Assembly (NCBI GenBank): GCA_016201795.1
Contig: JACQCF010000002.1
Location: 45,122 to 109,121, forward strand
Length of the DNA stretch: 64,000 nucleotides
Source of the DNA: Candidatus Omnitrophota bacterium
GTDB taxonomy: Bacteria; Omnitrophota; Gorgyraeia; Zapsychrales; Fredricksoniimonadaceae
Reading direction: 5' to 3'
The translations under genes and the position numbers were made by a program. The notes beneath the pieces are model-generated. The model did not search any database, had not been told where the DNA came from, and saw only the letters and a list, made by a program, of their open reading frames with translations. Each line of letters begins with the position of its first letter. Position 1 is the first letter of the stretch. This document shows positions 1 to 64,000 of this stretch, piece by piece.

Positions 1-425
1 GCCCTGGAAGTGATACGAATATAGACACCGCCCATGTGATGGGGGCGCTGATCGCCAAGTTCCATCAGGCGGTGCGTCAGAATCAGAAACGGGTTATCGT
101 TTGGGGAACAGGAAAGCCTCGACGGGAATTTTTATACGTGGATGATTTTGTGCAAGGGGTTCTGTTTTTGATGAAGAATTACCGTTCCCAGGAGCTGATT
201 AATTTGGGTGTCGGCTCGGATGTTAGCGTCAAACATTTGGCCCAGCTGATAGCTAAGATCAGCGGTTTTAAAGGAAAAATTGTTTTTGATGCCTCCCAAC
301 CCGACGGAGCCAGGCGTAAACTGCTTAACAACAGCCGCGTGCGTCGCTTGGGTTGGAAGCCAAAGGTATCTTTAGAAGAAGGTGTTCGTCAAACGTACGA
401 TTGGTATAGAAAGGAAATCAGATGA
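1..425 (+). CDS. fcl: GDP-L-fucose synthase (GDP-4-keto-6-deoxymannose 3,5-epimerase/4-reductase), C-terminal part; the 5' end lies outside the window
   Basis: The translation HVMGALIAKFHQA...VIVWGTGKPRREFLYVDDFV...RKLLNNSRVRRLGWKPKVSLEEGVRQTYDWY matches the conserved C-terminal half of Fcl/GMER. The frame is open to the window start. Confidence 0.8.
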   Translation, partial: PGSDTNIDTAHVMGALIAKFHQAVRQNQKRVIVWGTGKPRREFLYVDDFVQGVLFLMKNYRSQELINLGVGSDVSVKHLAQLIAKISGFKGKIVFDASQPDGARRKLLNNSRVRRLGWKPKVSLEEGVRQTYDWYRKEIR

Positions 426-1351
426 AGATTCTTGTCACGGGCGCGGCCGGTTATATCGGTTCGGTCTTGGTACCGCGTCTATTGAACGAAGGACATACGG
501 TGGTGGCGTTGGACAATTTTATGTACAGTCAAACATCCCTGTTGGATGTTTGTTATCACGATACGCTCACCATTGTCCGCGGCGATGTGCGCGACAAGAA
601 TTTAATGGACAAATGGGTCAAAGGAGCGGATGCGATTTTTCCCTTGGCTTGCTTGACCGGTGCGCCCTCATGCGCCAAAGACCCTGCAGGGGCACAGGCC
701 ATTTTGTATGATTCGATTGCGGATATGCTCAAAATCACCAGCCCTAACCAGAGGATTATCTTCCCAACCACCAACAGTGGTTATGGCCTCGGTCAGAAGG
801 GTAAACATTGCATGGAAGAAACGCCGTTGCGGCCCATTTCTCTTTACGGGAAATTGAAGGTGGATGCCGAAAAAGCCATCCTCGATGCCGGTGGCATTAC
901 CTTGCGTTTGGCCACGGCCTTTGGTGTTTCCCCGCGTATGCGCCTGGATTTATTGGTCAATGATTTTACCTATCGTGCGGTATATGACCGGTTTGTGATT
1001 CTTTTTGAAGCGCATTTTCACCGTAATTATATCCATGTGCGTGACATTGCCAAGGCTTTTATCCACGGGCTCAATCATTTTGACAAGATGAAGAAGCAAC
1101 CCTATAATGTCGGCTTAAGCGACGCTAATTTGACGAAGCTGGAATTATGTCAGGAGATTAAAAAATTCGTTCCTGATTTTTATTTCGTCGAAGCGACCAT
1201 CGGTGAGGACCCGGACAAACGCGACTACATCGTCAGTAATGAGAAGATCGAGAAAACCGGTTTCAAGCCGGAGGTGTCTTTGTCCAAAGGTATTCAAGAG
1301 CTGATCAAAGGCTATCAGGTCATCAAGAGAAATCAGTACGCCAATATTTAA
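422..1351 (+). CDS. NAD-dependent epimerase/dehydratase (extended SDR) family protein
   Basis: N-terminal Rossmann motif VTGAAGYIGSVLVPRLL and catalytic YxxxK (SLYGKLKVDAEK). ATGA start/stop overlap with the upstream fcl. Confidence 0.7.
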   Translation: MKILVTGAAGYIGSVLVPRLLNEGHTVVALDNFMYSQTSLLDVCYHDTLTIVRGDVRDKNLMDKWVKGADAIFPLACLTGAPSCAKDPAGAQAILYDSIADMLKITSPNQRIIFPTTNSGYGLGQKGKHCMEETPLRPISLYGKLKVDAEKAILDAGGITLRLATAFGVSPRMRLDLLVNDFTYRAVYDRFVILFEAHFHRNYIHVRDIAKAFIHGLNHFDKMKKQPYNVGLSDANLTKLELCQEIKKFVPDFYFVEATIGEDPDKRDYIVSNEKIEKTGFKPEVSLSKGIQELIKGYQVIKRNQYANI

Positions 1352-1374
1352 GACGTATTTATGGAAAAAAATAC

Positions 1375-2097
1375 ATGAAAGTTACTTTATTGATTCCGAC
1401 CCTCAATGAGATAGACGGTATGAAAACCATTATGCCGCTGATTAAGAAAGAATGGTACGACCAATTGCTGATTGTGGATGGGAATTCTACCGATGGGACG
1501 ATTGAGCATTGCAAACAACAGGGCTATCCGCTTTACATCCAGCAAAAGAAGGGCATGCGCCACGCGTATGGGGAAGTATGGGACAAGATCACCGGCGACA
1601 TTGTTTTGACCTTCAGCCCTGACGGCAACTCCATACCTGAACTTATTCCCGAATGTATTAAGAAAATGAAAGAGGGTTATGACATGGTCATCGTGTCCCG
1701 GTATGCTCAAGGGGCCAAGAGTGATGATGATGATACCATTACTGGATTTGGTAATTGGGCCTTTACGACGATGATTAATATATGCCACGGCGGCCATTAT
1801 ACCGACGCTATGGTCATTTACCGGGCCTATAAGAAGAATTTGGTTTATGATTTGGGGTTAATGAAGGATGAGGCGTTTGAAAAGGAAGAAAAACTTTTTA
1901 AGACATGTGTCAGTTGGGAACCCTTGTTGTCCATCCGCGCAGCTCGCCGAAAACTCAAGATTGCCGAAATCCCGGGGGATGAACCGGCGCGTATAGCTGG
2001 TGAGCGTAAACTGCAGATTCTGCCCTGGGGCGCGGTTTTTTTGTATCAGGTCATCAGGGAAATGTTTGTCAATCCCTCGACTTACTCTCGGGATTGA
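1375..2097 (+). CDS. Family 2 glycosyltransferase, Dpm1-like polyprenol-phosphate sugar transferase
   Basis: LLIPTLNE...IVDGNSTDGT GT-A signature and short length (240 aa), typical of polyprenyl-phosphate hexose synthases. Confidence 0.65.
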   Translation: MKVTLLIPTLNEIDGMKTIMPLIKKEWYDQLLIVDGNSTDGTIEHCKQQGYPLYIQQKKGMRHAYGEVWDKITGDIVLTFSPDGNSIPELIPECIKKMKEGYDMVIVSRYAQGAKSDDDDTITGFGNWAFTTMINICHGGHYTDAMVIYRAYKKNLVYDLGLMKDEAFEKEEKLFKTCVSWEPLLSIRAARRKLKIAEIPGDEPARIAGERKLQILPWGAVFLYQVIREMFVNPSTYSRD

Positions 2098-2152
2098 TCC
2101 CGAGTGAAATCGAGGGATCAAGAAATATTAATGAAAATTCTTAAGGATATTC

Positions 2153-3685
2153 ATGAAACAACTTGATGTTCTTTTTATCCATCCTAATACGGCCCAGCGC
2201 GTTTATCAGGACTTGGCCGTCCATTATTCGGCCATTGAACCGCCTATTTGGGCAGGGATGCTGGCAGGCCATTGCCGTCTCAAAAATTTTTCCGTCGATA
2301 TTTTAGATTGTGAAGCTTTATATTTAACGGATGAACAGGCCGCCCAACGCATTCAAGAAATTAATCCCCGTCTGGCTTGTTTTGTGGTGTATGGTCAACA
2401 GCCTTCCGCCAGTTCCCAAAACATGGAGGGGGCGACAACCCTGGCCGCTATGCTTAAAGATTATGCCCCGTCTATCAAGGTGCTTTTTGTCGGCGGGCAT
2501 GTGGCAGCCCTTGCGCGCGAGGTTTTGGAGAAACATAGTTCCATTGATTTTGTCTGCCAGAACGAAGGGGTCTATACCATTTCCAATTTATTGAAGACCA
2601 ATTTGAAAGACAAGTTGGATTTGGTGGATGGCTTAGGCTTTCGTGAGGAGGGCGGTATGGTGTTGAATAAACCCTCTCCCATTGTGGCTAAAGCAGATTT
2701 ATCCGTTGAACTGCCCGGCATCGCCTGGGATTTATTGCCGGTCAAGAATTACCGTACGGCGTTGTGGCATTCGTACTCTAACGTTTCCACTCGTCAGCTA
2801 TTTGCGGCCTTGTATACGAGCCTGGGCTGTCCCATGAAGTGTTCATTTTGCATGATCAATATCATCAATCGTCAGGAGAACGAGTTTTCCGACGGAAGCG
2901 CTGTGTTCCGTTATTGGGAACCAGAGCATATCATCAAACAGTTCGATTTCTTTGCCGAACAGGGCATTATTAATATTAAGATTGCCGATGAGCTTTTTGT
3001 CTTGAACCCCAATCATTTTATGAAACTTTGTCAGCTCATCATCGAACGCGGGTATAAATTTAATATTTGGTGTTACTCGCGGGTCGATACGGTGAAGGAT
3101 CATTATCTGGAGACGCTTAAAAAGGCCGGCGTGAATTGGCTGGCCTTAGGCATTGAAAGCGGTAATACGCGTGTGCGCAAGGATGTGACCAAGGGCCGTT
3201 TTGAAGATACGGACATCCGTAGTGTGGTCAATAAAATCCGTGAACACGGCATCAACGTGATCGGTAATTATATTTTTGGTCTGCCCGAAGACGATATGGC
3301 CAGTATGCAGATGACGTTGGATTTGGCCATGGATATGAACACCGAAGAAGCTAATTTTTATTCGGCCATGGCTTATCCGGGAAGCCCTCTTTACGGCATT
3401 GCTAAGAAAGAAGGGTGGAAACTGCCCTCAACTTATGTAGGATTCTCCCAGCACTCGTATTATACCCAGCCATTACCGACGAAGTATTTGACCGCCGAGC
3501 AGGTGCTGGCGTTTCGCGACGGGACATGGATGAAATATCACACGAGTCCTAAATTTTTAGCTCTTTTAAAGCAAAAGTTCGGCCAGGTGGCCGTTGATGA
3601 AACTTTGAAGTCCACTAAGATCAAATTAAAACGTAAAATTTTAGAGACGGAGAATATTCTACCCTCCCCTACAGGGATCAAATGA
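2153..3685 (+). CDS. B12-binding domain / radical SAM protein (class B radical SAM, putative methyltransferase)
   Basis: N-terminal flavodoxin-like B12-binding region followed by a CxxxCxxC cluster (GCPMKCSFCM). Total length is 510 aa. Confidence 0.7.
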   Translation: MKQLDVLFIHPNTAQRVYQDLAVHYSAIEPPIWAGMLAGHCRLKNFSVDILDCEALYLTDEQAAQRIQEINPRLACFVVYGQQPSASSQNMEGATTLAAMLKDYAPSIKVLFVGGHVAALAREVLEKHSSIDFVCQNEGVYTISNLLKTNLKDKLDLVDGLGFREEGGMVLNKPSPIVAKADLSVELPGIAWDLLPVKNYRTALWHSYSNVSTRQLFAALYTSLGCPMKCSFCMINIINRQENEFSDGSAVFRYWEPEHIIKQFDFFAEQGIINIKIADELFVLNPNHFMKLCQLIIERGYKFNIWCYSRVDTVKDHYLETLKKAGVNWLALGIESGNTRVRKDVTKGRFEDTDIRSVVNKIREHGINVIGNYIFGLPEDDMASMQMTLDLAMDMNTEEANFYSAMAYPGSPLYGIAKKEGWKLPSTYVGFSQHSYYTQPLPTKYLTAEQVLAFRDGTWMKYHTSPKFLALLKQKFGQVAVDETLKSTKIKLKRKILETENILPSPTGIK

Positions 3686-4680
3686 TCATTTCCCGCACGC
3701 CTTTCCGTGTATCTTTTTTCGGCGGGGGCACAGACTACAACGGTTGGTTTCAAGAGCATAAAGGGGCGGTGCTTGCGACCACCATTGACAAGTACTGCTA
3801 CATCACTTGCCGTTACCTGCCGCCTTTTTTTGAACACAAGTCGCGCATTATTTATTCCAAAATGGAGCATGTGCACGGCATTGATGATATTGATCACCCT
3901 TCCGTACGTGAGGTGTTGCGTTTTTTAAACATCAAAGAAGGCATTGAAATCCACCACGATGGGGACTTGCCCGCCCGCACGGGTTTAGGATCCAGTTCTT
4001 CGTTTACAGTCGGGCTTTTGAATTCGTTATATGCCCTTAAAGGTGCGATGGTCACCAAAGAGCGTTTAGCGACAGAAGCCATTGATATTGAGCAAAACAG
4101 GATTAAAGAAAATGTCGGCTGCCAGGACCAGACCTTGGCGGCGTACGGCGGTTTTAATTACATCGAATTCGGCGGCCCCAACCATTTACGCGTACAGCCT
4201 TTGACAATATCCACGGCGCAATTGAACCTGCTGCAGGAGCATTTGATGCTGTTTTTTACCGGTTTTTCGCGCTCTGCCTCGCAAATTGCGGCGCATCAGG
4301 TTAAAAATATTCCTCATAAAAAAGCCGAACTGAATCGTATGTATGAGATGACGCAGGAAGCGGTGCAAATTCTCAACAGCAATAATTTGTTGGCTTTCGG
4401 CCGGCTGCTGGGTGAAGGCTGGAAATTAAAACGGACTTTGTCGGATAAGATTTCCACCGCCCATATTGATGAACTTTATGAGGGCGCCATCCGTGCCGGT
4501 GCCATCGGCGGCAAGCTGCTGGGCGCTGGCGGCGGCGGGTTCGTGCTGTTATTCGTCGAGCCGCAGAGAAAGCCTAAAGTCCGCGAAGCCTTAAAAAATC
4601 TTCTGGAAGTTCCCATCAAATTCGAGAATTTAGGCAGTCAGATTATTTTCTATCAACCCGACAGCGGTCTTGTGAAATAA
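3682..4680 (+). CDS. hddA: GHMP kinase, D-glycero-alpha-D-manno-heptose 7-phosphate kinase-like
   Basis: N-terminal RTPFRVSFFGGGTDY and GHMP ATP-binding loop PARTGLGSSSSFTVG. Adjacent to a sugar-1-P nucleotidyltransferase. Confidence 0.7.
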   Translation: MIISRTPFRVSFFGGGTDYNGWFQEHKGAVLATTIDKYCYITCRYLPPFFEHKSRIIYSKMEHVHGIDDIDHPSVREVLRFLNIKEGIEIHHDGDLPARTGLGSSSSFTVGLLNSLYALKGAMVTKERLATEAIDIEQNRIKENVGCQDQTLAAYGGFNYIEFGGPNHLRVQPLTISTAQLNLLQEHLMLFFTGFSRSASQIAAHQVKNIPHKKAELNRMYEMTQEAVQILNSNNLLAFGRLLGEGWKLKRTLSDKISTAHIDELYEGAIRAGAIGGKLLGAGGGGFVLLFVEPQRKPKVREALKNLLEVPIKFENLGSQIIFYQPDSGLVK

Positions 4681-4682
4681 AT

Positions 4683-5387
4683 ATGTTTTCCGATGTGGTC
4701 ATTCTCTGCGGCGGTTTAGGCAAACGCCTTAAAGGCGTGACCGGCGGGGCGCAGAAAGTTTTAGCCAAAATCGACGGTAAACCGTTTATCAGCGTGTTGA
4801 TTGATTACATCGCCTCCCAGGGGGGCAAGCGTTTTATCTTGTGTACCGGTCATGATGCCCAGGGCGTGGTCAAGTCATTGAAAGGCGCGCATCCTGGTTT
4901 GACAATTGTATTCTCGAAGGAAGATGAACCTTTGGGTACTGGTGGAGCGATCAAAAAAGGAGCACGGTTAGTTAAGTCCAAGCAATTTATCGCCATGAAT
5001 GGGGATTGTTTTTGTATGATCGATTACAAGCAGCTTCTTGCGTACCATTTAAAGCAGCAGGCCAAGGCAACGCTGGCAGTGACTAAGCTCGATGATACCC
5101 ATGATTACGGCACCATTGAAATTGACACAAAGAAGCGCATTACCGCTTTTAAGGAAAAACAGTCGGGATTAGAAAGTGCGTTGGTTAATACCGGCACCTA
5201 TTGTTTTAATAAGGATGTATTTTCCTGGGTGGAAACCGAGGAGAAATTTTCCCTCGAATATGATTTTTTTCCTTATCTGGTGGAACAAGGTTTTTACGCA
5301 TTCGAAGTTGAAAATAAATTTATCGACATTGGCACGCCCGAGCGCTACGCGTGGGCGAAGGAGCATTTGAAAGGGTTATCGCGATGA
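4683..5387 (+). CDS. hddC: Sugar-1-phosphate nucleotidyltransferase, D-glycero-alpha-D-manno-heptose 1-phosphate guanylyltransferase-like
   Basis: N-terminal VVILCGGLGKRLKGVTGGAQKVL nucleotidyltransferase signature. About 234 aa. Follows hddA. Confidence 0.7.
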   Translation: MFSDVVILCGGLGKRLKGVTGGAQKVLAKIDGKPFISVLIDYIASQGGKRFILCTGHDAQGVVKSLKGAHPGLTIVFSKEDEPLGTGGAIKKGARLVKSKQFIAMNGDCFCMIDYKQLLAYHLKQQAKATLAVTKLDDTHDYGTIEIDTKKRITAFKEKQSGLESALVNTGTYCFNKDVFSWVETEEKFSLEYDFFPYLVEQGFYAFEVENKFIDIGTPERYAWAKEHLKGLSR

Positions 5388-6580
5388 AAGCAGCAGATTT
5401 TAATAAAGCCACGGCGGTTAACGACGGGCAGGAGGCCAAGAAAGCGGGCTATAAAGTTCCGTTCGGCACCGTGTCCATTACGGACAAAGCCAAGAAGCTT
5501 ATTGATGAGGCTATTGATCATCGCTGGCTGACCAAGGGCAAATACGTCAAAGAGTTTGAAGAGAAATTCGCCGCGCTTTTTGGCGTCAAATACGGCATTG
5601 CGGTTTCTTCAGGGACAGATGCGGATGCCATTGCCTGTGCGGTGCTTTATGATTTTGGCGCACAGCGTGCAGATGAAATTATCATCCCGGCATTGACGTT
5701 TGTGGCCACCGGTAATGCCGTGCTGCAGGCTGGGTTTAAGCCGGTGTTTGTGGATGTCAAACGCGAGACCCTCAACATTGATCCGGATAAGATCGAAGCC
5801 GCCATCACCAAACGCACGCGTGCCATCATGCCCGTGCATTTGATGGGTAAACCGGCGGATATGGACAAGATTGTGAGTATTGCCAAGAAGCACAAGTTGT
5901 ATGTCATCGAGGACGCCGCGGAAGCGCATGGGGCGCAATATAAGGGAAAGAAGATTGGCGCCATCGGGGAGATGGCCTGCTTCTCTTTATATGCGGCGCA
6001 TATCATCACCACCATCGAAGGCGGCATGATCATCACCAACAATGAGTCCATGGCCCAGGCGGCGCGATCTTTACGCAACCATGGTATCGACGGCAAATTT
6101 CGTTTCAAACGCATCGGGTTTTCCGCCAAGATGAATGAGCTCGAGGCTGCCGTGGGCTTGGGTAACATTGATATTTTTCACGATATATTGGAAAAACGCC
6201 GCCGTAACGTGCGTTATTTGATGAAGCAATTTGCAAGGTTTGAGAAATATTTCTGGTATCTGAAAGAAGACAGCCATGAGGTTTTAGGGCCGCACGCCTT
6301 TTCCATCATCGTCAAGCCTGGCCTTAATTTCACCAAAGACGAATTTGTGACCTTCCTCGAGAAAGAGGGAGTGGATTCACGCAATCTGTTCTATTCCATT
6401 CCTACCCAGACGGACAGTTATCAAGGAATGGGGTATAAACTCGGTGATTTTCCCCAAAGCGAATACTGTTCCGACCAGGGCACGCATATCGGCTGTCATC
6501 AGGACATCGAGCAGAACCAGCTGGATCATGTCGTCCTAACGGTTGAAAAATTCCTTAAATCTAAAGGCCATCAAGTTTAA
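5384..6580 (+). CDS. DegT/DnrJ/EryC1/StrS family PLP-dependent sugar aminotransferase
   Basis: DegT-fold motifs are present (GTDADAIA, MPVHLMGKPADMD, EDAAEAHGA). The likely start is MKAADF at 5384, in ATGA overlap with hddC. Confidence 0.75.
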   Translation: MKAADFNKATAVNDGQEAKKAGYKVPFGTVSITDKAKKLIDEAIDHRWLTKGKYVKEFEEKFAALFGVKYGIAVSSGTDADAIACAVLYDFGAQRADEIIIPALTFVATGNAVLQAGFKPVFVDVKRETLNIDPDKIEAAITKRTRAIMPVHLMGKPADMDKIVSIAKKHKLYVIEDAAEAHGAQYKGKKIGAIGEMACFSLYAAHIITTIEGGMIITNNESMAQAARSLRNHGIDGKFRFKRIGFSAKMNELEAAVGLGNIDIFHDILEKRRRNVRYLMKQFARFEKYFWYLKEDSHEVLGPHAFSIIVKPGLNFTKDEFVTFLEKEGVDSRNLFYSIPTQTDSYQGMGYKLGDFPQSEYCSDQGTHIGCHQDIEQNQLDHVVLTVEKFLKSKGHQV

Positions 6581-6583
6581 ATC

Positions 6584-7714
6584 ATGCGCATTGCCATCAA
6601 TGCCCGATCGATTCTTCTTGCCAACCGTACCGGTATCGGACGCTACACTTATCATCTTTTAAACAGTTTTGGGCAGATCGACCAGCAGAATGAATATTGG
6701 CTTTATGCCCGAAAAAATTTTTTCGACCGCAAACGCCGTTGGCCGCAATTTTCTTATCCCCATTTTAAAGTCAGGGCTGATGTTTTAGGTCTTGGCCCAG
6801 ACCGTTGTCTTAAGGGGGTAGATATTTATCACGCCCCAAGCCCGGAGGCGCTGACGATCCACGGCCCTAAGATCGTCGTGACCATCCATGATTTGATTTA
6901 CAAAATCCACCCCGAAACACACACCCTAGAAACGATTGAAGCCACCAGCCGGCAGATGGAGGGGATCATCAAGTTTGCCGATAGGATCATCTGTGTTTCT
7001 GGGAGCACCCGCCGTGACCTGCACCGGTTTTTTGGTTTACCTCAGGAAAAAAGTTGTATGATTTATAATGGTGTTGATCACAGCGTATTTTATCCGTTGC
7101 AGCCCGACGAGCGGCGTGCGGCTATGGACCGATTGAGGGGTTTGGGTATAAAGACACCTTATCTGCTTTACGTGGGAACTATTGAGCCTAGAAAAAATTT
7201 AACCGGTTTGCTCAAAAGCTTTGCTTTGTTAAAATCAAAAAAAGATTTCGCGGGTCAATTGGTGGTGGCGGGGATGAAAGGCTGGATGATGGCCGCGGTG
7301 GCGCCAATGATCAAGGAGTTGGGACTCAGGGATGAGGTGATTTTCACCGGTTTTGTCAGCGATGCGCAGCTGCGTGAATTGTACAATTTGGCCGAGGCGT
7401 TTGTCTTTCCGTCGCTGTATGAGGGGTTTGGTTTTCCCATTGTGGAAGCATTTTGCTGCGGGACGCCGGTGGTGACCTCTAACACGTCCTCCTGCGCAGA
7501 AATTGCGGGGGGCTGTGCTCTGACGGTAGATCCTCGACAAGTACCGCAAATAGCTCAGGCGATTCAACGGTTATTAGAAGACCGTGTGTTTAACCAAGAA
7601 TTGCGCCAAAAAGCCATCAAGAAAGCCCAGGAATTTTCTTTCCTGAAAACTGCCCAAGAAACCCTAAAAGTTTATGAACAGTTGGCTCCCTTGAAGGAGA
7701 GAGCTCATGCATAA
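6584..7714 (+). CDS. Family 4 glycosyltransferase (GT-B, retaining)
   Basis: C-terminal EX7E motif region FVFPSLYEGFGFPIVEAFCCGTPVV. Confidence 0.75.
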   Translation: MRIAINARSILLANRTGIGRYTYHLLNSFGQIDQQNEYWLYARKNFFDRKRRWPQFSYPHFKVRADVLGLGPDRCLKGVDIYHAPSPEALTIHGPKIVVTIHDLIYKIHPETHTLETIEATSRQMEGIIKFADRIICVSGSTRRDLHRFFGLPQEKSCMIYNGVDHSVFYPLQPDERRAAMDRLRGLGIKTPYLLYVGTIEPRKNLTGLLKSFALLKSKKDFAGQLVVAGMKGWMMAAVAPMIKELGLRDEVIFTGFVSDAQLRELYNLAEAFVFPSLYEGFGFPIVEAFCCGTPVVTSNTSSCAEIAGGCALTVDPRQVPQIAQAIQRLLEDRVFNQELRQKAIKKAQEFSFLKTAQETLKVYEQLAPLKERAHA

Positions 7715-9380
7715 TTTTTTAACACGATCACCGCGATGGACCGATGCCCTGATCTTAATTATTTTTACCATATTACTGACCATCCATCCCTATTACCTGA
7801 ATAACCGTATCAATGTGTTTGAATTGGGTATCTATTTGCCCGGTATCAATGCTATTTTGCACAGCATGGTACCTTTCAGGGACTTTTTCCATTTACGTGG
7901 GCCGCTGGAACTTTATGCACCGGTTTGGTTGATGAAAATATTCGGTGTCCATATGCAGGTCCTGTGTGCCTATTTTTATGTCGGTAATGTTTTGTGTTTG
8001 GTCATGATTGTTTTGATCGCCCGCGAGTTTATCCGTTCCAGGTATATCTTCTATATGATGATTCCCGTCATCATTGCCCGTACTTATCCCCGGGTAGTTT
8101 TTATGATCTGGGGAGGCATGCGTTATGCATTCGGATTGATGGCCATTTTTTGTTTGATCAAATTCTTAAAGAGCCGGCGATTATGGTGGATGGCGGGCGC
8201 AGGCCTCATGAGCGCATGGGCCGGATTAATCAGTATCGAAATGGGAGTTTATACGGTAGCTGCCATCCTGGGATGTCTTTTGGTTGCCTGGGTGGGGCGT
8301 TTCAAACCATCGGAAGAAACCGGGCGTGGTTTTATTTATTTTATAGGAGGAGGATTTTTAGGACTCGCTCCTTGGGTCATTTACAGCTTACAACAGCACG
8401 CTTTCCTTCCTTATTTGGATGCGGTGATGGCGGTGGTGGGCCCTAAATCATCGGTGCTCGATTCGCATTTGGTTTCTATTTATCCGCATAATTTTCCCGA
8501 AGCTTTCGCAGCCATGATTAATCCCGTCCATATCAATTTCAGGCACATGACACCTTCTTATACGTATTTATTCCTCTTAGGTTATTTGATTGTCCGATGG
8601 CGCAAAGGAGGGCGGGAGCCATGTGAACTTGGTCTTTGGGGCTTAGGGATTTACGGTTTTATTATGTACAATACCGCTTTTCGTGCCATCTGGGCTGCCC
8701 AATTTGAAATGGCTCTCATGCCCGAGAAGGTCATTTATTTCTTTTTAGTAGAAGCATTCGTTTTATGGTTATGGAGCAAAAGAGAGGCAGCGCCTGATTG
8801 GGGCAGATCCCTTATTTATATCTTTGTGATGGGATTATTCATTTTTTCTTGCGCCTACACCTTGCAGCGGTACCATAAACGCTTTTGGTCCTATCAATAC
8901 ACCCTTAATACTTTGACGGGCAAAAACAATGATTATCTCAAACGTTGGGATAAGCATGAACAATATGGTCAATTAAACATAGAGCGGGCCCGGGGAATCT
9001 GGGTTCCCGTTGATCAATATAATGACTTGAATCAAATATCCAATTTTATTACTCAAAAGACCAGTCCTGATGATGTCATTATGATGTTTCCGGAACTGGG
9101 GACGTACAACTTTTTATTTGACCGTCCCTTTTTGGGCCGTTTCCCCATTGTGACATTCACCTGGTTTAATGACCATTGGTTTGAGGAATACCTCGGCGAC
9201 CTCAAGTCTTTGAAAACCAATTACATCATTGTGCAGAAACGTATGCCCGAGGATTGGTACAAAGTATATCTGGGATATGCACCTAACAAAATTAAATATC
9301 AACAAATGCTAGAGACTATTCATCGTTTTTACGTACCTGTGGCCCAGACAGAGGCAACCTGGATTTATCAAAGGAAATGA
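7707..9380 (+). CDS. Large polytopic membrane protein, putative GT-C-type lipid-linked sugar transferase (paralog A)
   Basis: More than 10 predicted TM helices, a conserved acidic first loop (VPFRDFFHLRGP) and a roughly 170-aa C-terminal soluble domain. Clear paralogy with 10932-12623. Confidence 0.45.
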   Translation: MHNFLTRSPRWTDALILIIFTILLTIHPYYLNNRINVFELGIYLPGINAILHSMVPFRDFFHLRGPLELYAPVWLMKIFGVHMQVLCAYFYVGNVLCLVMIVLIAREFIRSRYIFYMMIPVIIARTYPRVVFMIWGGMRYAFGLMAIFCLIKFLKSRRLWWMAGAGLMSAWAGLISIEMGVYTVAAILGCLLVAWVGRFKPSEETGRGFIYFIGGGFLGLAPWVIYSLQQHAFLPYLDAVMAVVGPKSSVLDSHLVSIYPHNFPEAFAAMINPVHINFRHMTPSYTYLFLLGYLIVRWRKGGREPCELGLWGLGIYGFIMYNTAFRAIWAAQFEMALMPEKVIYFFLVEAFVLWLWSKREAAPDWGRSLIYIFVMGLFIFSCAYTLQRYHKRFWSYQYTLNTLTGKNNDYLKRWDKHEQYGQLNIERARGIWVPVDQYNDLNQISNFITQKTSPDDVIMMFPELGTYNFLFDRPFLGRFPIVTFTWFNDHWFEEYLGDLKSLKTNYIIVQKRMPEDWYKVYLGYAPNKIKYQQMLETIHRFYVPVAQTEATWIYQRK

Positions 9381-10099
9381 GCATGAGTAAAATTTGGTCT
9401 AAGCGCGTTTATAAAATGCACGGGTTTTTCAATTACGTGTATTCACTTTTGATGCTGCGTTACACTGCGTTCAATCTTTCCTTGTTGCACCGCCGGCTGG
9501 AGTGTGCCATTGACCGCATGCATATCGGCTGCGGTGACGTCATTCTCGATGGTTGGTTGAATGTGTTATATGAACGCAGGCAGGAATACGATCGTCTTAT
9601 AAAAAAAGGCCGCGGCTGGTTTTTGAATTATGATTTGCTTAAGGCCTGGCCGGTCAAAGACAATAGCCTTGCCTTTGTGGCTGGCAGCCATGTGATTGAG
9701 CATTTGGATTTAAATGATGGGCTGAGGCTGGTTCAACAGGCTTATCAAGCGCTCAAAGGCGGCGGCGTCATCCGTTTAAGCTGCCCCGATATGGAAATAT
9801 ATGCGCGCCATTATTTAGCCAGGGACGAAGCTTTCTTTAATCATCCTTTAATTCGTGAATGGTGTACGTTCAAGGCTGCCGAAACACATGGTCAAATTTT
9901 TATGGCTAAAGCCTATGACAGCGGCGGGGCACATAAATGGTTTTATGATTATGAGTCTTTAAAAAATATCCTTGAACGTGCCGGTTTTGTTGAGGTCAAA
10001 AAAGTTGGACACCTGCAAGGGGCAATGCCTGATTTGCCGCTTCTTGAGCCGGCGGCACGTGAACTGGAAACCGTTTATGTGGAGGCCGTCAAACGTTGA
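9377..10099 (+). CDS. Class I SAM-dependent methyltransferase (type 11-like)
   Basis: HIGCG...GSHVIEHLD motif pattern typical of Methyltransf_11/23. ATGA overlap with the upstream membrane protein. Confidence 0.6.
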   Translation: MSMSKIWSKRVYKMHGFFNYVYSLLMLRYTAFNLSLLHRRLECAIDRMHIGCGDVILDGWLNVLYERRQEYDRLIKKGRGWFLNYDLLKAWPVKDNSLAFVAGSHVIEHLDLNDGLRLVQQAYQALKGGGVIRLSCPDMEIYARHYLARDEAFFNHPLIREWCTFKAAETHGQIFMAKAYDSGGAHKWFYDYESLKNILERAGFVEVKKVGHLQGAMPDLPLLEPAARELETVYVEAVKR

Positions 10100-10935
10100 A
10101 AGTCAGCGCCTTTACCATTGTCCGCAACGCGGTCAAGTTCCATTACCCCATCGCTCAGTCCATACAATCGATTTTGCCCATTTGCGATGAATTTATCGTC
10201 AATGTGGGCGATAGCGAGGATAGAACGCTGGATTTGATCCGCTCCATCCCAAGCTCCAAAATTCGTATTATCCAAACCCAATGGAATATGAGGAAGGGCT
10301 CGATGGTCCTTTCCGAACAGACCAACATCGCCCTGAAAGAATGCAGAGGGGATTGGGCATTTTATCTGCAAAGCGATGAGGTGATCCACGAAAATGATTT
10401 GTCGCGCTTGAAGCAATGGATGCAGCGTTTCTTGAAAGTTGACGGAGTGGATGCCTTGCGTTTTAAATGGCTGCATTTTTACGGTAGTTATTGGCGCTAC
10501 CGCATTGATGCGGGGTGGTATCAGAAACAAGACCGTATTATCCGTAACAACGGCCAGATCGAATCCTATGGGGATGCGTTTGCGTTTAGGCGTCGTGACG
10601 GGCGGCCGCTATGCAGCCGGCCAACGGGGTGTTTATTGTACCATTACGGCTGGGTCAATACCGTCGAAGATATGAAGGGCCGCTGCCATAATGCGGCGCA
10701 AATCGGTTATCAGGATGCAAACAAATTACAATCGTTGGAAGGCGGTTGGGGAGACTTGAGCCGTTTCCCGGCGTATTTTGGTACGCATCCATTGGTCATG
10801 AAGGACTTGATTGCCAGGCATGCCCTCAGCGTGCAGGATTGGGCAAGTGTCAGCCGTCAATTTTGGTGGAACCCTCTGTTTTGGATGCGCCTGCGGCACA
10901 AGACATCCCGGCGTATCAGAGAGAAAATCACATGA
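10096..10935 (+). CDS. Putative GT-A fold glycosyltransferase (GT2-like)
   Basis: N-terminal FTIVRNA...IVNVGDSED resembles GT2 N-termini. A weak call. Confidence 0.4.
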   Translation: MKVSAFTIVRNAVKFHYPIAQSIQSILPICDEFIVNVGDSEDRTLDLIRSIPSSKIRIIQTQWNMRKGSMVLSEQTNIALKECRGDWAFYLQSDEVIHENDLSRLKQWMQRFLKVDGVDALRFKWLHFYGSYWRYRIDAGWYQKQDRIIRNNGQIESYGDAFAFRRRDGRPLCSRPTGCLLYHYGWVNTVEDMKGRCHNAAQIGYQDANKLQSLEGGWGDLSRFPAYFGTHPLVMKDLIARHALSVQDWASVSRQFWWNPLFWMRLRHKTSRRIREKIT

Positions 10936-12623
10936 GGGAAAATTTCTTTTTTAAAAAACCAACCGGTTGGGACGTGTTGGCCATGGCACTTTTGGTGGTC
11001 TTTGTCACATACCAGCCGTTTTATATGCAGCATGAGATTATCATGATGGAAACCGGTATTCATCTGCCGGCGATTAACGCGTTGTTTCATGGGTTGGTGC
11101 CATACCGTGATTTCTTTTTCTTGCGTGGGCCAATAGAACTTTATATACCTGCGGTCATGATGAAAATTTTTGGCGTTAATTCCGCCCTACTGCCGGCATT
11201 TTATTATGGAGGAACTATTCTGACCCTTATTTTATGCGTGATACTTGCCGGTGAGTTGTTTCGTTCACGTTTGATTCTTTATACCATGGTTCCGGTTTTT
11301 GTGGCCCGCACTTTCCCACGGATTGCTTATTATTATTGGGGAGGACTGCGTTACGCTATGGGGTTTTTGGTGCTATTGTTCCTGTTTTATTTTTTCAAAA
11401 CCCAGCGTCGCCGTTGGATTTTTTTAACGGGTATGATGTGCGCCTTATCCGCACTGACCACACCGGAGGCGGGGCTTTCCACAGTTTTAGCAGTGCTTGC
11501 GGCGTTGGTGTGTGCTTTTGGTTTTCAAGTCTGTGACCGGCATTTTCTGTGGCGATGTTTTTGGGTTTTTTGTGCCGGTTTCGCAATCGTCATTGTTCCT
11601 TATGTGGTGTATTTGATTCAAACCGGTTCTTTTCATGCATTGGTGGAGTCGACGTATGTGGTGGTAACACTCATGGTTGATGCGTTTCCAGGCGCTGCGG
11701 GCATTAAACCTGAAACACCTCTGCAGTTTTTAGTGGCCTGCATTCCTGGAACAAAATTTTTTAAATACATGAGTGTGCTGTGGTGCTATCTATTCTTTGC
11801 GGTGTTCTTGTGGTATAAAGCTCGTTATAAAAAGCTGGATTGGGTACACGCATTTCTGATAGGAGTTGCCGTTTATGGCTTGGTATTGTACGCGGCGGCG
11901 TTTCGTAAAATTGAAGGCCATCATTTTGAGATGGCCCTGCAGGTGGAGAAATTTATTTATTTCTTTTTGATGGAATGCGCCATACTGTATATGTGGACGC
12001 GGTGGGCAACGCTTCATATTACCTTTGCGTGGCGCCGGCGATTAGTTTATGGTATGGCCATGGGGGTATTCCTTTCTTCGGTCGCCTACGCGTTGAATAG
12101 ATTTGACCACCGTTTCACGATGATGAAGCTCATTGAGAGACAAGTTTTGCATAAAAAGAAAGTGAAAGGTTTATCAGTGCTGGAGGGTCAGGAAACTGCC
12201 GTTTTGAACATTGAGCGGGCCCGTGGCCATATTGTGCCCCGCTGGCAGGAAGAGGAGATCAAAGGGGTAGTTGAATTTTTAAAAATGCACACCCGCACTG
12301 ATGAAGCGGTTTTTTGCTTTCCTGAATTGGGGAATTTTAATTTTTGGGCGGATCGGCCCTTTGTCGGCCGTTTTCCGATTGTCACATTTACTTGGATGTA
12401 TGAGCCCTGGTATCAGGAACTTTTGGCGGATTTTCAAAAAACCAGGCCGCATTACGTGGTGATGACGCATTTAGGCCACCGGACTTTTCCGCAACTTTGG
12501 TATTTTCGTAATCCGCAAAACCAAGAGCGTTTTGAGCAAATGACACAGCTCATTTTAGCCAATTATGCGCCGGTCCAGTCATTTGAGTCGGTAGCCATTT
12601 ATGAACGCAAGGACAGGAGATGA
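10932..12623 (+). CDS. Large polytopic membrane protein, putative GT-C-type transferase (paralog B)
   Basis: The same architecture and conserved blocks as 7707-9380 (GIHLPAINALFHGLVPYRDFFFLRGPIELY; C-terminal FPELGNFNFWADRPFVGRFPIVTFTW). The start is placed at the internal ATG (MRENFFF) in ATGA overlap with the upstream stop, because the 5' extension of the ORF overlaps the preceding gene. Confidence 0.45.
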   Translation: MRENFFFKKPTGWDVLAMALLVVFVTYQPFYMQHEIIMMETGIHLPAINALFHGLVPYRDFFFLRGPIELYIPAVMMKIFGVNSALLPAFYYGGTILTLILCVILAGELFRSRLILYTMVPVFVARTFPRIAYYYWGGLRYAMGFLVLLFLFYFFKTQRRRWIFLTGMMCALSALTTPEAGLSTVLAVLAALVCAFGFQVCDRHFLWRCFWVFCAGFAIVIVPYVVYLIQTGSFHALVESTYVVVTLMVDAFPGAAGIKPETPLQFLVACIPGTKFFKYMSVLWCYLFFAVFLWYKARYKKLDWVHAFLIGVAVYGLVLYAAAFRKIEGHHFEMALQVEKFIYFFLMECAILYMWTRWATLHITFAWRRRLVYGMAMGVFLSSVAYALNRFDHRFTMMKLIERQVLHKKKVKGLSVLEGQETAVLNIERARGHIVPRWQEEEIKGVVEFLKMHTRTDEAVFCFPELGNFNFWADRPFVGRFPIVTFTWMYEPWYQELLADFQKTRPHYVVMTHLGHRTFPQLWYFRNPQNQERFEQMTQLILANYAPVQSFESVAIYERKDRR

Positions 12624-13237
12624 ACATGAAATTGCATGTGGGCTGTGGGACTAATAAAATACCCGGGTGGGTCAATATCGACGCTGTTGAAAGCTGCCAG
12701 CCCGATCTTATCCATGATTTAAGCAAGCCCCTGCCTTACCCCGATTTGTCAGCGGACGAGCTCAGGGCTGAGAGCGTTCTGGAACATTTCGACAAATACA
12801 TGAGGTATTGCGTGTGCAGTGACTGGGTAAGGGTGTTGAAGGTAGGAGGGTTTATCCATATAGGCGTGCCGGATTTCAAAAAGCTGCTGTTTCGTTTTTT
12901 TAAATTCCGTTTTGATGATTTCGTCGACACTTTTTTCGGCGAGAATATGTGGGAGTCAGAAATTTATATCGGGCATTTCGGCAATCATAAATGGGGGTAT
13001 TCACAAAAGTCCTTAACGGCATTTCTGGGGCAATTCGGCATTGAACCGGTGGAGGTCAAAACCATAGGGTTAAATATTCATTTTGTAGGTCGTAAACTTA
13101 AGCATGTGTCCACCCGGGACATGGACCAGTGGAAGATTTATTCTCATAACAACAAATTCGGCGCACCCCGTCATTACCTGACGTTCGCCGAGGTTAAAGC
13201 GAAAATCAATGAGTTTCAGAAAGATTCTGCTTATTAA
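12620..13237 (+). CDS. Class I SAM-dependent methyltransferase
   Basis: HVGCG...ESVLEHFD motifs. Paralogous in position and motif to 9377-10099. Confidence 0.6.
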   Translation: MNMKLHVGCGTNKIPGWVNIDAVESCQPDLIHDLSKPLPYPDLSADELRAESVLEHFDKYMRYCVCSDWVRVLKVGGFIHIGVPDFKKLLFRFFKFRFDDFVDTFFGENMWESEIYIGHFGNHKWGYSQKSLTAFLGQFGIEPVEVKTIGLNIHFVGRKLKHVSTRDMDQWKIYSHNNKFGAPRHYLTFAEVKAKINEFQKDSAY

Positions 13238-14261
13238 TCCTTACGGCATCGGGGATGTGTTGTTTACCACTCCCGTTGTGGGCAATTTGCGTAAAAGCTA
13301 TCCGCAGGCTTTTATTGGCTATATCGCTAACCGTCGGGCTTTGCCGGTGGTGGAAAGCAATCCCAAAATCAATCACGTTTATGTGTATGAGCGTGATGAA
13401 TTTAAGGACGATTTTGTCCGTCGCTGGGTGAGTCTTTTTCAAGATATACGACGACAAAAATTCGATGTTGTTTTTGATTTCTCTTTGAATGCTTCCTTTG
13501 GATTTTTGAGCATGATTTGCGGCATAAGCAAGCGTATTGGTTATGATTACCGAGGTCGGGGCTGGCTTTTAACGGATAAAATTCGGTTAGAAGGCTATGA
13601 AGCAAAGCATGTGGTGGAATATTATCTGGATTTATTGACGAAACTTGACGTACCGGTGCAAGATCGCTCTTTGGAGTTTTTGATTGACCAGCAACATCAG
13701 CAATGGGCTAAAGATTGGATTAAAACCAAAGGGATTTCATCCAATCAACCAATCATTGCCCTCATCCCTGGCGGGGGAGCCAGCTGGGGCAAGGATGCCA
13801 GCCAGAAACGCTGGCCCGCCGGGCAATACGCGCTTTTGGTGGATAAAATTATTGCAAAATCAAACAGCGCCGTTATACTGATGGGCGATCAAAAAGAGCA
13901 GTTGTTGTGTCAAGAATTTGCCCGCCGATGCTCTTATCCCGTCTTTGATGCGGTTGGAGGTACAACCCTTTTGCAGATGGCTGCCTTACTGCAACAATGC
14001 CGTCTGGCGATTGTTAATGACGGAGGACCTTTGCATGTGGCGGTGGCGTGCGGTGTCAAGACGGTTTCTATCTTTGGTCCGGTGGATCCGGTGGTTTACG
14101 GCCCCTACCCATCGTCGGGACATATTTTTATTCAAAAAGGACTGCCTTGCCAGCCGTGTTACCGTCAGTTTCGCCGGGCCGCCTGTAACCATATCAGCTG
14201 TTTGAGGGACTTATCAGTCGATGAGGTTTACGATAAAGTAGAGAGATTTTTAGTTGATTGA
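13209..14261 (+). CDS. GT9 family heptosyltransferase (ADP/GDP-heptose:glycan heptosyltransferase)
   Basis: N-terminal KILLINPYGIGDVLFTTPV and C-terminal GNDGGPLHVAVACGVKTVSIFG motifs of RfaF/WaaC-like enzymes. Confidence 0.75.
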   Translation: MSFRKILLINPYGIGDVLFTTPVVGNLRKSYPQAFIGYIANRRALPVVESNPKINHVYVYERDEFKDDFVRRWVSLFQDIRRQKFDVVFDFSLNASFGFLSMICGISKRIGYDYRGRGWLLTDKIRLEGYEAKHVVEYYLDLLTKLDVPVQDRSLEFLIDQQHQQWAKDWIKTKGISSNQPIIALIPGGGASWGKDASQKRWPAGQYALLVDKIIAKSNSAVILMGDQKEQLLCQEFARRCSYPVFDAVGGTTLLQMAALLQQCRLAIVNDGGPLHVAVACGVKTVSIFGPVDPVVYGPYPSSGHIFIQKGLPCQPCYRQFRRAACNHISCLRDLSVDEVYDKVERFLVD

Positions 14262-14302
14262 GTCCCGAGCCTGTCGAGGGATAGAAAGGTCGAGGCATTA
14301 TT

Positions 14303-15403
14303 ATGAGCGTTCCGTTTATTGATTTTAAAGAACAACACCGCCTGATCCAAAACGAGGTGGATACGGGTTTTAAAAAAGTTTTTGAAAAAGGCGATTATAT
14401 TTTAGGCGAGCAAGCTGTTATCTTCGAGGGCGCTTTTGCTAAATATTGCGATTGTGCTTATGGGGTGGGTGTCAATTCCGGTACCGACGCGTTGTATTTG
14501 GCCCTTTGCGCATTGGATATTGGCCCAGGTGATGAAGTGATTGTGCCTACCTTCACTTTTATTGCTACGGCATTGTGCGTTTCGTTTTGCGGTGCTCAAG
14601 CGGTGTTCGTCGACGTTGAGCCGGATACTTACAACATTGACCCTCAGGCATTCGCCAGGGCCATTACCAAGAAAACTAAAGCGGTGATTCCAGTGCACAT
14701 CTATGGTCAGCCGGCGAACATGAATGAAATCTCTGCCATTGCCCGCAAGCACGATATTAAGGTGGTTGAGGATGCAGCTCAGGCCCATGGTTCGCGTTAT
14801 CAGGGCAAGCGCGCGGGATCCCTGGGGGATGTGGCGTGTTTCTCTTTTTATCCGACCAAAAGTCTGGGCGCTTGCGGGGATGCCGGAATGATTGTCACCA
14901 ACGACAAGGCGATTTATCAGAAGGCGCTGATGCTGCGCGATTACGGCAGAAAGGGCCGTTATGAACATAAGATTAAAGGGCATAATTCCCGTCTGGATAC
15001 TCTGCAAGCGGTGGTGCTCAATGCCAAATTAAAACATCTGGATGCATGGAATACTTTACGCGCCCAAAACGCTGTTTATTACAATGAGCTTCTTAAAGGC
15101 GTCAAAGGCGTGGTCACGTCGGTTGTCAAAAGTGACCGTACCCACGTTTATCAGACGTATGCCGTGCGGGTGGCCAACCGCGATAAGGTCATGGAAGGGA
15201 TGAAGGCCAAAGGAATCAGCGTCCTTATCCATTATCCGATTCCTCTACACCTTCAGGAAGCCTATCAAGAGTTAGGTTATCAAAAAGGAGCTTTTCCCTT
15301 CGCGGAAGCCGTGGCTGATGAGATCATGTCTTTGCCGATGTTTCCTCACATGAGCAGGGAGCAAATTGAAACCGTGGTGAGGGCTTTGAAAGAATCTTTA
15401 TGA
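14303..15403 (+). CDS. DegT/DnrJ/EryC1/StrS family aminotransferase
   Basis: GTDALYLAL, VPTFTFIAT, EDAAQAHGS and the Lys-containing FSFYPTKSLGA motif. Confidence 0.8.
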   Translation: MSVPFIDFKEQHRLIQNEVDTGFKKVFEKGDYILGEQAVIFEGAFAKYCDCAYGVGVNSGTDALYLALCALDIGPGDEVIVPTFTFIATALCVSFCGAQAVFVDVEPDTYNIDPQAFARAITKKTKAVIPVHIYGQPANMNEISAIARKHDIKVVEDAAQAHGSRYQGKRAGSLGDVACFSFYPTKSLGACGDAGMIVTNDKAIYQKALMLRDYGRKGRYEHKIKGHNSRLDTLQAVVLNAKLKHLDAWNTLRAQNAVYYNELLKGVKGVVTSVVKSDRTHVYQTYAVRVANRDKVMEGMKAKGISVLIHYPIPLHLQEAYQELGYQKGAFPFAEAVADEIMSLPMFPHMSREQIETVVRALKESL

Positions 15404-16752
15404 ACAAGGCTTTGCATATTTGCGACAGGTTGATGTACGGCGCTTTGCTGGTGCTGGTAATTTTTATTCCCTATTCGCTGGCCATGATCGAAGCATGTCT
15501 GTTGACGATAATACTAGCTTGGGTACTGAAACATTGGTTATTATGGAAAGCCAATCCACAACGAGGATTTTGGGCGGCCTATCGTTTTTCGCCCAGCGGG
15601 ATGGAATGGCCCTTAATCGTCATAGGGTTTCTCATCGTTGCGACCTTACCGTGGAGTCATGCTCCTGCTTTGAGTTTAAAGAAATTCTTCTCAAGGTTTC
15701 TGCAGCAGGCATTTTTGATGTATGCCGTCGTTGAGATTGTCAAGACCCATCGGCGTTTATACGGGGTCATGGCAACCTTATTGCTGACGCTTTTTGTGGT
15801 CAATGCGGATATTTTTGTGCAGTATATGCGAGGCTACAGTTTTATTTATCATACCCCGCTGACGTCTGGGCGGGTGTTGGGGCCGATGCATCACCCCAAT
15901 GATTTGGGGACGTTGCTGGTGATGGTGTTGCCTGTGGTGTTGGCTTTGATCATCACACACCGTTATTGGATTCCATTGTTATGGTCTCGTGCGACGCAGG
16001 TGTCCCGTGGCTTATGCACCATGGGGACGGTGGCGGAGGTGGTGTTGTTTTTACTATTGGTCATCGCGCTTGGGTTAACGGCTTCGCGGGGGGCATGGAT
16101 AGCTTTTGCGGTGAGCATGGTTGGCCTAGGCGTTTGTTTGAAACGGTATTGGTCAACTGTTTTACTTATTTTGATGCTGGTTGTGGTATTTTGGGTCTTT
16201 TGGGGACATAGCCTGCATCAGCGTCATGATATTCAAGATGTTTCTTTAGGAACTCAGACTAAGTACAGCAGTATAAGCCTATCTCCCCAGTATGAGAAGA
16301 GTCTGTTGGTTTTTTTCAATCCTTCGGGCCGGTATTTCTATTGGGAAACAGCTTGGGATATTATTAAACGTTATCCGCTGTTTGGCTGCGGCTATAGCGC
16401 TTATGTCCAGACGCTCAATGTTTTGAAGGCGGGGCACGCGGAATATCCTCACAATATCTTATTGCATATTACGGCGGAACTTGGTCTCTTTGGTTTGCTG
16501 GCGCATCTATGGTTTTTTACAGCTTTATATTTATGTGCTAGGAGAGTGTTGCGTGCGGTTTTCTCTGCCTATGATTTGTATATACTCGGATGCGGGATAT
16601 GTTTTGGACTTTTGGCGTGGATAATCCATAGTCTGACAGATACGGCTTGGACATCTTTGCAGTTGAGCATCTTATGGTGGTTATTGATAGGGATTTTGTT
16701 GAGCCTTGTCTCTGTTTTTCATCAATCAACATCGCCACGGGGAGGTTCCTAG
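15400..16752 (+). CDS. O-antigen ligase / Wzy-like polymerase family membrane protein
   Basis: Multi-TM protein with the O-antigen ligase domain signature (GRYFYWETAW...YPHNILLHITAELGLFGLL). Confidence 0.7.
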   Translation: MNKALHICDRLMYGALLVLVIFIPYSLAMIEACLLTIILAWVLKHWLLWKANPQRGFWAAYRFSPSGMEWPLIVIGFLIVATLPWSHAPALSLKKFFSRFLQQAFLMYAVVEIVKTHRRLYGVMATLLLTLFVVNADIFVQYMRGYSFIYHTPLTSGRVLGPMHHPNDLGTLLVMVLPVVLALIITHRYWIPLLWSRATQVSRGLCTMGTVAEVVLFLLLVIALGLTASRGAWIAFAVSMVGLGVCLKRYWSTVLLILMLVVVFWVFWGHSLHQRHDIQDVSLGTQTKYSSISLSPQYEKSLLVFFNPSGRYFYWETAWDIIKRYPLFGCGYSAYVQTLNVLKAGHAEYPHNILLHITAELGLFGLLAHLWFFTALYLCARRVLRAVFSAYDLYILGCGICFGLLAWIIHSLTDTAWTSLQLSILWWLLIGILLSLVSVFHQSTSPRGGS

Positions 16753-17537
16753 TGTCCTTGCCATTGAGTATTATCATTATTGCCAAAAATGAGCAGGAGC
16801 GTATCAAAGATTGTCTTGAAAGCGTGCATGGATGGGCCAATGAAATCATCGTCGTTGATGATCACAGTACAGACCAGACGCGTTCGATGGCTGCTGCGTA
16901 TACTGACAAGATTTTCCAGCGGGCGATGGATTTGGAAGGCCGACAGCGCAATTTCGCAGTTTCCCATGCCAGCAATGATTGGGTGATGATGCTCGATTGT
17001 GACGAGCGTCCCACCCCTGAACTTAAAGGAGAGATCGAGGATTTGCTTGGCCACCCTCCGGAAAAAATCGTAGCGTTTTGGATACCGCAAATTTGTTTTT
17101 TAGGAGATGTGCATATCAAATACGGAGGATGGTCCAATCCACATATCCGTTTGTACCACAAGAAATACGTGACCTGGAGCGAGGCTGCCTGTGATGTGGT
17201 TCATCCGGGGGTGCGTGTGGCGCCCGGTTACGGGGGAGCAAATTTGAAACAGGCGCTTATCCATTACAACTATAAGAATGTCGAGGATGTCATCCGCAAG
17301 ACAAATCGTCTCACCACCCTGGAGGCCATCAAATGGCACCTCGATGGGCGCAAGATGACGCAGGGGCGCGCGATGTGGCGTACCGTGGATAGGTTTTTCC
17401 GTCGTTATGTGGGACGCAAGGGGTATAAGGATGGTTATTACGGTCTGGTGCTGGCGGTATTTAGCGCCGTGTATGAGTTCGCCGCGTACAGCAAATACAA
17501 GGAAATCAAAGAAAAAGGCTATTACCTTAAACCATGA
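16752..17537 (+). CDS. Family 2 glycosyltransferase
   Basis: LSIIIIAKNEQERI...VVDDHSTDQT GT2 signature. A probable GTG start at 16752 overlaps the upstream stop (TAGTG), with GGAGG 7 nt upstream. The ORF-track ATG at 16647 would overlap the ligase gene by about 100 nt. Confidence 0.7.
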   Translation: MSLPLSIIIIAKNEQERIKDCLESVHGWANEIIVVDDHSTDQTRSMAAAYTDKIFQRAMDLEGRQRNFAVSHASNDWVMMLDCDERPTPELKGEIEDLLGHPPEKIVAFWIPQICFLGDVHIKYGGWSNPHIRLYHKKYVTWSEAACDVVHPGVRVAPGYGGANLKQALIHYNYKNVEDVIRKTNRLTTLEAIKWHLDGRKMTQGRAMWRTVDRFFRRYVGRKGYKDGYYGLVLAVFSAVYEFAAYSKYKEIKEKGYYLKP

Positions 17538-18121
17538 AAGTAGTTTTTCTTGACAGAGACGGCGTGATTAACGAATTTCCGGGTAAAGACAATTACGTGA
17601 CGAAAGTCAAAGACTTTCATTTTATTCCCGGAGCGGCGGAAGCCATCGCGCGCCTCAGCCAGGCAGGATATAAGATTTTTGTGATTTCTAATCAGGCTGG
17701 CGTGGGTAAAGGGGTTTATTCGCTGGACAAACTCAATCGTATCAACCGTTATATGATGAAGCATGTTGAGGCTGCCGGCGGAGAAATCCGAAAAAGTTTT
17801 TACTGCACCCACCGCGCCGATGCGGGCTGCGACTGCCGCAAGCCAGGCATAGGTCTTTTAAAGAAGGCGCTTCAATCTCTCAATAAAACCATTGCCCATG
17901 CGCAAAAGGCTTTTTTCGTTGGTGATACCGAAGGCGATATTAAAACCGGCCATAATGCCGGATGCAAAACGGTTTTTGTGCTTTGTGGGCGTGAAAGCCG
18001 CCGGCATATGCGTCAATGGCACATCAAGCCCGATTTTATCGCTTCGGATTTAAAAACCGCGGTTGACATTATCCAACATGAAAATTCTGGTCATTCACGC
18101 CACAGCAGGGGCCGGGCATAA
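17534..18121 (+). CDS. gmhB: D-glycero-D-manno-heptose 1,7-bisphosphate phosphatase (HAD-IIIA)
   Basis: FLDRDGVIN HAD motif I, and GVGKG plus the C-rich zinc site CDCRKPG typical of GmhB. Confidence 0.75.
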   Translation: MKVVFLDRDGVINEFPGKDNYVTKVKDFHFIPGAAEAIARLSQAGYKIFVISNQAGVGKGVYSLDKLNRINRYMMKHVEAAGGEIRKSFYCTHRADAGCDCRKPGIGLLKKALQSLNKTIAHAQKAFFVGDTEGDIKTGHNAGCKTVFVLCGRESRRHMRQWHIKPDFIASDLKTAVDIIQHENSGHSRHSRGRA

Positions 18122-19160
18122 AAAGGCGGCAGAGGCCATTTATAATGGCCTGTTGCGCCACACCACGCATATTGTCCGTTTGGTGGATTCCCTCGATTAT
18201 ACCAATCCTTTTTTTAAAGCCGCGTATCCTAAGACCTATGTCTTTTTAGTCACGAAACTTCCGATGCTCTGGGGATTTTTCTTTTGGCTTTCCGATCTTG
18301 CTTTATTACAACCGTTGATACGCTGGATCAGGCGCTGTTACAATGCTTCAAATACTAAGGCGCTGGAGAAATTTTTGAAAGATGAAGATTTTGATGCCAT
18401 TATTGTGACTCATTTTATGTCCGCGGAGGTTGGCGCTTATTTAAAACGCACCCGGCAGATCCGTGCGAAGGTGATTTGTGTGGTGACAGACTTTAATGTA
18501 CATCGTATTTGGATTAATCAGGGTACTGATCTTTACACGGCGGCTTGCGATGACACCAAAGAGAAAATCATCAGCCTTGGAATCAGCCCTGATCAGGTGT
18601 TCGTGACCGGTATTCCCACCGACGAAAAATTTACTGTGATGACTGATCGTCGTCAGATAAGAGAAGCTCTTAAAATTGATCCACAGCTTTTCACGGTGCT
18701 TTTAGCCACGGGCTCTTTCGGGGTCGGCCCTATGGAAGAACTGGTGGATTTGCTCAAAGGTTATCAGCTGCTCATTGTTTGCGGACATAATCGCCTTTTG
18801 TACGAACGCCTTAAATCCAGAATTAATAGCAAGGTTCACGTATTTGGTTTGGTCAACAATATGCATGAACTGATGTCTGCGGCGGATGTCATGGTCACTA
18901 AACCAGGAGGACTCTCCATCGCCGAAGCTCTGGTCAAAAGGCTGCCGATTATTTTTTTTAGTGCCATTCCCGGACAGGAGACTGGCAACATTAAAGTGCT
19001 TCAAAAGTACCAGGCGGCCTCACCGCAAGGATCTTTGATGGATATCGTCGATAAAATTGATGATTTAAGTTCTTCCCTGCAAGTTTACGAGGCCATGCAA
19101 AAGAAGCTTGAGGCGCTTGCCAAACCTGATGCGGTACGGGACATTATTTCATTAATATGA
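18078..19160 (+). CDS. GT28 family glycosyltransferase (MGDG-synthase / UgtP-like diacylglycerol or lipid glycosyltransferase)
   Basis: N-terminal MKILVIHATAGAGHKKAAEAI (MGDG_synth domain) and a C-terminal GT28 region. The start is ambiguous (18063 or 18078) and overlaps the end of gmhB. Confidence 0.55.
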   Translation: MKILVIHATAGAGHKKAAEAIYNGLLRHTTHIVRLVDSLDYTNPFFKAAYPKTYVFLVTKLPMLWGFFFWLSDLALLQPLIRWIRRCYNASNTKALEKFLKDEDFDAIIVTHFMSAEVGAYLKRTRQIRAKVICVVTDFNVHRIWINQGTDLYTAACDDTKEKIISLGISPDQVFVTGIPTDEKFTVMTDRRQIREALKIDPQLFTVLLATGSFGVGPMEELVDLLKGYQLLIVCGHNRLLYERLKSRINSKVHVFGLVNNMHELMSAADVMVTKPGGLSIAEALVKRLPIIFFSAIPGQETGNIKVLQKYQAASPQGSLMDIVDKIDDLSSSLQVYEAMQKKLEALAKPDAVRDIISLI

Positions 19161-19162
19161 TT

Positions 19163-19187
19163 TTCCCCTCCCCTGGTGGGAGGGGAA
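19163..19187 (+). terminator. GC-rich hairpin (TTCCCCTCCCC-TGGT-GGGAGGGGAA) immediately after the last gene of island 1; candidate terminator or structured element
   Basis: A perfect 10-11 bp inverted repeat 3 nt after the stop at 19160. No clean U-tract follows. Confidence 0.35.
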
Positions 19188-19236
19188 TGGGGAGGGGTAT
19201 CGACGGAGATCATCGTTTTTATGCCCCCCGCCCTAA

Positions 19237-19258
19237 CCCTCCCCACACAGGGGGAGGG
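19237..19258 (+). promoter_or_regulatory. Second GC hairpin (CCCTCCCC-ACACA-GGGGAGGG) in the priA-like 5' region
   Basis: Inverted repeat of the same CCCCTCCCC/GGGGAGGGG word family as 19163-19187. A TATAAT lies at 19294-19299, just before the ATG at 19312. Confidence 0.3.
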
Positions 19259-19311
19259 AATCTAATGACAAAACGCTAAATATATTGAAGACCTATAATC
19301 TGTAACCTGAT

Positions 19312-21108
19312 ATGATTGCCCAAGTTGTTTTTGATCTGCCTTTAGAAGGCCCTTTCGATTATCTGATTCCTTCTTCCTTAAAATCTTCCATCGCTCCTGG
19401 TTTGCGCGTGAACGTATTGTTAGGCACTAAAAAACGCACAGGCCTGGTGACGGGTTTATTAGAGCAAAGTTCTTTTGAAAATTTAAAATCTATTAAATCT
19501 GTCATCGATGAAAAACCACTGTTAGATCAAGCCCAGATGGATTTAGGATCAGATTTGAGCCGTTATTACGGCTGTTCTTTGGGAGAGGCGCTTTTTACTA
19601 TTTTACGCGGATCTTCTGTTATTGAATCAAGTGTCATTGCGAGGAGCGAAGCGACGAAGCAATCTAATAAGATTGCCACGCTCCCTGCGGTCGCTCGCAA
19701 TGACAACAATGACAAACTAACACTACATGTTGTTCCTTCAGGAGATTATGTACCCATTCTGGTTTCTGTCATGAAACCTTTGGTGCAAAGAAAGCAGCGG
19801 GTATTGATTTTAGGGCCGGATCAGTTTGCCGTCCAAGCGATACAGGAGGCCTTAAAGAAATATTTCTCCAAAAATGATTACTTCATCGGCGCAAGATCAA
19901 TGGTGTTTCGTTCTTTGATGGGCATAGCTTTGGTGATGATGGTCGATGAGGACAACCCTTCTTATAAACAGGAACAAACTCCCCTCTATGAAACCCGTCA
20001 GGTACTTTTGATGCGCGCCAAGAGGGAGAATATCGATGTTGTCTTTATCAGCGCTACCCCGTCGGTGGAAATCATGGATTTGGTACACAAAGGCAAAATT
20101 CATCTCAAGAACTATCCGGCCAGGGGTCTGGTCAAACCGCAGGCCGTTGATTTAAATAATTACAAAATACTTTTGAAGGGGCTTTTGTCGCCGGCGGTTT
20201 TGTCAGCGCTTGAACGCAATGTCTCTGGCGGGACAAAATCGATTTTAGTGTTTAATCATCGCGGTTCTTATGCGGTCACCCGTTGCAGCGAGTGTGGTTT
20301 TGTACTCAAATGCGGGCGTTGTGACAGCCCCATGCTCTACTGGCGAGCCAAGAAACAATACTTCTGCCGCCATTGCTCTTTTCATTGTGAGCCAGACATT
20401 GTTTGCCCTCATTGCCAGGTGCCCAGTTGGAAATCTTTTGGTCTTGGCATTGAGCCATTGCAAAAAGCCTTGCAGGAAAAGTTTCCGACGTCAAGGATCC
20501 TGACTTTTGAGAGGCGCTCGCCACAGATTTTAAAGGATTATGATATTCTCGTCGGTACTTCGGCGCTTTTGCGGTTTAAATATCAGATACAAGCCGCACT
20601 GGTGGTGCTTTTGGATATCGATGAGGAACTTAATCGTTTGGACATACGCTCCTGTTTTCGTGCTTTTAGTCTGGCCGGGCATTTAAGAGGTATGGCCCAG
20701 GGACAGTTTTTGATTCAGACTCGTCATCCCAACCATTATGTGATCAAATCCTTTAGCGAAGATGACGCGGATATCTTTTACCGCGAAGATATGCGTATCC
20801 GCCGGGAACTGGCACTTTGCCCGTTTGGCCATCAGGTGATGATTCACCTGCGCTCTTTGCAGCAAAAACTGGGCCAACAAGCAGCGCAAGAACTTTATCA
20901 AGCATTGAACTCTTTGTCGTCCCCGAATGTTTCTATGAAGATTCACGCCCCCGTGGCGGAAGCGGTGGCTAAAAAGCGGGATCAATATCGTTTGAATATT
21001 CTGGTGCAAGGCGAGGATGTTATTGATATGATAGCCTTTATTAAAAAAGCCATGAGGCAGACCAAACGCCGCAGTAAGGTCATAGTAGTTTTAAATGTTG
21101 ATCCGTAG
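19312..21108 (+). CDS. Primosomal protein N' (PriA) homologue with degenerate helicase motifs
   Basis: Colinear with PriA: an N-terminal 3' DNA-binding domain, a helicase core and the Cys-rich zinc region (CSECGFVLKCGRCDSPM...CRHCSF...CPHCQ). Walker A reads VVPSGDY instead of GxGKT, motif II reads DEDN instead of DEEH, and motif VI reads LAGHLRG instead of QxAGRAGR. Confidence 0.75.
   Translation: MIAQVVFDLPLEGPFDYLIPSSLKSSIAPGLRVNVLLGTKKRTGLVTGLLEQSSFENLKSIKSVIDEKPLLDQAQMDLGSDLSRYYGCSLGEALFTILRGSSVIESSVIARSEATKQSNKIATLPAVARNDNNDKLTLHVVPSGDYVPILVSVMKPLVQRKQRVLILGPDQFAVQAIQEALKKYFSKNDYFIGARSMVFRSLMGIALVMMVDEDNPSYKQEQTPLYETRQVLLMRAKRENIDVVFISATPSVEIMDLVHKGKIHLKNYPARGLVKPQAVDLNNYKILLKGLLSPAVLSALERNVSGGTKSILVFNHRGSYAVTRCSECGFVLKCGRCDSPMLYWRAKKQYFCRHCSFHCEPDIVCPHCQVPSWKSFGLGIEPLQKALQEKFPTSRILTFERRSPQILKDYDILVGTSALLRFKYQIQAALVVLLDIDEELNRLDIRSCFRAFSLAGHLRGMAQGQFLIQTRHPNHYVIKSFSEDDADIFYREDMRIRRELALCPFGHQVMIHLRSLQQKLGQQAAQELYQALNSLSSPNVSMKIHAPVAEAVAKKRDQYRLNILVQGEDVIDMIAFIKKAMRQTKRRSKVIVVLNVDP
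19633..19703 (+). mobile_element. MITE-like palindromic repeat element inserted in frame within the priA-like CDS (copy 1)
   Basis: GTCATTGCGAGGAGCGAAGCGACGAAGCAATC...GCTCCCTGCGGTCGCTCGCAATGAC has terminal inverted repeats and a near-identical copy at 35103-35193. It encodes the low-complexity insert VIARSEATKQSNKIATLPAVARND. Confidence 0.7.
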
Positions 21109-21140
21109 GGGCGATTAATAATCGCCCGTACAAGGAGAAT

Positions 21141-22064
21141 ATGCGCATTGTATTTTTCGGTAGCGATGATTTTGCCGCTGTCTGTTTAAAAGAGCTTGAA
21201 CAAAGTTCCCATCAGGTTATTGGCTGTGTGACTGCGCCTGATGCTCGCCAAGGCCGGGGAATGAGGCTCGCTCTTTCTCCCATTAAAGCAATCGCCTTGG
21301 GAGCCAATCTTCTTTGCCTTCAGCCGCCGTCGCTCAAAGAAGAGGCTATAGTTAGCCAGCTTCAAGCCCTTGAAGCGGATATTTTTGTGGTGGTTGCTTA
21401 CGGAAAAATTCTAACCCAGACGGTTTTGAATATACCCAAAATTTTTTGTGTGAATGTTCACGGTTCTTTGCTTCCTCACTACAGGGGAGCGGCGCCGATC
21501 AACTGGGCGATCATCAACGGCGATCATCAAACAGGGGTGACCATCATGAAGGTCAATACGCGTATGGACGCCGGAGATATCATCAGCCAAAAGACCATCC
21601 CTTTATCAGAACATATCACTGCCGACCAATTACGGACACAAATGGCTCGGGTGGGAGGCAAGCTCTTGGTTAAAACGTTAGATGATATCCAGACCGGCCA
21701 CTATACTTGTACGGCTCAGGACGAATCTAAAGCCACCTTGGCCCCTAAATTAACTAAAGAGATGGGACGCATTCATTGGCAACAATCAGCCGAGGCGATT
21801 GATCAGCTCATCCGCGGCCTTAAGCCCTGGCCAGGAACATTTGCCACCTATAAGGACAAGATGCTTAAAATTTTGGAAGCCTCGGTGGTTAAGATGGAAG
21901 GCAAGCCAGGGACGGTGGTGGATATTGGCAAAGAAGGCTTTGTCGTCGCTTGCGGCCAGGATAGCCTTTTGGTCAAATGCGTTCATCCGCAGGCGGCCAA
22001 GATCATGCCGGCTTATGATTTTGTGCAAGGATATCGTTTGATGGCTGGTGAGCAGCTAACATAA
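21141..22064 (+). CDS. fmt: Methionyl-tRNA formyltransferase
   Basis: N-terminal RIVFFGSDDFA and the SLLPHYRGAAPINWAI formyltransferase core, with a C-terminal Fmt domain. Confidence 0.9.
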   Translation: MRIVFFGSDDFAAVCLKELEQSSHQVIGCVTAPDARQGRGMRLALSPIKAIALGANLLCLQPPSLKEEAIVSQLQALEADIFVVVAYGKILTQTVLNIPKIFCVNVHGSLLPHYRGAAPINWAIINGDHQTGVTIMKVNTRMDAGDIISQKTIPLSEHITADQLRTQMARVGGKLLVKTLDDIQTGHYTCTAQDESKATLAPKLTKEMGRIHWQQSAEAIDQLIRGLKPWPGTFATYKDKMLKILEASVVKMEGKPGTVVDIGKEGFVVACGQDSLLVKCVHPQAAKIMPAYDFVQGYRLMAGEQLT

Positions 22065-22083
22065 TTTGGGTTAAAATTACCTT

Positions 22084-23070
22084 ATGCCTCAAATACGTAA
22101 AGATTTCATCGTCAATCGTTGGGTGATTGTGGCTACCGAGCGGGGGCGTCGTCAGGCCGCGTTTGTGAGTCCGGTCAATCAGCAAACAGATCCTCACGAT
22201 TGTCCGTTTTGTCAGCCGATCGCTGACACTCCGCTTTTAGCCAACGACCGGGTGAGGGTTTTTAAAAGCGGCACACCTTTTTTTGTGGATGGAAAGCCTT
22301 TCAGCCGCCAGAGGCATGGCTTGTATGAAGTTTCTTCCAGCTGGGGCAGTCACGAGGTAGTTTTGGAAACCACTGATCACGTGGCCAATATGTCTGACTT
22401 GGCCCTTGAGGATATTCAGAAGGTTTTTGAAACCTATGCCCAGCGGATGCGCCTGCACCGCCAGGATCCGTCGATTCGTTATGTATTGGCTTACAAAAAT
22501 TACGGGGTTGCTGCCGGCAGCCGTCCTATCGGGCATGCCCGTTCGCAGATTATGGCTATTCCCGTTAATCCCGTGCGCGTCAAAGATAAAATCAGCGGCG
22601 CCAAACGTTATTTCGATTTTCATGAACGCTGCCTGTTTTGCGATTTGATTGATCAGGAACGTAAAGACGGCCAGCGCTTGATTCTGGAAAATGGAGAATT
22701 TTTGGCGCTGATGCCATTTGCCTCGCGGTTTCCTTTTGAAGTCTGGATTGTGCCCAAACGCCATTGTTGTGATTTTGCCCAAGGGATTACCGGCTATGAA
22801 GGTCAGTTGGCTCAAATAATCAAAGAACTTTTGCTGCGTTTTAAAGTGGGCCTTAATGACCCGGCTTATAATTATCTGATTCAGTCCGCTCCTTTTGAAG
22901 ATGGTGGCGGGTACAAAGAATACCCGACCATTGAAGAAGATTATCACTGGCATATCGAATTACTGCCGCGGTTAATGCGAGTGGCTGGTTTTGAGCGCGG
23001 GACAGGATTTTATATTAATCCCATTCCACCGGAGATGACGGCAGAGTTTTTAAGGGAAGTGAAAATTTAA
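22084..23070 (+). CDS. Galactose-1-phosphate uridylyltransferase-like HIT-superfamily protein (paralog 1; nucleophilic His replaced by Arg)
   Basis: CPFC zinc motif. The HxHxQ active-site block reads GHARSQ, so the position of the nucleophilic His (E. coli GalT H166) is Arg. Confidence 0.65.
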   Translation: MPQIRKDFIVNRWVIVATERGRRQAAFVSPVNQQTDPHDCPFCQPIADTPLLANDRVRVFKSGTPFFVDGKPFSRQRHGLYEVSSSWGSHEVVLETTDHVANMSDLALEDIQKVFETYAQRMRLHRQDPSIRYVLAYKNYGVAAGSRPIGHARSQIMAIPVNPVRVKDKISGAKRYFDFHERCLFCDLIDQERKDGQRLILENGEFLALMPFASRFPFEVWIVPKRHCCDFAQGITGYEGQLAQIIKELLLRFKVGLNDPAYNYLIQSAPFEDGGGYKEYPTIEEDYHWHIELLPRLMRVAGFERGTGFYINPIPPEMTAEFLREVKI

Positions 23071-23073
23071 TCC

Positions 23074-24072
23074 ATGCCTCAACTGCGTCGAGACCCAATA
23101 GTAGGCCGCTGGATAGTGATCGACAGCGATCATCCCAAAGAGCCAAAAGATTTTCCCAAAGAAGATCAAACGCCGTCTCATGCCGCGGTATGTCCGTTTT
23201 GCCCGCAGCGGGAGAGCCGCACGCCGCCAGAACTGGATGCCGTACGCCCCAACGGATCCGGGCCTAATACCTCTGACTGGCAGATACGCACTATACCTAA
23301 TAAGTTTCCCGCTTTGGTTCATGAAGAGCCTATGGAAAAAGAAGGGATAGGGATGTTTGATGTGATCTCCGGCTACGGCGCCCATGAGGTGGTTATTGAA
23401 ACGCCTGATCATAACAGACAAATGGCGGATCTCACCATCCAGGAATTGGTACTTGTTTTAAATCAATACCAGCGTCGCTATAAAGCTTTAGCTTCTGATG
23501 CGCGGCTAAAATACATCGTGATTTTTAAAAATTTCGGCCCCTCCGCCGGAGCGACCATCGAGCACAGCCATTCGCAGGTCATTGCTTTGCCCATGGTGCC
23601 CAAAACGGTGTTGGAAGAAATAGAGGGGGCTGAGCATTATCATCTGAGCCACGGTGCTTGTGTGTTTTGCACGATGTTAGCCCAAGAATATCAAGACAAA
23701 GATCGTCTGATATCAGAGAATAATTCTTTTGTTAGTTTTTGTCCGTTCGTGCCGCGGTATGCTTTTGAGACGTGGATGATGCCCAAAGCCCATCAGGCGC
23801 ATTTTGCCGATCTCAATGAGCAGGGAGTTCATGATCTGGCTTCTGGGCTTTTGGATACGTTAAACCGCATCAAAAAATGTTTATCGAACCCATCCTATAA
23901 TTTTTATTTGCATACCTCACCGATCAATTACGGCCGGCCCAACTGTTACCACTGGCACATTGAAATTATCCCCAAATTGACCCGCAGCATCGGTTTTGAA
24001 TGGGGCACGGGCTTGCACATTGTGCCGACGTTTCCCAATGAAGCCGCTCGGTATTTAAGGGACGCTAGATAG
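23074..24072 (+). CDS. Galactose-1-phosphate uridylyltransferase-like HIT-superfamily protein (paralog 2; intact HxHxQ)
   Basis: CPFC zinc motif and an intact EHSHSQ (HxHxQ) motif. In tandem with paralog 1, with a 3-nt gap. Confidence 0.7.
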   Translation: MPQLRRDPIVGRWIVIDSDHPKEPKDFPKEDQTPSHAAVCPFCPQRESRTPPELDAVRPNGSGPNTSDWQIRTIPNKFPALVHEEPMEKEGIGMFDVISGYGAHEVVIETPDHNRQMADLTIQELVLVLNQYQRRYKALASDARLKYIVIFKNFGPSAGATIEHSHSQVIALPMVPKTVLEEIEGAEHYHLSHGACVFCTMLAQEYQDKDRLISENNSFVSFCPFVPRYAFETWMMPKAHQAHFADLNEQGVHDLASGLLDTLNRIKKCLSNPSYNFYLHTSPINYGRPNCYHWHIEIIPKLTRSIGFEWGTGLHIVPTFPNEAARYLRDAR

Positions 24073-24110
24073 TTCTTGAAAGTTTATAGGGCCGGTTATA
24101 CAATTCAACT

Positions 24111-24479
24111 ATGTTTCAACGATGGATAGTTATCAGCGTAATAGCAAGTTTTCTTTTTATCTTACTGACAACGGCTTGGGATTATTGCCCCGCGAAACCG
24201 GGCCATCATTTCACGCCACGACTTTCTTCTATTTACGGTAATCAGTTTAAAGCCGTCCATCATCCGTGCACTTCACTCAAAGATGTTTATGAGATGTTGT
24301 CTGGTGTCTTCAGCATTGTCCCATCGGTGAACAAGGAGTCTCTAACTCTGCCGCTGATGGCGGCAGTTTTTTCTCTATCAATCAAGCATTCTCCTCATGC
24401 GTATGATCGTCCACCACCGTTAGCTTCTCCTCCATCAGCAGTTCCTTTGTTTCAACTCTACTGCAATCTCCGCATTTAA
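24111..24479 (+). CDS. Hypothetical small protein with an N-terminal hydrophobic segment
   Basis: The ORF sits in a 520-bp gap between GalT-2 and the RND gene, with an N-terminal TM/signal-like stretch (IVISVIASFLFILLTTAW). No recognisable motifs. It may be non-coding. Confidence 0.2.
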   Translation: MFQRWIVISVIASFLFILLTTAWDYCPAKPGHHFTPRLSSIYGNQFKAVHHPCTSLKDVYEMLSGVFSIVPSVNKESLTLPLMAAVFSLSIKHSPHAYDRPPPLASPPSAVPLFQLYCNLRI

Positions 24480-24593
24480 TCTCTTCTAACAAATAAGAGA
24501 GAGAAAACTCTTGATGGGCTGATTCTGTCTTTTTTTTGCGTCATTTTTTCTTTTTTATCAACTATAGATTTTGAAAAATGGGGTGCATTAAAT

Positions 24594-27500
24594 ATGAAAC
24601 TTGAAGAATTCTCACTCAAACAGCCACATTGGGTTATTGTCGGGGCCCTTTTGGTGGTTATTATTGGCGTAGTCTGCATGACCAGGCTCCCTAAAGATAT
24701 TTTACCCATTTTTAAAATTCCGGCCGTACAAATCATTACGTTTTACCCGGGAATGCCCGCGGAGGTCGTCGAGAAAGATATGACCACCCGCCTTGAACGC
24801 TGGACGGGTCAATCCAATGGAATAGCCATGCAAGAATCCAAATCCATGATTGGGGTGAGCATCCTGAAAGATTTTTTTCGATCCGATATTGATCCAAATA
24901 CCGCCATGTCGCAGGTCACGTCCTTTGCGATGTCCGATCTTTATTATCTGCCACCGGGGACAATTCCTCCGATGGTTATGCCTTTTGATCCGACGGCAAG
25001 CATTCCATTGGCTCTTTTGACCGTTGAGAATCCTGACATGAATGAAACCCAGCTTTATGACGTGGCGTATTTTAATTTGCGCAATATGCTTCAGGGCATC
25101 CCCGGTGTCATTGCGCCGGCGGTTTACGGCGGTAAGCTCCGTCGTATTTTGGCCTATATTGATCCCTACAAAATGACCCAGCTCAATGTTTCAGGACTTG
25201 ATGTTGTTCAAGCTCTTCTTGAGTCCAATGTCATGATTCCCACGGGAAACGCGAAGTTCAAAGACAAGGACTATCAAATCATTACCAATGCCATGCCCGA
25301 GAACGTTGATACCATGAACCAATTTTTGATAAGAGGAGAAAATGGCGTTCCAATAACAATAGGAGACGTGGGAAAGGTCGAAGACAGTCATCAAATCCAG
25401 ACCAACGTGGTTCATATCGCGGGTAAACGGCAGGTCTATATTCCTATCTACAGACAGCCAGGCGCCAATACGATTCAAATTATTGACAGCATGAAATCTG
25501 CCATCCAATCCCTGTTAGAACGGCTCCCCAGGGGAATGAGTTTGAAAATTGTCGCCGATCAATCGCAGTTTGTTCGCCAGTCGATCAAAAGTATTTATAG
25601 TGAAGTGGGGTTGGGAGGCGTTTTGGCTTCCCTGGTTGTCTTGATTTTTTTAGGAAGCTTGCGAGCTTCTTTCGCTGTTTTTCTTTCTATTCCTCTTTCC
25701 ATCTTGACGTGTTTTATCGCTCTTTATGCCACAGGAGAAACGATTAACGCAATGACGTTAGGAGGATTGGCTTTGGCCGTTGGAATCCTCATTGATAATT
25801 CCGTGGTTGTTTTGGAGAATTCGATCCGTCATTTCAAAATGGGGAAACCCATTCGGCAAGCCATTTTAGAGGCCACAGGTGAAGTGGCGATGCCTGTTCT
25901 GGCGGGTACGGTCTGTATTATCATCGTATTTATTCCCATTATTTTTTTTACCGGAATCGGTAAGTTTCTGTTTACGCCTTTAGCAAAAAGCGTGGCTTTT
26001 TCCGTCTTGGCCTCTTATGTGGTTTCTATGACGATCATTCCATTATATTGTGTGAGATTTATTTCAGAAAAGCATCGTGAAAAATCATCAGAAAAGGGAC
26101 ATGAAGGAAGATTCAATCGGTTTGCCCAGCGTTACCAAAAGTCCCTTTCTTCTCTAATGAAGATAAAAGGTGTTGTTATTTTTGCGGCGGTCATACTTTT
26201 TTGTGCCAGTCTCTTTCTTTATCCGTTCATCGGGAAAGAGCTTTTCCCTCGTTCAGATGTCGGTTACTTGACCCTTTATTTACATCTTCCGACCGGAACT
26301 CGTATTGAAAAAACCGAAGAGACCATGAAAAAAGTTGAACAGAGTTTAAATAATCTAATCAACACCAATAACATTGACACGATGATCACGAATATCGGCG
26401 TTTTATATGATTGGCCAGCAGCCTATACGCCCAATTCAGGCCCCGGAGATGCGTTTGTTGAATTGGAATTATCGCATAAAAAGAAATTCTCAACGGAGGA
26501 ATATGCAACTAAGATTCGGGAATTATTTAAGCGGGAATACCCGGATATCCAGATTGCCATTAATACGGGGGGGCTCATTACGGCTGCTCTTAATATGGGA
26601 CTTAGTTCGCCGATTAATATTCAAGTCGAAGGCAAGGACTTAAAGACTTCGATGCCGATTGCCGAGGAAATTGTTAAGCAAGCAAAGGAAGTTAAGGGAG
26701 CAGTTGACGTCAGGATTCAGGAGCATCTTGATTATCCACAAATTGAAATTGAATTAGACCGTGCTGTGATTGCCGAGAAGCGTATGACCGTTGAAGAGGT
26801 CGTCAAAAACATCGTAACGGCGCTTAATTCCAGCGTCAATTTCAAAGCATCATTCTGGATCGATCCTAAAAATGGGAACCATTATTTTCTTGGAGCGCAA
26901 TATCCTGAGGAATTAATTAAGAGTATAGAGACGTTGGAAAATCTCCCATTGACAGGAAAGAATCAGAAACAGATCGTCCTTTTAAAAGAGATTGCCAAAT
27001 TCAAAGAAACTTCGGCTCCATCGGAAATTAGGCATAGAAACATTCAGAGGGTTGTGAATATTTTTGTCAACACCAGCGGCCGGGATGTGGGGGCAGTCGC
27101 TTCCGAGATCAGCCAGCGTATCAAAGATATTAAATTGCCGGATGGATATCGCATTAATGAACGGGGAGAAGTTCAATCAATGCAGGAGTCGTTTCAAAAC
27201 CTCGGCGGCGGTCTGATGTTGGCTGTGATTTTGGTTTACCTCGTCTTGGTCGGGCAGTTTCGTTCATTCCGCGATCCCTTATTAATTCTCATCGCTGTTC
27301 CGATGGGGTTGATCGGAGTTCTACTGACATTGTGGTTAACCAAAACAACGCTTAATGTTCAATCTTTTATTGGAATTATTTTTATGGTGGGGATTGCTGT
27401 TTTAAACGGTATTCTCCTTATTGAATTTGCCAATCGCTTAAAAAGTGAAGGGCAAAGTGCTCAAGAGGCCGTAATTAATGCGGCCGGAGTCCGATTGCGG

Positions 27501-29036
27501 CCTATCCTTATGACGACATGTGCCGCTTTGTTTAGCTTGCTTCCTATGGCTATTGGGTTGGGGCATGGTTCTGAAGCTAATGTACCTTTAGGACGTGCTG
27601 TGGTCGGAGGACTTTCGGTTTCCGCAGTATTGACGTTGATCATTCTTCCCTTGCTTTACGTTCTTGTTGAAAAAATGAAGTTTTCTAAAACCAGCAACCC
27701 TCTGGTTAAAATCATGTTTATATTTTTTGTTATGAGCTTCATCTCAACCACTACCTTTGCTGAAGATGCGCAGGCTTCTGCCAAAGGGAAAGTTTTAACA
27801 CTGCAAGAGGCGTTGGAAAAATCGCTCAGTCAAAATCCTAAGATCATGATCGCCAAAGCCAAGACCGCCCAAGCCCAGGCGGAGGTTGATATGGCTAAGT
27901 CAGGGTATTGGCCGCGGCTGAATTTATCGGCAATGGATAGCTACGGTCTTGGGAGTTCTTCATCAGCCATCGGAATCACAGGAGTTGTCAATTCTACTCA
28001 CCGTAAAGGCGGTGCCGTTGGGGTAGATAGCGCCTGGACGATTTATGATTTCGGTCGCACCTCCAATAAGGTACAGGCCGCTCGAGAGGAAGCCCAGGCC
28101 CAGGATAAGGACATGGAACGGCAAATGGCGCAGATAAAGCTTATGATTAGCCGTACCTACGGGGAATGCGCGTTTTATACAGGATTCAATCATCTTTTGA
28201 CAGATAGGATAGAACGCCAAAAGCTCCTGGTTGAGGAAATTCAAAAATACACCCGTTCGGGCTTAAATTCTCAGGTCGATCTAAAATTGATGCAGGCGGC
28301 TTTTGAAAAAACTCGTGCTATACAAAGAGAATCCGAGGGATTTTTATATCAGTCCATCGATAAACTTAAAGAGTGGATGGGAGACTCTCATATGGAATCA
28401 TTTGTCTGTGTGCCTTTGCCTGAGATATCCACAGAAGTTCTAGCGTTAGATGCATTGATTACGCAGGCATTGAAGGAACGTCCGGAAATCAAAACAGCCC
28501 AAAAGCATTATGAAGCGGCACAGGCTTCCCGGTGGTCAGCAGAAGGTGAGCATGCACCAAAGATTGTAGCGGTCTCAAGTGTCGGTGAATTAGAGAAGAC
28601 CGACCCAGCTGGGGGGGATCAATGGTCGGCCGGTATCGGGGTTACGGTGCCTTTTTTCGATGGATTTCTAACCGAGGCTAAAATCGCCAAGGCCAAAGCG
28701 CAAGAGGCGGAAGCCAAAGCCTCCTTGGAAGAGGTACGTAATCAGATCCAGCAGGAAGCAGCTTCCTCTTATGCCCAATGGCAAGCAGCCCAACAGATGC
28801 GTCCAATAGTAGAGAAACAATATCAATTAACGAAAGAGGCTTATGATTTGGCGCATCACCGCTATACCGGGAAAATGGGAACGTTTATCGATTTACAAAA
28901 TGCCGAATCTGCTTTTGCTCAAGCCCAGCAGGAAAGTCTGAAGGCACAAATTCAGGAACGGCTGTCTTATTATCAGCTTTTTATTGTTAGCGGAATGAGC
29001 GTGTCCGTTGTCAAAGACAGTGATCAAAATAGATAG
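24594..29036 (+). CDS. RND (AcrB/HAE-family) inner-membrane permease fused in frame to a TolC-like outer membrane efflux protein
   Basis: Residues 1-1027 have 12 TM helices with two large periplasmic loops (AcrB/CzcA fold). From the ATG at 27675 there is a signal-peptide-like MKFSKTSNPLVKIMFIFFVMSFISTTTFA, then a two-repeat OEP/TolC domain. There is no stop codon between the two parts. Confidence 0.75.
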   Translation: MKLEEFSLKQPHWVIVGALLVVIIGVVCMTRLPKDILPIFKIPAVQIITFYPGMPAEVVEKDMTTRLERWTGQSNGIAMQESKSMIGVSILKDFFRSDIDPNTAMSQVTSFAMSDLYYLPPGTIPPMVMPFDPTASIPLALLTVENPDMNETQLYDVAYFNLRNMLQGIPGVIAPAVYGGKLRRILAYIDPYKMTQLNVSGLDVVQALLESNVMIPTGNAKFKDKDYQIITNAMPENVDTMNQFLIRGENGVPITIGDVGKVEDSHQIQTNVVHIAGKRQVYIPIYRQPGANTIQIIDSMKSAIQSLLERLPRGMSLKIVADQSQFVRQSIKSIYSEVGLGGVLASLVVLIFLGSLRASFAVFLSIPLSILTCFIALYATGETINAMTLGGLALAVGILIDNSVVVLENSIRHFKMGKPIRQAILEATGEVAMPVLAGTVCIIIVFIPIIFFTGIGKFLFTPLAKSVAFSVLASYVVSMTIIPLYCVRFISEKHREKSSEKGHEGRFNRFAQRYQKSLSSLMKIKGVVIFAAVILFCASLFLYPFIGKELFPRSDVGYLTLYLHLPTGTRIEKTEETMKKVEQSLNNLINTNNIDTMITNIGVLYDWPAAYTPNSGPGDAFVELELSHKKKFSTEEYATKIRELFKREYPDIQIAINTGGLITAALNMGLSSPINIQVEGKDLKTSMPIAEEIVKQAKEVKGAVDVRIQEHLDYPQIEIELDRAVIAEKRMTVEEVVKNIVTALNSSVNFKASFWIDPKNGNHYFLGAQYPEELIKSIETLENLPLTGKNQKQIVLLKEIAKFKETSAPSEIRHRNIQRVVNIFVNTSGRDVGAVASEISQRIKDIKLPDGYRINERGEVQSMQESFQNLGGGLMLAVILVYLVLVGQFRSFRDPLLILIAVPMGLIGVLLTLWLTKTTLNVQSFIGIIFMVGIAVLNGILLIEFANRLKSEGQSAQEAVINAAGVRLRPILMTTCAALFSLLPMAIGLGHGSEANVPLGRAVVGGLSVSAVLTLIILPLLYVLVEKMKFSKTSNPLVKIMFIFFVMSFISTTTFAEDAQASAKGKVLTLQEALEKSLSQNPKIMIAKAKTAQAQAEVDMAKSGYWPRLNLSAMDSYGLGSSSSAIGITGVVNSTHRKGGAVGVDSAWTIYDFGRTSNKVQAAREEAQAQDKDMERQMAQIKLMISRTYGECAFYTGFNHLLTDRIERQKLLVEEIQKYTRSGLNSQVDLKLMQAAFEKTRAIQRESEGFLYQSIDKLKEWMGDSHMESFVCVPLPEISTEVLALDALITQALKERPEIKTAQKHYEAAQASRWSAEGEHAPKIVAVSSVGELEKTDPAGGDQWSAGIGVTVPFFDGFLTEAKIAKAKAQEAEAKASLEEVRNQIQQEAASSYAQWQAAQQMRPIVEKQYQLTKEAYDLAHHRYTGKMGTFIDLQNAESAFAQAQQESLKAQIQERLSYYQLFIVSGMSVSVVKDSDQNR

Positions 29037-29064
29037 AGTTTTAATTTTATGGTTATACTATAAT
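29036..29064 (+). promoter_or_regulatory. Candidate sigma70 promoter for the YHS / thioredoxin-like operon
   Basis: TATAAT at 29059-29064 with AT-rich upstream sequence. An AAGGAGGA RBS lies before the ATG at 29100. Confidence 0.3.
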
Positions 29065-29099
29065 AACTTTTTAAAAACCACCAAACACAAGGAGGATGT

Positions 29100-29417
29100 A
29101 TGAACATCAAAACCAAATTATTGTTAACCACCTTTGCGGCAGCTGTCGCTTTAGTTTTCACACCCTATGCTGTCAAAGCTCAAGGGGCTAACCCCGGTGT
29201 AACAGACAAAGGCCAGGAATCCGTGTCGGTTGCCATTGACGGCTTTTGTCCGGTGTGTGTCCTTAGCGGTAAAAAGAACAAAGGTAACGATCATTTCGTT
29301 ACCGAGTATAACGGCAAAATTTATAAATTCGCAGGCATGAAGCAGCAGAAGGAGTTTTTAGAAGATCCGGAAAAATATGTGGCGGATTTAGATGCTAAAT
29401 ACAAAGCGCTTAAATAA
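29100..29417 (+). CDS. Secreted YHS-domain (TRASH-like) metal-binding protein
   Basis: Signal peptide followed by [10 protein letters not shown]...[24 protein letters not shown], which fits the YHS domain pattern. Confidence 0.6.
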
Positions 29418-29467
29418 TTGAGGTGGTCGGGGGTGCTTTGTGTCAGCAGGGTACCCCCGATTGTTTT

Positions 29468-31663
29468 ATGATGAACAGGTTATCTTCAATAATAGTTGGG
29501 ATGATGATTGTGTTGACAGCAATGAGTGTTTGCGCCTGGGCGCAACAGCCAAACATAAAAGCCAACCGGCTTATCCACGAGAAAAGCCCTTATTTGCTGC
29601 AGCATGCCTATAACCCGGTGGATTGGTATTCGTGGCAACAAGAGGCCTTTGACAAGGCCAAAAAAGAAGACAAACCCATTTTTCTTTCCATCGGGTATTC
29701 GACCTGTCATTGGTGTCACGTCATGGAAGAGGAATCATATTCTGATCTACGTATCGCCAAAATCCTCAACGATAATTTTATAGCCATTAAAGTAGATCGC
29801 GAAGAACGGCCTGACATTGACAGTATTTATATGCAGGCGGTCGAGGCTATGACCGGCTCCGGCGGTTGGCCGTTAAATGTTTTTCTAACGCCTGACTTAA
29901 AACCATTTTATGGTGGAACTTATTTCCCGCCGACCAGCCGTTGGGGGCAGCCGGGGTTGGATACTGTTTTAATCGAAATTGCCCAAAAATGGAAGACTCA
30001 GAAAGGCTCAATTCTTCGGCAGGCCATGGATCTCAAATCTGGCAGAACCTCAACGGAAGGCATACCGATGACGGCTTCCAGTTTTTCACCCATGACTCAT
30101 ACTCTTAACCAAGATACTCTTAAAAATGCCTATGAACAGCTTAGGTCGAACTTTGACAACCAGAATGGCGGTTTTGGCGGTGCGATCAAATTCCCCAGCA
30201 GCCACATGCTGTCATTTCTTTTGCGGTACTGGAATCGCAGCCATGATCCGCAGGCGCTAGCCATGGTGGAAAAAACATTACATGCCATGGCCGATGGCGG
30301 TATTCATGATCAGATCGGCGGGGGATTTCACCGGTATTCGACGGACTCATTCTGGCGCGTGCCCCATTTTGAAAAAATGCTCTACGACCAGGCCATGCTT
30401 TCCATGACCTATCTGGAGGCCTATCAGGCTACGGGTAAAAAGGAATATGTGGATGTGGTCAGGGATATTTTGGATTATGTCCTGCGGGACATGACCAGTT
30501 CCGAGGGAGCGTTCTATTCCGCTGAAGACGCGGATAGTCAGGATGAGCGAGGACAAAAACGGGAAGGAACCTTTTATTTATGGACAGCTAATGAAATTTC
30601 TGACGTTTTAAGTAAAGAAGATGCGGTGGTATTCGATTATTATTTCGGCGTGGAACCTGGTGGTAATATGAGGGGAGATTTTGGTGATAAAAATATTCTT
30701 TATGTAGCTCATAGCATCGAGGAGACGGCCAGACAATTCGGAAAATCCGTTGAGGAAATTCAAAACATTTTGCAGCAGGCCAAAGCAAAACTTTTAGCCC
30801 AGCGTACACAGAGAACGAGGCCATTTCGGGATGATAAAGTTTTGACCGATTGGAATGGACTGATGATCACCAGTTTCGCATCGGCGGCGCAGGTGCTGGA
30901 TGAACCGCGCTATGCTCAGGCCGCGCAAAAGGCAGCGGATTTTCTGTTGGCAAAGATGAAGCGCTCTGATGGACGGCTCATGCACCGCTGGCGTAAAGGG
31001 GAATCAGCCATTGGCGGGTTTCTCGACGATTATGCCTTTTTTACTCAAGGGCTTTTGGCGGCGTATGAGGCCACGTTTAATCCTCAATATTTACAGCAGG
31101 CAAAGTTTTTGGTCGATGAAATGATTCGTCTTTTTGGTGACAAAATAGCTGGAGGATTTTTCTTGCGGGCCAATGATGAGCAGGCATTGATTGGGCGCAC
31201 CAAGGATGCTTATGACGGTGCGATACCCTCCGGTAATTCGGTGGCGGCTATGATTTTAGGGAAGTTAGGACGACTGATGATGGAAAAACGTTATGAGATC
31301 CAAGCGCGTGCCACCGTGGATGCCTTTTCCGCCCAAGTCGAGCTGTACCCATCGGGCTTTACCTATATGCTGGCGGCATTGGACTATCTCTTGGGCCCGT
31401 CGCGGGAGATTGTCATCGCCGGTGACCAAAACGATCCTCATACTCAAGCCATGGTGCATGAAATTCATCAGCATTTTATGCCCAACAAAGTTATTTGTCT
31501 GCATCCAGTAGGCCAACAACAAGCCAGGGCCATTGAAGCTTTAGTACCTTTTATCAAAGACCAGAAGCTCATGGGGGGCAAGTCCACCGCTTATGTGTGT
31601 TCCCATTATGTCTGCAAGCTGCCCGTCAATGATGTCAAGAAGCTCCAGCCAATGCTCAAGTAA
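29468..31663 (+). CDS. Thioredoxin-domain protein of the DUF255 / SPATA20-YyaL family, with a signal peptide
   Basis: [14 protein letters not shown]...[21 protein letters not shown] is the hallmark DUF255 thioredoxin-like N-terminus, followed by an (alpha/alpha)6 GlcNAc-2-epimerase-like region. The start is likely MMNRLS at 29468. Confidence 0.75.
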
Positions 31664-31707
31664 CGACTCACCAGTTTTAACTTTTTGAAACAGGAACCAA
31701 ATCCATA

Positions 31708-32840
<1,133 letters not shown>

Positions 32841-32842
32841 CC

Positions 32843-32870
32843 CCGCAAAAGTGCTGCGGGGTTAATTCGC
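32843..32870 (+). terminator. Rho-independent terminator after gap
   Basis: Stem CCCCGCA/TGCGGGG with a 7-nt loop, followed by TTAATT. Confidence 0.5.
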
Positions 32871-32910
32871 ACTTATAAGTTACATCACTCCGTTCTGTAA
32901 CTTATGTGCT
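32870..32910 (+). promoter_or_regulatory. Inverted repeat (GCACTTATAAGTTACA ... TGTAACTTATGTGC) immediately upstream of the metE RBS; candidate operator
   Basis: 14-16 bp arms with a 10-bp perfect core ATAAGTTACA, about 15 nt upstream of the AGGAG RBS of metE. Confidence 0.35.
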
Positions 32911-32924
32911 CATTAAGGAGAGGC

Positions 32925-35090
32925 ATGAAAACTTACGCTTACGGATTTCCGCGGTTGGGAGAAAATCGCGAATATAAGAAAGCCATCGAAACTTTTTGGG
33001 AAGGTGAGGGCTCAGAAGAAGGGCTCAACCATACACTCCATGAGCTTCAGGCGAATATGCTGCAGATCTATGCCTCTGCCGTGAATGTTTTCCCCGTCGG
33101 TGAAATGACCGCTTATGATCCTATGCTCGATACGGCCGTTATGCTGGGGGTTTATAAGCCTAAGAATTTACAGGAATATTATGAATTGTGCCGCGGCGCA
33201 GGCGCTTTGGAGATGACCAAATGGTTCAATACCAATTACCATTACCTGGTGTCTGATTTTTCCGCCGTTAAAAGCCCGTCTTTTGAACTACATTGGAATA
33301 AACCCCAGCAATACCGTGAACGTTTTGGCAAGGGCATCCCTTATGTGATTGGCCCATTTACTTTCCTTAAATTAAGCAAAGGGTTAAGCAAAACACAATT
33401 CAAGTCAGCCCTGGAAGATTTGACCGGAGTTTACCGATCTTTGTTCACTTCTTTGCAAGAAGTGCACGTGGATGAGCCTGCTTTGGTGCTGGAACTTTTC
33501 AGCGATGAGATTGAGGGCGTTAAGAAGGCCTATGAAATTCTTGGCCAGTCTGCTAAGGTCCACCTTTTTACGTATTATGAGCAGGTAGATTTTTTAAAGC
33601 AATTGTACGATCTACCAGTGGCCTCGTTGGGGTTGGATTTTGTGCACGGTATTAAAAATCTTCAGACCATTAAAAAATACGGTTTTCCTAAAGACAAGAC
33701 TTTAATCGCCGGTGTGGTGGACGGGCGCAATATCTGGAAGAATGATATTCGCCATTCGGTGGAGACGCTGAAAGCTTTGAGCCGTCAGGCAAAATCTATT
33801 TGGGTTTCCAATGCCGGTCCGTTGTTCCATCTTCCCATCACCACCGAAGGGGAACATCTGGATTCCCGCCTGATGGGGAATTTGGCGTTTGCCAAACAAA
33901 AGCTGCAAGAGATTGGTACCATCGCGGCGTGCGCGCAAGGACGTCAGAAGGTGAAGGTGCCGTCTGATTCTGGTGTGCGCGTATTAGGTCAGAACAAGAA
34001 AGTGCAGACCAGGATTAAGACGCTTACCACCAAAGATTTTAAGAAATTGGTGCCGCTAGCCAAGCGTCGGGCGATTCAAGATAAGATTCTGCATCTTCCT
34101 TCTTTTCCGACGACAACCATTGGCAGTTTTCCTCAGACCCCAGAGGTTCGCAAATACCGGGCCGATTACCGTGCCGGCCGTATTACCGAGCAAGAATATA
34201 ATGCCTTTGTGCAGAGGGAAATCCGTCAATTGATGAAGTTTCAAGAGGAACAGGGGTTGGATGTTCCGGTCCACGGAGAATTCGAACGCACCGACATGGT
34301 GGAGTTTTTTGCCGAACAGTTGGACGGCGTTGCCACCACGGCCAATGGCTGGATTATTTCTTACGGCACGCGTGCGTACCGGCCGCCTATCATTTTTGGA
34401 GATATCTCCCGTCCCAGACCCATGACCGTCAAGGAAATCGTTTATGCCCAATCTTTAACCAATAAGCCGGTCAAGGGTATGCTCACCGGCGCAGTTACCA
34501 TCATCGCCTGGAGTTTTGTGCGCGAGGATATTCCCATTAAGGATGTAGCTTACCAGATCAGTTTGGCCTTACGGGATGAAATTCATGATTATGAGAAAGC
34601 TGGTATTAAAATTGTCCAGGTGGATGAGCCGGCCATCCGGGAAAGGGCCCCCATCAAACGGGGCGATTGGCCAAAATATTTCGATTGGGCCATCAAATCC
34701 TTCCGTCTGGCTACCAATACTGCTCCCGAGACCCAGATCCACACGCATATGTGTTATTCGGAGTTTGGGGAGATCATCAAGCAGATTGACGCCATGGATT
34801 TTGATGTCATTTCCATCGAGTCCACCCGCAGCCGGGGAGATATCATCAAAAACTTCGAGCGGATTGATTTTAAGAAACAGATTGGTCTTGGCGTTTGGGA
34901 CATCCATTCGCCGGCCATTCCTACCGTTGAGCAGATGAAACAGGTGGCTCAGAGGGCGTTGAGGGTTATTCCCAAAAGAAATTTCTGGATCAATCCTGAT
35001 TGCGGTCTCAAGACCCGCGGATGGCCGGAGACCGAGGCATCTCTAAAAAATTTGGTCACCCTGGCCAGTCAGTTGCGTCATCAGAAGTAA
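32925..35090 (+). CDS. metE: 5-methyltetrahydropteroyltriglutamate--homocysteine S-methyltransferase (cobalamin-independent methionine synthase)
   Basis: N-terminal KTYAYGFPRLGENREYKKA, a two-domain length of 720 aa, and the C-terminal zinc site region (HMCYSEFGEII...DCGLKTR). Confidence 0.9.
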   Translation: MKTYAYGFPRLGENREYKKAIETFWEGEGSEEGLNHTLHELQANMLQIYASAVNVFPVGEMTAYDPMLDTAVMLGVYKPKNLQEYYELCRGAGALEMTKWFNTNYHYLVSDFSAVKSPSFELHWNKPQQYRERFGKGIPYVIGPFTFLKLSKGLSKTQFKSALEDLTGVYRSLFTSLQEVHVDEPALVLELFSDEIEGVKKAYEILGQSAKVHLFTYYEQVDFLKQLYDLPVASLGLDFVHGIKNLQTIKKYGFPKDKTLIAGVVDGRNIWKNDIRHSVETLKALSRQAKSIWVSNAGPLFHLPITTEGEHLDSRLMGNLAFAKQKLQEIGTIAACAQGRQKVKVPSDSGVRVLGQNKKVQTRIKTLTTKDFKKLVPLAKRRAIQDKILHLPSFPTTTIGSFPQTPEVRKYRADYRAGRITEQEYNAFVQREIRQLMKFQEEQGLDVPVHGEFERTDMVEFFAEQLDGVATTANGWIISYGTRAYRPPIIFGDISRPRPMTVKEIVYAQSLTNKPVKGMLTGAVTIIAWSFVREDIPIKDVAYQISLALRDEIHDYEKAGIKIVQVDEPAIRERAPIKRGDWPKYFDWAIKSFRLATNTAPETQIHTHMCYSEFGEIIKQIDAMDFDVISIESTRSRGDIIKNFERIDFKKQIGLGVWDIHSPAIPTVEQMKQVAQRALRVIPKRNFWINPDCGLKTRGWPETEASLKNLVTLASQLRHQK

Positions 35091-35102
35091 TTTATATTTG
35101 GA

Positions 35103-35193
35103 GTCATTGCGAGGAGCCGAAGGCGACGAAGCAATCCCAAAAGAATTAATTTTTGTTGAGATTGCTTCGCTCCCTACGGTCGCTCGCAATGAC
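35103..35193 (+). mobile_element. MITE-like palindromic repeat element (copy 2) in the convergent metE/metF intergenic region
   Basis: The same termini as copy 1 (GTCATTGCGAGGAGC...GAAGCAATC / GATTGCTTCGCTCCCT..GGTCGCTCGCAATGAC), with a longer AT-rich central spacer. Confidence 0.7.
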
Positions 35194-35202
35194 ACGTATC
35201 TT

Positions 35203-36048
35203 TTAGCGGCGGACCTCTTTCAGGATAATGTCCGTCGGAGAAATTTTATTGAGGGTATAGAAGTGCAGGCCGGGGGCACCTTGATCAAGAAGCTCTCGGC
35301 ATTGCTCAACAGCAAAACGAATACCTGCCTCTAATGTTTTAGCCGGATCATCTGCGAGGGGTTTAAAAATCTCATGGACCTTCACCGGGATAGAAGCCCC
35401 GCAGAGTAAGCAAAATCTCACCAAAGCCTGATAATCGGTAATAGGTAAAATTCCGGGAATAACGGGTTTGTTCACACCTAATTTTTTCAAACGCGCGATA
35501 TAATCAAAATAATCCTGATTGTCAAAAAAAAGCTGGGTGATGACGTAATCCGCTCCCGCATCAATTTTGGCTTTGAGATGCTGCGCGTCCACCTCGCGAT
35601 TGGGGGCTAACATATGCCCCTCGGGGAAACCGGCCACTCCAATGCCAAAATAAGAGTTAAAATGTTGACGGATAAAGGCCACCAGCTCACTGCTGTATCG
35701 AAAGTTTTTTGGCCCCGGCTTCCAGTCGGGATGATCTTTGGGAGGGTCTCCCCGCAAAGCCAGGACATTGCTGATTCCCCGGCGTTTGATCTCTTCGAGA
35801 ATCGTTTTAATTTCGTCTTTGGTATGTAGGACACAGGTTAAGTGAGCCACCGCCTTGATATGATGTTTATTTTGAATATGTTCTACAACGTCCAATGTTT
35901 TCTCGCGGCTGCCGCCTCCGGCGCCGTAGGTACAGGAGATGAAATCCGGTTTTAAGCCAGCTAGCTGATCAATGATCCCCAGCAATTTCACGTACCCCTC
36001 GGGGGTTTTGGGGGGGAAGAGTTCAAAAGAAATAGTGGGAAAGTTCAT
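35203..36048 (-). CDS. metF: 5,10-methylenetetrahydrofolate reductase
   Basis: N-terminal NFPTISFELFPPKT and the LRGDPP FAD-binding signature. The start is placed at the ATG at 36048-36046, overlapping the stop of the upstream membrane gene. Confidence 0.88.
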   Translation of the reverse strand: MNFPTISFELFPPKTPEGYVKLLGIIDQLAGLKPDFISCTYGAGGGSREKTLDVVEHIQNKHHIKAVAHLTCVLHTKDEIKTILEEIKRRGISNVLALRGDPPKDHPDWKPGPKNFRYSSELVAFIRQHFNSYFGIGVAGFPEGHMLAPNREVDAQHLKAKIDAGADYVITQLFFDNQDYFDYIARLKKLGVNKPVIPGILPITDYQALVRFCLLCGASIPVKVHEIFKPLADDPAKTLEAGIRFAVEQCRELLDQGAPGLHFYTLNKISPTDIILKEVRR

Positions 36049-37142
36049 CGATATGCGCCTGTTGGCATATTCCATTTAATTTTATTTAGGAAAAAGATGA
36101 AGATAGGATCCCAACACCAACCAGTGAAGAGGGGAAAAATAGCCATGACCCACACATATTGGCGCTGGAGAAACCAATAGCCGGTTACAGCATCTGCAAT
36201 CATTAATAACAGGATCGGCAAAATAAAAATAGTCATTAAGAAACCAGCTACGATCAAACGGTCTTGTTTGGGCCACCATAACCGTAGCGCAATCCCGATT
36301 AACAGTAAATAGAAGAGTTTAAATCCGATTAAATTGGTCATTACTGCTTTTAGAAAATTAATCGGATCTACCAAGGGGTTAGGAATAAACTGAAAAACAT
36401 CAAGTTCGAGGTACCTATGGTTATAGAAGGGGCTGGATGGATTGCCTTTATTATAGTAGAGCCATAGAAGTAACCCAACAAAGCTTAAGCTTAACCAGAA
36501 ACGCCAGCGGCGTTGAATGAACGGGATAAATCCTGTTTGCCGATAATCCCTTAATAAGAAAAATAATCCCCAGCAACATATGATGAGCAAGCCATACGGA
36601 TGATAAATGATTGTTAGAATTAAAGCGATCCAATATAAGATACATTGCATCCGTGAGGGGGATAGTAAGGGATTCATAAGGCTTTCAAGGATGTAGAAGG
36701 TGGAAAGCCCTAAGGCGGCCAGCATGCTATAGGGCCTAAGCTGCAGGGCATGATAAATCAGTTGTCTGTGCAATGCAAACATGGCAAAGGTCATTAGCCA
36801 ACTGAGGGGGTGTTTGAGATAGCGTTGGCAAAGTAACCCCAGCACATAGAAGCCTAACAGGGTTGATAAGAAATGGGGGATTGCCACTCCCCATTTGTTC
36901 TCTTTGAAGATTTGTATAAAAGGATAGGTGAGTAGGTAATCGCCGGGAAAAGAATGCGATTCGCCGTAATCAGCCGTAAGCCAAAATGGCTTAAGGGGCC
37001 CCACCGTATGTTTATATTGGCACAATTCATCTGTAGACCATTCGTGCTGCCTGTAGATATCTATGCGCCACCAAAGACCGAGCAAGGTAATAACGAAAAC
37101 AGAGATTAGCAACCATTTAGGCGGGGATGATATTTTTTGCAC
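36045..37142 (-). CDS. Hypothetical polytopic membrane protein (GT-C-like topology), co-transcribed with metF
   Basis: An N-terminal TM, then an acidic loop (WSTDELCQYK...ADYGESHSFPGDY), then at least 9 TM helices. Its stop overlaps the metF start (ATGA). Confidence 0.4.
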   Translation of the reverse strand: MQKISSPPKWLLISVFVITLLGLWWRIDIYRQHEWSTDELCQYKHTVGPLKPFWLTADYGESHSFPGDYLLTYPFIQIFKENKWGVAIPHFLSTLLGFYVLGLLCQRYLKHPLSWLMTFAMFALHRQLIYHALQLRPYSMLAALGLSTFYILESLMNPLLSPSRMQCILYWIALILTIIYHPYGLLIICCWGLFFLLRDYRQTGFIPFIQRRWRFWLSLSFVGLLLWLYYNKGNPSSPFYNHRYLELDVFQFIPNPLVDPINFLKAVMTNLIGFKLFYLLLIGIALRLWWPKQDRLIVAGFLMTIFILPILLLMIADAVTGYWFLQRQYVWVMAIFPLFTGWCWDPIFIFFLNKIKWNMPTGAYR

Positions 37143-37201
37143 TTTTTTATTTTACAATAATTATCCGACAGAGCAATTACTTTTTCGATATCTTAAATCC
37201 C

Positions 37202-37229
37202 TTGACTATCTTAGGGTTTTATTTATAAT
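37202..37229 (+). promoter_or_regulatory. Sigma70-type promoter of the EPS-type MarR regulator gene
   Basis: TTGACT (37202-37207), a 16-nt spacer, then TATAAT (37224-37229). Confidence 0.5.
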
Positions 37230-37247
37230 GTTCAAAAATTGAACATT
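37227..37247 (+). promoter_or_regulatory. Perfect 9-3-9 palindrome AATGTTCAA-AAA-TTGAACATT overlapping the -10 element; candidate (auto)regulatory operator
   Basis: A 21-bp perfect inverted repeat lies between the -10 and the ATG at 37252 of the winged-helix regulator. Confidence 0.55.
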
Positions 37248-37251
37248 TCCT

Positions 37252-37797
37252 ATGCCCACGACCAATCTTAATGAACATGAATTTGAACTGGTGAACATCG
37301 TCGGTTCTCAGTTGGCCGCCAATCAGCGCGATTTGTCCCGCCAGATGAATCTCTCTTTGGGGATGACCAATATGTTGATGAGGCGGCTTGTCACCAAAGG
37401 ATATATCCGCATCAAACAACTCAACCAGCGCAAGGTGAAGTATATTCTAACCCCTAAAGGTTTTGCGGAAAAGATGCGCAAGTCTGTTCACTACACGCTT
37501 AAAACGATTAATTCTATAGGGTTAATTAAAAAACATCTTTCAAAAATCCTGGGGTCCTTGTATCAGGAGGGAGAAAGAAAATTTTATATCTTAGGGGAGT
37601 CGGATCTGGCGGCCTTGATAGAAATAGTATTAAGGGAACAATGTCAGCATGATTATACCGTTGTTCATATTAAAGACAGGATCCAGGCAACAGGGGAAGG
37701 AGTGATTTTGGTTTGTACTGATCAGCAAGCCAATGGTTCTTCTCCCACTGCATTTAAAGAGATTAATTTGATTGAAAATCTTGCCTATCATGTGTGA
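37252..37797 (+). CDS. Winged-helix transcriptional regulator, EPS-associated MarR-like family
   Basis: EHEFELVNIVGSQLAANQRDLSRQMNLSLGMTNMLMRRLVTKGYIRIKQL...KYILTPKGF matches the EPS-associated MarR (wHTH) pattern, with a C-terminal extension of unknown function. Confidence 0.55.
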   Translation: MPTTNLNEHEFELVNIVGSQLAANQRDLSRQMNLSLGMTNMLMRRLVTKGYIRIKQLNQRKVKYILTPKGFAEKMRKSVHYTLKTINSIGLIKKHLSKILGSLYQEGERKFYILGESDLAALIEIVLREQCQHDYTVVHIKDRIQATGEGVILVCTDQQANGSSPTAFKEINLIENLAYHV

Positions 37798-39602
37798 GCT
37801 CATGGGGCGTATACGGAGATGAGAACTTGTTATCATTAGGTGTTTTTTTACAACGTTTTGGTTATCTGTTGAGGTTGTTGACTACAACGCCCTACTGGGG
37901 CCTTATCTGCATGTTGCAGTTTGTCAGCGGCTTGGCTAGTTTTTTGGGGTTGCCGCTTCTGATTCCTGTGCTGGAAATGATGCAAAGCAATACAGTCTCT
38001 GTGCAGGGGGGCAGTTACGCTAAATTTGTCATTCCTTTTTTGCAGGCATTAGGCCTGAAATTTAATTTTAACAGCATGTTGTTTATGGCTGCTGTACTTA
38101 TGTTATTGGGTCAGCTTTTGGTCAATGCCTCTTCTTTGGTCTGTACCTTTGTCAAAGAGGATCTGCTGGCAGAATACCGCAAGAAGATATTCAGGGCTTA
38201 TGCCTCGGTCGACTGGCAGTGGTTGACGGATCACCATTCGGCCCGTATGTATCATGCGGTGGTGAGGGAGGCCGAGCAGGCCTGCGAGGCCCACATGAAT
38301 GCCCAGCGGATCTTTATCAATTTTTTTCAGATTGCCGTTTATCTGACGATTTCCCTACGCCTCTCCTGGCAGATCACGCTGCTGGCGGTGGGGGTGTATG
38401 TTCTTTTGGGTTTATGCAATGCGGTTAACTTGAATTTCATCAATCAATTTGCCGAGGTGCTTAATCAGAAATTTAAGCAATTTTCGAATGACGCCGTAAG
38501 TTTTCAGCACAATAAGAAATTCATTAAAGTAGCCCTTTTGGGGGAGCGGTTTTTGGCCTCTTTTACCCATGCCATCGACCAGATGTGCCAACTCCGTAAA
38601 CGCCAGATGCTGCACGTTGAACTGCAACGTGCCTGGAACATGATGAGCACGCTGATCCTTTTAGTTGTTATGATTTTTTTCCATCAGGCATTGTCGCTCA
38701 ATTATGCCACCTTGTTATTGATCCTGTTTGTGTTCATGCGGCTGGCGCCTCAATTCGTAGCGCTAGCGGATGTTTATGCGGCTTTGGACATGAGCATCCC
38801 CGTGCACAAGTCTCTGCAGTCACATTTACAGACGCTGGAAGATCACCGGGAGAAAAGTGGTAGCCGGGCTTTCGTACCGGGAAGCGCTTTGCGTTTTGAG
38901 GAAGTGAGCTTTGCTTATCCTAATCAGCCGGCCCTTTTTTCCAATTTACATTTGTCCATTGAGCCTCATACCATGGTTGCCATTGTGGGGAAATCGGGCT
39001 GCGGGAAGTCGACGATTTTGGATTTGCTTTTGGGGTTGCTTGATATCAAAGGAGGAGTCATTTATTATGGTCAAATCCCGCACCATGAGCTTGAAAAAGA
39101 TTCCCTTCGGCGGCACGTTGCTTTTGTCGGACAAAGGCCTTCTCTTTTGGATGGAACCTTGCGGGAGAACTTAATTGTGGCAAAACCCTCCGCGACCAAG
39201 CAAGAGGTTCTGGATGTTTGTCGTCGTGTGCATTTGAAGGAATTTATTGAGGAGCTTCCTCAGGGACTGGATACGGTGGTGGGAGAAAACGGCATCAAAC
39301 TGTCCGGCGGACAGAGGCAGCGGATTGCTCTGGCGCGTTGTTTGCTGCTTGCACCTGACATCCTCATCCTTGATGAAGCTACCAGTGAATTGGATTCGGA
39401 GTCGGAGGCGGTTATTCAAAATACTTTAAAGGAAATGCGTTCGCAAATGACAATCATCATCATTGCGCACCGGCTTTCGACGGTCAAGGCAGCGGATAAA
39501 ATTTATGTCATCGAGCATGGGACGGCTTGTGAGTCGGGCGCCTATGAAGAACTATTGGCGCGCAAGGGGAGATTTTACGATTTGGTTTCTTTGCAGCATT
39601 AA
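37794..39602 (+). CDS. ABC exporter, fused permease/ATPase (MsbA-like type I exporter)
   Basis: Six-TM N-terminal half, then Walker A GKSGCGKST, the signature LSGGQRQRIALARC and Walker B ILILDEATS. Confidence 0.85.
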   Translation: MSSWGVYGDENLLSLGVFLQRFGYLLRLLTTTPYWGLICMLQFVSGLASFLGLPLLIPVLEMMQSNTVSVQGGSYAKFVIPFLQALGLKFNFNSMLFMAAVLMLLGQLLVNASSLVCTFVKEDLLAEYRKKIFRAYASVDWQWLTDHHSARMYHAVVREAEQACEAHMNAQRIFINFFQIAVYLTISLRLSWQITLLAVGVYVLLGLCNAVNLNFINQFAEVLNQKFKQFSNDAVSFQHNKKFIKVALLGERFLASFTHAIDQMCQLRKRQMLHVELQRAWNMMSTLILLVVMIFFHQALSLNYATLLLILFVFMRLAPQFVALADVYAALDMSIPVHKSLQSHLQTLEDHREKSGSRAFVPGSALRFEEVSFAYPNQPALFSNLHLSIEPHTMVAIVGKSGCGKSTILDLLLGLLDIKGGVIYYGQIPHHELEKDSLRRHVAFVGQRPSLLDGTLRENLIVAKPSATKQEVLDVCRRVHLKEFIEELPQGLDTVVGENGIKLSGGQRQRIALARCLLLAPDILILDEATSELDSESEAVIQNTLKEMRSQMTIIIIAHRLSTVKAADKIYVIEHGTACESGAYEELLARKGRFYDLVSLQH

Positions 39603-39639
39603 AAATCCCACTTAAAAACGCGGGATGGAGGGGGAATGC

Positions 39640-40635
39640 ATGATCAATGGCAAAACAATTTTGATTACAGGCGGTACGGGCTCTTTTGGTAATAAATTTA
39701 CGGAGGTAGTTTTAAAGAAATTTAAGCCTAAAAAATTGATTATTTTTAGCAGGGATGAATACAAGCAGCATGAAATGGGTAAAAAATTTTCCGATGATAA
39801 ATATCCTATTCGGTATTTTCTAGGGGATGTGAGAGACCAGGGACGGTTAAACCGCGCCTTTGAAGGGGTGGATTATGTGGTGCATGCCGCGGCGCTCAAG
39901 CAGGTGCCGGCGCTGGAATACAATCCCATGGAGGCAGTCAAGACCAATATCCTTGGCGCGGATAATATTGTCGAAGCAGCCATTGACCAGGGTATAAAGA
40001 AAGTAGTTGTCCTTTCTACGGACAAGGCTTGTAATCCCGTTAATCTTTACGGGGCTACAAAATTGGCGGCGGAAAAAGTGTTTGTCGCGGCCAATGCCTA
40101 CGGCGGCGGCCGTGTCAAATTTTCCGTCGTGCGTTACGGGAATGTCATGGGTTCGCGCGGGAGCGTGATCCCGTTTTTTTTGAGTTTAAAGCATCAGGGC
40201 GCCAAGGAATTCCCCATTACCGATGAACGTATGACCCGCTTTTGGATCACGCTTAAGCAAAGCGCAGAGTTGGTGTTGACGGCGTTGAATTTCGGTATGG
40301 GCGGGGAATGTTTCATCCCTATTATCCCGTCGATGAGGGTGGTTGATTTAGCGCGGGCCATTGACCCTAGGGCAAAATTTAAGATCATCGGTATCCGTCC
40401 CGGCGAGAAATTGCACGAGTCGCTGATTTCCGAGGAGGAAGGGTATAATACCAGGATTTTTAAGGATACGTATGTCATCCTGCCGCAATTTTTTGATAAT
40501 GAACGAGTGCTTCGGTTTTATGAGAAATGTCCCGTCGTCGAACAGAATTTTCTCTACCGCAGCGATAAAAACAAACAATGGATGGATGTGCAAGATTTAA
40601 GAAAGGTTATTGCCCGTGATGATTCCTTACGGTAG
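39640..40635 (+). CDS. pseB: UDP-N-acetylglucosamine 4,6-dehydratase (inverting)
   Basis: GKTILITGGTGSFG...FSRDEYKQHEM...YGATKLAAEK matches PseB/FlaA1 closely along its length. GGAGGG RBS before the ATG at 39640. Confidence 0.85.
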   Translation: MINGKTILITGGTGSFGNKFTEVVLKKFKPKKLIIFSRDEYKQHEMGKKFSDDKYPIRYFLGDVRDQGRLNRAFEGVDYVVHAAALKQVPALEYNPMEAVKTNILGADNIVEAAIDQGIKKVVVLSTDKACNPVNLYGATKLAAEKVFVAANAYGGGRVKFSVVRYGNVMGSRGSVIPFFLSLKHQGAKEFPITDERMTRFWITLKQSAELVLTALNFGMGGECFIPIIPSMRVVDLARAIDPRAKFKIIGIRPGEKLHESLISEEEGYNTRIFKDTYVILPQFFDNERVLRFYEKCPVVEQNFLYRSDKNKQWMDVQDLRKVIARDDSLR

Positions 40636-41791
40636 ACAGACTATTGATGACAAAGACATCCGTGCGGTGGTGCAGGTTTTGCGCTCTGATTGGTTGACCC
40701 AGGGGCCGAAAGTCCTGGAATTCGAAGAAGCGCTATGCCGTTATACCGGTGCAAAATATGCCGTGGTGGTTTCTTCGGGTACGGCTGCATTGCATATCGC
40801 GTGTTTGGCGGCCGGTTTAGGTAAGGGGCAAGAGGCCATGGTCCCTGCCAATACGTTCGTCGCCACCGCCAACGCCGTTTTGTACACAGGGGCGCAGCCC
40901 GTTTTCGCGGATATCGACCATGAAACAGGTAATATCGACCCGCGGGCCATTATGAAAATGATGAATCGCACCACCAGGGCGATTATACCGGTGCATTTCG
41001 GCGGCAACCCTTGCGCCATGGAAGACATTTACGGTTTGGCCAAGAAAAGAAAGATCACGATTATCGAAGACGCGTGTCATGCTTTAGGCGCAGCGTATAA
41101 GTCTGGGGGTAAATGGTGGAAAATCGGTTCCTGCCGTCATTCGGATATGACGATTTTTAGTTTTCATCCTCTTAAAGCCATTACCACGGCCGAAGGCGGA
41201 GCAGTGCTGACTAATGACAAAAGGCTTTATCAGCGGTTTCTTAAGTTGCGCAGTCACGGGGTAACGAAGGAGCCATCTGATTTTGAGAACCGCAACGCCC
41301 ATGACGTGGGGCCGTGGTACTACGAGATGCAGGAGCTTGGTTTTAATTTCCGAATCACGGATCTGCAATGTGCGCTGGGGGTTTCCCAGCTTAAAAAAGC
41401 GGATGGGTTTGTCCGTAAGCGCACCCGGATCGCACAGCTTTATCGCAAGGCCTGGGCCCACGGCTCATACTTTGATCTTCCGTCGCAACAGAACAATGGC
41501 GTGTCGGCATGGCATTTGTTCCCCATCCGGCTTAAAGGGCGTTTTGTACAGCGCCGGAAAGAAATGTTTTGTTGGTTAAGAGATTTGGGGTTGGGGGTGC
41601 AGGTTCACTATATTCCGGTGTATTGGCAGCCGTATTATGCCCGATTAGGGTATGCCAAGGGATCGTGTCCGGTGGCGGAAGATTTTTACCGTCGGGAAAT
41701 CAGCCTGCCGTTGTATCCGGCCATGACGTCTGCCGATGTAAGGCGCGTGATTGAATGCGTAAATAAAGCAGGAGCAGAGGTTTTAAAATAA
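40610..41791 (+). CDS. pseC: UDP-4-amino-4,6-dideoxy-N-acetyl-beta-L-altrosamine transaminase (DegT family)
   Basis: IPYGRQTIDDKDIRAVVQVLRSDWLTQGPKV N-terminus typical of PseC. PLP lysine block FSFHPLKAITTAEGG. Confidence 0.8.
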   Translation: MPVMIPYGRQTIDDKDIRAVVQVLRSDWLTQGPKVLEFEEALCRYTGAKYAVVVSSGTAALHIACLAAGLGKGQEAMVPANTFVATANAVLYTGAQPVFADIDHETGNIDPRAIMKMMNRTTRAIIPVHFGGNPCAMEDIYGLAKKRKITIIEDACHALGAAYKSGGKWWKIGSCRHSDMTIFSFHPLKAITTAEGGAVLTNDKRLYQRFLKLRSHGVTKEPSDFENRNAHDVGPWYYEMQELGFNFRITDLQCALGVSQLKKADGFVRKRTRIAQLYRKAWAHGSYFDLPSQQNNGVSAWHLFPIRLKGRFVQRRKEMFCWLRDLGLGVQVHYIPVYWQPYYARLGYAKGSCPVAEDFYRREISLPLYPAMTSADVRRVIECVNKAGAEVLK

Positions 41792-41805
41792 GGAGCAAAG
41801 ATAGA

Positions 41806-42549
41806 ATGGCAAGAAAAGGAAAATTTGTTGCGAGTATAGAGGCAAGGGTTGGCTCAACACGATTACCCGCTAAAGTGTTGCGGGAGATTATGGGAAGGTC
41901 CATGCTGGAATTGATGATCGAACGGGTCAAGAAAGCCCGACGTATCGACGAAATTATTGTGGCGACTTCTGTTAACCCTAAGGACGACGTGTTGGAGCAG
42001 TTGGCTCTGCGCATGGGAGTTAAATGTTACCGCGGCAGCGAAGAAGATGTTTTGTCCAGGGTATTGGAGGCAGTCAAAAGCGTTGCGGGGGATCATATCA
42101 TTGAGCTCTGGGGAGACACGCCGCTTATTGATCCGGCCATTATTGATGATGCCGTCCGGTATTATCAGGATAATGACTTTGACTGTGTGGGGACGGACAA
42201 AGGGTATCCTTGGGGTATGAGCATATTAATTTTTCCCACCGCCATTTTGGAGGAAGTCCATGGGATCACCAACGATCCCGTTGACAGGGAAAATGTTTCT
42301 AATTATATTTATGAACATCCACAGAGGTATACGATTAGTAATTTGCCATGCCCTCGACATTTATACCGGCCTGAGGTACGTCTGACGGTTGATGAGGGTC
42401 CTGATTTTGAATTCGTATCGAGGATTTTTGAAGCGCTACATCCCAATAATCCGTATTTTGACACCCAGAACATTCTCATGTTTTTGGATGCCCATCCCGA
42501 ACTATTGGAGATCAACAAGACGATTAAACAAAAGAAATTGAGGGTATAG
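41806..42549 (+). CDS. pseF: Cytidylyltransferase of the SpsF/PseF family (putative CMP-pseudaminic acid synthetase)
   Basis: ARVGSTRLPAKVL...IDEIIVATS motif of CTP_transf_3 (NeuA/SpsF-like) enzymes. Located inside the pse cluster. Confidence 0.55.
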   Translation: MARKGKFVASIEARVGSTRLPAKVLREIMGRSMLELMIERVKKARRIDEIIVATSVNPKDDVLEQLALRMGVKCYRGSEEDVLSRVLEAVKSVAGDHIIELWGDTPLIDPAIIDDAVRYYQDNDFDCVGTDKGYPWGMSILIFPTAILEEVHGITNDPVDRENVSNYIYEHPQRYTISNLPCPRHLYRPEVRLTVDEGPDFEFVSRIFEALHPNNPYFDTQNILMFLDAHPELLEINKTIKQKKLRV

Positions 42550-42554
42550 AAATT

Positions 42555-43568
42555 ATGAAGTTAAAAGCAGCAGTCATAGGTTGCGGGCGTATCGCCATCG
42601 GTTTCGATGACGACCCCAAACGCAAGATGGTAGCGACCCATATCGGCGCATATCAGCATGTGAAAGGCGTTGAGGTCGTCGCCGTGTGCGATGTGGACGG
42701 TAGCCGTGTGGATAAAGTATGCCGCAAGCGTGGTATCACCAAAGGTTATACGGATTACCTGAAGATGTTACGCCAGGAAAAAGTCGATATGGTCAGCGTG
42801 TGCACGCCGCCCAAGACACATGCGTCCATTGTGCTGGACATTGCCCGGCACGGTTTAGCTAAAGCAATTTTTTGCGAAAAACCCATGGCTCATTCGCTTC
42901 AGGATGCCAGGGCCATGATCGACGCCTGTGCCGAGCACAATATTATATTACAGATTGACCATCAGCGCCGTTTCGATCAGATGCATCAGGCCATCAGGGC
43001 AAAAATTCAAAGAGGCGCGTGGGGTAGGGTTCAGCGTGCGAATTTTTATTATTCAGCGGGAGTGCGTAATACTGGTTCTCATATGTTTGACCTTTTGCGT
43101 TTCTTTTTTGGGGATGCCGACTGGGTGCAGGCCTATGCGAGCGCCAATCCCTCACGCCGGCCTGATGATCCGAACCTAGACGGGTTTGTGCGTTTTCCCA
43201 ATGGGCTTTTGGCGTCCTTTCAGGCTTTAGATCATACGCGATATTTAATTTTTGAATTGGATTGTTATTTTCAACGGAGCCGTTTGGTTCTTAAGCACAG
43301 CGGCTTTGACGCTGAATTTTATAAGGTAGGGAAAAGTTCGTTTTTCAGCGGTTACCGCGAGTTGGAAAAGGGCAAGGCTCCTTTTAAGAAGGATTATGAG
43401 AGGTCATTGATGGTTCGCGGGGTCGAAGAATTAAGCCGTTGCCTGGGCAATGGGAGAAAAAGTATTTCTTCAGGGGAAGATGGTTTGCGTGCGATGGAAC
43501 TCATTGAGTTAAGTATCAAATCTGCGCAACATCATGGAAAACAGATGTCAGTATCGCCTAAGAGATAG
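42555..43568 (+). CDS. Gfo/Idh/MocA family NAD(P)-dependent oxidoreductase
   Basis: LKAAVIGCGRIAIG Rossmann N-terminus, the EKP motif (CEKPMAHS) and a C-terminal alpha/beta domain. Confidence 0.7.
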   Translation: MKLKAAVIGCGRIAIGFDDDPKRKMVATHIGAYQHVKGVEVVAVCDVDGSRVDKVCRKRGITKGYTDYLKMLRQEKVDMVSVCTPPKTHASIVLDIARHGLAKAIFCEKPMAHSLQDARAMIDACAEHNIILQIDHQRRFDQMHQAIRAKIQRGAWGRVQRANFYYSAGVRNTGSHMFDLLRFFFGDADWVQAYASANPSRRPDDPNLDGFVRFPNGLLASFQALDHTRYLIFELDCYFQRSRLVLKHSGFDAEFYKVGKSSFFSGYRELEKGKAPFKKDYERSLMVRGVEELSRCLGNGRKSISSGEDGLRAMELIELSIKSAQHHGKQMSVSPKR

Positions 43569-43574
43569 AAGGAG

Positions 43575-44858
43575 TTGTTGATGAAAGTTTTAGCCGTTCA
43601 TGGTGGGGATAAAGTTAGGACAAAACCGTTTTTTACGGGTGGTGCCATTATTGGAGAGGAAGAGCGACGGCGCGTTAAAGAGGTCCTAGACAGCGGTATT
43701 TTGTCTGGATTCCTGGCACAGGCTGACGCGAAGTTCTTAGGTGGTAAACAGGTTCTAGAATTTGAGAAGATACTCAGGAATTATTTTAGCATGCCTTACG
43801 CCGTGACAGTCAATTCGGCAACAGCTGGTCTTCATGTGGCCTTGGGAGCTTGTGGAGTCTCTCCCGGTGATGAGGTGATCGTGAGTCCATATACCATGTG
43901 CGCTTCCGCCACCGCGATTGTTATGATGAATGGCGTTCCGGTTTTTGCGGATATTAATGAACACAATTTTTGTTTCGATCCTGAAAGTGTCCGCCGATGT
44001 ATCACCCCACGCACCAAAGGTATTGTCGTGGTGCATCTTTTTGGTGGGGCAGCGGATATGGATGCCATCATGGTGATTGCCAAGGAACATAACCTTTTTG
44101 TAGTTGAGGATTGCGCCCAGGCGCCGGGTGCCAAATATAAAGGCCGGCATGTGGGGACATTCGGCGATGCGGGGGTTTTTAGTCTCAATCAGAACAAGAC
44201 GATTACCTGCGGTGAGGGTGGATTTGTGCTTACGAGGGATGCAAAGATCGCTTTGCGGATACAGTTGATGCGCAATCACGGCGAAGTGGTGGTACAACAG
44301 ATGAATGTGGAAGATATTTCCAATATCGTCGGTTTTAATTACCGCATGACAGAGTTGGAAGCGGCGGTGGCTATCGGTCAATTTAAAAATTTAGATACTT
44401 GGAACACCCATCGGCGGAATTTGGCCAATTACTTGACCAAGCAACTATCCAAGTTTGATAGCTTAGAATGTCCCAATGTACCGTTGGATATTGAACATTC
44501 GTATTTTGTATATCCTATTAAATTAAAGGTTGGCCAATTGGGCGTTAGCAGGGATACTTTTCTTAAGGCAATCCATGCAGAAGGGATTCCTTTGAGCGGT
44601 GGGTACGTGAGACCGATCTATTGGGAACCAATGTTCCAGAAAAAGATTGCTTATGGTAGGCAGGGATATCCGTTCACACCTCCCGTTTACGCAGGTTCTG
44701 TGGATTACAGCCGAGGATTGTGCCCAGTGTGTGAACGGATGTATGAACAGGAACTGATGTTGACGCCTGTTTGCCGTTACCCGAATACTAAAGAAGACAT
44801 GGATGATGTCGTTCATGCGTTTGATAAGGTATTGTCTCATTTAGACGAGTTAAAATAA
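43575..44858 (+). CDS. DegT/ArnB-like PLP-dependent aminotransferase (long form, 427 aa)
   Basis: ATAGLHVAL, VSPYTMCASATA, EDCAQAPGA and the Lys block FSLNQNKTITCGEGG. Confidence 0.7.
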   Translation: MLMKVLAVHGGDKVRTKPFFTGGAIIGEEERRRVKEVLDSGILSGFLAQADAKFLGGKQVLEFEKILRNYFSMPYAVTVNSATAGLHVALGACGVSPGDEVIVSPYTMCASATAIVMMNGVPVFADINEHNFCFDPESVRRCITPRTKGIVVVHLFGGAADMDAIMVIAKEHNLFVVEDCAQAPGAKYKGRHVGTFGDAGVFSLNQNKTITCGEGGFVLTRDAKIALRIQLMRNHGEVVVQQMNVEDISNIVGFNYRMTELEAAVAIGQFKNLDTWNTHRRNLANYLTKQLSKFDSLECPNVPLDIEHSYFVYPIKLKVGQLGVSRDTFLKAIHAEGIPLSGGYVRPIYWEPMFQKKIAYGRQGYPFTPPVYAGSVDYSRGLCPVCERMYEQELMLTPVCRYPNTKEDMDDVVHAFDKVLSHLDELK

Positions 44859-44877
44859 ATTCAAAGAGACATGTTTT

Positions 44878-46341
44878 ATGATTAGAGTTCTGATCTTAAC
44901 CGAAGGCGGTGGTATTTTAGGCTGGGGGCATGTAGCCAGGTGCTGTGCGATTACGCAAGGACTGGAGAAATATGGCTGTTTATGGGAAGTTTTCGTCAAT
45001 GCCCAAGGGGATTTACCGTCTTTTACTGACGGGTCCAACTGGAGTCGGGAGGATTGGCGCAATATCAATGAGCGTTTGGCAGGCCTTATCAGCTCGTCGG
45101 ATTACGTGATTGTTGATTCATATATAACGTCCGCAGATATTTATCAACAGATTAGTTCTTTGAATAAGAATTTGGTCGTTATCGACGATAATAATCGGAT
45201 TAGTTATCCGCCATGTATTGTTGTTAACCCGAATGTGTATGGGGACCACATGCCATATGCGGACAAATATGAAGTATGGGCAGGCCTACGGTACATTCTT
45301 TTACGTGAGCCATTTTGGAATGCGCAGCCTAAACCCGTAGGCTCTGTGCATGCACTTTTATTGGTACTGGGTGGTGGTGATTCTCATGGGTTAAAGAAGG
45401 AGATCTTGCGGTTTTTGGTGCGACACTATCCGCTATTAAAGAAGTATGTCGTTGTCTGTGTCAGGGAAACATCATTGGAAGATATAACCAAAGAAGCGGA
45501 TGGTAATACATCCTTCTTTAAGAATCTAGATGCCAGAGCCATGTGCGATCTGATGGGGCGTGCAGATATGGCTATATCTGCTGGTGGGCAGACGCTCGGT
45601 GAACTTACTAGGTTGGGAGTGCCGACTGTCGCCATAAGCTTGGCAGATAATCAAAAACGCAATATCGCGGCATGGCAAGCGCAAGGCTTTGTACAGGTAG
45701 CGGATGAGAAAGACAGCGTCGGGATACAACAGGTCATCGGCACATACATCGAACGTTTAAACAGCCTTAAGCAGGATCGCAACGCAAGTCATGTGGCTAG
45801 CCTTGTGGATGGTCAAGGCGTCAAACGTTTGGTTGAAAATTTAATAGGCCGTCGCACATTGTCTTTGCGTAGGGCTTCGCTCGAAGACTGTGAAGATATT
45901 TGGAGATGGCGTAATGATGTTTCGGTGCGCAAAAGTTCTTTTTCACAAAAAGAGATTCCATTTGACGGTCATAAGAAGTGGTTTGCACAAAAAATGAATG
46001 ACCCTGGTGTTATTTTTTATATTGCCCAGCATAAACATGAAGGTGGTGTAGGCCAGGTGCGGTTTGAAATTCAGCAGGATAAGTCCGCATCCGTTCATGT
46101 GAATATGAACCCACAGTACATTGGTCGCGGGTTGGGGGCTTATGTGATTGCCGAGGCCACGCGGACGCTTATGAAGGAGCGCCCCACGGTTTTATCTATT
46201 CGGGCCGAGGTTTTGGCGGATAACATTGCTTCACGGAAAGTTTTTGAGAAGGCGGGTTATCAGTTGCAGGGCAATGAGATCAAGGAAGATAAACAGATCA
46301 TTGTATTTTCGGTGAAAAAACATGAAACCCATATCCTTTAA
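44878..46341 (+). CDS. pseG: PseG-PseH fusion: UDP-2,4-diacetamido-2,4,6-trideoxy-beta-L-altropyranose hydrolase fused to a GNAT N-acetyltransferase
   Basis: N-terminal GT28-like PseG region (ILGWGHVARC..., LVLGGGDS, AISAGGQTLGEL). A C-terminal roughly 160-aa GNAT domain (QVRFEIQQD...NPQYIGRGLGAYVIAEA...NIASRKVFEKAGYQ). Confidence 0.7.
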   Translation: MIRVLILTEGGGILGWGHVARCCAITQGLEKYGCLWEVFVNAQGDLPSFTDGSNWSREDWRNINERLAGLISSSDYVIVDSYITSADIYQQISSLNKNLVVIDDNNRISYPPCIVVNPNVYGDHMPYADKYEVWAGLRYILLREPFWNAQPKPVGSVHALLLVLGGGDSHGLKKEILRFLVRHYPLLKKYVVVCVRETSLEDITKEADGNTSFFKNLDARAMCDLMGRADMAISAGGQTLGELTRLGVPTVAISLADNQKRNIAAWQAQGFVQVADEKDSVGIQQVIGTYIERLNSLKQDRNASHVASLVDGQGVKRLVENLIGRRTLSLRRASLEDCEDIWRWRNDVSVRKSSFSQKEIPFDGHKKWFAQKMNDPGVIFYIAQHKHEGGVGQVRFEIQQDKSASVHVNMNPQYIGRGLGAYVIAEATRTLMKERPTVLSIRAEVLADNIASRKVFEKAGYQLQGNEIKEDKQIIVFSVKKHETHIL

Positions 46342-47356
46342 ACAGTTAAAAGAGTGTTTTATTATCGCCGAGATTTCTGCCAATCACGGTCAGAATTTCC
46401 AACGGGCCATTCAATTGATTAAATTGGCCAAAGAATGTGGTGCGGATGCGGTTAAGTTTCAATGTTATACACCGGATACATTAACGATCGATGTCGACAA
46501 TAAATATTTCCAGATCAAACATCCCCAGTGGGGTGGGCAGACGCTTTACCGCTTGTATCAGCATGCTTATACGCCTTGGGAGTGGTTTCCGCGGTTAAAG
46601 AAGGCCGCCCATGAGGCGCGCATTCATTTTTTTTCTACAGCTTTTGACCGTACCTCTGTTGATTTTTTGGAAAAGATAGGGGTGGATTTGCATAAGATCG
46701 CTTCTTTTGAATTGAATGATTTACCGCTTATTGATTACGTTGCGCGTACGAAAAAACCTCTTATTTTATCAACAGGGATGGCCTCTTTAGAAGAAATTCG
46801 TGAGGCGGTGGCTGTTGCTCGCAAATCGGGGGCGAAGGATTTGGCTTTGTTGAGGTGTGTAAGTAATTATCCAGCGGATCCTAAGGATATGAATTTGCGT
46901 ACGATGGTAGATATGCATAAGAGGTTTAAATGTTGTGTGGGGCTCTCGGACCATACATTGGGGGTAGGGGTAGCGGTGGCTTCGGTGGCGTTGGGGGCCA
47001 TGGTTATTGAAAAACATTTTACGCTTTCACGCAAGATCAAAACCCCGGATAGTTTTTTTTCACTGGAGCCGGAAGAATTAAAAGAAATGGTTGATAATGT
47101 GCGTTTGGCGCAAAGGGCTTTGGGGCATGTTTCGTATGCTTGTACACCGGCAGAGAAAGCCAGTCTTAAATTCCGGCGTTCCTTGTTTGTTGTCCAGGAC
47201 ATCAAGAAAGGTGACGTTTTTTCCCTTTTAAATATAAGGTCTATACGCCCCGGGCATGGCCTGTCGCCCAAACACTGGGACACAACCATCGGCAAAAAGG
47301 CGAAATGCGCTGTTAAACGAGGGACTCCGTTAACGATGTCCATGATAGGGATTTAA
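46322..47356 (+). CDS. pseI: Pseudaminic acid synthase (NeuB family, with SAF domain)
   Basis: IIAEISANHGQNFQRAIQLIKLAKECGADAVKFQ N-terminus, the GLSDHT motif and a C-terminal SAF domain. Confidence 0.85.
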   Translation: MKPISFKQLKECFIIAEISANHGQNFQRAIQLIKLAKECGADAVKFQCYTPDTLTIDVDNKYFQIKHPQWGGQTLYRLYQHAYTPWEWFPRLKKAAHEARIHFFSTAFDRTSVDFLEKIGVDLHKIASFELNDLPLIDYVARTKKPLILSTGMASLEEIREAVAVARKSGAKDLALLRCVSNYPADPKDMNLRTMVDMHKRFKCCVGLSDHTLGVGVAVASVALGAMVIEKHFTLSRKIKTPDSFFSLEPEELKEMVDNVRLAQRALGHVSYACTPAEKASLKFRRSLFVVQDIKKGDVFSLLNIRSIRPGHGLSPKHWDTTIGKKAKCAVKRGTPLTMSMIGI

Positions 47357-48310
47357 ATGGAAATTAAGGGATGTTCACAAGAATATTGGGATTTGTTTGT
47401 GGATGCCTCTGCTCAAGGGACGGTTTTTAATAAGAGTTTTTTCTTGAAGAGTTACGGCCATCCTGTCAGCTATTTGATTTGTTATAAAGGTGAAGAGGTA
47501 GTGGCCGGCTTCGGGCTTGTCAAAGAAGGCGATAATATCCGTCCAATGCCGTATTCTGTGTTAGGGGGAATTATTTTTAAGGATTTGGTGGAGCTTAATA
47601 ATTACCGCCGCAATGAAACGATTTTTATGGCGCTGGAGGCATTTGCCCAGTATTTATTTGATCATTATACCGAGGTGGACTTCACCAATCATTGGGATAT
47701 TACGGACATGCGTGCATTTGACTGGGTCAATTATCACGATCGGCAAAAAGGGTATTATCAAATTTTTCCGCGTTACACCAGCCTGCTGGATATTTCAGAT
47801 CCGGCTAATACCGACGGTTATGCGCGTAAACGCATTCGTGAGCTGGATAAAGGTGTGGATGAAGGGTATAAATTTTTTACCAGGGGAATTGATGATATCA
47901 GTCTTCTCAGTCGGCTGCATGAGATGAATTTTATCCGCCAGGGAATTACAAGGTCCGAGGAAGAAAAGCGAGCACTGGTGCATATTTGTGAAAACCTCAT
48001 GAATGCCCAAGCAGGGACATTGCTGGCCACTTATGTGAATGATGAACCGGCGGTGGTGAGTTTTTTTGTCTACGATCAACACAGGGCCTATCATTTGTTT
48101 GTGGGGGCTGATCTTGATTTAAAGGATTTGGGCGTGGGAACCAAAAATTTTTATGACAGTTGTTTATTTTTAAACAGTCAACTTGGGTATAAGGAATTGG
48201 ATTTGGTAGGGGCCAATAGCCCATTAAGGTCAAATTATAAATTAAGTTACGGTGGTCGGCTGGTGCCGTATTTTCGGATCAAGAAAGTTCCTCCGCAAGG
48301 GCAAGGATAG
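47357..48310 (+). CDS. FemAB-like GNAT-fold acyl/aminoacyl transferase (Acetyltransf_6-like)
   Basis: Roughly 317 aa with FemAB/BioF2-like GNAT features. Located directly after pseI. Confidence 0.4.
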   Translation: MEIKGCSQEYWDLFVDASAQGTVFNKSFFLKSYGHPVSYLICYKGEEVVAGFGLVKEGDNIRPMPYSVLGGIIFKDLVELNNYRRNETIFMALEAFAQYLFDHYTEVDFTNHWDITDMRAFDWVNYHDRQKGYYQIFPRYTSLLDISDPANTDGYARKRIRELDKGVDEGYKFFTRGIDDISLLSRLHEMNFIRQGITRSEEEKRALVHICENLMNAQAGTLLATYVNDEPAVVSFFVYDQHRAYHLFVGADLDLKDLGVGTKNFYDSCLFLNSQLGYKELDLVGANSPLRSNYKLSYGGRLVPYFRIKKVPPQGQG

Positions 48311-48322
48311 GGTATTAGATTT

Positions 48323-49372
48323 ATGAAGCATCATTTGTATTATGAAAGTTTGGATTGGGGTACTTATTGGAAGAATTTTTTCCGTCAGGACAAGGACCGT
48401 TTTTTATGCGCGTTACGGGAAGATTTTGCGACAGAGGATATTTTTTTAACTCGTTCGGGGCGTACCGGTATTATTTTATCGTTAAAGGCGTTTGGTTTGA
48501 CCAGGGAAGATGAAGTTTTGGTGCCGCCGTTTATGAGTACTTGTGTTTTGGACTCGGTCAATCAGGTGGCCATGTCTTCCCGGCGTTTGACGGATCGCAC
48601 TAAGGCGGTTTTATTTTATCACCACTGGGGATACTCTCAGAATTATGCGAAAGCGCAGGAGCTGTTGCGTTCCAGAAAATTATGGGTTATTGAGGATTGT
48701 GCTCATGGGGTGTGGGGTAGATCTCAGGGAATATCGATGGGGGCTTTTGGCCATACCGCTATCTTCTCTTTGTCGAAAATTTTTGAGATGACTTATGCCG
48801 GCGCCTTAAGGATCAATGACGTGGCATTGCTTTCCAGAATAGAAGAAGCGTTAAGTGCTAAGGTTTCATTGAAGGATGCATGCGAATCATTATCGGGGGA
48901 ATTAACATATCTGAGTTTTTATAATACCCCCCTGGCACGACGCAAGGAAACCGACATGTTAGTTGGCATATCAAAATGGTATGCGACGCTTTTAATGTAC
49001 CCTTGTTTGACAACCGTCAGGGGTCGTCTAGCCCGTCATAAGGCAGAATTGCACGAGGTGTTCGGCAACCAGAACAAACATTTTTTGTCTTTATTAAAAA
49101 ATGCCCGTAATCGTTCATTTATGCTGCCGGGCGATGAAGAAGCAACGATGGCGCCGTTATGTTTTCCCATCCTATCGGATGATGAGGGTTTTTTGAACAG
49201 CGTTGATCAATGGCTTAAACAGAGGAATATCTTTACCGGTATTTATCATTTTGACGTCAACCGTTGCATGTTTAACCCGGATTACAAAAAATGCGTGCCT
49301 GTCCCATTGTATGCTTCTTTGTCAGACGGGCTTTATGAAGATTTTATCAGGGATTTCAAAGGGGGATTTTGA
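48323..49372 (+). CDS. Divergent DegT-like PLP-dependent enzyme
   Basis: REDEVLVPPFMSTCV and an FSLSK Lys block resemble the DegT fold, but the protein is shorter and the motifs diverge. Confidence 0.35.
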   Translation: MKHHLYYESLDWGTYWKNFFRQDKDRFLCALREDFATEDIFLTRSGRTGIILSLKAFGLTREDEVLVPPFMSTCVLDSVNQVAMSSRRLTDRTKAVLFYHHWGYSQNYAKAQELLRSRKLWVIEDCAHGVWGRSQGISMGAFGHTAIFSLSKIFEMTYAGALRINDVALLSRIEEALSAKVSLKDACESLSGELTYLSFYNTPLARRKETDMLVGISKWYATLLMYPCLTTVRGRLARHKAELHEVFGNQNKHFLSLLKNARNRSFMLPGDEEATMAPLCFPILSDDEGFLNSVDQWLKQRNIFTGIYHFDVNRCMFNPDYKKCVPVPLYASLSDGLYEDFIRDFKGGF

Positions 49373-50103
49373 TGTATTCTAATCAAGATTCTATTGATAT
49401 GTTTAATCAGATGGTGACGATGGGTTCCTATTATGGATCCGGCCGTCCAGTGCCCGTGGCCCCTGAAGTTATTATTGAAGATATTTGTTCAAAAATTCCT
49501 TTACTAAAGTCCGATGTTTTATTGGATGTCGGCTGCGGGACGGGTGTTGTGACTATCCCGTTGTCCAAGCGCTGCAAAAGTATTTACGCTTTGGACGCGG
49601 CAGAAAAGGTTCTTGAGATGGCCAAGCAACGGTGTCGTCAGGAAAATGTCACCAATGTTGCTTATTACCAGGGCAGTGCGCTGCATCTTCCATTTGAAGA
49701 TAATTCTTTTGACCATGTGTTGATGTATGCCGTGATTCATTATTTGGAGAATGAGCAACAGGTCTATCAGTGTGTGGGGGAATTGGTGCGCGTTTGTAAA
49801 GCTGGTGGACGGGTTTTGATTACTGAAATACCTGACGAGTGCGTCCGTCATGAATTTGACCAAAGGACAAAGACCCCACAAGAACAGCAGATACTCGATG
49901 CGTTTCAATCCAACCGGGGCGAATATGATCGGTTGTTTAAAGAATATGTTAAGAAATTTCCCAACCCAAACAGTTTAGTATTGGATTGTGAGCGTATTGT
50001 TAAAGAAGGCGTACGGCTTGGCTGTGAAGGTAACGTGTGCCGTCAGGATATCCGTCAGCCCTTTTCATTAACCCGTCGGGATGTATTATTAATCAAGAAG
50101 TAG
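49369..50103 (+). CDS. Class I SAM-dependent methyltransferase (type 11)
   Basis: LLDVGCGTGVVT motif I and VLMYAVIHYL motif. Confidence 0.65.
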   Translation: MMYSNQDSIDMFNQMVTMGSYYGSGRPVPVAPEVIIEDICSKIPLLKSDVLLDVGCGTGVVTIPLSKRCKSIYALDAAEKVLEMAKQRCRQENVTNVAYYQGSALHLPFEDNSFDHVLMYAVIHYLENEQQVYQCVGELVRVCKAGGRVLITEIPDECVRHEFDQRTKTPQEQQILDAFQSNRGEYDRLFKEYVKKFPNPNSLVLDCERIVKEGVRLGCEGNVCRQDIRQPFSLTRRDVLLIKK

Positions 50104-50106
50104 TTA

Positions 50107-51717
50107 TTGGACGTGTTTATGGATTTATTTCAAAAATTCAACAGGGTTTATGCGAAGGCAAAGCATTATTGCAGCAGCTTTGTCATAGATCCTCATTCAT
50201 TGAGGTTCATTCGTTATAACAAAAGCATCTGGCGGGATTATAAAAATAAGAATCCGCAGGGCATTGTTTTGTTTTATTATTTTGATATCCCTTCCGCTTT
50301 GATTAGTGGCAGTTATTTTACCAATCTTCTTGTCAAGAAACATAATGCCCAGATCGTGGCGTTTTCTTCCACCCGCAAGGGGTTTCCATGGGGTATTTTC
50401 TATTGGAAGCGCGACATGGTTTATCGTTCGTTTAATACGCAAAAGATTATTGGTACGGTATTAGACCGATCACAGGAATTACGCAAGCAACATATCTACC
50501 AGGATATAATCAAGGGTATCAAGACAAAGAAAGATGTGTACGATATTAAAGTGGATGGTGTTTGGATCGGGGTTGATATCTATGAGACTTATTTGCGGAT
50601 ATGCCGTAAGCCTACCGTAGATTTAGATGATCCTAGGCTTTTTAGAATGATTAAAGAAGGGGTGGGGATTTATTTGTTTTGGCGGGACTATGTCGCCAAG
50701 AATCAGGTCAAGGCCATCGTCGTTAGTCACGATGCTTACATTTACGAAAATATACTTTGTAAAATCGGATATAAAAATAATATTCCTGTTTATATGCCTA
50801 ATATCAGGGGGTTATGGTTTGCCAAAACGGTTTATTCGGCGACTAATCCTTTGTTTAAGAATTATCGTGCAATGTTTAGGAGACTTTCCCTTCAAGAGCA
50901 GGCCAAAAGCTTAGAGCTTGCTAAATGTCAGTTGCAACGTAGGCTGGCAGGAGAGACTGGCGTTGACATGGCCTATTCGCTCAAGTCCGCTTTTAGCTTA
51001 CCCAACAAGTCAGAACAGGTGCTGCGCAAGAGCGATAAGATCAAGGTCCTTATTTGCAGCCACTGTTTTTATGATAATCCCCAAGCGTACGGTGAAATGC
51101 TGTTTATCGACTTTTACGACTGGCTTTGTTTTTTAGGAAAAATATCTCAAGAGACCGATTACGATTGGTATATCAAAATGCATCCAGATCCTTTGCCTGG
51201 GACGGATCAGATTATCCGGGAGATTATTGCCAAATATCCTAAGATCACTTTTATACCTCCTGAAACATCCCATCTTCAACTGGTTTCGGAAGGTATCAAT
51301 TTTGTTTTGACCGCCTATGGGTCAGTCGGGCATGAGCTTGCTATGTTAGGGGTTCAGGTGATTAATGCCGGTTATAATCCGCATTCTGCCTACGATTTTA
51401 ACTGGCACCCGCAGTCTCTTGCTGAGTATGAGAATTACCTTCTACACCTAGATCAATTGAAAAAAGAAATTTCCAAGGAAGATGTTTATGAATTTTATTA
51501 CATGCATTATTACTATACGATCGCTGACGGTCTTTTTTTAAAATCTTACCGTCAATATATCACCGAATCTACAAAGAATCAGGAACCAGGAATTGTTGTT
51601 TATGAACATTTTTTAAAAGACATTAACCGGCAGAAGCATCAAGAAATTTGTACTAGTTTATTGCAATTTATTGAATCTGGAAAGAACTATTATTTAAGCA
51701 GAGGATTAGAAAATTAA
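50107..51717 (+). CDS. Hypothetical protein, possible GT-B-like capsule or nonulosonic-acid transferase
   Basis: 536 aa. The C-terminal half has a Rossmann-like alternation (KIKVLICSH..., FVLTAYGSVGHELAMLGVQVIN) reminiscent of TagF/KpsS-type transferases. No firm motif. Confidence 0.3.
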   Translation: MDVFMDLFQKFNRVYAKAKHYCSSFVIDPHSLRFIRYNKSIWRDYKNKNPQGIVLFYYFDIPSALISGSYFTNLLVKKHNAQIVAFSSTRKGFPWGIFYWKRDMVYRSFNTQKIIGTVLDRSQELRKQHIYQDIIKGIKTKKDVYDIKVDGVWIGVDIYETYLRICRKPTVDLDDPRLFRMIKEGVGIYLFWRDYVAKNQVKAIVVSHDAYIYENILCKIGYKNNIPVYMPNIRGLWFAKTVYSATNPLFKNYRAMFRRLSLQEQAKSLELAKCQLQRRLAGETGVDMAYSLKSAFSLPNKSEQVLRKSDKIKVLICSHCFYDNPQAYGEMLFIDFYDWLCFLGKISQETDYDWYIKMHPDPLPGTDQIIREIIAKYPKITFIPPETSHLQLVSEGINFVLTAYGSVGHELAMLGVQVINAGYNPHSAYDFNWHPQSLAEYENYLLHLDQLKKEISKEDVYEFYYMHYYYTIADGLFLKSYRQYITESTKNQEPGIVVYEHFLKDINRQKHQEICTSLLQFIESGKNYYLSRGLEN

Positions 51718-51720
51718 GGG

Positions 51721-52416
51721 ATGGGAATATTTATGGACATAGCGGTATGCCGTTGGGTTTATAGAAAAAGTAAAGAGCAGCTATGGCGTAAACTGTTCAA
51801 GACCGTCAGGCATGAGCCATGGATGTTTTATGAGGAAATGGAAGTCATAGAGAATCTATTGAAACATTTACGTCCTCAAAATTGCCTTGAGTGGGGAGCA
51901 GGGGGCAGTACCCTGTATTTTCCTCTTTTTTTAAATAAAGACACAAAGTGGTTTACTGTGGAACATGATAAGGATTGGGCATTAAAGATTAAGAATGCCT
52001 CACGCGATAGTCGTGTGCAGGTATTTCATATATCTCCCAATCAGTTTTCTTGGATAGACACTAATGGGGAGGGCGTTTATGCTGATTTGGCGGATTATAT
52101 AGAGTTTCCCCAAAAATTTGGAAAATTTGATTTCATTTTAATTGATGGCCGCGCAAGAAAAGATTGTTTAACGATGGCCCACACGCTTATTAAAGACAAT
52201 GGGGTGGTGGTCCTTCATGATGCGGAAAGACAAGATTATCATGGTCCGTTTGGATCATTTAAATATCAGATTTTGCTTTCTGATTATCATGGATCCGTTA
52301 AATCATTATGGATAGGAAGTAAAGAAAAGAATATACGTGACATCATCGACCCTAAAAAGTATGCAAAGTTATGGTCAACATATGAGGTATTGAGACGATG
52401 GGAAAAAAACAGTTAA
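51721..52416 (+). CDS. Putative SAM-dependent methyltransferase (Methyltransf_24/CmcI-like)
   Basis: CLEWGAGGSTLYF and FILIDG-type motifs. Confidence 0.4.
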   Translation: MGIFMDIAVCRWVYRKSKEQLWRKLFKTVRHEPWMFYEEMEVIENLLKHLRPQNCLEWGAGGSTLYFPLFLNKDTKWFTVEHDKDWALKIKNASRDSRVQVFHISPNQFSWIDTNGEGVYADLADYIEFPQKFGKFDFILIDGRARKDCLTMAHTLIKDNGVVVLHDAERQDYHGPFGSFKYQILLSDYHGSVKSLWIGSKEKNIRDIIDPKKYAKLWSTYEVLRRWEKNS

Positions 52417-53393
52417 CCACTCCGGTTCTTTTTTCCATTTTTCGACGTCCGGATATTACGCAGTCGGTTTTTAATGAGATCAGGAAGGCCCGTCCTCAAC
52501 AATTATTTGTCCGTGCCGATGGTCCTCACCCGCATGTCAAAGGGGAGGCCGAGCTTTGTATGCAAACGCGGGCGATTATCCAACAGGTGGATTGGGATTG
52601 TCAGGTTTATAAAAATTACAGTGACATCAATTTGGGGTGTCGGGTGGCGCTCAGTTCTGCTATCCATTGGTTTTTTAGTCAGGTTGAATCCGGTATTGTG
52701 TTGGAAGACGATTGCCTGCCGTCCCAATCTTTTTTTTGGTTCTGCCAGGAATTACTTGAGCACTACAAGCAAGATGAACGGATCATGCAGATTAGCGGTG
52801 CTAACTATATGCCACAGGTAAAAATTGGGACAGGCACCTATTATTTCTCAAAATTTAATGATGTCTCAGGTTGGGCCACATGGAAAAGAGCATGGAAGTT
52901 CTATGATATGAATATGAGCCAGTATTCTGAGTTTAAAAAACAACGACGAATTTATGATTATCTTGATAACAAAGAACAGGCGGCATGGTTGATGAGTTAT
53001 TTTGAAGAGGCTGTTGAGCTAGACAAATGTGGCGTTTGGTCTACCCAGTGGACCTTTGCTATGGCCAAAAACAATGGGTTAACGATTTGTCCGAATATGC
53101 CATTAACGATACATATGGGTTTTAATGAAGATGGTACGAATTTTCAGAAATCTGCTAGTCTTTATCCGAAAGTTCAGCTACAAGATATAGACCACATTAT
53201 TCATCCGTCGATTATCTTGCCCAGCAGGGAAGCGGACGCATTAAAGTTTGAACTTATCCGTAAGACGGACCCACATGTAAGTTTGGAGTACCGTTGGCGA
53301 AAAGCGTTTAAGGCTTATTTGAAAGAGCATTGCGATCCACAGACATATGAGCGGATTGTAAAATTTCGGCGCAGATTCTTAAGGCAGGCATAA
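52398..53393 (+). CDS. Putative GT-A fold glycosyltransferase (GnT-I/HlpA-like)
   Basis: PVLFSIFRRPDIT...LFVRADGP...VLEDDCLP resembles GnT-I-like bacterial transferases with an EDD motif. Confidence 0.35.
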   Translation: MGKKQLTTPVLFSIFRRPDITQSVFNEIRKARPQQLFVRADGPHPHVKGEAELCMQTRAIIQQVDWDCQVYKNYSDINLGCRVALSSAIHWFFSQVESGIVLEDDCLPSQSFFWFCQELLEHYKQDERIMQISGANYMPQVKIGTGTYYFSKFNDVSGWATWKRAWKFYDMNMSQYSEFKKQRRIYDYLDNKEQAAWLMSYFEEAVELDKCGVWSTQWTFAMAKNNGLTICPNMPLTIHMGFNEDGTNFQKSASLYPKVQLQDIDHIIHPSIILPSREADALKFELIRKTDPHVSLEYRWRKAFKAYLKEHCDPQTYERIVKFRRRFLRQA

Positions 53394-53402
53394 AGGAGAC
53401 AC

Positions 53403-54668
53403 ATGGATGTCATCTATCGTGAAATAACACAATGCAGGATTTGCGGCAATAAGAGGCTGATTCCCATCCTTCATTTGGGTCATCAATCGTTGACGGGTTT
53501 TTTCCCAAAGACGAAAGACCAGGATGTGGCCAGCGGCCCATTGGAATTGGTTAAATGTGATGATAGTCAGGGAGCCAAACATTGCGGTCTTTTGCAGCTT
53601 AAGCATTCCTATGAATCAACCGCCCTCTATGGACAAGGGTACGGGTACCGTTCTTCATTAAACAAGTCCATGGTCAGCCATTTGCATGCTAAGGTTAAGA
53701 AAATAGTGGACATGGAGCTTTTAAAGCCCGGAGATTTAGTTATTGATATCGGAAGCAATGACGGGACGCTTTTAAAAGCATATCCTCATGAGGGGATCAC
53801 ACTTGCGGGCATCGACCCCTCCGCAGGAAGTTTTAAAAAATATTATCCTTCCCACGTTGCTCTTTACCCCGATTTTTTCTCAGCGCAGCTAGTCAAGTCT
53901 GCCTTTGGTTCCCGCAAGGCCAAGGTTATAACATCGATTGCTATGTTTTACGACCTTGAGGCTCCGGTTGATTTTATGCAGCAGGTCTATGAAGTATTAG
54001 ATGATCAGGGCGTATGGGTGTTGGAGCAAAGTTATATGCCGACGATGCTCAAGCGCACCGCCTACGATACCGTTTGTCATGAACATCTGGAATATTATGG
54101 GCTTAAACAGATCCAATGGATGACCGATCGCGTGGGTTTTAAGATCGTCGATGTCGAACTCAATGATATTAATGGGGGCAGTTTCTCGGTGATGTTGTCA
54201 AAGAACCACCGTGCCGGCAAGGAACAGGAAGCTTTGATTGCACGATTGCTGAGGCAAGAAGCGCAGATGGGTTTATCAACGCTAAAGCCGTATGAAGCTT
54301 TTAAGCAGCGGGTGTTTAGGCACCGGGAAGAATTGTGCGATGCCGTTAAGAAAATTAATAATGATGGAAAAAAGATCATAGGCTATGGGGCTTCCACTAA
54401 GGGAAATGTTATTTTGCAGTTTTGTGGATTCATAGAAAAAGACATTCTCTGTATTGCCGAAGTTAATCAGGATAAATTTGGAAGTTTTACCCCGGGTACG
54501 TTAATCCCGATCATTTCGGAAGCGAAGGCAAAGACGATGAAGCCCGACTATATGATGGTGCTTCCCTGGCACTTTAAAGAAAATATCGTTGCCCGGGAGC
54601 AGGCGTACCTTAAATCCGGCGGGAAACTATTTTTCCCTTTGCCTCAACTGGAGATTGTTGATCGATGA
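53403..54668 (+). CDS. NDP-sugar C-methyltransferase (TylCIII/TcaB9-like; Zn-ribbon + MTase + C-methyltransferase domain)
   Basis: N-terminal CRICGN zinc ribbon, the SAM motif VIDIGSNDGTLL and a C-terminal domain typical of sugar C3-methyltransferases. Paralogous to 58346-59560. Confidence 0.6.
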   Translation: MDVIYREITQCRICGNKRLIPILHLGHQSLTGFFPKTKDQDVASGPLELVKCDDSQGAKHCGLLQLKHSYESTALYGQGYGYRSSLNKSMVSHLHAKVKKIVDMELLKPGDLVIDIGSNDGTLLKAYPHEGITLAGIDPSAGSFKKYYPSHVALYPDFFSAQLVKSAFGSRKAKVITSIAMFYDLEAPVDFMQQVYEVLDDQGVWVLEQSYMPTMLKRTAYDTVCHEHLEYYGLKQIQWMTDRVGFKIVDVELNDINGGSFSVMLSKNHRAGKEQEALIARLLRQEAQMGLSTLKPYEAFKQRVFRHREELCDAVKKINNDGKKIIGYGASTKGNVILQFCGFIEKDILCIAEVNQDKFGSFTPGTLIPIISEAKAKTMKPDYMMVLPWHFKENIVAREQAYLKSGGKLFFPLPQLEIVDR

Positions 54669-55606
54669 AAACGGCAATTATTATTGGCTGCGAGGGGCAG
54701 GACGGCAGAATTGCTTTTGATGCTTTGTTAAGCAAGGATTACCGTGTCCTTGGGCTTGGCATTGGCCTGGTGAAGGATTCAGGGATCGGCTGGAATCAAG
54801 AGGTTGATGTCACTGATAAAGACCAGGTGGCGCAGTTGGTAAAATCCGTCAGGGCTGATGAGGTTTATTATTTGGCGGCCTGTCACCAGTCCTCCGAAGA
54901 CCGGTTAAAAGATCATGTGGTGTTATTTCAAGAAAGTTACGCCGTGAATGTGCTGGGGTTGTTGAATTTTCTTGAAGGGATTAAGAGGCATGCATCGGCC
55001 ACAAGGTTATTTTATGCGGGTTCTTCGTTAATTTACGCGGGGACAACAACCCTCGTGCAGGATGAAAGCACGCCTTTTTGTCCGACGTGCATTTATGGGA
55101 TCACCAAGTTGGATGGCCTGTTACTGTGCCGTTATTACCGATCACAGCATGGTATTTTTGCTTCCACAGGTATTTTATATAATCACGAGTCGCCGTACCG
55201 TCAGGAAAATTTTATTTCAACAAAAATTATCAAAGCGGCGATCAATATTAAGCAGGGTCAGCAGGAGGTATTGACATTGGGTGATTTGAATGCTGAAGTT
55301 GATTGGGGTTATGCTCCCGATTATGTGGAAGCGATGCACAGGATTTTAAATATAGATCACGCGGATGAATTTATCATTGCCAGCGGAAAAAAGCACAGCG
55401 TGTGTGATTTTGTTCAGATTGTGTTTGATTGCTTGGATATGGACTGGCAGCCGCATGTGCGTCAGGATGCTAGCCTTGTGACCAGGAAAAGAAAGACTTT
55501 GGTGGGTAACCCACAGAAATTGATAGATTTAACCGGCTGGCATCCGACGGTTGATTTTAGCGGAATGATTAAACTCTTACTGGAAGAGAAAGGTGTGCTT
55601 TTATGA
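54665..55606 (+). CDS. GDP-sugar 4,6-dehydratase family SDR (GMD/DmhA-like)
   Basis: AIIIGCEGQDGRIAF (the GQDG motif of GDP-mannose 4,6-dehydratases) and the catalytic Y-x3-K (YGITK). Confidence 0.6.
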   Translation: MKTAIIIGCEGQDGRIAFDALLSKDYRVLGLGIGLVKDSGIGWNQEVDVTDKDQVAQLVKSVRADEVYYLAACHQSSEDRLKDHVVLFQESYAVNVLGLLNFLEGIKRHASATRLFYAGSSLIYAGTTTLVQDESTPFCPTCIYGITKLDGLLLCRYYRSQHGIFASTGILYNHESPYRQENFISTKIIKAAINIKQGQQEVLTLGDLNAEVDWGYAPDYVEAMHRILNIDHADEFIIASGKKHSVCDFVQIVFDCLDMDWQPHVRQDASLVTRKRKTLVGNPQKLIDLTGWHPTVDFSGMIKLLLEEKGVLL

Positions 55607-56370
55607 CCATGCCTTACAAAACATTGATTTTTATTCCCACTTATAATGAAGTGGAAAATGTGCGGGTGATTTATGAACAAATCAAGAAGCTTAATCTAGA
55701 TGCGGATATATTATTTTGTGACGATCATTCACCGGATGGGACAGGCGGCGTCATTGATGAGATCTGTGTTCAGGATCAGCAGGTATTTGCTATTCATCGG
55801 CAAGGGAAGCTAGGGATAGGCACCGCGCATGTGCGGGGTATTGATTGGGCGTATGCGCAAGGGTATCAACAACTCATAACCATGGACTGCGATTTTTCCC
55901 ATTCGCCCTTTTATATTAAGAAGTTTATTGAGTTAGCCGAGGCGGGTGATGTGATTATAGGTTCCCGCTATATTCAAGAGGATAGTTTGAAGGAGTGGAA
56001 TTTTTATCGTAAATTCTTGACCCACCTGGGACATTTCCTGACGAAGGTATTATTAAAGATGCCTTATGATGCCACAGGGGCCTTCCGGTTATACCGGTTA
56101 GATAAAATTCCCCAAGGTATTTTTCATTTGCCGCACTCTAAGGGATACTCCTTCTTTTTTGAAAGCCTATATATTTTAATGCTCAATGGACTAACCATCA
56201 AAGAATTCTCTATTCATTTGCCTGCGCGGACGTACGGACATTCCAAAATGACGCTAAAGGGAGCTTATCAAAGTCTTTTACATTTATTACAGATGTATTG
56301 TACAACACTGTTTAGGCGGCATGAATTTATTTACATGGGTTTAACGTCGGAGCAGACGGTAAAATCTTAA
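55603..56370 (+). CDS. Family 2 glycosyltransferase, Dpm1-like polyprenol-phosphate sugar synthase
   Basis: [13 protein letters not shown]...[10 protein letters not shown] and the DCDFSH motif. Confidence 0.7.
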
Positions 56371-56380
56371 AGGATCACTG

Positions 56381-57490
56381 ATGATCGCGTGTATTAATCC
56401 AAAAGCGCAATATTTGTCCTACCAGGCGGAGATTGACCATGCGGTAGCCCGTGTGTTTCAAGAAGGTAGGTATATTTTGGGCAAAGAGGTGCAACTTTTC
56501 GAGGAGGAATTTGCCTGCTATGTCGGTGTGAAGCATGCTATTGGTGTTGGCAGCGGCACGGAAGCGTTACATATGGCGCTGGTCGCTTGCGGGGTGGGTA
56601 AAGGTGATGAAGTGATCACTGTTTCTCATACAGCTGTGGCAACGGTGGCGGCTATTGTGTTAAGCGGTGCTGTACCGGTTTTGGTGGATATAGAGCCCTC
56701 CACATATAACATGGATCCTCATCAGCTGAAAACAAGTATTACGCCCAAGACCAAGGCTATTATTGTGGTGCATCTTTATGGACACCCGGCGGATATGACG
56801 CCTATTATCCAAATTGCCCATGAGCACGGGATTAAGGTGATTGAGGATTGCGCGCAGGCGCACGGTGCAAGGTATGAAGGTAAACGGGTGGGGGCCTGGG
56901 GCGATATGGCCTGTTTTAGTTTTTATCCGACGAAGAATTTGGGTGCTATTGGCGACGGCGGGGCGGTGGTGACCAATAATGAACATTTGGCTGATCAATG
57001 CCGTCTGCTGCGCGAGTACGGCTGGTCTAAAGAGCGCGTAAGCCAGATGGCGGGATGGAATTCCCGTTTGGATGAACTGCAGGCAGCAATTTTACGGGTT
57101 AAATTAAGATATCTGGATAGAGATAATCAATTAAGACAACAGTTGGCTGCCTGCTACAATCAATCATTGGTTCATACGGGACTGGTGCTTCCTTTGGAAA
57201 AATCAAATTGTAAGCACGTGTATCATCTTTATGTGGTGCGCAGTCAAAAGCGTGATGAGTTAAAAGAAGCCTTATCGACCCAAGGAGTTCAGACGATGAT
57301 TCATTATTCTGTCCCTGTGCATTTACAGCCCGCCTACAAAGGGTGCGTAAGGGTCGCCCATGAGTTAAAGGAAACCAAGCGTATTGTTAGCGATATTTTA
57401 TCTTTGCCTTTGTATCCGCAATTATCTCTTATCGACGTTAAAGAGGTGGCAGAGACTATTGGGAAGATAACGGCAAGGGGGAGTCGTTGA
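56381..57490 (+). CDS. DegT/DnrJ/EryC1/StrS family aminotransferase
   Basis: [18 protein letters not shown] and the Lys block [17 protein letters not shown]. Confidence 0.8.
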
Positions 57491-58359
57491 TGAAACGGAT
57501 AGTGAAATTAATAGTAAAGAAAATATTAGGAGAATCTTTATTTCAAAGGCTAAAGAGAGCTGTTGAAATATTGTTATTTAGACCGGTTTTTTTTGAAGGC
57601 GTTTATAAAAATTTTGCCGAAATCAAAGACAGCACCCCTTATAATGCTGGAAACTATTTAGCCAAATCTTTTGAATATGCAAAGAAGAAATACCAATTGG
57701 CCGTAGATAACCTTTCTTATATACCCCCTGCCTTTAAGGATAGTGGACTCAGGAATATACTTCCTTTGTTGGCAGCCTCATTGCGTACAGAAAAACAAAA
57801 AGTACATATTTTAGACTTCGGTGGTGGTCTGGGGGCTTCCTACATTGATCTGTTAGGGCAACTCAAAGGTTTAGAAGTCGTTTATCACATAGTTGACTTA
57901 GAAGAAAATAGAAAAGAAATACAATCGGATAGCTCCTACACCAAATCAGATAATTTTAATTTCCATACTTCTGTGGAGAACATCGCTCATTTGCTATTTG
58001 ACATCATTTATTTAGGTTCCAGCCTTCAATATATTGAGAACTACGTAGCGTTGATTTCCAGATTGGCGGAAATGAAGCCCAGGTATATTTTCTTATCACA
58101 CACATTGGTAGTTGACGGGACCATTGAAACTTTCGCAACCGTTCAGGTGAATGTTCAAGGAAAGAGGTTGAAGAATTGGATTTTTAATTATGGTGAAATC
58201 GAAGAACGGTTTAAGGCCCAAGGCTATGGTTTAATTTACCGTTCTGCTAATTATGATGAATATTTGAATTTAGATAATTATAATGAACAATTTCGTAAGT
58301 ATCGTTCTGCGAATTTATTATTTTTGAGATTAGAAAGGACTTTTCATGAGTCACTGTAA
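57487..58359 (+). CDS. Putative SAM-dependent methyltransferase (TIGR04325-like)
   Basis: [12 protein letters not shown] glycine-rich motif and the IVDLEEN acidic motif II. Confidence 0.4.
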
Positions 58360-59560
58360 AATATGCACTTCTCCGACCAATGATATTATCACTTTCGGGG
58401 GGATGCCCGTGGCGAATGGTTTTATTAATGTGGTTGGGCAAGATGAATTTGTTTTCGATTTGACCGTTTCTTTTTGTACCCATTGTTTCATGGTCCAGTT
58501 AAAAGAGACTGTACCACCGGAAAAAATGTTTAATGATCACTACCATTTTATGTCATCGACCTCTCAAGGCATGGCCGTCCACTTTGAGGGCAATGCCAAA
58601 GAGATCATTGATCGGTTAGCAGGCAGGCCAGATTCCTTTGTTGTGGAATTAGGATGCAATGATGGCCCCATGCTAAAACACATTGCGGCAAAAGGTATTC
58701 GTCATTTAGGGGTTGAACCGTCCGGTAACGTGGCGGATTTGGCACAGAAAAATAATGTCAGGGTCTTAAAGGAATTTTTTAATCAGAAGACCGCCGCACA
58801 GATCGTCCAGAAAGACGGTCAGGCCGATGTCATTTGCGGTTCCAACGTGTTTTGCCATATCGAGGATATTCATTCCGTGTTCACCGGTATCAGTGTTTTG
58901 CTTAAAGAGGACGGCTATGTGTATTTCGAAGATCCGTATTTAATGGATATTGTTGAACAATCTTCTTTTGATCAAATTTACGATGAGCATGTTTTTTATT
59001 ATTCCGGCTTATCTGTACGTGAGCTGGCCAAGCGTCATCAGTTAGAGTTGGTAGATATGGTGCATCAGGATGTCCACGGCGGGTCAATGCGCTATTACCT
59101 TAAGAAAGGGGCGGGGTATACCGTGCATCCGCGGGTCGAAGAATTCATTGCTCGGGAAAAATCCCTTAAGTTGGATCAGCCGGCCGGGTACGCTTCTTTT
59201 AAGGATCACGTGAATCAAATCTGTCACCAGTTGCGCCACACTCTTGAAGAGATCAAGCATAAAGGTAGTCGCATTGTCGGTTATGGGGCTACTTCCAAAA
59301 GTACGACCCTGTTAAATTACGCCAAGATTGGACCGGCGCTGGTGGATTATATCTCTGACAACACTCCCTATAAGATCAATAAATTTACGCCCGGCATGCA
59401 TATTCCCATCAGATCTTATGAGACATTTTTGGAGGATCAGCCAGCTTACACTTTATTATTAGCTTGGAACCATCGCCGGGAAATATTGGAAAAAGAAAAA
59501 GAGTATCGCCGCAAGGGGGGGAAATTTATTACCTTTTTCCCCGCGGTGACTATTGAATAA
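58346..59560 (+). CDS. NDP-sugar C-methyltransferase (TylCIII/TcaB9-like), paralog 2
   Basis: CKICTS...CTHCF zinc ribbon, VVELGCNDGPML motif I and a C-terminal C-methyltransferase-like domain. Confidence 0.6.
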   Translation: MSHCKICTSPTNDIITFGGMPVANGFINVVGQDEFVFDLTVSFCTHCFMVQLKETVPPEKMFNDHYHFMSSTSQGMAVHFEGNAKEIIDRLAGRPDSFVVELGCNDGPMLKHIAAKGIRHLGVEPSGNVADLAQKNNVRVLKEFFNQKTAAQIVQKDGQADVICGSNVFCHIEDIHSVFTGISVLLKEDGYVYFEDPYLMDIVEQSSFDQIYDEHVFYYSGLSVRELAKRHQLELVDMVHQDVHGGSMRYYLKKGAGYTVHPRVEEFIAREKSLKLDQPAGYASFKDHVNQICHQLRHTLEEIKHKGSRIVGYGATSKSTTLLNYAKIGPALVDYISDNTPYKINKFTPGMHIPIRSYETFLEDQPAYTLLLAWNHRREILEKEKEYRRKGGKFITFFPAVTIE

Positions 59561-59563
59561 AGG

Positions 59564-60016
59564 ATGCGGGTTATGATTCAGGGCATTGAAATCAAAAAAC
59601 TCATCGCTCATCAAGACGAACGAGGCTTCTTTTGCGAACTGATCCGTACCTCCGACGAATTTTTTAAAGGGCAGTTTGGCCAGTTAAGCCATTCGATGAC
59701 GCATACGGGTGTCTTCAAGGCATGGCACATGCATCATAAGCAAACCGATTGGATTTGTGCTATTGCCGGAGATATCAAATTGGGCCTGTACGATATGCGT
59801 AAGGGCTCCTCAACCCACGGCCAGTTGAATGAGATTTTGATGGGCCAAACTCATGGCCGCGTGGTGGTTAAAATTCCGCCGGGGATTGCGCACGGGTATA
59901 AGATTATCCAGGGGCCCGCTCATATCATTTATGTGATGAATAGGGAATATGATCCCAGCGATGAAATTCGTATCCCCCATGATGACGCTACCATTGGATA
60001 CGATTGGACAGTATGA
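59564..60016 (+). CDS. RmlC-like cupin sugar-nucleotide 3,5-epimerase / ketoisomerase
   Basis: ERGFFCE...WHMHHKQTDWICAIAGDIKLGLYDMR matches the RmlC-family cupin core. About 150 aa. Confidence 0.55.
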   Translation: MRVMIQGIEIKKLIAHQDERGFFCELIRTSDEFFKGQFGQLSHSMTHTGVFKAWHMHHKQTDWICAIAGDIKLGLYDMRKGSSTHGQLNEILMGQTHGRVVVKIPPGIAHGYKIIQGPAHIIYVMNREYDPSDEIRIPHDDATIGYDWTV

Positions 60017-60951
60017 TGAAAAATTTTTATGCCGGTAAACGGATTTTGGTTACGGGTGCGACGGGATATTTAGGTTCTTGCGTCCTGCGCGCTTTGAGTG
60101 ACTGGTCCTGCGAGGTCAAAGTCCTGCAGACGGATATACGCGATGAAAATATTTGGCCGGGCCTGTTAAAGGATGTAGATATTATTTTTCATTTTGCGGC
60201 GCAAACCAGTGCGTATGTAGCCAATGAAGATCCGGTCAACGACGTTAAAGTCAATGTTCTGCCGGTCGCGGCCTTGCTTGCGGCATGTTCAAAGCATCAT
60301 CTTCGGCCGGATATTATTTTTTCAGGGACTGTCACTCAGGCCGGATTGACACAGCATTGGCCTGTCAATGAGTCGGTTAAAGACGATCCCTTGACGGTTT
60401 ACGATATTCATAAACTGACGGTCGAGCATTATCTGCGTTATTATAGCCGTCAGCTAGGCGGCAGGGCGGTGACCTTGCGTTTAGCCAACCTTTATGGGCC
60501 AGGCCCAAGTGCGAGTAGTTCCGATCGAGGCATTCTCAATAAGATGGTTGAGAAGGCATTACAAGGCAAACCGTTGACGGTTTATGGGGATGGAAATTTT
60601 ATCCGGGATTATATTTTTATTGATGATGTGGCCCGTGCTTTTTTAGCGGCCGGAGCTCATATAGATGCTTTGAAAGGAAATTATTATGTGATTGGCAGCG
60701 GCAAGGGCCATACGGTGGCGGATATGGCGCAAATAGTTGCGCAAGAGGCGGCGCGACACACAGGTAAGTCTGTGGCGGTTGAACATGTGCCGGCGCCAGA
60801 GGGGCTATCACCCATTGAATTTAGAAATTTTGTTGCGGACACCGCATCTTTTAGCTCTTTAACGGGTTGGCAGGCCGAAGTTGACTTGACCGAAGGAGTT
60901 CGTCGAACTATTCAAACCATGGAAACATTGATGCGACAGAGGCAAAAATGA
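60004..60951 (+). CDS. NAD-dependent epimerase/dehydratase family SDR (putative 4-reductase)
   Basis: ILVTGATGYLGSCV Rossmann motif and Y-x3-K (YDIHK). Confidence 0.65.
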   Translation: MDSMMKNFYAGKRILVTGATGYLGSCVLRALSDWSCEVKVLQTDIRDENIWPGLLKDVDIIFHFAAQTSAYVANEDPVNDVKVNVLPVAALLAACSKHHLRPDIIFSGTVTQAGLTQHWPVNESVKDDPLTVYDIHKLTVEHYLRYYSRQLGGRAVTLRLANLYGPGPSASSSDRGILNKMVEKALQGKPLTVYGDGNFIRDYIFIDDVARAFLAAGAHIDALKGNYYVIGSGKGHTVADMAQIVAQEAARHTGKSVAVEHVPAPEGLSPIEFRNFVADTASFSSLTGWQAEVDLTEGVRRTIQTMETLMRQRQK

Positions 60952-61907
60952 ACATACTGATTTTGGGAGGAGCTGGATTTATTGGCAGCAACTTGGTCAG
61001 GCGCTGTTTAGCTGACCGCAGCAATAAGGTTACGGTTGTTGATTCATTAGACCAACGGCTTAAAAGTACGAAAGAACATTTAAAGGCCGTTAGCGCGGAT
61101 ATTGAATTTATCCAAGGCGATATCAGGGATGCTGCCTTAATGCAGGAGGTGGTCGTCGGGAAAGAAGTGATTTTTAATTGTGCGGCCCAAACGTCCCATC
61201 CGTTATCATTGACCGACCCGCTTTATGATGCACAGGTCAATTGCCTGGGGAGCCTGACCGTGCTGGAAGCCGTCAAAAACAGAAACCCTAAAGCCATGAT
61301 CGTTTATACATCCAGTAGTACGGTCATCGGCAAATCCCAGGGTGATGTAGTGGATGAGTCGCACGGGGAGCGCCCTTTGGATATTTATTCCGCCAATAAA
61401 GGCGTGGTCGAGAAATACCATTGGATTTATCACCATGTGCATGGGCTCAAGACGTTGTCGATCCGCTTCGCGAATCTTTTCGGTCCGTATGGCAAGGGGT
61501 ATCCCGAATTCGGATTTATCAATTATTTTATTGCCTTAGCCCGGCAGGACAAACAGATCCAGATATTCGGCGATGGTCTTCAGCAGAGAAACGTCATGTA
61601 TGTGCAAGATGCTGTTGACTTATTGTACGGTTGTGTTTCCCATCCGCCTATTTTTGGTGATATTTATTTCGCGGCTCACCGACAACATTATTCCGTGACT
61701 CAGATCGCTGCTGAGATCGTTTCTGTTTTCGGCCGGGGAAAGATTGTCCATGTGCCATGGCCGGATTTGCGCCAGAAGATTGAGATTGATAATGTCGTCA
61801 TCTCTTCTGCAAAGCTTAATCGCGTCATTGATTTTCAGCCCAGGTATAACTTAAGGGAAGGGCTCCTCAGGACCGAAGAGATATTTGAAAAGGAGGCAGT
61901 ATCGTGA
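60948..61907 (+). CDS. NAD-dependent epimerase/dehydratase family SDR
   Basis: ILILGGAGFIGSNLV motif and Y-x3-K (YSANK). Confidence 0.65.
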   Translation: MNILILGGAGFIGSNLVRRCLADRSNKVTVVDSLDQRLKSTKEHLKAVSADIEFIQGDIRDAALMQEVVVGKEVIFNCAAQTSHPLSLTDPLYDAQVNCLGSLTVLEAVKNRNPKAMIVYTSSSTVIGKSQGDVVDESHGERPLDIYSANKGVVEKYHWIYHHVHGLKTLSIRFANLFGPYGKGYPEFGFINYFIALARQDKQIQIFGDGLQQRNVMYVQDAVDLLYGCVSHPPIFGDIYFAAHRQHYSVTQIAAEIVSVFGRGKIVHVPWPDLRQKIEIDNVVISSAKLNRVIDFQPRYNLREGLLRTEEIFEKEAVS

Positions 61908-62857
61908 ATATTTGTATTACCGGCGCGGCAGGACATATCGGTTCTGCCTTAATTCGCAACATATCTTTGCCGTCTGTCGATAAAGTGCATCTGGTGGATA
62001 ATTTGATGACGCAGCGCTACGCCTCTTTATTTAATCTGCCGGAGGGTGTCAATTATGTTTTTCATGAAATAGATGTCATGTCTGATCAGATGAGGGAAGT
62101 CATTGGCGATTGTGACGTGCTTATCCATCTAGCGGCGGTGACGGATGCGCAGGCGAGTTTCCATCAGGTTGAACTGGTCGAAAAAGTCAATAAGCTGGGA
62201 CTGGAACACGTGGCCAAAATTTGTGCCCAGGAACAATGCGCTTTATTATTTCCCTCATCGACTAGCGTTTATGGCGTTTCCCAGGGCATTGTTGATGAGA
62301 ATTGTAGCGAAGCGGCCTTAAAACCTCAAAGCCCTTACGCGGAATCGAAACTTTACGGAGAAAAACTCCTAAAGACTTTATCCAAAGAAGAAGGATTACG
62401 TTTTGTTACCTTTAGGTTGGGGACGATTTTCGGCTATTCCATCGGCATGCGTTTTCATACAGCCGTGAATAAATTTATTTGGCAGGCATCCCAGGGAAAA
62501 GAAATAACGGTTTGGCAGACGGCTTTAAATCAGAAACGGCCTTATTGTGATCTGAATGATTGCGTGCAGGCCATTCAATATGTTTTGAAGGAAGATATCT
62601 TTGACGGGGAAATTTATAATATCCTGACAACTAATTTGACCGTCGCCCAAGTGATTGAAGCCATCAAGAAGTATGTGCCCCATTTGGCTGTTAAATTTGT
62701 TGATTCAGTCCTTATGAACCAATTGTCTTATGATGTCTGTACCAAGAAATCCCTGGCGCGCGGGTTTCGTTATACAGGGCAGTTAGACCAGCGCGTTCGG
62801 GAAACCATTGAGCAATTAAGAAATTTGAACCCTTCGACAGTCGGTATCCGTTTATGA
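61904..62857 (+). CDS. NAD-dependent epimerase/dehydratase family SDR
   Basis: ICITGAAGHIGSAL motif and Y-x3-K (YAESK). Confidence 0.65.
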   Translation: MNICITGAAGHIGSALIRNISLPSVDKVHLVDNLMTQRYASLFNLPEGVNYVFHEIDVMSDQMREVIGDCDVLIHLAAVTDAQASFHQVELVEKVNKLGLEHVAKICAQEQCALLFPSSTSVYGVSQGIVDENCSEAALKPQSPYAESKLYGEKLLKTLSKEEGLRFVTFRLGTIFGYSIGMRFHTAVNKFIWQASQGKEITVWQTALNQKRPYCDLNDCVQAIQYVLKEDIFDGEIYNILTTNLTVAQVIEAIKKYVPHLAVKFVDSVLMNQLSYDVCTKKSLARGFRYTGQLDQRVRETIEQLRNLNPSTVGIRL

Positions 62858-64000
62858 GCGATCATTTCAAAGTGGGGATTGTTATTCCTAATTATGGCCG
62901 TCTGGAATATTTGAAAGAAGCCGTTGACAGCGTCCTTGGCCAGAGCTATGAAAATTTTGAGCTGCTGATTAGCGACGATCATTCCCCTGATCCGGCCATT
63001 GGCACGTATTTAAGTCAAATCAAAGATCCCAGGGTCAAATGGGTGATCAACCGGACGAATGTGGGGACAACCAAGAATTATGATCAAGGGGTCAGGATGT
63101 TGGGCAAGGACATTACCTGGGCGCTGATCTTGGACAATGATGATGTTTTGGATAAAGACTATATCCAGGCCATGGTGCAGGCTCACATTCAAAACCGCCA
63201 AGCAAAAGTTATTTGCGGCCACCAGATTTTTGTTAATGCACATAAGCAAATGATCAAGAAAGACGGAGGATATCCTGAGCATGAAACCGCCCAAGATTAT
63301 TTGTTGCTCAGATGCCGAGGGCAGCGGGATTTAAGGTCATCCAATGTTTTTTTTGATTTAAAGCGTTTTTTTGAGGTGGGCGGGTACCCACCGTTTGATT
63401 CCGGGATGGGGACGGATACAGTATTGATTTTTGCTCTGGCATTTGATAATCAGGTGGGCTTTGCCCCGGCTGCGCGAATTTATATCAGGGTGCATGAAGA
63501 GGCGGAATCTATGACCACGGATCATCTGTGGGAGAAATTATTGTCTATGAAACAAATGCAGGATTATTGCCTGGGTGTATATAATCATCATCCACCATAC
63601 TTCTCACAACATAAAAGACAGGTATTGGCCGCGCTTAGGCAGCACGTGAAGCTGCAGGGCTCTGCGTTGTTAGTTAAGCGCTATCGGGAAATTGTGTCAA
63701 CCCTTCCTGCTGGCGTTGCCCGCAAAACATTACAAGAGATGCTGCAGCGATGCCGCAAGGAAAAGATAAAGGTATCATGGCAATTTTTAATGCTGGCAGG
63801 ATTTTTTAATATTCTTGGTGTTCATGTGGAAGAGTTGCTGGCGTATCAGTTTTTACGTCGTTGTAAAAATATTTTTATTTTTAAGGTCACATTAAGATGT
63901 GCTTACGTCCTTTTGACGCATTGTTGCATGGTGTGTTGCTCTTTGATCGACAAGCGTAGTGGCGGAGTTTTATTATTGCGGCTTGATGCGCTGGGCGACT
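62854..64000 (+). CDS. Family 2 glycosyltransferase; the 3' end was not reached in the window
   Basis: VGIVIPNYGRLEYL...LISDDHSPDP and the LDNDD (DxD) motif. ATGA overlap with the upstream SDR. The frame stays open to the window end. Confidence 0.65.
   Translation, partial: MSDHFKVGIVIPNYGRLEYLKEAVDSVLGQSYENFELLISDDHSPDPAIGTYLSQIKDPRVKWVINRTNVGTTKNYDQGVRMLGKDITWALILDNDDVLDKDYIQAMVQAHIQNRQAKVICGHQIFVNAHKQMIKKDGGYPEHETAQDYLLLRCRGQRDLRSSNVFFDLKRFFEVGGYPPFDSGMGTDTVLIFALAFDNQVGFAPAARIYIRVHEEAESMTTDHLWEKLLSMKQMQDYCLGVYNHHPPYFSQHKRQVLAALRQHVKLQGSALLVKRYREIVSTLPAGVARKTLQEMLQRCRKEKIKVSWQFLMLAGFFNILGVHVEELLAYQFLRRCKNIFIFKVTLRCAYVLLTHCCMVCCSLIDKRSGGVLLLRLDALGD

Follow-up and report, generated by a model that had tools for sequence, protein, structure and literature searches.

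In three-component systems (GtrA/GtrB/GtrC and the GT136 pentofuranose systems), a GT2 enzyme produces a polyprenyl-phosphate sugar that a GT-C enzyme adds extracytoplasmically to an envelope glycan, and the lipid-linked donor can be modified by additional enzymes prior to its export (PMC11127046). For Haloferax volcanii, the published account of Agl N-glycosylation lists the SAM methyltransferase AglP with the enzymes that process sugars as the pentasaccharide is assembled, and describes AglS as a Dol-P-mannose-dependent, outside-facing enzyme that adds the final sugar (PMC3871713). Searches of the literature yielded nothing characterising the envelope chemistry or LPS glycosyltransferases of the Omnitrophota, and nothing specific on the pairing of GT-C enzymes with methyltransferases. 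The Omnitrophota are ultra-small bacteria of wide distribution, most of which have not been cultured. From the analysis of a 64,000-nucleotide stretch of DNA from this phylum (the window), it is proposed that two membrane proteins encoded there, A and B, represent a new GT-C family, as judged from predicted structure, with a clade-specific methyltransferase partner, MT-A.

A (557 aa) and B (563 aa) are encoded on the forward (+) strand at 7707-9380 and 10932-12623, respectively. Their paralogy, claimed in an earlier note on this DNA, was borne out by an end-to-end alignment (36% identity, E 9e-118), as was the conservation of both an acidic first-loop motif (VPFRDFFHLRGP / VPYRDFFFLRGP) and a C-terminal block, FPELG..NF..DRPF.GRFP..TF.W. 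Of the lengths given there, about 560-625 aa, the 625 aa for B would require initiation at an upstream TTG (10746) that overlaps the adjacent GT2 gene and finds no support in the alignment with A; the ATG start, and hence 563 aa, is consequently preferred. The two fall within separate old clades of a single neighbour-joining tree constructed without support values, B being an old paralog of A that retains all of the invariant residues of the family. Given the predicted fold, A and B are regarded as two anciently diverged paralogs of one uncharacterised GT-C family of the GT-C_A type (ArnT/PMT/STT3-like).

Topology prediction returned the arrangement that had been claimed: 11 transmembrane (TM) helices and a C-terminal domain placed in the periplasm, of the alpha/beta type in A, with acidic residues carried by the first outer loop. 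The cytoplasmic loops of the family are rich in Lys and Arg, and it was from these alternating loops that the periplasmic location of the loop spanning residues 25-82, immediately after TM1, was deduced. This loop contains helices at 37-51 and 67-79; an acidic residue in an extracytoplasmic loop following TM1, together with short helices, is a hallmark of GT-C_A enzymes, and E39 and D59 are the candidate catalytic residues. The other GT-C_A hallmark, a polytopic domain with approximately 7-13 TM helices and a structure superposable on those of known GT-C enzymes, was found with the predicted structure. The resemblance to GT-C enzymes suggested in the earlier note was recovered by this structure comparison, in which the top matches of the family were catalytic enzymes of the GT-C type and the matches included 6p2r_A/B (Pmt1-Pmt2) and 7bvf_A (EmbA-EmbB); A and B are accordingly modelled as having a GT-C fold. 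In an alignment of 35 family members, E39, D59, R64, R139, E334, K341 and R392 are invariant, with D59, R64, R473 and W491 each present in 35 of 35. Among the 79 GT-C genes of related loci, D59 and R139 are found in every member of all subclades, E39 in 78, and R64, E334, K341 and R392 in 77-78. The outer loops beyond the first carry conserved arginines and one lysine.

Neither A nor B matched any Pfam (E <= 0.1) or NCBIfam model, including that of ArnT (GT83), and comparison of A alone and of the 35-member profile with PDB chains revealed nothing relevant, the lone match being to a kinase fragment (E 0.54). An hhalign comparison of the family profile with Escherichia coli ArnT (NC_000913.3) was not significant (Prob 1.1); equivalences to the ArnT motifs DEXRYAE/YFEKP are therefore not established, and assignment to the GT-C enzymes rests on predicted structure. 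The gathering threshold of Pfam PMT_2 (PF13231) was not reached by A or B; 16 of the 35 relatives match this model at E <= 1, with P0018 alone exceeding the threshold (27.1 vs 26.1 bits; residues 74-229, profile positions 3-153 of 160). Identity as an oligosaccharyltransferase (PglB/AglB/STT3; GT66) was rejected for lack of the WWDYG motif, neither WWD nor WW[DE].G being present in any of the 35 members. The family comprises 198 cluster representatives at E <= 1e-30, annotated as 'hypothetical', and it has so far been seen only in the Omnitrophota, the patterns used for the genome scan having been drawn from the family itself.

The genes for A and B lie within an operon that is conserved across the Omnitrophota beside priA and which, from its gene content, appears to be of an LPS-core-like, heptose/GT9 type. 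HddA-like heptose-7-phosphate kinase and HddC-like nucleotidyltransferase genes (3682-5387, +; NCBIfam E-values of 2.9e-46 and 1.1e-43, both below cut-offs) show 63-86% identity to those in the nearest syntenic loci and 43-75% in more distant ones. A GT9 heptosyltransferase is encoded at 13209-14261 (+; NCBIfam LPS heptosyltransferase II, 145.3 bits against a cut-off of 134.6; Glyco_transf_9, 1.8e-35), and a GmhB-like heptose bisphosphate phosphatase at 17534-18121 (+; PRK08942, 1.7e-47, its 161 bits being below the NCBIfam cut-off of 178). Together, the HddA-, HddC- and GmhB-like genes represent a heptose-nucleotide pathway. Two DegT-type sugar aminotransferases occupy 5351-6580 (+; Pfam DegT, 3.4e-106; 58-86% identical in syntenic loci) and 14303-15403 (+; Pfam DegT, 5.3e-123), while a Wzy_C-domain membrane protein of the O-antigen ligase/polymerase type is found at 15400-16752 (+; Pfam Wzy_C, 1e-21); in a second type of context, Wzy_C genes flank the A and MT-A pair. 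Immediately upstream of A, with an overlap of 8 nt, is a GT4 glycosyltransferase gene (6584-7714, +; Glycos_transf_1, 5.8e-37), and this order is kept in L001, L007, L008, L041, L047 and L057 of the related loci. The GT2-like gene that had been noted between the two GT-C/methyltransferase pairs, GT2m (10096-10935, +), is indeed a PF00535 member (32.6 vs 23.3 bits) lacking a TM segment; it encodes a soluble enzyme and neighbours the GT-C genes more constantly than any other gene of the conserved operon, adjoining them in L007, L008, L022, L041, L045, L047, L050, L057, L058 and L059.

It could be argued that A and B glycosylate periplasmic or surface proteins, as PMT-like O-mannosyltransferases or OST/DPY19-like enzymes, and not lipid A-core or polysaccharide; this is considered unlikely. 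It is very improbable that they are not sugar transferases at all but glycan polymerases or glycan ligases, or else scaffold subunits like PIGU/GAB1 of the GPI transamidase, with the methyltransferases as unrelated passengers: the conservation of E39, D59, R64, R139, E334, K341 and R392 is as expected of an active site, the top structural matches are catalytic, and ligation or polymerisation could fall to the Wzy_C proteins, which are encoded separately.

The earlier note had also pointed to two Dpm1-like GT2 genes as possible sources of a lipid-linked donor. The first of these (1375-2097, +), a candidate polyprenyl-phosphate sugar synthase of the Dpm1/AglJ-like type, has polyprenyl-phosphate hexose synthases as its best NCBIfam matches (AglJ, 9.4e-24; Dol-P-hexose transferase, 1.5e-12; ArnC, 4.2e-7), all below curated cut-offs, and for the second (55603-56370) the sole match was to PgfS (8e-11); neither has a TM segment. 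The gene at 1375-2097 is 5.6 kb upstream of A and its type is absent from many syntenic loci, and in L011 an ortholog (79% identical) immediately precedes a GT-C gene of the family. The use of a lipid-phosphate-linked sugar donor by the A/B family may be indicated, indirectly, by the conserved Arg and Lys residues of the outer loops, together with the presence of an AglJ/Dpm1-like GT2 gene both in the operon and beside the L011 member. Of the 57 ORFs called in the window at a minimum length of 80 aa, all but one of 94 aa were scanned for families, and no flippase of the GtrA, SMR (ArnE/F-type) or MATE type was found. A 122-aa ORF (24111-24479) was dismissed as a flippase, having no family match and being unlike GtrA. 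An ABC exporter of the MsbA/PglK/HepA type is encoded at 37794-39602, and the gene for a flippase may lie in another part of the genome.

Each GT-C gene was claimed to be followed by one for a class I SAM methyltransferase, and this was upheld by Pfam and fold for MT-A (9377-10099, +) and by homology to MT-A for MT-B (12620-13237, +). MT-A matches Methyltransf_23 (28.4 bits, threshold 27), its glycine-rich motif I (G51-C52-G53) is invariant or almost so, and its AF2 model (pLDDT 92.7) adopts the Rossmann fold of class I methyltransferases. Its profile identified 1vlm in the PDB (3e-8), and Foldseek returned only class I methyltransferases with TM-scores <= 0.5 (Coq5, phosphoethanolamine methyltransferases, CmoA, TM1293); such matches being generic, assignment of a substrate from structure was rejected. 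MT-B shares 26% identity (E 7e-10) and an HVGCG motif with MT-A; it scores beneath Pfam thresholds (17.2 vs 21.2), with PF08241 carried by its relatives. Homologs of MT-B number 377 at E <= 0.001, the best 120 of which are 57-100% identical. SAM is cytoplasmic, whereas the active sites of GT-C enzymes face the periplasm, and no TM segment was predicted in MT-A or MT-B; neither could thus modify a periplasmic product, which leaves no way for the GT-C step to be succeeded by methylation on the same side. The idea that an N-terminal helix anchors MT-A amphipathically to the membrane was discounted, since the hydrophobic moment of this helix does not exceed that of other parts of the protein. This separation of compartments had been overlooked in the earlier note.

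The gene order in the window had been read as a tandem duplication of a GT-C plus methyltransferase unit, with a methyltransferase dedicated to each transferase and two methylated decorations of the glycan as the outcome. In keeping with this, the A/MT-A and B/MT-B genes do overlap as had been claimed, each pair by 4 nt (ATGA), MT-A and MT-B are distant homologs, and in L052 a gene of the MT-B type is directly upstream of a B-type GT-C gene. However, the same type of overlap is found at most junctions of the operon and so is not specific to these pairs. Moreover, when the genes of the window were compared by blastp with 80 related loci, in which 79 related GT-C genes were counted, an MT-A-type gene was directly downstream of 12, nearly all in the A clade, but an MT-B-type gene was downstream of none, with no case among the B-clade genes; the proposed co-occurrence was thereby seen for A with MT-A and not for B with MT-B. 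Homologs of MT-B with 61-80% identity instead precede GT9 genes, follow Wzy_C genes, or reside among housekeeping genes, with no GT-C neighbour in any of the five loci sampled, contrary to the notion of a dedicated methyltransferase for each transferase. The conserved junction is that of MT-B with GT9, its 29-nt overlap being identical in the window, L006 and one of the sampled MT-B homolog loci. The order in the close relatives L001 and L053 is MT-A-B-GT2, whereas that of the window is MT-A-GT2-B, and it is by this swap of B and GT2 that B came to adjoin MT-B. Judged by these genomic contexts, the tandem reading is largely refuted and highly unlikely. A possible third pair of a large protein and a methyltransferase (50107-52416) was set aside, since the protein in question (536 aa) is soluble and bears no relationship to A.

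What gene neighbourhoods indicate to be conserved is a unit of A, B and MT-A, and not two copies of a GT-C gene with a methyltransferase. B-type genes accompany the A and MT-A pair in L001, L004, L010, L014, L015, L018 and L052; L053 has MT-A followed by B at the start of its contig, and L086 likely has the same arrangement. Approached from MT-A, a GT-C gene was within a few genes in all three loci looked up, and for 22 of 49 MT-A homologs on contigs >= 5 kb, the contig was equal in size to that of a listed GT-C homolog. Among the related loci, B-type genes were found only beside A-type genes, and A-type genes often occur without B. Close orthologs of A in L007, L008 and L022 have no MT-A, which is therefore dispensable for A. 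From the same kind of evidence, MT-B is placed in a different, widely distributed methyltransferase family of the Omnitrophota tied to GT9 and Wzy_C steps. The apparent repeat illustrates the trap of a single locus, in which local gene order is mistaken for conserved design.

Taken together, A and B probably function as GT-C paralogs of a conserved envelope operon that, with MT-A as part of their unit, transfer sugars from polyprenyl phosphate to an envelope glycolipid. A Dpm1/AglJ-like GT2 enzyme, such as that encoded at 1375-2097, would synthesise the donor on the cytoplasmic side, and a transporter would then flip it across the membrane. At the periplasmic face, each GT-C enzyme would move the sugar from this donor to a glycolipid of the LPS-core or O-antigen type, A acting first or alone and B adding a further sugar or working with A. 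Since SAM is confined to the cytoplasm, MT-A most likely acts prior to export and not on the periplasmic product, and it may methylate a nucleotide- or lipid-linked donor, or a lipid-linked acceptor. A more elaborate proposal, for which the chances appear small, is that of a four-part periplasmic 'methyl-glycosylation' system in which the polyprenyl-phosphate sugar is methylated by MT-A at the cytoplasmic face, much as lipid-linked donors are tailored by ArnD or DprE1/E2, and is then flipped, and O-methyl (or N-methyl amino) sugars are installed on the Omnitrophota LPS core by A and B, possibly as a heterodimer by analogy with Pmt1-Pmt2; if true, it would constitute an undescribed route to methylated envelope glycans, and A and B would found a new CAZy GT-C family. 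The family as defined is one that current Pfam and NCBIfam models miss; it is a standing member of an LPS-core-like operon that extends across the phylum, and one of its clades has a specific methyltransferase partner. Should the biochemistry be confirmed, it would represent a new glycosyltransferase family and possibly a new means by which methylated sugars reach the outer side of the membrane.

Compared to known systems, the A/B family has no detectable sequence homology to ArnT (GT83), which transfers 4-amino-4-deoxy-L-arabinose to lipid A in the arn/pmr pathway, and has 11 predicted TM helices to the 13 of ArnT. Unlike ArnT, the family is present in multiple copies per genome, with a distinctive motif at the C-terminus and a methyltransferase partner. 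Genes for an ArnA formyltransferase(-decarboxylase), an ArnD deformylase and an ArnE/F SMR flippase are lacking from the operon, where a scan for arn partners gave only weak ArnB-, ArnC- and ArnA-like matches far below cut-offs. Paralogous GT-C enzymes act together in Pmt1-Pmt2 and EmbA-EmbB, and A and B are likewise encoded together; unlike these heteromeric pairs, A-type genes often stand without B. AglP shows that there is precedent for a methyltransferase within a glycan pathway that uses a lipid carrier and has an outside-facing reaction as its last step. With the Agl pathway (AglJ, AglP, AglD/AglR/AglS), a further parallel is that the best NCBIfam match of the GT2 at 1375-2097 is to the AglJ-type polyprenyl-phosphate GT2. 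Methylation by AglP reportedly takes place on the cytoplasmic side, with the glycan still attached to its lipid. The Agl pathway belongs to an archaeon and glycosylates protein, and its likeness to A, B and MT-A is one of pathway logic only. It is the logic of the three-component systems that is proposed for A and B, which have the features of the GT-C component. Those systems have a dedicated flippase and none was found in the window; also unlike them, the candidate donor GT2 is 5.6 kb from A and missing from many syntenic loci. Whereas the serotype-converting Gtr systems are accessory, the GT-C enzymes described here are constant members of a core operon shared across the phylum and, unlike in those systems, two paralogous GT-C genes and a methyltransferase gene travel together.

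A and B, the paralogous polytopic membrane proteins of the window, are encoded on the plus strand at 7707-9380 (557 aa) and 10932-12623 (563 aa counted from ATG), respectively, and lie with two methyltransferase genes in a single operon of tightly packed genes. Counted from an upstream TTG, the ORF of B has 625 aa; the extra stretch runs over the preceding gene and is not covered by the alignment with A. The two proteins match over their full length (36% identity, E 9e-118), confirming the paralogy proposed in an earlier note made from sequence alone, and the motifs quoted there were found in both; D59, R64, R473 and W491 are invariant in an alignment of the family (n=35). As also described in that note, a class I SAM methyltransferase gene directly follows each membrane protein, MT-A (9377-10099, plus strand) after A and MT-B (12620-13237, plus strand) after B, each with a 4-nt ATGA overlap, and a GT2 gene (10096-10935) separates the two pairs. 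MT-A passes the Pfam Methyltransf_23 threshold (28.4 vs 27 bits); MT-B is sub-threshold in Pfam and homologous to MT-A (26% identity, E 7e-10). Short overlaps recur at the majority of gene junctions in this operon (rSAM/GHMP, GT4/A, MT-A/GT2, GT2/B, DegT2/Wzy_C and others), and hence the ATGA overlap denotes no special link between transferase and methyltransferase.

Searches of A and B against Pfam, NCBIfam and PDB sequences returned no match, and A is annotated by NCBI as a hypothetical protein of Candidatus Omnitrophica bacterium. An AlphaFold2 model of A, for which 35 homologs served as input, was confident (pLDDT 90.3, pTM 0.89). The first 33 Foldseek hits of this model were all GT-C enzymes, as the earlier note had anticipated, with STT3 and DPY19 ranking above ArnT; at the level of the predicted structure, the GT-C fold of A is thus settled and its nearest family is not. 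A faint sequence link to Pfam PMT_2 was observed, with 16 of 35 relatives matching at E <= 1 and a single one (P0018) above the gathering threshold, there covering nearly the whole profile. An hhalign comparison with Escherichia coli ArnT was not significant, and the OST motif WWDYG is absent from the family. The model has 11 TM helices and a C-terminal alpha/beta domain of about residues 393-557. Its short loops on alternate sides are rich in K/R, indicating a cytoplasmic N-terminus and consequently a periplasmic position for both the C-terminal domain and the loop that follows TM1, in agreement with the topology proposed previously. When residue conservation was counted in 79 family members drawn from all subclades, E39 (78/79), D59 (79/79) and R64 (78/79) stood out in the first outer loop, and R139 (79/79), E334 (77/79), K341 (77/79) and R392 (78/79) in other outer loop sequence. 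Such a pattern would be expected for an active GT-C site with a lipid-phosphate donor. That A and B are GT-C glycosyltransferases is very probable.

The arrangement in the window had been read as a GT-C and methyltransferase module duplicated in tandem, with a methyltransferase dedicated to each transferase. This reading failed across the family: among 79 related GT-C genes followed by 700 bp or more of sequence, the next gene was of the MT-A type in 12 and of the MT-B type in none (0/79), such that the conspicuous "twice-repeated module" does not reflect a conserved design. In a rough neighbor-joining tree of the GT-Cs, constructed without support values, A and B fell into separate clades with orthologs of each in other genomes, and the duplication is therefore older than these lineages. 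Nearly all of the MT-A-linked GT-Cs were placed within the A clade in this tree. The B-clade genes, in every informative locus, had the pair of A and MT-A alongside. Among these related loci of other genomes, the order is A-MT-A-B in L001 and L015, B-A-MT-A in L004, L014 (with a gap) and L018, and MT-B-B-A-MT-A in L052, while L010 has a partial B upstream of A-MT-A and L053 has MT-A-B at a contig start; A-clade genes without B occur in L005, L007, L008 and L022. Approached from the other side, of 49 MT-A homologs whose contigs reach 5 kb or more, 22 lay on a contig equal in length to that of a listed GT-C homolog, and in all three independent look-ups from MT-A a family GT-C lay a few genes away at most. 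Two further loci, L086:1563-5726 and L002:8001-9749, occupy one and the same position in the chromosome, with GGDEF on one side and the GH57, CSD, PrmA and RF-1 genes on the other. At this site, L086 encodes two proteins in tandem (571 and 554 aa) that lack a Pfam match and are probable family GT-Cs, together with MT-A, most likely in the order B-A-MT-A, whereas the otherwise syntenic L002 has one GT-C and no methyltransferase. This comparison suggests that the extra GT-C and MT-A were gained or lost together as a unit. As judged from gene order, the conserved unit is the triad of A, B and MT-A. In another Omnitrophota genome (L087:1313-4992), the family GT-C and MT-A are separated by an inserted glycan O-acylation cassette, consisting of an MBOAT acyltransferase gene flanked by two genes for GDSL-type esterases.

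The family of MT-B is larger, with 377 homologs at E <= 0.001, the best 120 of which are 57-100% identical. In five look-ups of these homologs, MT-B was located after Wzy_C beside unrelated genes (L082, L088), amid housekeeping genes (L083, L084), and directly in front of GT9 in a core operon lacking any nearby GT-C. An identical 29-nt overlap joins MT-B to GT9 in the window, in L006 and in one further locus from these look-ups. The closest relatives have MT-A-B-GT2, followed by GT9 in L001 and by MT-B in L053; with the order MT-A-GT2-B-MT-B-GT9 in the window, a local exchange of positions between B and GT2 accounts for the adjacency of B and MT-B there. Taken together, the full statement, comprising GT-C enzymes, the triad and an independent MT-B, is favored with some reserve.

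Comparison by blastp of the window genes with all ORFs of the related loci revealed a phylum-wide operon with the following order (variable genes in parentheses): SDR epimerase, (Dpm1-like GT2), B12-radical SAM, HddA-like kinase, HddC-like nucleotidyltransferase, DegT, GT4, GT-C, (MT-A), GT2, (B), (MT-B), GT9, DegT, (Wzy_C), GT2, GmhB-like phosphatase, GT28 and priA. The GT9 exceeds the NCBIfam cut-off for LPS heptosyltransferase II, and the best matches of the kinase, nucleotidyltransferase and phosphatase are to the heptose-nucleotide pathway; the operon would appear to be an assembly line of the LPS-inner-core type. A second recurrent context consists of Wzy_C, epimerases, Wzy_C, (B), A and MT-A, and many family members are solitary, outside both contexts. 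The B12-binding radical SAM protein (2153-3685, plus strand), which is 74-83% identical in most syntenic-operon loci and about 40% in a few, has HpnJ as its best NCBIfam match (5e-41, far under cut-off) and may catalyze an unusual sugar modification, e.g., C-methylation or ring rearrangement. In L001, the closest syntenic relative, the nucleotidyltransferase and DegT genes of the conserved glycan operon are separated by an inserted gene for a 1274-aa RHS/YD-repeat (toxin-type) protein (1373-5197).

When 1.84 billion cluster representatives were searched with a profile, 198 proteins scored E <= 1e-30, and the number rose to 717 at E <= 1e-10; the named homologs are all from Omnitrophota. The 75 loci from GTDB species genomes, retrieved with scan patterns derived from the GT-C family itself so that absence from other phyla is not proven, are likewise all from Omnitrophota save for MAGs labeled "uncultured Planctomycetales," which share the operon at protein identities reaching about 85% to the window genes, a few loci labeled only "bacterium," and one short contig labeled "Tangfeifania." The "uncultured Planctomycetales" MAGs are TPA assemblies (L007, L008, L018, L040, L044 and others) carrying the Omnitrophota operon, and their labels are probably imprecise.

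Elsewhere in the window, a complete-looking pseudaminic acid pathway (39625-47356, plus strand) includes PseB (482.7 vs 407.75 bits) and PseI (463 vs 340 bits), both above NCBIfam cut-offs, accompanied by DegT aminotransferases, a cytidylyltransferase and GNAT acetyltransferases, with an MsbA/HepA/PglK-like ABC exporter upstream (37794-39602). Directly downstream of fmt are two tandem paralogous genes for galactose-1-phosphate uridylyltransferase-like (HIT-type) proteins (22084-24072, plus strand). One unbroken ORF of 1480 aa (24594-29036, plus strand) combines an entire RND pump of the AcrB type (Pfam ACR_tran, residues 5-1025, E 1.7e-221) with a TolC-like outer-membrane efflux protein domain (OEP in two stretches, the best at residues 1285-1463, E 7e-43); an inner-membrane pump and outer-membrane channel as a single polypeptide is unusual, and could reflect either a genuine fusion or the loss of a stop codon. 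The methyltransferase content of the window is unusually high: a second glycan island encodes paralogous sugar C-methyltransferases of the Methyltransf_13/23/14 type (53403-54668 and 58346-59560, plus strand), with further methyltransferases beside them (49369-50103, 51721-52416 and 57487-58359).

The model of MT-A (pLDDT 92.7) has the class I Rossmann methyltransferase fold, and its structural likeness is to generic class I enzymes only (Coq5, phosphoethanolamine methyltransferases, CmoA and TM1293; TM-scores <= 0.5), so no substrate can be read from it. TM segments were found in neither MT-A nor MT-B, and the amphipathic character of the N-terminal helices of MT-A is not notable. Since the cofactor SAM resides in the cytoplasm and the active sites of GT-Cs are directed to the outside, the methyl group must be added before export. 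The substrate could be a nucleotide sugar, a polyprenyl-phosphate-linked donor, or a lipid-linked acceptor built in the cytoplasm, though methylation of a lipid-linked donor by MT-A is considered unlikely. Two precedents are known for such a step. The methyltransferase AglP reportedly acts on a lipid-linked glycan at the cytoplasmic face. It is the SAM-dependent methyltransferase in the Agl pathway of Haloferax, which likewise employs a GT2 of the AglJ type and, facing outside, the Dol-P-Man transferase AglS (PMC3871713). In three-component systems, lipid-linked donors are tailored ahead of export (PMC11127046).

In the pathway proposed here, a Dpm1/AglJ-like GT2, for which the gene at 1375-2097 is the candidate, would load a sugar onto polyprenyl phosphate; an ortholog of this gene abuts a family GT-C in L011. 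Given the DegT, methyltransferase and B12-radical SAM genes, the donor sugar may be aminated or methylated, and it would be exported by a flippase. A, together with B where present, would then transfer the sugar to a heptose-containing core or O-antigen-type glycolipid at the periplasmic face. B might extend the product of A, or pair with A in the manner of Pmt1-Pmt2 and EmbA-EmbB, and MT-A would methylate a substrate used specifically in the reaction of the A clade.

Glycan operons with many glycosyltransferases and methyltransferases are common; the GT-C family and the triad merit characterization, though they are not startling to a specialist. The closest functional likeness of A and B is to ArnT and to the Gtr/GT136-type three-component systems. 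A and B are accompanied by neither an identifiable flippase nor arn accessory genes, and sequence tests place them outside GT83, GT66 and Pfam PMT_2. The most apt description is that of a new GT-C_A-fold family at the sequence level, with a methyltransferase that partners one clade and a co-traveling paralog.

Follow-up and report, generated by a model that had tools for sequence, protein, structure and literature searches.

Genomic context and identity of the gene

The window, i.e., the whole stretch of Candidatus Omnitrophota DNA that was analyzed (64 kb), codes for a 598-aa protein at positions 19312 to 21108 (plus strand, like every other feature described here). The protein is identical to GenBank MBI3601336.1, recorded as "primosomal protein N'" from a Candidatus Omnitrophica MAG. 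Upstream of it lies a gene for an MGDG-synthase-like GT28 glycosyltransferase (18063 to 19160), the conserved left neighbor that defines the syntenic slot, and 32 nt downstream lies fmt, which codes for methionyl-tRNA formyltransferase (21141 to 22064). A scan for promoters and terminators around the gene gave counts not above those of shuffled sequence.

The gene is PriA by fold, domain order, and locus, and the homology proposed in the initial annotation is confirmed. Pfam profiles detected PriA_3primeBD (PF17764) at residues 4 to 98 (E value of 2.7e-23) and PriA_C (PF18074) at residues 504 to 598 (3.1e-13), with zero matches to the helicase profiles PF00270 (DEAD) and PF00271 (Helicase_C) on the 598-aa protein. 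The model TIGR00595 gave 245.8 bits, slightly above its cutoff of 230.35, in a match that begins at model position 75, past Walker A; scores against the equivalog models PRK05580 and PRK14873 were far under every cutoff. With phmmer, the PriA proteins of Klebsiella pneumoniae and Escherichia coli were matched at an E value of 9e-48. The AlphaFold (AF2) model of the protein is confident (pLDDT of 88.7), and its nine best Foldseek matches are all PriA structures, the first one being E. coli PriA (8fak_H; E value of 6.6e-47).

The domain order, as given by Pfam and the AF2 model, is that of PriA. It starts with the 3' DNA-binding domain (3'BD; PF17764, aa 1 to 100, 19312 to 19611), followed by a fast-evolving linker modeled with low confidence (aa 101 to 135, 19612 to 19716; pLDDT of 49 to 57, dN/dS of 0.3 to 1.3). 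Two RecA-like helicase lobes come next, both delimited with the model and the alignment: lobe 1 (aa 136 to 272, 19717 to 20127; dN/dS of 0.12 to 0.16) and lobe 2 (aa 273 to 500, 20128 to 20811; dN/dS of 0.06 to 0.16). Lobe 2 carries as an insert the cysteine-rich region (CRR; aa 324 to 369, 20281 to 20418), with four CxxC pairs and two predicted Zn sites, and the protein ends with the PriA C-terminal domain (CTD; aa 501 to 598, 20812 to 21105), defined by PF18074 and the AF2 model. The winged-helix (WH) domain is absent from the alignment in both the window protein and its canonical Omnitrophota sisters; hence, we rejected WH loss as a step in the transition described below.

The same slot (HAD phosphatase, GT28-like glycosyltransferase, priA, fmt, galT, galT) holds a canonical PriA in sister Omnitrophota, examples being "Omnitrophica WOR_2 GWA2_63_20" and one related metagenomic lineage. 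The gene order GT9-DegT-GT2-HAD-GT28-priA-fmt-galT-galT is kept at the loci that code for PriA proteins degenerate like the one in the window, and the priA-fmt adjacency was found at 61 of the 70 that could be tested, as well as in the canonical lineages. The one difference concerns a family-4-like UDG gene, located directly upstream of priA in canonical lineages and missing from 78/78 degenerate loci. Since the canonical priA of sister lineages fills exactly this slot, the window gene is the positional ortholog of priA and most likely not an added paralog.

The initial annotation had offered a second, canonical priA elsewhere in the genome as the alternative, in which case the canonical copy would perform helicase-dependent restart and the window copy would be a regulatory or dominant-negative extra. 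Because the degenerate gene occupies the ancestral priA slot, this alternative is weakened. Moreover, a neighbor-joining (NJ) tree places canonical and degenerate forms as reciprocal sister clades, which is not the pattern of a duplication; no further priA was found inside the 64-kb window; and the 80 loci compared come each from a separate assembly. In a weak test, none of the best 120 canonical matches was on a contig sized like one carrying a degenerate priA. On the other side, the priA search of the source genome spans 64 kb, and databases hold canonical PriAs labeled Omnitrophica. Altogether, we regard an accessory paralog as unlikely, and the window gene is most likely the sole PriA of its genome.

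Loss of the ATP site

Canonical Omnitrophota PriA (OGX13842.1 from Omnitrophica WOR_2 bacterium GWA2_63_20; P0115 and P0121 in our set) has the same slot and domain order, likewise lacks the WH domain, and shares ca. 29% identity over the full length with the window protein. However, the canonical proteins are ca. 60 to 70 residues longer and keep the motifs GSGKT, DEEH, SAT, GTQM..KG, and QVAGRAGRG, none of which is intact in the window protein. The canonical HGVTGSGKTE aligns to H139-VVPSGDYV-P148, so that the Gly-rich loop, the Lys, and the Thr of motif I (Walker A) are all gone from the remnant HVVPSGDYV (H139 to V147, 19726 to 19752) and the Lys column is occupied by Y146. The motif VI remnant is LAGHLRGMAQG (L454 to G464, 20671 to 20703), in which the canonical QVAGRAGRG aligns to H457-LRGMAQ; M461 is in the column of the first Arg, and the second one is taken out by a 5-residue deletion. 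The loss of these two motifs had already been noted in the initial annotation and stands, with registers shifted by about 1 to 3 residues. At motif II (V211-D212-E213-D214-N215, 19942 to 19956), the canonical DEEH aligns to V211-D212-E213-D214 in the ungapped register, with Val in the Walker B Asp column, or to D212-E213-D214-N215 in the register read previously as DEDN, and the His is absent from both.

Motif III and the GxxM..KG of motif V are also lost in the alignment with canonical PriAs. In total, motifs I, II (the His), III, V, and VI are gone, two of them by deletion. Lobe 2 carries a 12-residue deletion ahead of motif V besides the 5-residue one within motif VI. Lobe 1 has lost ca. 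25 residues between motifs Ia and Ib, a deletion common to the subclade of the window. Intact SF2 motifs I (GxGKT), II (DExH), and VI (QxxGRxGR) are lacking at the aligned positions, and a regular expression scan of the whole 598-aa protein found no GK[ST], G.GK, DE.H, or GR.GR anywhere; hence, neither the scan nor the realignment places an intact GKT or DExH elsewhere in the protein. A hidden P-loop was considered for the relative P0009, which has a GPGKT, but this lies in the disordered linker and was judged a chance match.

None of the residue classes needed to form an SF2 ATP site is left in the window PriA, and from its sequence we infer that it has no ATPase activity. K230R by itself abolishes the ATPase of E. 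coli PriA (PMC5778457, PMC4504706). An active ATPase or helicase would have to bind nucleotide through noncanonical residues, either a Lys-Arg pair within a KRW motif or a second, weaker site. In favor of such an enzyme, 36 of 73 clade members have Arg in the canonical Lys column with Lys before it, E. coli PriA has been suggested to have a second, weak nucleotide site, although this was never located (PMC5778457), and both lobes are under purifying selection. Nevertheless, the window PriA has Tyr, neither Lys nor Arg, in that column, the glycine-rich loop is gone, both motif VI arginines have disappeared by substitution and deletion, motif III and the motif V GxxM..KG are lost, and the change of Lys to Arg alone kills the ATPase of E. 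coli and Deinococcus-type PriA (PMC5778457, PMC4504706). We consider residual activity highly improbable.

Retained DNA-contact and zinc elements

Among 185 columns conserved at ≥95% in canonical Omnitrophota-type PriA, 98 are lost in degenerate PriA, including motifs I, Ia E/T, II, III, V, and VI, and 64 are retained, including the 3'BD pocket, motif Ib, the aromatic-rich loop, motif IV, the eight Cys, motif Va, and the CTD. The elements kept nearly invariant are the 3'-end pocket, motif Ib (GxRS), the SYKQ..P.Y..R aromatic-rich loop, motif IV (NxxG), the CRR, and the CTD. In the pocket, F15, D16, Y17, and K59 show little or no variation across the degenerate clade; the E. coli pocket residues are D17/Y18/K61 (PMC5778457). 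The aromatic-rich loop (motif IIa; S217 to R235, SYKQEQTPLYETRQVLLMR, 19960 to 20016), which in E. coli PriA touches DNA at the fork junction (PMC5778457), is strongly conserved. The CRR retains all eight of its cysteines (C325, C328, C334, C337, C352, C355, C365, and C368), none of which varies within the family, in keeping with the zinc-binding region recognized initially. The conservation of these elements suggests that fork binding has been retained. The partner contact with the SSB tail may be altered, since the column of K. pneumoniae PriA R697, which we take to be the Arg contacting the C-terminal tail of SSB, is Val in the window protein according to a hand reading of the phmmer alignment.

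Distribution, selection, and stepwise decay

The degenerate state is not restricted to the window. Conservation in related genomes, a check suggested with the initial annotation, was found at 78 of 80 loci across Omnitrophota, each from a different assembly, and ca. 108 of 113 full-length protein clusters recovered in a protein search share it. A P-loop at the position of motif I is absent from every degenerate clade member. In contrast, the 118 close, full-length canonical Omnitrophota-type PriAs all have xSGKT, and 117 of them have Q..GR.GR. NCBI taxonomy gives no classes for the genera of the degenerate and canonical lineages. Both the clade-wide nature of the trait and the known precedent in Deinococcus-Thermus (PMC4504706) had gone unmentioned in the initial annotation.

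The reading frame is intact in the 78 assemblies with a degenerate priA, whose pairwise identities range from 27 to 92%. The overall dN/dS is ca. 0.12 to 0.19, and in four more diverged pairs it is 0.06 to 0.19 in the RecA lobes and 0.3 to 1.3 in the linker. The degenerate gene is under purifying selection throughout, both RecA lobes included. An artifact or pseudogene, whether by an assembly or frameshift error or by ongoing decay, could be suspected from the origin of the sequence in a MAG and from the length of the protein, which falls ca. 70 residues below that of the canonical sisters. This explanation is effectively refuted by the intact frame in 78 independent assemblies, by a dN/dS of ca. 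0.15, by deletions that are in frame and nested in the phylogeny, and by the confident AF2 model; the assembly errors that the initial annotation had allowed for were not found.

In the NJ tree, all degenerate PriAs group together in a single clade whose sister is canonical Omnitrophota PriA, which points to a single origin. The first branch within it is P0116, which is degenerate but has no deletions, and the extra lobe 1 deletion of the window PriA is common to 23 sequences. Decay proceeded in steps, from point substitutions to the lobe 2 deletions and then to the ca. 25-residue lobe 1 deletion in the subclade of the window. The canonical sisters at the same locus, together with the deletion-free intermediate, amount to a natural deletion and mutagenesis series.

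A probable helicase-independent PriA

The explanation that we favor, and that we hold to be probable, is that a major Omnitrophota lineage has turned its PriA ortholog, most likely the sole PriA that it has, into a pseudohelicase scaffold. The initial annotation had already suggested a pseudo-helicase PriA able to bind forks or partners without hydrolyzing ATP, and motif loss together with the conservation of the DNA-contact elements supports it at the sequence level. The 3'BD pocket would recognize an abandoned fork by holding the 3' end of the nascent leading strand, and the lagging-strand template would be held by the lobe motifs Ib, aromatic-rich loop, IV, and Va, the CRR, and the CTD. The fork-bound protein, which would neither translocate nor unwind, may then act as a static platform recruiting the replicative helicase DnaB, directly or via a loader. 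Like E. coli priA300 (K230R), it would be confined to forks whose lagging-strand template is single-stranded from the outset, and another helicase would be needed to clear the nascent lagging strand when present. The surviving 64 of 185 canonical-invariant positions would show which parts of PriA are required for fork recognition and helicase loading, the tasks that do not depend on its helicase activity.

Two known systems are comparable. In Deinococcus-Thermus, the PriA ortholog also lacks the catalytic Walker A lysine and has, lineage-wide, Walker A and B motifs unfit for ATP hydrolysis (PMC4504706). The D. radiodurans protein has no ATPase or helicase activity but binds single-stranded DNA, fork DNA, and DnaB (Lopper et al. 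2015, PMC4504706), and this measured behavior is the one that the sequence predicts for the Omnitrophota PriA. However, Deinococcus-Thermus PriA keeps the P-loop, in which GR(T) replaces GK(T) (PMC4504706), while the window PriA has lost the whole loop, and its degeneration is far more advanced: motifs III and V are missing, as are the arginines of motif VI, and deletions of 5, 12, and ca. 25 residues have shortened the lobes. The two losses appear to be independent, because the degenerate clade has as its sister group the canonical Omnitrophota PriAs, which occupy the same locus (the tree was built without Deinococcus sequences). The lineage described here would be the second PriA exception after Deinococcus, independent, spanning a large lineage, and much more eroded. 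Our search of the literature on Omnitrophota PriA and on degenerate Walker A motifs in PriA found no earlier report of it, and an ATPase-degenerate Omnitrophota PriA appears to be unreported so far.

The other comparable system, which by analogy may serve as a functional model, is the E. coli PriA variants K230R/A/D. They have no ATPase, yet PriA-PriB restart proceeds in vivo and in vitro; these variants (priA300) are dead as helicases and translocases but competent in fork binding, PriA-PriB-DnaT assembly, and DnaB loading (PMC5778457, PMC10175261). Each of them was engineered in the laboratory by changing one residue of a 732-aa protein that has a WH domain and operates with PriB and DnaT, whereas the Omnitrophota PriA is natural, has 598 aa, and lacks the WH domain. 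To our knowledge, PriB and DnaT are not to be expected in the uncultivated phylum Omnitrophota. A compact PriA without a WH domain or ATPase motifs would be suitable material for studying DnaB loading without PriB or DnaT.

New clade-specific residues have become conserved in the former ATP-site columns, namely, Y146, H457, M461, R421, and F422 in the group of the window and an HD..KRW motif in another subclade, and they hint at a function of the cleft beyond the simple scaffold model. One option, tentative and in our opinion unlikely, is that the dead ATP cleft has been repurposed and has not merely decayed, either locking the two RecA lobes into a single conformation independent of nucleotide or forming a new docking surface. 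If so, this reduced-genome lineage might have a PriA that loads DnaB directly, with no need for PriB, DnaT, or further adaptors. The same residues could be invoked for a neofunctionalized DNA-binding protein working outside restart, e.g., as a fork or 3'-end sensor, in a reduced-genome lineage that restarts replication otherwise; the absence of the UDG gene from 78/78 degenerate loci also hints at a rewired DNA metabolism. However, every element used by E. coli PriA for fork recognition and primosome assembly is kept, the gene context is, UDG excepted, as in canonical lineages, and restart-type functions need no motor, as the E. coli and Deinococcus proteins without ATPase demonstrate (PMC4504706, PMC5778457), making neofunctionalization improbable.

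A locked "fork-bound" (CRR-pivoted) conformation was also considered and dropped. The window model has a TMq of 0.87 to 8fak_H versus 0.71 to apo or ADP PriA structures, but the match is not specific to the degenerate protein, because the control model of canonical sister P0115 gives the same pattern (0.87 versus 0.73 to 0.74). As for annotation, the PGAP label "primosomal protein N'" invites the reading of an ATPase-degenerate PriA as a helicase and should be taken with caution.

A PriA homolog with degenerate ATPase motifs

The ORF at 19312..21108 (+ strand), with exactly the coordinates of the initial annotation, codes for a protein of 598 aa identical to GenBank MBI3601336.1 ("primosomal protein N'") from a Candidatus Omnitrophica MAG. 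A Pfam scan recovered both end domains of PriA, PriA_3primeBD (residues 4-98, E 2.7e-23) and PriA_C (residues 504-598, E 3.1e-13), and no match to DEAD, ResIII, or Helicase_C. The protein scored 245.8 bits against the NCBIfam priA model TIGR00595 (cutoff, 230.35), in a match starting at model position 75, i.e., downstream of Walker A, and phmmer against PDB sequences aligned residues 2-98 and 189-598 with K. pneumoniae and E. coli PriA (E 9e-48). [quoted passage not shown] All nine top Foldseek matches in the PDB were PriA structures, led by E. coli PriA bound to a fork (8fak_H, E 6.6e-47, TMq 0.87), and Mfd, Ski2, and UvrB followed far lower. The alignment shows no winged-helix domain, either here or in canonical Omnitrophota PriAs (those with intact ATPase motifs). 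A lock in the CRR-pivoted, fork-bound conformation was dropped, as a control model of a canonical sister (pLDDT 86.5) fits 8fak equally well. Promoter and terminator scans were uninformative.

Alignment with canonical PriAs bears out the degeneracy of the ATPase motifs claimed in the initial annotation, but its registers needed small corrections. Motif I reads H139-V-V-P-S-G-D-Y-V-P148 opposite H-G-V-T-G-S-G-K-T-E, with Y146 in the Walker A lysine column. In the ungapped register, motif II is V211-D-E-D214 opposite D-E-E-H (D212-E-D-N215 as previously read), and the His is absent in both registers. Motif VI is H457-L-R-G-M-A-Q followed by a 5-residue gap, opposite Q-V-A-G-R-A-G-R-G; Met occupies the first arginine column and the second arginine is deleted. 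A pattern search of the whole protein returned no GK[ST], G.GK, DE.H, or GR.GR string to which another alignment could assign an intact motif, so the degenerate reading stands. The zinc-binding region is kept, as had been proposed, with its four CxxC pairs intact. One relative, P0009, has a GPGKT string near residue 110, which we judged a chance match rather than a P-loop because it lies in the disordered linker between the 3'BD and lobe 1, away from motif I.

Distribution, selection, and order of loss

A search of 5.8 billion proteins with precomputed Pfam assignments found ~110 clusters, down to ~30% identity, with only the two PriA end domains, and 515 relatives turned up when one genome per GTDB species was scanned. 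Among the best 80 of these 515, each from a different assembly, 78 loci were of the Omnitrophota type; not one of them retains the Walker A lysine or the motif VI arginines, and the 5-residue deletion in motif VI is common to all. Overall dN/dS was 0.12-0.19 (Nei-Gojobori, six pairs at 80-92% identity). Values per domain were noisy in the two closest pairs; in the four more diverged pairs they were 0.06-0.19 for the RecA lobes, 0.06-0.28 for the CRR, and 0.06-0.14 for the CTD, the linker (101-135) being the sole nearly neutral region (0.3-1.3). An additional lobe 1 deletion of the window protein is common to 23 sequences. The degenerate priA is thus neither an artifact nor a decaying gene: the 78 degenerate loci from different assemblies, the dN/dS values, and the shared lobe 1 deletion refute an assembly error or pseudogene, leaving that explanation practically no probability.

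The gene sits in a block (window 13209-24072, also loci L001-L088) whose order across the 78 loci is heptosyltransferase GT9, DegT aminotransferase, (Wzy_C ligase), GT2, GmhB-like HAD phosphatase, MGDG-synthase-like GT28, priA, fmt, and two tandem GalT/HIT-like genes. Directly downstream of priA, fmt was found in 61 of 70 testable loci. The synteny of this block is unusually stable across the whole phylum, and GT28 often runs up to or into the start of priA. Some of the 78 loci come from ENA assemblies titled "MAG TPA_asm: uncultured Planctomycetales bacterium" (L003, L006, L009-L011, L013, L017, L018, L020, L022, and others), yet have the same locus; as both this priA locus and its synteny are of the Omnitrophota type, they are probably mislabeled Omnitrophota. 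L065, titled "Patescibacteria group bacterium," has this locus too.

The nearest canonical PriAs, P0115/P0121 ("Omnitrophica WOR_2 bacterium GWA2_63_20") and P0114, keep GSGKT, DEEH, and QVAGRAGRG and occupy the same slot (HAD, GT28, UDG, priA, fmt, galT, galT, GAPDH). The window priA is an ortholog of a normal priA. A P0115 search covered only high-scoring matches; among the best 120 listed, xSGKT was kept in 118/118 full-length sequences and Q..GR.GR in 117/118. Many of these 120 are labeled Omnitrophica, and therefore the loss marks one large lineage within the phylum rather than all of it. In a neighbor-joining tree, the degenerate PriAs form one clade, sister to the canonical P0115/P0118 group. 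Positional orthology, this topology, and the presence of one locus per assembly all weaken the alternative of a second, canonical priA elsewhere in the genome, which we consider improbable.

Within the degenerate clade, P0116 branches first; this single metagenomic sequence has motifs I, II, and VI substituted, none of the deletions, and the UDG gene still upstream. The loss reads as a succession in which the ATP site first took on point substitutions, 12 residues ahead of motif V and 5 within motif VI were then deleted, and, in the window's subclade, ~25 more were deleted between motifs Ia and Ib. Some deep members still have a His adjoining the old DExH position, which fits a motif II drift that came after ATP binding was already gone. 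Given the deletions, residual noncanonical ATPase activity is very unlikely.

The UDG-family gene (PF03167, with a Cys-rich N terminus; L081 1320-2003, L085 9384-10049, L088 3538-4233) immediately precedes priA in both canonical lineages and in P0116, and looks like family 4. A tblastn search of the window and of 1.29 Mb around the 78 degenerate loci gave no UDG homolog; the loss of this gene, or its relocation, coincides with the main pseudohelicase clade.

Retained surfaces and possible function

Of 185 columns with at least 95% conservation among canonical PriAs of the Omnitrophota type, the degenerate clade keeps 64 (in at least 80% of members), while 98 are kept in <30% and 23 are intermediate. 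Losses comprise G152, T154, S156, G157, K158, and T159 of motif I (P0115 numbering), the Glu and Thr of motif Ia, the Walker B Asp, G283 and A285 of motif III (S284 and T286 are intermediate), G470, M473, K476, and G477 of motif V, and Q512, G515, R516, G518, R519, and G520 of motif VI. Among the residues kept are F15, Y17, and K59 of the 3'BD pocket, with D16 invariant within the clade (E. coli PriA holds the 3' end with D17, Y18, and K61; PMC5778457), and K219, Q220, P224, Y226, and R235 of the aromatic-rich loop, which in E. coli crosslinks to the fork junction (PMC5778457). Motif Ib (G193, R195, S196, F199), motif IV (N315, G318), all eight CRR cysteines, T416, the motif Va region (D437, N441, D444, R446), Q469-T470, and several CTD residues are also kept. 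This is the pattern expected if the helicase core had kept its nucleic-acid-binding face and given up the nucleotide site. Different residues, conserved within the clade, have taken over several former ATP-site columns (Y146, D212, A418, R421, F422, H457, M461); the canonical Lys column is Arg in 36/73 sequences and a conserved Tyr in 25/73 (the window's group), and the large L024-L060 subclade conserves H-D-x-x-x-x-K-R-W-P instead of Walker A at window residues 139-148.

E. coli PriA K230R/A/D lacks the ATPase, helicase, and translocase activities, but it is nearly wild type in vivo, assembles primosomes in vitro, and is in routine use for loading DnaB with PriB, DnaT, and DnaC; the helicase is required only in the PriA-PriC route and on some special substrates (PMC5778457, PMC10175261). 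D. radiodurans PriA (GKT -> GRT) has no ATPase or helicase activity and keeps ssDNA, fork, and DnaB binding (PMC4504706). From its residues, the Omnitrophota protein is probably an ATPase-dead platform for fork recognition and helicase recruitment. Abandoned forks would be recognized by its 3'BD and by the DNA-binding surfaces of the lobes, CRR, and CTD. [quoted passage not shown] There are circumstantial hints of neofunctionalization away from replication restart, which nevertheless seems rather improbable.

We found no paper linking Omnitrophota with PriA; in the two major genome papers on Omnitrophota, neither PriA nor the primosome nor helicases are mentioned. According to the main review, Deinococcus is the sole exception to conserved PriA helicase activity (PMC5778457). 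The Omnitrophota form is a new case of this already known pseudohelicase, of the same kind but far more eroded, and appears to be of independent origin (the tree contains no Deinococcus sequences). With priA300 (E. coli PriA K230R) and Deinococcus PriA already known, an ATPase-dead PriA will not greatly surprise the specialist; still, it is a useful natural experiment, in which the canonical sisters and the intermediate P0116 define which PriA parts matter without the motor, and a compact target for studies of PriB-independent DnaB loading.

Other genes in the window

Five sizeable ORFs had no Pfam match at E <= 1e-5: 7707-9380 (557 aa), 10746-12623 (625 aa), 12620-13237 (205 aa), 36045-37142 (- strand, 365 aa), and 37252-37797 (181 aa). 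A single 1480-aa ORF at 24594-29036 (+ strand) fuses an AcrB-type RND transporter (full ACR_tran, residues 5-1025, E 1.7e-221) with two C-terminal TolC-like OEP stretches, uniting inner-membrane pump and outer-membrane factor in one polypeptide. Surface-glycan synthesis takes up most of the window's coding (422-18121 plus 39625-48310), the latter region (+ strand) holding a gene set like that of nonulosonic-acid biosynthesis (pseudaminic or legionaminic type), with a Polysacc_synt_2 dehydratase, two DegT aminotransferases, a CTP_transf_3 cytidylyltransferase, a GFO/IDH/MocA oxidoreductase, GNAT acetyltransferases, and a NeuB synthase.

Follow-up and report, generated by a model that had tools for sequence, protein, structure and literature searches.

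REPIN-RAYT systems (REPtrons) combine GTAG-tagged REPs with Y1 tyrosine transposases of the IS200-like type. In the Ssn nucleases (Chenal et al., 2025, Nat Commun 16:2388; PMC11893778), the genes are organized in an SRM-ssn-SRM architecture, which in Neisseria meningitidis reads NTS-ssnA-NTS. The SRM is a hairpin repeat of 20-50 nt that carries GTC directly 5′ of the palindrome and C directly 3′ of it, and Ssn cleaves the hairpin as single-stranded DNA only, a few nucleotides 5′ of the motif (PMC11893778). The proteins were assigned to CDD cd10448 (GIY-YIG_unchar_3), and such site-specific ssDNA nucleases have been put forward as tools (PMC11893778). The CGTC-tagged REPs (families CGTC-1 to CGTC-4; Di Nocera, De Gregorio, & Rocco, 2013, BMC Genomics 14:522; PMC3733652) consist of an unpaired CGTC, TGTC or CCTC tag, a stem starting with AT and a short tail; in CGTC-1 to CGTC-4 the stem measures 8-9 bp and the loop 4-5 nt. 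Most of them are arranged as head-to-head dimers. Their superfamily includes dRS3 of Neisseria as well as RPE-4 and RPE-6 of Rickettsia conorii, and intragenic dimers add 20-30 amino acids in frame, often to replication/repair proteins and tRNA synthetases (PMC3733652). No associated enzyme was found in that study, and the phyla covered did not include Omnitrophota or Patescibacteria (PMC3733652).

In the window, by which we mean the whole stretch of 64,000 nucleotides analysed here, we found two copies of a palindromic element. With a probability of about 0.8, both copies are ORF-less head-to-head dimers of REP-like hairpin sites of the CGTC-tagged REP/SRM kind, which would serve as passive sites of a nuclease. 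Judged from its sequence, the element is a previously unlisted variant of this known and very widespread class of hairpin repeats.

Anatomy of the two window copies

19312-21108, plus strand: PriA-like host gene (598 aa; PF17764, PriA_3primeBD, and PF18074, PriA_C)
19633-19704, plus strand: copy 1 (72 nt), two hairpin arms arranged head to head; it keeps the reading frame of the priA-like gene (amino acids 108-131, VIARSEATKQSNKIATLPAVARND)
19633-19664, plus strand: left arm of copy 1, arm type A
19633-19643: outer motif GTCATTGCGAG of this arm
19644-19655: its variable core GAGCGAAGCGAC, which holds the GCGAAGC mini-hairpin
19656-19664: its inner motif GAAGCAATC
19665-19670, plus strand: central loop TAATAA of copy 1, the place of the GIY-YIG gene in full-length units
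19671-19704, minus strand: right arm of copy 1, arm type B; the minus strand reads GTCATTGCGAG-CGACCGCAGGGAGC-GTGGCAATC
35103-35193, plus strand: copy 2 (91 nt), likewise two arms head to head, located between the stops of metE (35090) and metF (35203)
35103-35136, 35137-35159 and 35160-35193: left arm, loop and right arm of copy 2

Copy 1 starts with GTCATTGCGAG and ends with CTCGCAATGAC, and it is flanked by T (19632) and A (19705). An earlier sequence-only reading had placed it at 19633-19703; the start was correct, but the element ends one nucleotide later and measures 72 nt, not 71. For copy 2 its coordinates were accurate, and Pfam confirmed metE and metF as neighbouring genes. Within the window, we found four exact occurrences of the 11-mer GTCATTGCGAG or its complement, one at each end of the two elements and none elsewhere; with one mismatch allowed, chance alone would give 0.93 matches. 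When we compared the two copies, both arms could be aligned with small indels, the loops measured 6 nt vs. 23 nt, and the right arms were 92% identical over 36 nt. The same reading had described the terminal inverted repeats as near-identical. This holds for the ends, which are identical, but it overstates the likeness of the arms: true complementarity is restricted to 11 nt at their outer and 6-9 nt at their inner end and does not extend to the middle.

A window-type arm of about 33 nt (32-36 nt) can be written as 5′-YGTC / ATTGC-GAG-(small local hairpin, minimally GCGAAGC)-GAA-GCAAT / C-3′. All four arms in the window read GTC-ATTGC...GCAAT-C; the tag is TGTC in three of them and AGTC in the left arm of copy 2, and the tail consists of C followed by T or C. 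Folding of the RNA, which had been proposed as a check, yielded very stable structures: both strands of both copies formed long imperfect hairpins (-38 to -52 kcal/mol, z-scores of -6.7 to -9.5), and 0/200 shuffles were equally stable. With DNA parameters, z-scores of -7.1 and -7.9 were obtained. For both copies, the transition from flanking DNA into the arm was also recovered in independent Logan assemblies from two runs (the left junction of copy 1 was present in an independent assembly, and an independent contig stopped 27 nt inside copy 2) and therefore, the insertion is not an artefact of MAG assembly.

Like the CGTC-tagged REPs, the window arms carry an unpaired tag, a stem that starts with AT and a short C-rich tail; both copies are head-to-head dimers, and the 24 amino acids of copy 1 lie within the range of 20-30. 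The contiguous stem (ATTGC/GCAAT), however, has only 5 bp and encloses 12-15 nt with a mini-hairpin of their own, the length of which varies across copies, and in stem and loop the arms differ from CGTC-1 to CGTC-4. The window-type family has several features in common with Ssn/SRM units: inverted hairpin repeats (20-50 nt) on both sides of a gene that encodes a single-domain GIY-YIG protein of about 95 aa, the conserved GTC 5′ and C 3′ of the palindrome, and hundreds of gene-less copies in many phyla. The published SRM search pattern, HGTCWYN(0-2)YYVSBRHN(0-5)WNVSBRGN(0-2)RNCYNB, does match the NTS and the arms of locus L323. In contrast, it gave no match anywhere in the window and matched 0/289 window-type dimers at the tag; the pattern misses this variant, with its arm GTCATTGCGAG..GAAGCAATC of 32-36 nt, its 5-bp closing stem and its inner variable hairpin, entirely. 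Both the failure of this pattern and a stem of 5 bp instead of 8-9 bp count against our assignment to the SRM/REP kind. Current censuses of Ssn sites probably undercount, especially in viral contigs and in phyla without cultured members such as Omnitrophota, Patescibacteria and Chloroflexota. The variant also widens the set of candidate specificities available for site-specific ssDNA nucleases.

The insertion in the priA-like gene

The in-frame insertion of about 24 residues that had been proposed for the priA-like gene was borne out: copy 1 makes up exactly 24 codons, and the PriA domains were found in the gene. The insert sits in the linker between the 3′BD/winged-helix part (amino acids 1-102) and the next domain (from amino acid 136). 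In the predicted structure, residues 105-132 form the only long stretch with a pLDDT below 50, and this stretch coincides with the insert. When we inspected PriA relatives for the insert, it was absent from 19/19 of them, including one that is 78% identical. These comparisons support a lineage-specific in-frame insertion in the priA-like gene, and they answer the check proposed in the sequence-only reading, namely whether orthologues lack the insert. The opposite outcome it had considered, i.e. no additional copies and an insert conserved in all orthologues, was not seen. DNA alignment with the 78%-identical priA (locus L121) gave a net gain of 17 rather than 24 aa, and the exact junctions are not definable in this comparison because the linker itself has diverged.

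The linker varies in length among PriA relatives, and the position of the insert would also suit a native low-complexity linker or an ancient internal duplication that resembles the intergenic copy by chance. This explanation retains practically no probability: it leaves aside that the insert is missing in every one of the relatives, that the same sequence occurs at hundreds of unrelated loci and that the 72 nt display the complete two-arm architecture. Insert-free orthologues together with copies at unrelated loci refute it.

A degenerate copy of the element was found at a different site in the orthologous, syntenic priA of another locus, and further in-frame copies are present in ValRS, SecA and a MiaB-like protein. 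PriA (twice), ValRS and SecA add clear cases of in-frame repeats tolerated in essential genes. As a protein query, the 24-aa insert was doubled to attain 40 aa; it matched only short spurious ORFs and no host proteins. The Rickettsia RPEs, with which the insertion had initially been compared, are an apt parallel, since RPE-4 and RPE-6 belong to the same CGTC-tagged REP superfamily (PMC3733652). RPE-1 and others resemble copy 1 in that they are palindromic repeats lying in frame in housekeeping genes, where they are tolerated as surface peptide segments; RPE-1 belongs to another lineage, is longer and has an unrelated sequence.

Spread of the family and its partner nuclease gene

When IMG/VR contigs were scanned with the dimer pattern GTCATTGCGAG-N40-70-CTCGCAATGAC, at least 120 contigs matched, and in GTDB species genomes a narrower subfamily pattern matched at least 120 stretches. 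Further copies of the dispersed palindromic repeat family suspected from the window alone abound. Among the matches listed are Patescibacteria, Chloroflexota, Nitrospirota, Omnitrophota, Planctomycetota, NC10, Desulfobacterota, Alpha- and Gammaproteobacteria, Elusimicrobia, Bacillota, Zixibacteria and others, as well as complete genomes of Bradyrhizobium and Altererythrobacter. Methylosinus trichosporium OB3b and Bradyrhizobium sp. LMG 9283 are among the carriers; the element is absent from E. coli. Copies elsewhere carry identical 11-nt ends, and about 97% of copies have ..GCAATC as their inner motif. Of 264 copies, 246 have Y at position -1, and position +1 is R. Assembly breaks at copies indicate that many of them are present in the sample, and the element accounts for such contig breaks in short-read assemblies. 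A literature search with DNA and peptide strings of the element returned nothing beyond primer coincidences, and its peptides matched no NCBIfam family.

In its full-length form (about 360-500 bp), the element carries the gene of a single-domain GIY-YIG nuclease of about 95 aa in the loop between the arms, as at loci L235, L181 and L111. The 38 simple full-length units measured 357-496 bp, and the stop codon often overlaps the inner motif; an example of a clean window-type unit is the one with the L245 nuclease (224-508). We quantified the association in 80 loci that were chosen by the nuclease protein alone, with queries from window-type units, so that the sample is biased to the window-type subfamily. 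In this sample, the arm motif was found within 250 nt on both sides of the gene at 50/80 loci and on at least one side at 61/80; in control windows, it was present on both sides in 2/186. Near the gene, the motif reached a density of 5.39 per kb, compared with 0.42 per kb in the remaining parts of these loci. The 64-kb window itself contains no GIY-YIG ORF, a further point against our assignment that leaves a cognate nuclease in this organism hypothetical, and the flanked-gene architecture of Ssn is a property of the family, not of the window. The link between hairpin repeats and GIY-YIG genes was already known (PMC11893778) and is not new here.

The only Pfam domain of the nuclease is PF01541, its nearest solved structures are UPF0213 proteins (E 1.7e-7), and no NCBIfam family matched. 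Its catalytic Tyr-Tyr-Glu residues are spaced by 11 and 47 residues, which is the spacing of Y6/Y17/E64 in SsnA. The nuclease P0176 is flanked by arms that fit the NTS consensus of Neisseria and shares 61% identity with a nuclease with window-type arms, and arm classes may differ between nucleases of about 60% identity. Literature searches on COG2827/UPF0213 and on generic GIY-YIG plus MITE or transposase retrieved nothing relevant. In GC-rich viral loci, spurious ORFs and phage structural genes dominated the clustering of neighbouring genes.

The sequence-only reading had called the element MITE-like. A classical MITE, i.e. a deletion derivative of an IS that is moved in trans by a DDE transposase recognizing its terminal inverted repeats, would likewise be short, have perfect terminal inverted repeats (11-12 nt here), occur in many dispersed copies and possess a longer gene-bearing form. 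In the classical sense the term does not apply: 264 copies showed no excess of flanking direct repeats (1-8 nt) over chance, the partner is a nuclease rather than a transposase, and the arms are REP-like hairpins. Clustering of the neighbours at 240 loci revealed the 95-aa GIY-YIG nuclease as the only recurrent family and neither a Y1 nor a transposase family, and no partly deleted intermediates were found. Taken together, these data make an origin as a classical MITE exceedingly improbable.

REPIN-RAYT systems are closer in design, since they also place two inverted REP hairpins in a unit of 70-110 nt, carry the partner gene between inverted REPs, leave no target duplication and rely on recognition of ssDNA hairpins. 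The window tag, however, is YGTC instead of GTAG, and the place of the HUH/Y1 enzyme is taken by a GIY-YIG nuclease, which comes without known strand-joining chemistry. Furthermore, window-type arms hardly differ from phylum to phylum, in contrast to the mostly vertical inheritance reported for REPINs. The tag and the absence of a Y1 family among the neighbours of 240 loci led us to reject membership in this group.

By homology to Neisseria SsnA, a window-type arm would fold into a hairpin when the DNA becomes single-stranded during replication or DNA uptake. The cognate nuclease would then bind by contacting the GTC tag, stem and 3′ C of the arm and introduce a nick a few nucleotides 5′ to the tag. 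For a head-to-head dimer, this would result in a nick immediately beyond either end, with the two nicks on opposite strands. Cleavage of window-type arms by the nuclease of this variant is what we infer from this analogy, and copying or mobility as a result of cleavage is a further inferred step. Copy 1 would have entered the disordered interdomain linker of PriA, where it would survive because it consists of exactly 24 stop-free codons, and copy 2 would occupy a 3′ intergenic gap. Since the window holds no nuclease gene, both copies are probably passive sites.

The size distribution of the elements is bimodal, and nuclease ORF remnants were found in 0/20 elements of intermediate size (115-345 nt). 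For this reason, descent of the short form from the long one is one possibility, and the nuclease gene could instead be a later tenant of pre-existing dimers. Carried further, this would mean that the dimers mainly serve the host, with the GIY-YIG gene as a secondary tenant or domesticated partner and with copies that are immobile today. They might mark the host's own DNA against incoming ssDNA (Ssn restriction, as in Neisseria), or stabilize mRNA and structure DNA like REPs. The bimodal sizes without intermediates would be compatible with such roles, as would the different arm classes of 60%-identical proteins, the location of most copies downstream of, or between, co-directional genes, and the observation that in Neisseria NTS/SsnA modulates transformation while mobility is merely hypothesized (PMC11893778). 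We nevertheless consider a mainly host-serving function unlikely, as it leaves unexplained 31 near-identical fixed bases across unrelated phyla and viral contigs, lineage-specific insertions within essential genes, tandem arrays of the element beside the nuclease gene and the assembly breaks that point to many copies in the sample.

We tentatively consider a bolder proposal, which appears possible although doubtful: the window-type unit (two arms plus the 95-aa GIY-YIG gene, about 360-400 bp) may be an active, self-sufficient mobile element that moves via ssDNA without target duplication and crosses phyla partly on phages, and its gene-less dimers may have been shaped stop-free to lodge in frame in priA, valS and secA. 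If this were true, no smaller autonomous transposable unit would be known from bacteria. GIY-YIG enzymes cut DNA and do not join it, and we know of no report on transposition of an Ssn/SRM unit. The variant sharpens the question of whether Ssn units are mobile.

Copy 2, its surroundings and spurious gene calls

32904-35090, plus strand: metE, cobalamin-independent methionine synthase (Pfam), upstream neighbour of copy 2
35203-36075, minus strand: metF (MTHFR; Pfam), convergent neighbour of copy 2
35098-35334, plus strand: spurious 78-aa ORF; its N-terminus is translated copy 2, the remainder is antisense to metF

Copy 2 had been suggested to serve as a bidirectional terminator. The hairpin is followed by ACGTATCTTTTAG on the plus strand and by TCCAAATATAAA on the minus strand; neither contains a T-run, and a terminator scan of 34800-35500 gave no terminator-like site on either strand. 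An intrinsic terminator, for which a GC-rich hairpin with a subsequent T-run is expected, was rejected for copy 2. In low-GC loci, 43 elements lay in co-directional and 5 in convergent gene context; we found no preference for convergent intergenic regions, and the suggestion is not supported by the rest of the family either.

More generally, a structured RNA that acts in the transcript as intrinsic terminator, attenuator or small RNA would be in line with the very stable RNA hairpins on both strands and with the location of copy 2 between convergent genes. When we searched Rfam with the two copies (E up to 10), no family was found and there were only chance-level miRNA and snoRNA matches (E at least 0.12); nine full-length units gave no match at the gathering score. 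At the inner triplet, we observed mostly unpaired combinations and no covariation between the two arms, and the element occurs in either orientation and within coding regions. Since, in addition, ssDNA rather than RNA is the substrate of the characterized partner enzyme, a function as RNA element is very unlikely, and we retain the reading as hairpin sites of a DNA nuclease.

ORF 35098-35334 matched no family and is spurious, as had been recognized from the sequence alone. Similar short "hypothetical proteins" are present in the databases, and the element explains many of them (VIARSEATKQS, SLRGAKRRSN, ..ARND). It also accounts for GIY-YIG gene calls that were extended too far N-terminally.

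Two hairpin dimers in the window and their insertion sites

Both palindromic repeats reported by a sequence-only reading of the window were found at their positions, copy 1 being one base longer than noted.

19633-19704, copy 1, 72 nt, in the priA-like gene; starts with GTCATTGCGAG and ends with CTCGCAATGAC
35103-35193, copy 2, 91 nt, with metE and metF as neighbours

When we scanned the 64 kb for the 11-mer at the arm end (outer motif) and its reverse complement, both were confined to the four element ends. The copies align arm for arm (an arm is one of the two hairpins, each about 33 nt long, of a copy), and they differ by two small left-arm indels and by loop length (6 nt in copy 1 vs 23 nt in copy 2). 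For each copy, both strands folded far more stably than shuffled sequences, with RNA z-scores of -6.7 to -9.5 and z-scores of -7.1 and -7.9 for DNA parameters. The open reading frame at 35098-35334, which had been called spurious, indeed had no family match and runs antisense to metF. In independent Logan assemblies of runs SRR12113410 and SRR12113409 (same study) the flank-arm junctions of both copies were recovered, and this recurrence confirms the insertion. The Logan contigs end 26 nt into copy 1 (L334, window 19658) and 27 nt into copy 2 (L331, window about 35167). A k-mer assembler is expected to stop inside a multi-copy repeat, and these stops suggest that the arms are repeated in both samples. 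The window also holds a 164-nt direct repeat (14738-14901 and 56813-56976; 70% identity; shorter related matches at 5834, 44031 and 56768), which probably represents paralogous sugar-modifying genes in polysaccharide clusters.

Copy 1 resides in the gene of a PriA-like protein of 598 aa (PF17764, PF18074), and an identical protein is on record for a Candidatus Omnitrophica MAG (162-kb contig). It is translated in frame 0 as 24 codons without a stop (VIARSEATKQSNKIATLPAVARND); the proposed in-frame insertion is real. The insert residues were present in none of the 19 PriA relatives that we aligned (43-81% identity). For the closest relative, P0002 (78% BLASTP identity, 81% in this alignment), the linker comprises 19 aa vs 36 aa in the window protein; exact junctions are not given by DNA alignment, since the surrounding linker has itself diverged. 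In the AlphaFold2 model (mean pLDDT 82.5) the insert forms the sole long low-confidence stretch (residues 105-132), which follows the N-terminal 3'BD/winged-helix part and precedes the next domain. Copy 1 is most likely tolerated because it provides 24 open codons within a disordered linker. A syntenic PriA orthologue from another Omnitrophota lineage (P0061) carries a degenerate copy, in frame, at a different site (locus L322, about 11261-11350; DNA GTCATTaCGAGCGACCGAAGaGAGCGAAG..., protein VITSDRRERSPL... and ...VITSDRRERSPLSARSRQSKGLADNPL...). Odd inserts were also seen in P0014, P0033 and P0067 at the alignment position of the P0061 element. The Omnitrophota PriA-like proteins (window 19312-21108, P0001-P0100) measure about 560-640 aa and match only the 3'BD and C-terminal PriA domains in Pfam. 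Neither the window protein nor P0001-P0100 gave a DEAD or Helicase_C match, and the more distant P0114-P0120 differ in this respect; these proteins may constitute a shortened or divergent form of PriA.

Anatomy and spread of the element family

The elements follow the common plan Y-GTCATTGCGAG-[X]-(GAA/GCG/GTG)GCAATC-[loop]-GATTGC(TTC/CGC/CAC)-[Y']-CTCGCAATGAC-R. X and Y' occur in three main forms (short; GAGC..GCGAC; CGACC..GGAGC) and take up perfect local hairpins of varying length at a fixed point, the minimum being GCGAAGC. Each arm can fold on itself via ATTGC/GCAAT and no constraint on arm-to-arm pairing was seen at the inner triplet, so that every arm is a hairpin site and two of them, placed head to head, make up the element (dimer). 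Among the matches listed, 264 non-redundant copies showed no target-site duplication; position -1 was C or T in 246 and position +1 G or A in 254 of them, and the two positions were complementary in 200. The repeats had originally been labelled MITE-like; a classical MITE was rejected, as neither target duplication nor transposase was found. The same 264 copies have a mean of 3.0 open frames out of six vs 2.1 for shuffled sequences, with a ceiling of four because CTCGCAATGAC has TGA in one frame, and this excess hints at selection for stop-free sequence.

The suggestion that copy 2 might serve as bidirectional terminator found no support, since by the usual criteria it is no intrinsic terminator. 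The family showed no preference for convergent gaps and no match to an Rfam family.

In-frame copies are not restricted to PriA: 17 of 138 (genome loci among the matches listed plus the window) lie in frames that remain open for 80 codons or more both upstream and downstream, and in 14 of these 17 the right end is translated as (A/P)RND. Host genes assigned by Pfam were:

L197, ValRS of another Omnitrophota genome; in-frame copy, also 72 nt
L221, SecA; in-frame copy
L164, MiaB-like radical-SAM protein; in-frame copy
L147, FAD oxidoreductase; in-frame copy
L226, Wzy_C protein; in-frame copy

Two copies at L138 more likely lie upstream of rplA and nusG rather than within these genes.

A search for further copies, as the sequence-only reading had proposed, yielded many. 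At least 120 IMG/VR contigs matched a pair of outer motifs 40-70 nt apart, and at least 120 stretches of GTDB species genomes (one genome per species) matched a narrower subfamily pattern. Hosts among the matches listed include Patescibacteria, Chloroflexota, Nitrospirota, Omnitrophota, Planctomycetota, NC10, Desulfobacterota, Alpha- and Gammaproteobacteria, Elusimicrobia, Bacillota, Zixibacteria, Aminicenantes and others. The element is present in two complete chromosomes (Bradyrhizobium sp. LMG 9283, Altererythrobacter sp. GH1-8), in two uncultured phage records and on five plasmids (Methylosinus trichosporium OB3b pOB3b1, Methylocystis rosea, Halomonas); the pOB3b1 copy is an unannotated 80-nt dimer with convergent genes on either side. 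It was absent from all complete E. coli genomes, and its rarity in well-studied replicons may explain why the window-type variant, the arm class of copies 1 and 2, went unlisted. Public protein sets contain many 'hypothetical proteins' of 40-85 aa (P0121-P0151) that are mere translations of the element, like window ORF 35098-35334.

A GIY-YIG gene between the arms

Clustering of element-adjacent open reading frames at the genome loci gave a single small family, whose members are GIY-YIG proteins of about 95 aa. At L235 the gene lies exactly between the left and the right arm, and L181 and L111 are similar. We quantified this association in 80 metagenome loci, selected solely for encoding a relative of the GIY-YIG protein. 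The outer motif (up to one mismatch, within 250 nt of the gene) was found on both sides of the gene in 50 and on at least one side in 61 of these loci, whereas only 2 of 186 control windows were flanked on both sides. Motif density was 5.39 per kb beside the gene vs 0.42 per kb in the remainder of these loci. In 38 clean full-length units (357-496 bp) the distance from the inner left motif to the start codon is 15-40 nt, and the stop codon often overlaps tGAGATTGC. Element sizes were bimodal (50-125 and 350-500 nt), and none of 20 intermediate-size elements contained a remnant of the GIY-YIG gene; short dimers may descend from gene-bearing units, or the gene may have moved into dimers that already existed. 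Gene-less dimers can follow the gene in tandem, as at L269 (1811-2708), where a full-length unit precedes five dimers, each about 93 nt long, that are separated by the same 12-nt spacer and so recur about every 105 nt. At L242, L288 and L290 the array period was about 123-190 nt.

The nuclease family comprises 17,279 representatives of 50%-identity clusters at E<=1e-3 and 6,498 at E<=1e-10. Source databases name it only 'GIY-YIG nuclease family protein' or 'putative endonuclease', and structures have been solved for only two sequence relatives, both UPF0213 proteins from structural genomics. Many representatives measure 120-170 aa with a C-terminal GIY-YIG domain (e.g. P0272, P0275, P0279); probably their start codons were called too far upstream, so that the left arm is read through. 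The 64-kb window contains no nuclease gene, and its two copies are best seen as passive sites.

Relation to published hairpin repeats

In CGTC-tagged REPs the tag (CGTC or TGTC) is unpaired, the stem begins with AT and the tail is short; these REPs form mostly head-to-head dimers and occur in five phyla (Di Nocera et al. 2013, PMC3733652). They include Neisseria dRS3 and R. conorii RPE-4 and RPE-6, their intragenic dimers encode 20-30 aa, notably in replication/repair genes and tRNA synthetases, and they have 'apparently no dedicated transposase' (PMC3733652). The Neisseria NTS hairpins, generalised as Ssn-related motif (SRM), bracket genes of the single-domain GIY-YIG family Ssn (CDD cd10448; Chenal et al. 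2025, PMC11893778). SsnA binds the hairpin as ssDNA only and cuts a few nucleotides 5', the critical bases being GTC before the palindrome and C after it; in N. meningitidis NTS and SsnA modulate transformation, and the authors likened the NTS-ssnA-NTS layout to an insertion sequence without demonstrating mobility (PMC11893778). As these two papers cover this ground, the association of arm and GIY-YIG gene is not new.

The window element is a hairpin dimer of this CGTC-tagged REP/Ssn-related kind, with which it has in common its tag, a stem beginning with AT, the C on the 3' side, the head-to-head arrangement and the nuclease association; its sequence variant and its phyla fall outside the published definitions. 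Window-type arms have a 5-bp closing stem and a structured interior of 12-15 nt, whereas the four CGTC families have 8-9-bp stems. The published degenerate SRM search sequence, which does detect NTS and the L323 arms, matched neither the window nor any of 289 dimers among the matches listed. An SRM of the published pattern lay near the nuclease gene in 1 of the 80 loci vs 61 for the window-type motif, in a sample that favours the window-type subfamily, as its query proteins were taken from window-type units. 'GIY' is unmentioned in the searchable papers citing the 'CGTC-tagged' work, and the element sequence strings were absent from the searchable literature and supplements; the variant may still be listed in the supplements of PMC11893778.

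By analogy with the Neisseria enzyme, each arm would fold when the DNA becomes single-stranded, and the cognate nuclease would bind the folded arm and nick immediately 5' of the tag. With two arms head to head, such nicks should fall on opposite strands, one immediately beyond either end of the dimer. To our knowledge, GIY-YIG enzymes do not ligate.

P0176, an Omnitrophota-labelled protein with NTS-consensus arms, shares 61% identity with a protein whose arms are of window type, which indicates that the proteins form one family and the arms distinct classes. This 96-aa protein is encoded identically on 9 contigs (L323-L327) with Neisseria-NTS-like arms (tGTCATTCCCGCGCAAGCGGGAATCCAG). Other arm classes were seen at some nuclease genes (L311, L320), namely GTCATCCTGAA... 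and CGTCATCCCGCTACTTGATCGCGGGATCCAG, the latter fitting the published SRM pattern. The P0176 gene always adjoins a large serine recombinase gene, and its unit possibly lies inside a larger integrative element.

Follow-up and report, generated by a model that had tools for sequence, protein, structure and literature searches.

In textbook accounts, enzymes of the GalT-fold HIT family are homodimers whose chains share two identical active sites, and the question raised by the locus described here is why two genes of this family should lie side by side when the first of them specifies arginine at the position of the nucleophilic histidine. The window, by which we mean the whole 64,000-nucleotide stretch of contig JACQCF010000002.1 from a Candidatus Omnitrophota bacterium that was analysed, carries both genes on the plus strand, as it does all other features given below. 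Gene P1 (22084–23070; 328 aa, MBI3601338.1) encodes a GalT-fold HIT paralog without the nucleophilic His, proposed here to be a non-catalytic subunit, and gene P2 (23074–24072; 332 aa, MBI3601339.1) encodes a canonical GalT-fold, ADP-glucose-phosphorylase-like protein, proposed to be the catalytic one. The NCBI record names both 'galactose-1-phosphate uridylyltransferase', and homologs in other genomes are annotated either in this way or as 'DUF4921 family protein'. The junction (23068–23076) consists of the P1 stop codon TAA, the trinucleotide TCC and the P2 start codon ATG, and the 3-nt spacer is compatible with coupled translation. About 280 nt past the P2 stop codon there is a terminator-like hairpin (24348–24376) of eight pairs, six of them G-C, with a T run after it, which likely marks the end of the transcription unit; the 520-nt gap 3′ of P2 was scanned against Rfam without a match. 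Fusion of the two products by stop-codon readthrough was considered and rejected despite the identical reading frame of the two ORFs in the window, since the spacing is not constant among species (−8 to +3 nt, in some cases larger).

The two products are 34 % identical over 343 columns (BLASTP E-value, 1e-74), well above chance, and the Pfam families for the two GalT halves, PF01087 and PF02744, score above the gathering threshold in each; on these sequence grounds both are class I GalT-fold HIT proteins, and the description of them in an earlier note as adjacent GalT-like paralogs with a CPFC motif apiece is upheld. Their nearest solved relative is At5g18200, the ADP-glucose phosphorylase of Arabidopsis (PDB 1Z84, 1ZWJ and 2H39), with E-values of 2e-51 for P1 and 3e-69 for P2, whereas E. 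coli GalT is much farther away (8e-21 for P2) and the class I GalT matches to the pair are distant altogether (1e-16 to 1e-21). The AlphaFold2 model of the P1 monomer (mean pLDDT 84.8, pTM 0.85) likewise finds At5g18200 as its best PDB match (Foldseek E-value, 7e-24; TM 0.73–0.80), with GalT structures from archaea, E. coli and human ranking next (TM 0.7–0.8). P2 scores 119 against TIGR00209 (galT), above the cut-off of 102.1, and P1 scores 77.7, below it; with PRK11720 (cut-off 448) both fall below, at 126.4 for P2 and 101.7 for P1. The cysteines of CPFC, at residues 40–43 of both proteins (22201–22212 in P1), correspond to E. coli Cys52 and Cys55, and the complete set of predicted first zinc-site ligands is C40, C43, H99 and H151 in P1 and C40, C43, H113 and H164 in P2 (C52, C55, H115 and H164 in E. 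coli), conserved at 97–100 % in the two clades. A second Cys-x-x-Cys/His/His site comprises C183, C186, H227 and H288 in P1 and C196, C199, H240 and H293 in P2, with C216, C219, H255 and H310 of At5g18200 as the reference residues; in the aligned sequences this site and the C-terminal loop are 95–100 % conserved in both clades. The loop reads GFERGTG in P1 (22987–23007), where it aligns with the partner-site hexose-binding segment of the E. coli and human GalTs and is 99–100 % conserved, and GFEWGTG in P2, both being of the At5g18200 type (GFExGTG), unlike the KFxVGYE of E. coli.

The difference that defines the locus lies in the catalytic motif. Residues 164–168 of P2 are HSHSQ (in the context EHSHSQ; 23563–23577), with the zinc ligand His164, the nucleophile His166 and Gln168 all present, while residues 151–155 of P1 are HARSQ (GHARSQ; 22534–22548), in which the zinc ligand His151 and Gln155 are kept and Arg153 (codon CGT, 22540–22542) occupies the nucleophile column. 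Both motifs had been read in this way previously, and the placement of the arginine is borne out by two alignments: phmmer comparison with 1Z84 and with the H186G mutant 2H39 sets Arg153 opposite At5g18200 His186, exactly in the column of the mutated residue ('hsGsq'), and MAFFT alignment sets it in the His166 column of E. coli GalT. P1 is thus a member of the fold and not a catalytic member, since it has both Pfam halves and the GalT fold and lacks H-x-H-x-Q. The earlier note had also raised a subfamily in which this residue simply varies, and this is not what is found, as 119 of 134 single-domain subfamily representatives have His in the column and the 15 exceptions are degenerate paralogs with a scattered distribution.

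The arrangement is conserved well beyond this genome. P1 precedes P2 in tandem on one strand at all 80 Omnitrophota loci examined, and the two genes mostly overlap or lie 0–3 nt apart, the gap being between −8 and +3 nt at 57 of the 80 loci. P1 and P2 each form their own clade in the tree. Within the P1 clade (n=81) the nucleophile column holds Arg in 76 sequences, His in three (L029, L040 and L048) and Cys in two (L035 and L036), and Arg is found there in 119 of 120 database homologs; all P2 copies have His, with His164, His166 and Gln168 retained in 76 of 76 P2-clade sequences. The arginine is a fixed trait of P1 across the examined Omnitrophota and no local accident. Mean pairwise identity among 73 species is 0.592 for P1 versus 0.579 for P2 and the distances are correlated (r = 0.93); the two evolve at equal rates, and selection on P1 matches in strength that on P2.

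We compared the paralogs over 74 columns that are conserved among 111 canonical relatives, and 48 of these are kept in both. All eight metal ligands are kept in P1, and its losses comprise the equivalents of E. coli His166, Asn77 and Cys160 together with the loop after CxxC (the base-binding loop). The sequence SGTP (22267–22278) stands in place of N-x-[FY]-P, so that Ser62 occupies the position of E. coli Asn77 and At5g18200 Asn94, and the canonical Asn is kept in just 11 % of the P1 clade. The P1 pocket retains Asn139, Gly145, Ser154 and Gln155, which are phosphate or sugar contacts by alignment, and has gained conserved arginines at 153 and 165. The N-terminal arm tells the reverse story: in P1 it reads ATERGRRQ (22132–22155), with Arg20 and Arg23 corresponding to Arg28 and Arg31 of E. 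coli GalT and to Arg48 and Arg51 of the human enzyme, and in P2 it reads DSDHPKEP (23122–23145), with His20 and Glu23 replacing both arginines. The Arg28 and Arg31 equivalents are present in 100 % and 95 % of P1 sequences, 1 % and 0 % of P2 sequences, and 92 % and 84 % of canonical relatives, and the mean net charge of the arm is −1.03 in the P2 clade, +2.05 in P1 and +1.41 in canonical relatives. An alignment-free check, for R..[RK]P within the first 40 aa, finds the pattern in 75 of 81 P1 and none of 76 P2 sequences. Measured against At5g18200, in which each chain has His186 and the arm arginines Arg41 and Arg44, P1 is without the His and P2 without both arginines, and one full set is held jointly. 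As the alignments read, the losses are complementary, P1 having lost residues that act in its own subunit and P2 the arginines that act in the partner's site.

Both At5g18200 and the class I GalTs form homodimers in which the active sites lie between the subunits (bioRxiv 10.64898/2026.09.13.751320). In human GALT, Gln188 and Arg48 belong to opposite chains, and the glucose 1-phosphate site combines residues 334–346 of one chain with Gln188 and Asn173 of its partner (PMC5081055). We consider it probable that P1 and P2 form a HIT-type nucleotidyltransferase of the At5g18200 kind that is an obligate heterodimer, with P1 as a pseudoenzyme partner and one composite site. In class I GalT-fold enzymes the nucleotide pocket and the H-x-H-x-Q motif held by zinc come from one chain, and the N-terminal arm arginines and C-terminal hexose-binding loop from the other; after an old duplication the two copies would have split these duties. 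P2 keeps the nucleophile and nucleotide pocket, without the arm arginines, and P1 the arm arginines and C-terminal loop, without the nucleophile (His to Arg) and the nucleotide contacts. The sole catalytic site would then be the P2 core completed by the arm and loop of P1, with nucleotidyl transfer through a His166–NMP intermediate; the role thus given to the P1 arginines is taken from the E. coli and human GalTs, not from At5g18200-type enzymes, and may carry over by analogy. The second pocket, in the P1 core, would be dead, and its Arg153 probably faces the acidic arm of P2, a contact that would probably favour the mixed dimer over either homodimer. The P1 model is of low confidence only at the arm (residues 1–7 and 12–25) and at the GFERGTGF loop (302–309; pLDDT < 50 in the loop), yet these are among the most conserved residues of the protein, and their disorder in the modelled monomer, together with the complementary losses, lends indirect support to completion of a site across chains. 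We note that P2 has not lost its GFEWGTG loop, although a strict one-site model has no need of it, and that, if P1 is simply dead, the conservation of its Arg (97 %) needs the additional idea of a salt bridge.

Several other readings of the pair were weighed. The earlier note had offered either an active/inactive heterodimer or a phosphorylase-type chemistry peculiar to P1; tandem conservation and complementary losses favour the former, and the latter fails to explain the Arg, because both paralogs are nearest to the plant enzyme, which has the His, and is further disfavoured because the nucleotide-contact residues of P1 are lost. A broader possibility is that P1 acts independently, as a monomer or homodimer that has acquired a novel activity or binds a ligand, its Arg153 binding phosphate or a sugar phosphate or stabilizing a direct-displacement transition state, and that adjacency to P2 reflects a common pathway. 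The constancy of the Arg in P1 copies (76/81) and database homologs (119/120), the retention of both zinc sites and of the four pocket contacts, a strength of selection equal to that on P2 and the existence elsewhere of solo nucleophile-less relatives would all fit such a protein. However, the nucleotide-contact Asn and base-binding loop are gone, and P1 keeps exactly the partner-acting elements, exactly those that P2 has lost; related lineages have Cys, His, Ser, Asn or Tyr in the column, and even lack the first zinc site, and still adjoin P2; and a P1 homodimer would, from the geometry of human Gln188 and Arg48, bring Arg153 of one chain close to the Arg-rich arm of its partner. We therefore think an independent P1 unlikely, with a small but appreciable chance of being correct. 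A regulatory P1, in which the heterodimer forms and the remodelled pocket binds a metabolite that tunes P2, much as GlgD or the large subunit of plant ADP-glucose pyrophosphorylase may do, seems quite improbable: the retained contacts and the gained Arg153 and Arg165 speak for it, as does the fact that ADP-glucose synthesis already offers inactive paralogs with a modulatory role (PMC9093745), but no ligand can be named, the acidic P2 arm may simply fill the pocket, and relatives more degenerate than P1, P0167 (see below) among them, persist with most of the pocket gone.

That P1 is a decaying or functionless duplicate beside a P2 homodimer working alone is suggested by the missing His and by public annotation as plain GalT for both, and is already contradicted by the conservation data, so that it has very little chance of being right; the P1 ORF is intact in all 80 species, its divergence matches that of P2 (0.592 versus 0.579), the 48 conserved columns and all eight metal ligands are kept, and a P2 homodimer would be without arm arginines found in 92 % and 84 % of canonical relatives. 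Equally hard to credit is a pair of active Leloir GalT isozymes of differing sugar specificity. P2 does pass TIGR00209 (119 against 102.1) and NCBI calls both proteins GalT, but P1 is without the nucleophile and fails that model (77.7), neither protein reaches the PRK11720 cut-off of 448, both are far nearer to At5g18200 than to E. coli GalT, the hexose-binding loop is GFExGTG and not KFxVGYE, and there is no galK or galE nearby.

Related arrangements occur in other lineages, all of them represented by uncharacterized metagenomic sequences. In a sister lineage (L088), P0167 has neither the nucleophile motif nor the first CxxC, although its RAKRP arm and C-terminal half are intact, and it lies 1 nt upstream of a canonical paralog without arm arginines. 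P0121, on a single contig, is a fused version of this pair (MAFFT placed all single-module sequences on its C-terminal half), and the fusions P0211 and P0244 likewise join one canonical and one nucleophile-less module. These resemble P1–P2 in coupling a nucleophile-less module with a canonical one; in these lineages, however, the dead module is far more degenerate than P1, lacking the first CxxC and having no Arg in the nucleophile column. The rule that canonical relatives without arm arginines always have a dead neighbour fails for P0126, P0171 and P0148, for which none was found on their (partly short) contigs, and so is not general outside this lineage; that all nucleophile-less relatives are paired is ruled out by P0139, P0166 and P0259, which are solo genes on their contigs with no paired paralog. 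Since solo cases exist, neither loss alone proves the need for a neighbouring partner.

The pair probably acts on an NDP-glucose, for instance ADP-glucose, the acceptor being phosphate or a hexose 1-phosphate, and is probably linked to alpha-glucan metabolism. Indirect links come from canonical relatives that occur as fusions with glycogen synthase (P0201) or GH57 (P0170) and from phosphoglucomutase near related GalT-like fusions; galK, galE and galM are absent among the 20 neighbouring ORFs scanned in the window, and no glycogen genes were found beside P1–P2 there. Metabolic reconstructions of Omnitrophota that derive two GalTs, or any Leloir pathway, from the annotations of P1 and P2 are probably wrong. 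Omnitrophota are very small, possibly host-dependent bacteria, and should ADP-glucose be formed or degraded by this enzyme, that would be relevant to their handling of glycogen. A speculative extension, which we think unlikely to hold, is that the P1 pocket is a sensor of a phosphorylated metabolite controlling the single catalytic site, with the phosphorylase possibly run in reverse as an ATP-sparing route to ADP-glucose for glycogen synthesis; if true, this would be the first nucleotidyltransferase of the HIT family to be both heteromeric and regulated. The genetics of human galactosemia, including the proposed partial dominant negativity of Q188R, rests on the shared-site homodimer, and the pair, if split as proposed, would be a clean evolutionary dissection of the residues that act across the dimer.

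We know of no earlier pseudoenzyme partner in the GalT-fold HIT family, and our literature searches on GalT-like proteins found no natural nucleophile-less partner subunit and no heteromeric or pseudoenzyme pair. At5g18200 shares with P1 and P2 the two Cys-x-x-Cys/His/His metal sites, the KNxG...HxHxQ core and the GFExGTG loop, but it is a homodimer in which every chain has His186 as nucleophile together with Arg41 and Arg44 in the arm, features that are here divided between two genes. The class I GalTs of E. coli (1HXP and 1HXQ) and human (5IN3) have the fold and the H-x-H-x-Q motif in common with the pair, and their arm arginines and C-terminal loop complete the active site of the opposite chain; they differ in being homodimers with two equivalent sites and in the sequence of the hexose-binding loop. 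A functional parallel lies outside the family, in GlgC/GlgD of Firmicutes and the small and large subunits of plant ADP-glucose pyrophosphorylase, where an inactive adjacent duplicate assembles with its active paralog in an enzyme of NDP-glucose metabolism that it modulates or completes (PMC9093745). P1 shows an impaired motif, selection equal to that on P2 and universal co-encoding with it, and would match a pseudoenzyme partner of this type if it also assembles with P2, as an analogy and not as homology, for the fold and chemistry of GlgC/GlgD are unrelated (a nucleotidyltransferase alpha/beta fold, no covalent intermediate, heterotetramers). GlgC is, moreover, active without GlgD, whereas the absence of arm arginines from P2 suggests that P1 and P2 depend on each other.

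The two GalT-like genes lie side by side on the forward strand in a metagenome-assembled genome of Candidatus Omnitrophota: P1, a 328-aa ORF at 22084..23070 (MBI3601338.1), and P2, a 332-aa ORF at 23074..24072 (MBI3601339.1), with a junction that reads TAA TCC. Both are named 'galactose-1-phosphate uridylyltransferase' by NCBI, both match the two GalT Pfam halves above the gathering scores, and they are 34 % identical to each other over their full length (E-value, 1e-74). CPFC occupies residues 40-43 in each, and the motif at the nucleophile is H151-A-R153-S-Q155 in P1 and H164-S-H166-S-Q168 in P2, which confirms every detail of the tandem pair described in the earlier note (location, shared CPFC, and HARSQ beside HSHSQ). 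The nearest solved structure for both is the ADP-glucose phosphorylase At5g18200 of Arabidopsis (P1, 2e-51; P2, 3e-69), followed by the archaeal uridylyltransferase 6K5Z and then by E. coli and human GalT; At5g18200 is also the top match (TM 0.73-0.80) of an AlphaFold2 model of P1 (pLDDT 84.8, pTM 0.85). The suggestion that the P1 arginine replaces the catalytic histidine is borne out by two alignments: against 2H39, the H186G mutant of At5g18200, the engineered glycine shares a column with the P1 arginine, which is therefore at the nucleophile position, and in the second alignment, with E. coli GalT among the sequences, the arginine falls in the His166 column.

The motif H-x-R-S-Q is present in 119 of the 120 best database homologues of P1 (53-100 % identity). 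When one genome per species was scanned, 577 stretches matched, and the best 80 loci were analysed; all 80 belong to Omnitrophota, including some with 'uncultured Planctomycetales' in the record title. A P2 orthologue follows the P1 orthologue on the same strand in 80/80 of these best loci, usually in the order priA-fmt-P1-P2 and with a spacer of -8 to +3 nt in 57 of the 80. The nucleophile column holds arginine in 76 of 81 P1 orthologues (histidine in 3, cysteine in 2) and histidine in all 76 P2 orthologues; the arginine variant is thus kept in orthologous tandem pairs, a matter raised in the earlier note, and as far as these sequences indicate it is a fixed trait of the whole phylum. Its codons are mostly CGT or CGC, one transition from the histidine codons CAT and CAC. 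A neighbour-joining tree contains one P1 clade and one P2 clade with matching internal groupings, and across 73 species the mean pairwise identities are 0.592 for P1 and 0.579 for P2, with a correlation of r = 0.93 between the two sets of distances. These near-equal identities and this correlation argue that P1 is constrained as much as P2 and, by this measure, is not a decaying copy. We note that the loci titled 'uncultured Planctomycetales bacterium' (L004, L008-L010, L012-L014 and others) have the same priA-fmt-P1-P2 order, are 45-65 % identical to the window's P1 and have ranking neighbours titled Omnitrophota; the titles probably reflect mislabelling in the pipeline used for submission.

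As a reference for other changes we used 111 canonical single-domain representatives (H-x-H-x-Q), drawn from the 5860 relatives that an exhaustive HMMER search retrieved; 74 alignment columns are at least 80 % conserved among the 111. P1 and P2 alike keep 48 of these 74, among them both Cys-x-x-Cys/His/His sites in full (eight residues), the KNxG segment, Gln168 and the GFExGTG loop of the C-terminal region. Lost from P1 only are the nucleophile histidine, the equivalents of E. coli Asn77 (now serine) and Cys160, and a large part of the loop that follows the first CxxC (a deletion in the P1 of the window). The corresponding residues of E. coli and human GalT belong to the nucleotide pocket of their own chain, and those of the loop include the uridine contacts Phe53 and Val61 (PMC5081055). 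The N-terminal arm of P2, in turn, has lost two arginines that P1 keeps (E. coli Arg28/Arg31, human Arg48/Arg51, At5g18200 Arg41/Arg44): they are present in 100 % and 95 % of P1 and in 1 % and 0 % of P2 sequences. P2 keeps its own GFEWGTG loop, which a strictly single-site dimer would not need. In an alignment-free check, R..[RK]P occurs within the first 40 residues of 75 of 81 P1 and 0 of 76 P2 proteins, and the mean net charge of the arm is +2.05 in P1, +1.41 in canonical relatives and -1.03 in P2.

At5g18200 and the class I GalTs are homodimers with active sites between the subunits (bioRxiv 10.64898/2026.09.13.751320). In human GALT one chain contributes residues 334-346 to the Glc-1-P site and the other contributes Gln188 and Asn173, Arg48 is on the chain opposite Gln188, and Arg28 and Arg31 of E. 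coli GalT touch bound UDP-glucose (PMC5081055). It follows from this geometry that the arm arginines and the C-terminal loop would act on the partner's site, and H-x-H-x-Q and the nucleotide pocket within their own chain. Judged from sequence, then, P1 retains what acts across the dimer and has lost what acts within its own chain, and for the arm the opposite holds in P2. Two P1 chains together would lack a nucleophile and two P2 chains the arm arginines, and a P1:P2 dimer would contain exactly one complete site, built from the P2 core and the arm and loop of P1; the dependence appears to be mutual, and we regard an obligate heterodimer with a single site as fairly likely. The P1 monomer model is of low confidence only at the arm (1-7, 12-25) and the GFERGTGF loop (302-309), which are among the most conserved P1 residues despite this, and we infer that these segments may become ordered only against a partner.

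The choice of arginine may have a related explanation. By analogy with the human enzyme, for which a clash between the galactosemia substitution Q188R and Arg48 of the other subunit has been suggested (PMC5081055), P1 Arg153 would lie in the dead pocket near the entry of the partner's arm. The arm arginines are exchanged in P2 for His, Asp, Asn or Glu and the arm is acidic overall; a putative salt bridge between it and Arg153 would occupy the vacant phosphate site, promote the mixed dimer and work against the P1 homodimer, in which arginine would face arginine. Such a bridge would explain why 97 % of the main P1 clade retains arginine in particular.

The P1 orthologues at L029 (439-1410), L040 (2057-3094) and L048 (4001-5038) have histidine at the nucleophile column, in the motifs HSHSQ, HAHSQ and HTHSQ respectively; their KNxG loops are all altered, the L029 protein also carries the Asn77 equivalent, and their P2 partners are still without arm arginines. 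All three are nested within the arginine clade of what is a simple neighbour-joining tree and may, depending on the direction of change at this column, be reversions or products of gene conversion from P2. At L035 (4001-5020) and L036 (4001-5002) the P1 motif is H-T-C-S-H, with cysteine at the nucleophile column and histidine in place of glutamine, which could be another state of the dead pocket; conceivably, the cysteine is a thiol nucleophile.

The tree neighbours of the P1 clade are still more degenerate. P0167, for example, has H-N-N-C-N and no first CxxC, keeps a RAKRP arm and an intact C-terminal half, and is encoded 1 nt upstream of a canonical paralogue with an arginine-free arm, in the order S1-tyrS-[pair]-gap-pgk. 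The pair is fused in P0121 (599 aa, same gene order), where the canonical module has no arm at all, although this protein is present on one contig only and is weak evidence. P0211 (969 aa; L085/L086 4001-6910, between genes for a phosphoglucomutase and an NTP-transferase with a hexapeptide-repeat domain) and P0244 (1018 aa) each join two GalT-like modules by a long linker, one canonical (HPHSQ) and one with the nucleophile lost (HPTWQ or HLNWQ). An arginine-free arm on a canonical protein does not generally signal a nearby partner, since P0126, P0171 and P0148 are solo on their contigs, some of them short. Nor are proteins without the nucleophile always paired: P0139 (L081 4001-4999; H-S-I-A-E), P0166 (L090 85-1092; H-T-Y-S-Y) and P0259 (L091 2658-3680; H-P-Y-S-E) stand alone among unrelated genes, P0139 and P0259 also lacking the arm arginines. 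The pairing logic is thus not universal outside the Omnitrophota P1/P2 lineage.

Two fusions tie the subfamily to alpha-glucan metabolism: a canonical GalT-like domain is joined to a glycogen/starch synthase (Glyco_transf_5 + Glycos_transf_1) in P0201 (L096 2361-4805, recorded on one short contig) and to a GH57 glucan enzyme domain in P0170. These fusions and the similarity to At5g18200, the sole evidence on substrate, suggest NDP-glucose/alpha-glucan metabolism rather than the Leloir pathway; Omnitrophota genomes have been reported to encode glycogen synthesis (PMC8542988). The neighbouring genes in the window give no metabolic hint, with LPS/glycan-type genes, priA and fmt upstream of the pair and an RND pump, a DUF255 protein, gap, metE and an MTHFR gene downstream. 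The envelope-glycan run (13209-19160, + strand), upstream of priA, encodes a GT9 heptosyltransferase, a DegT-type aminotransferase, a Wzy_C O-antigen ligase-like protein, a GT2 protein, a small HAD phosphatase and an MGDG-synthase-like GT28 protein, and is preceded by two ORFs (10746-12620 and 12620-13234) without a Pfam match. The PriA homologue (19312-21108, + strand; 598 aa), whose orthologues stand ahead of fmt-P1-P2 at most of the 80 loci, has matches at E <= 1e-5 to the 3'-DNA-binding and C-terminal PriA domains alone and to no helicase-domain family; the GxGKT Walker A motif that PriA normally has is not visible at its usual place, where the translation is VLILGPDQFAVQAI. P2 is followed by a 520-nt gap (24073-24593) without an Rfam match, containing a 122-aa ORF (24111-24479) that has no Pfam match and is probably not a gene, since it contains a strong hairpin of 8 pairs (24348-24366) that resembles a terminator and is followed by a T run. 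Beyond this, a 1480-aa ORF (24594-29036, + strand) comprises a full AcrB-type RND transporter (ACR_tran, residues 5-1025) and a TolC-like outer-membrane factor (OEP, two stretches up to residue 1463), an unusual combination of inner-membrane pump and outer-membrane channel in one polypeptide.

The P1/P2 pair is real, strongly conserved and mechanistically interpretable, and our literature searches turned up no paper on a pair of this kind among HIT or GalT proteins. Both proteins have the fold and metal sites of the class I GalT/At5g18200 group. P2 has every sequence feature of a catalytic member of this group except the arm arginines, whereas P1 lacks the defining nucleophile; P2 passes NCBIfam TIGR00209 and P1 fails it, and both fail PRK11720. 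A parallel in functional logic is offered by GlgC/GlgD and by plant ADP-glucose pyrophosphorylase with its small and large subunits, in which an inactive paralogue assembles with and modulates an active one (PMC9093745), although their fold is unrelated and, unlike in GlgC/GlgD, each member of the P1/P2 pair appears to depend on the other.
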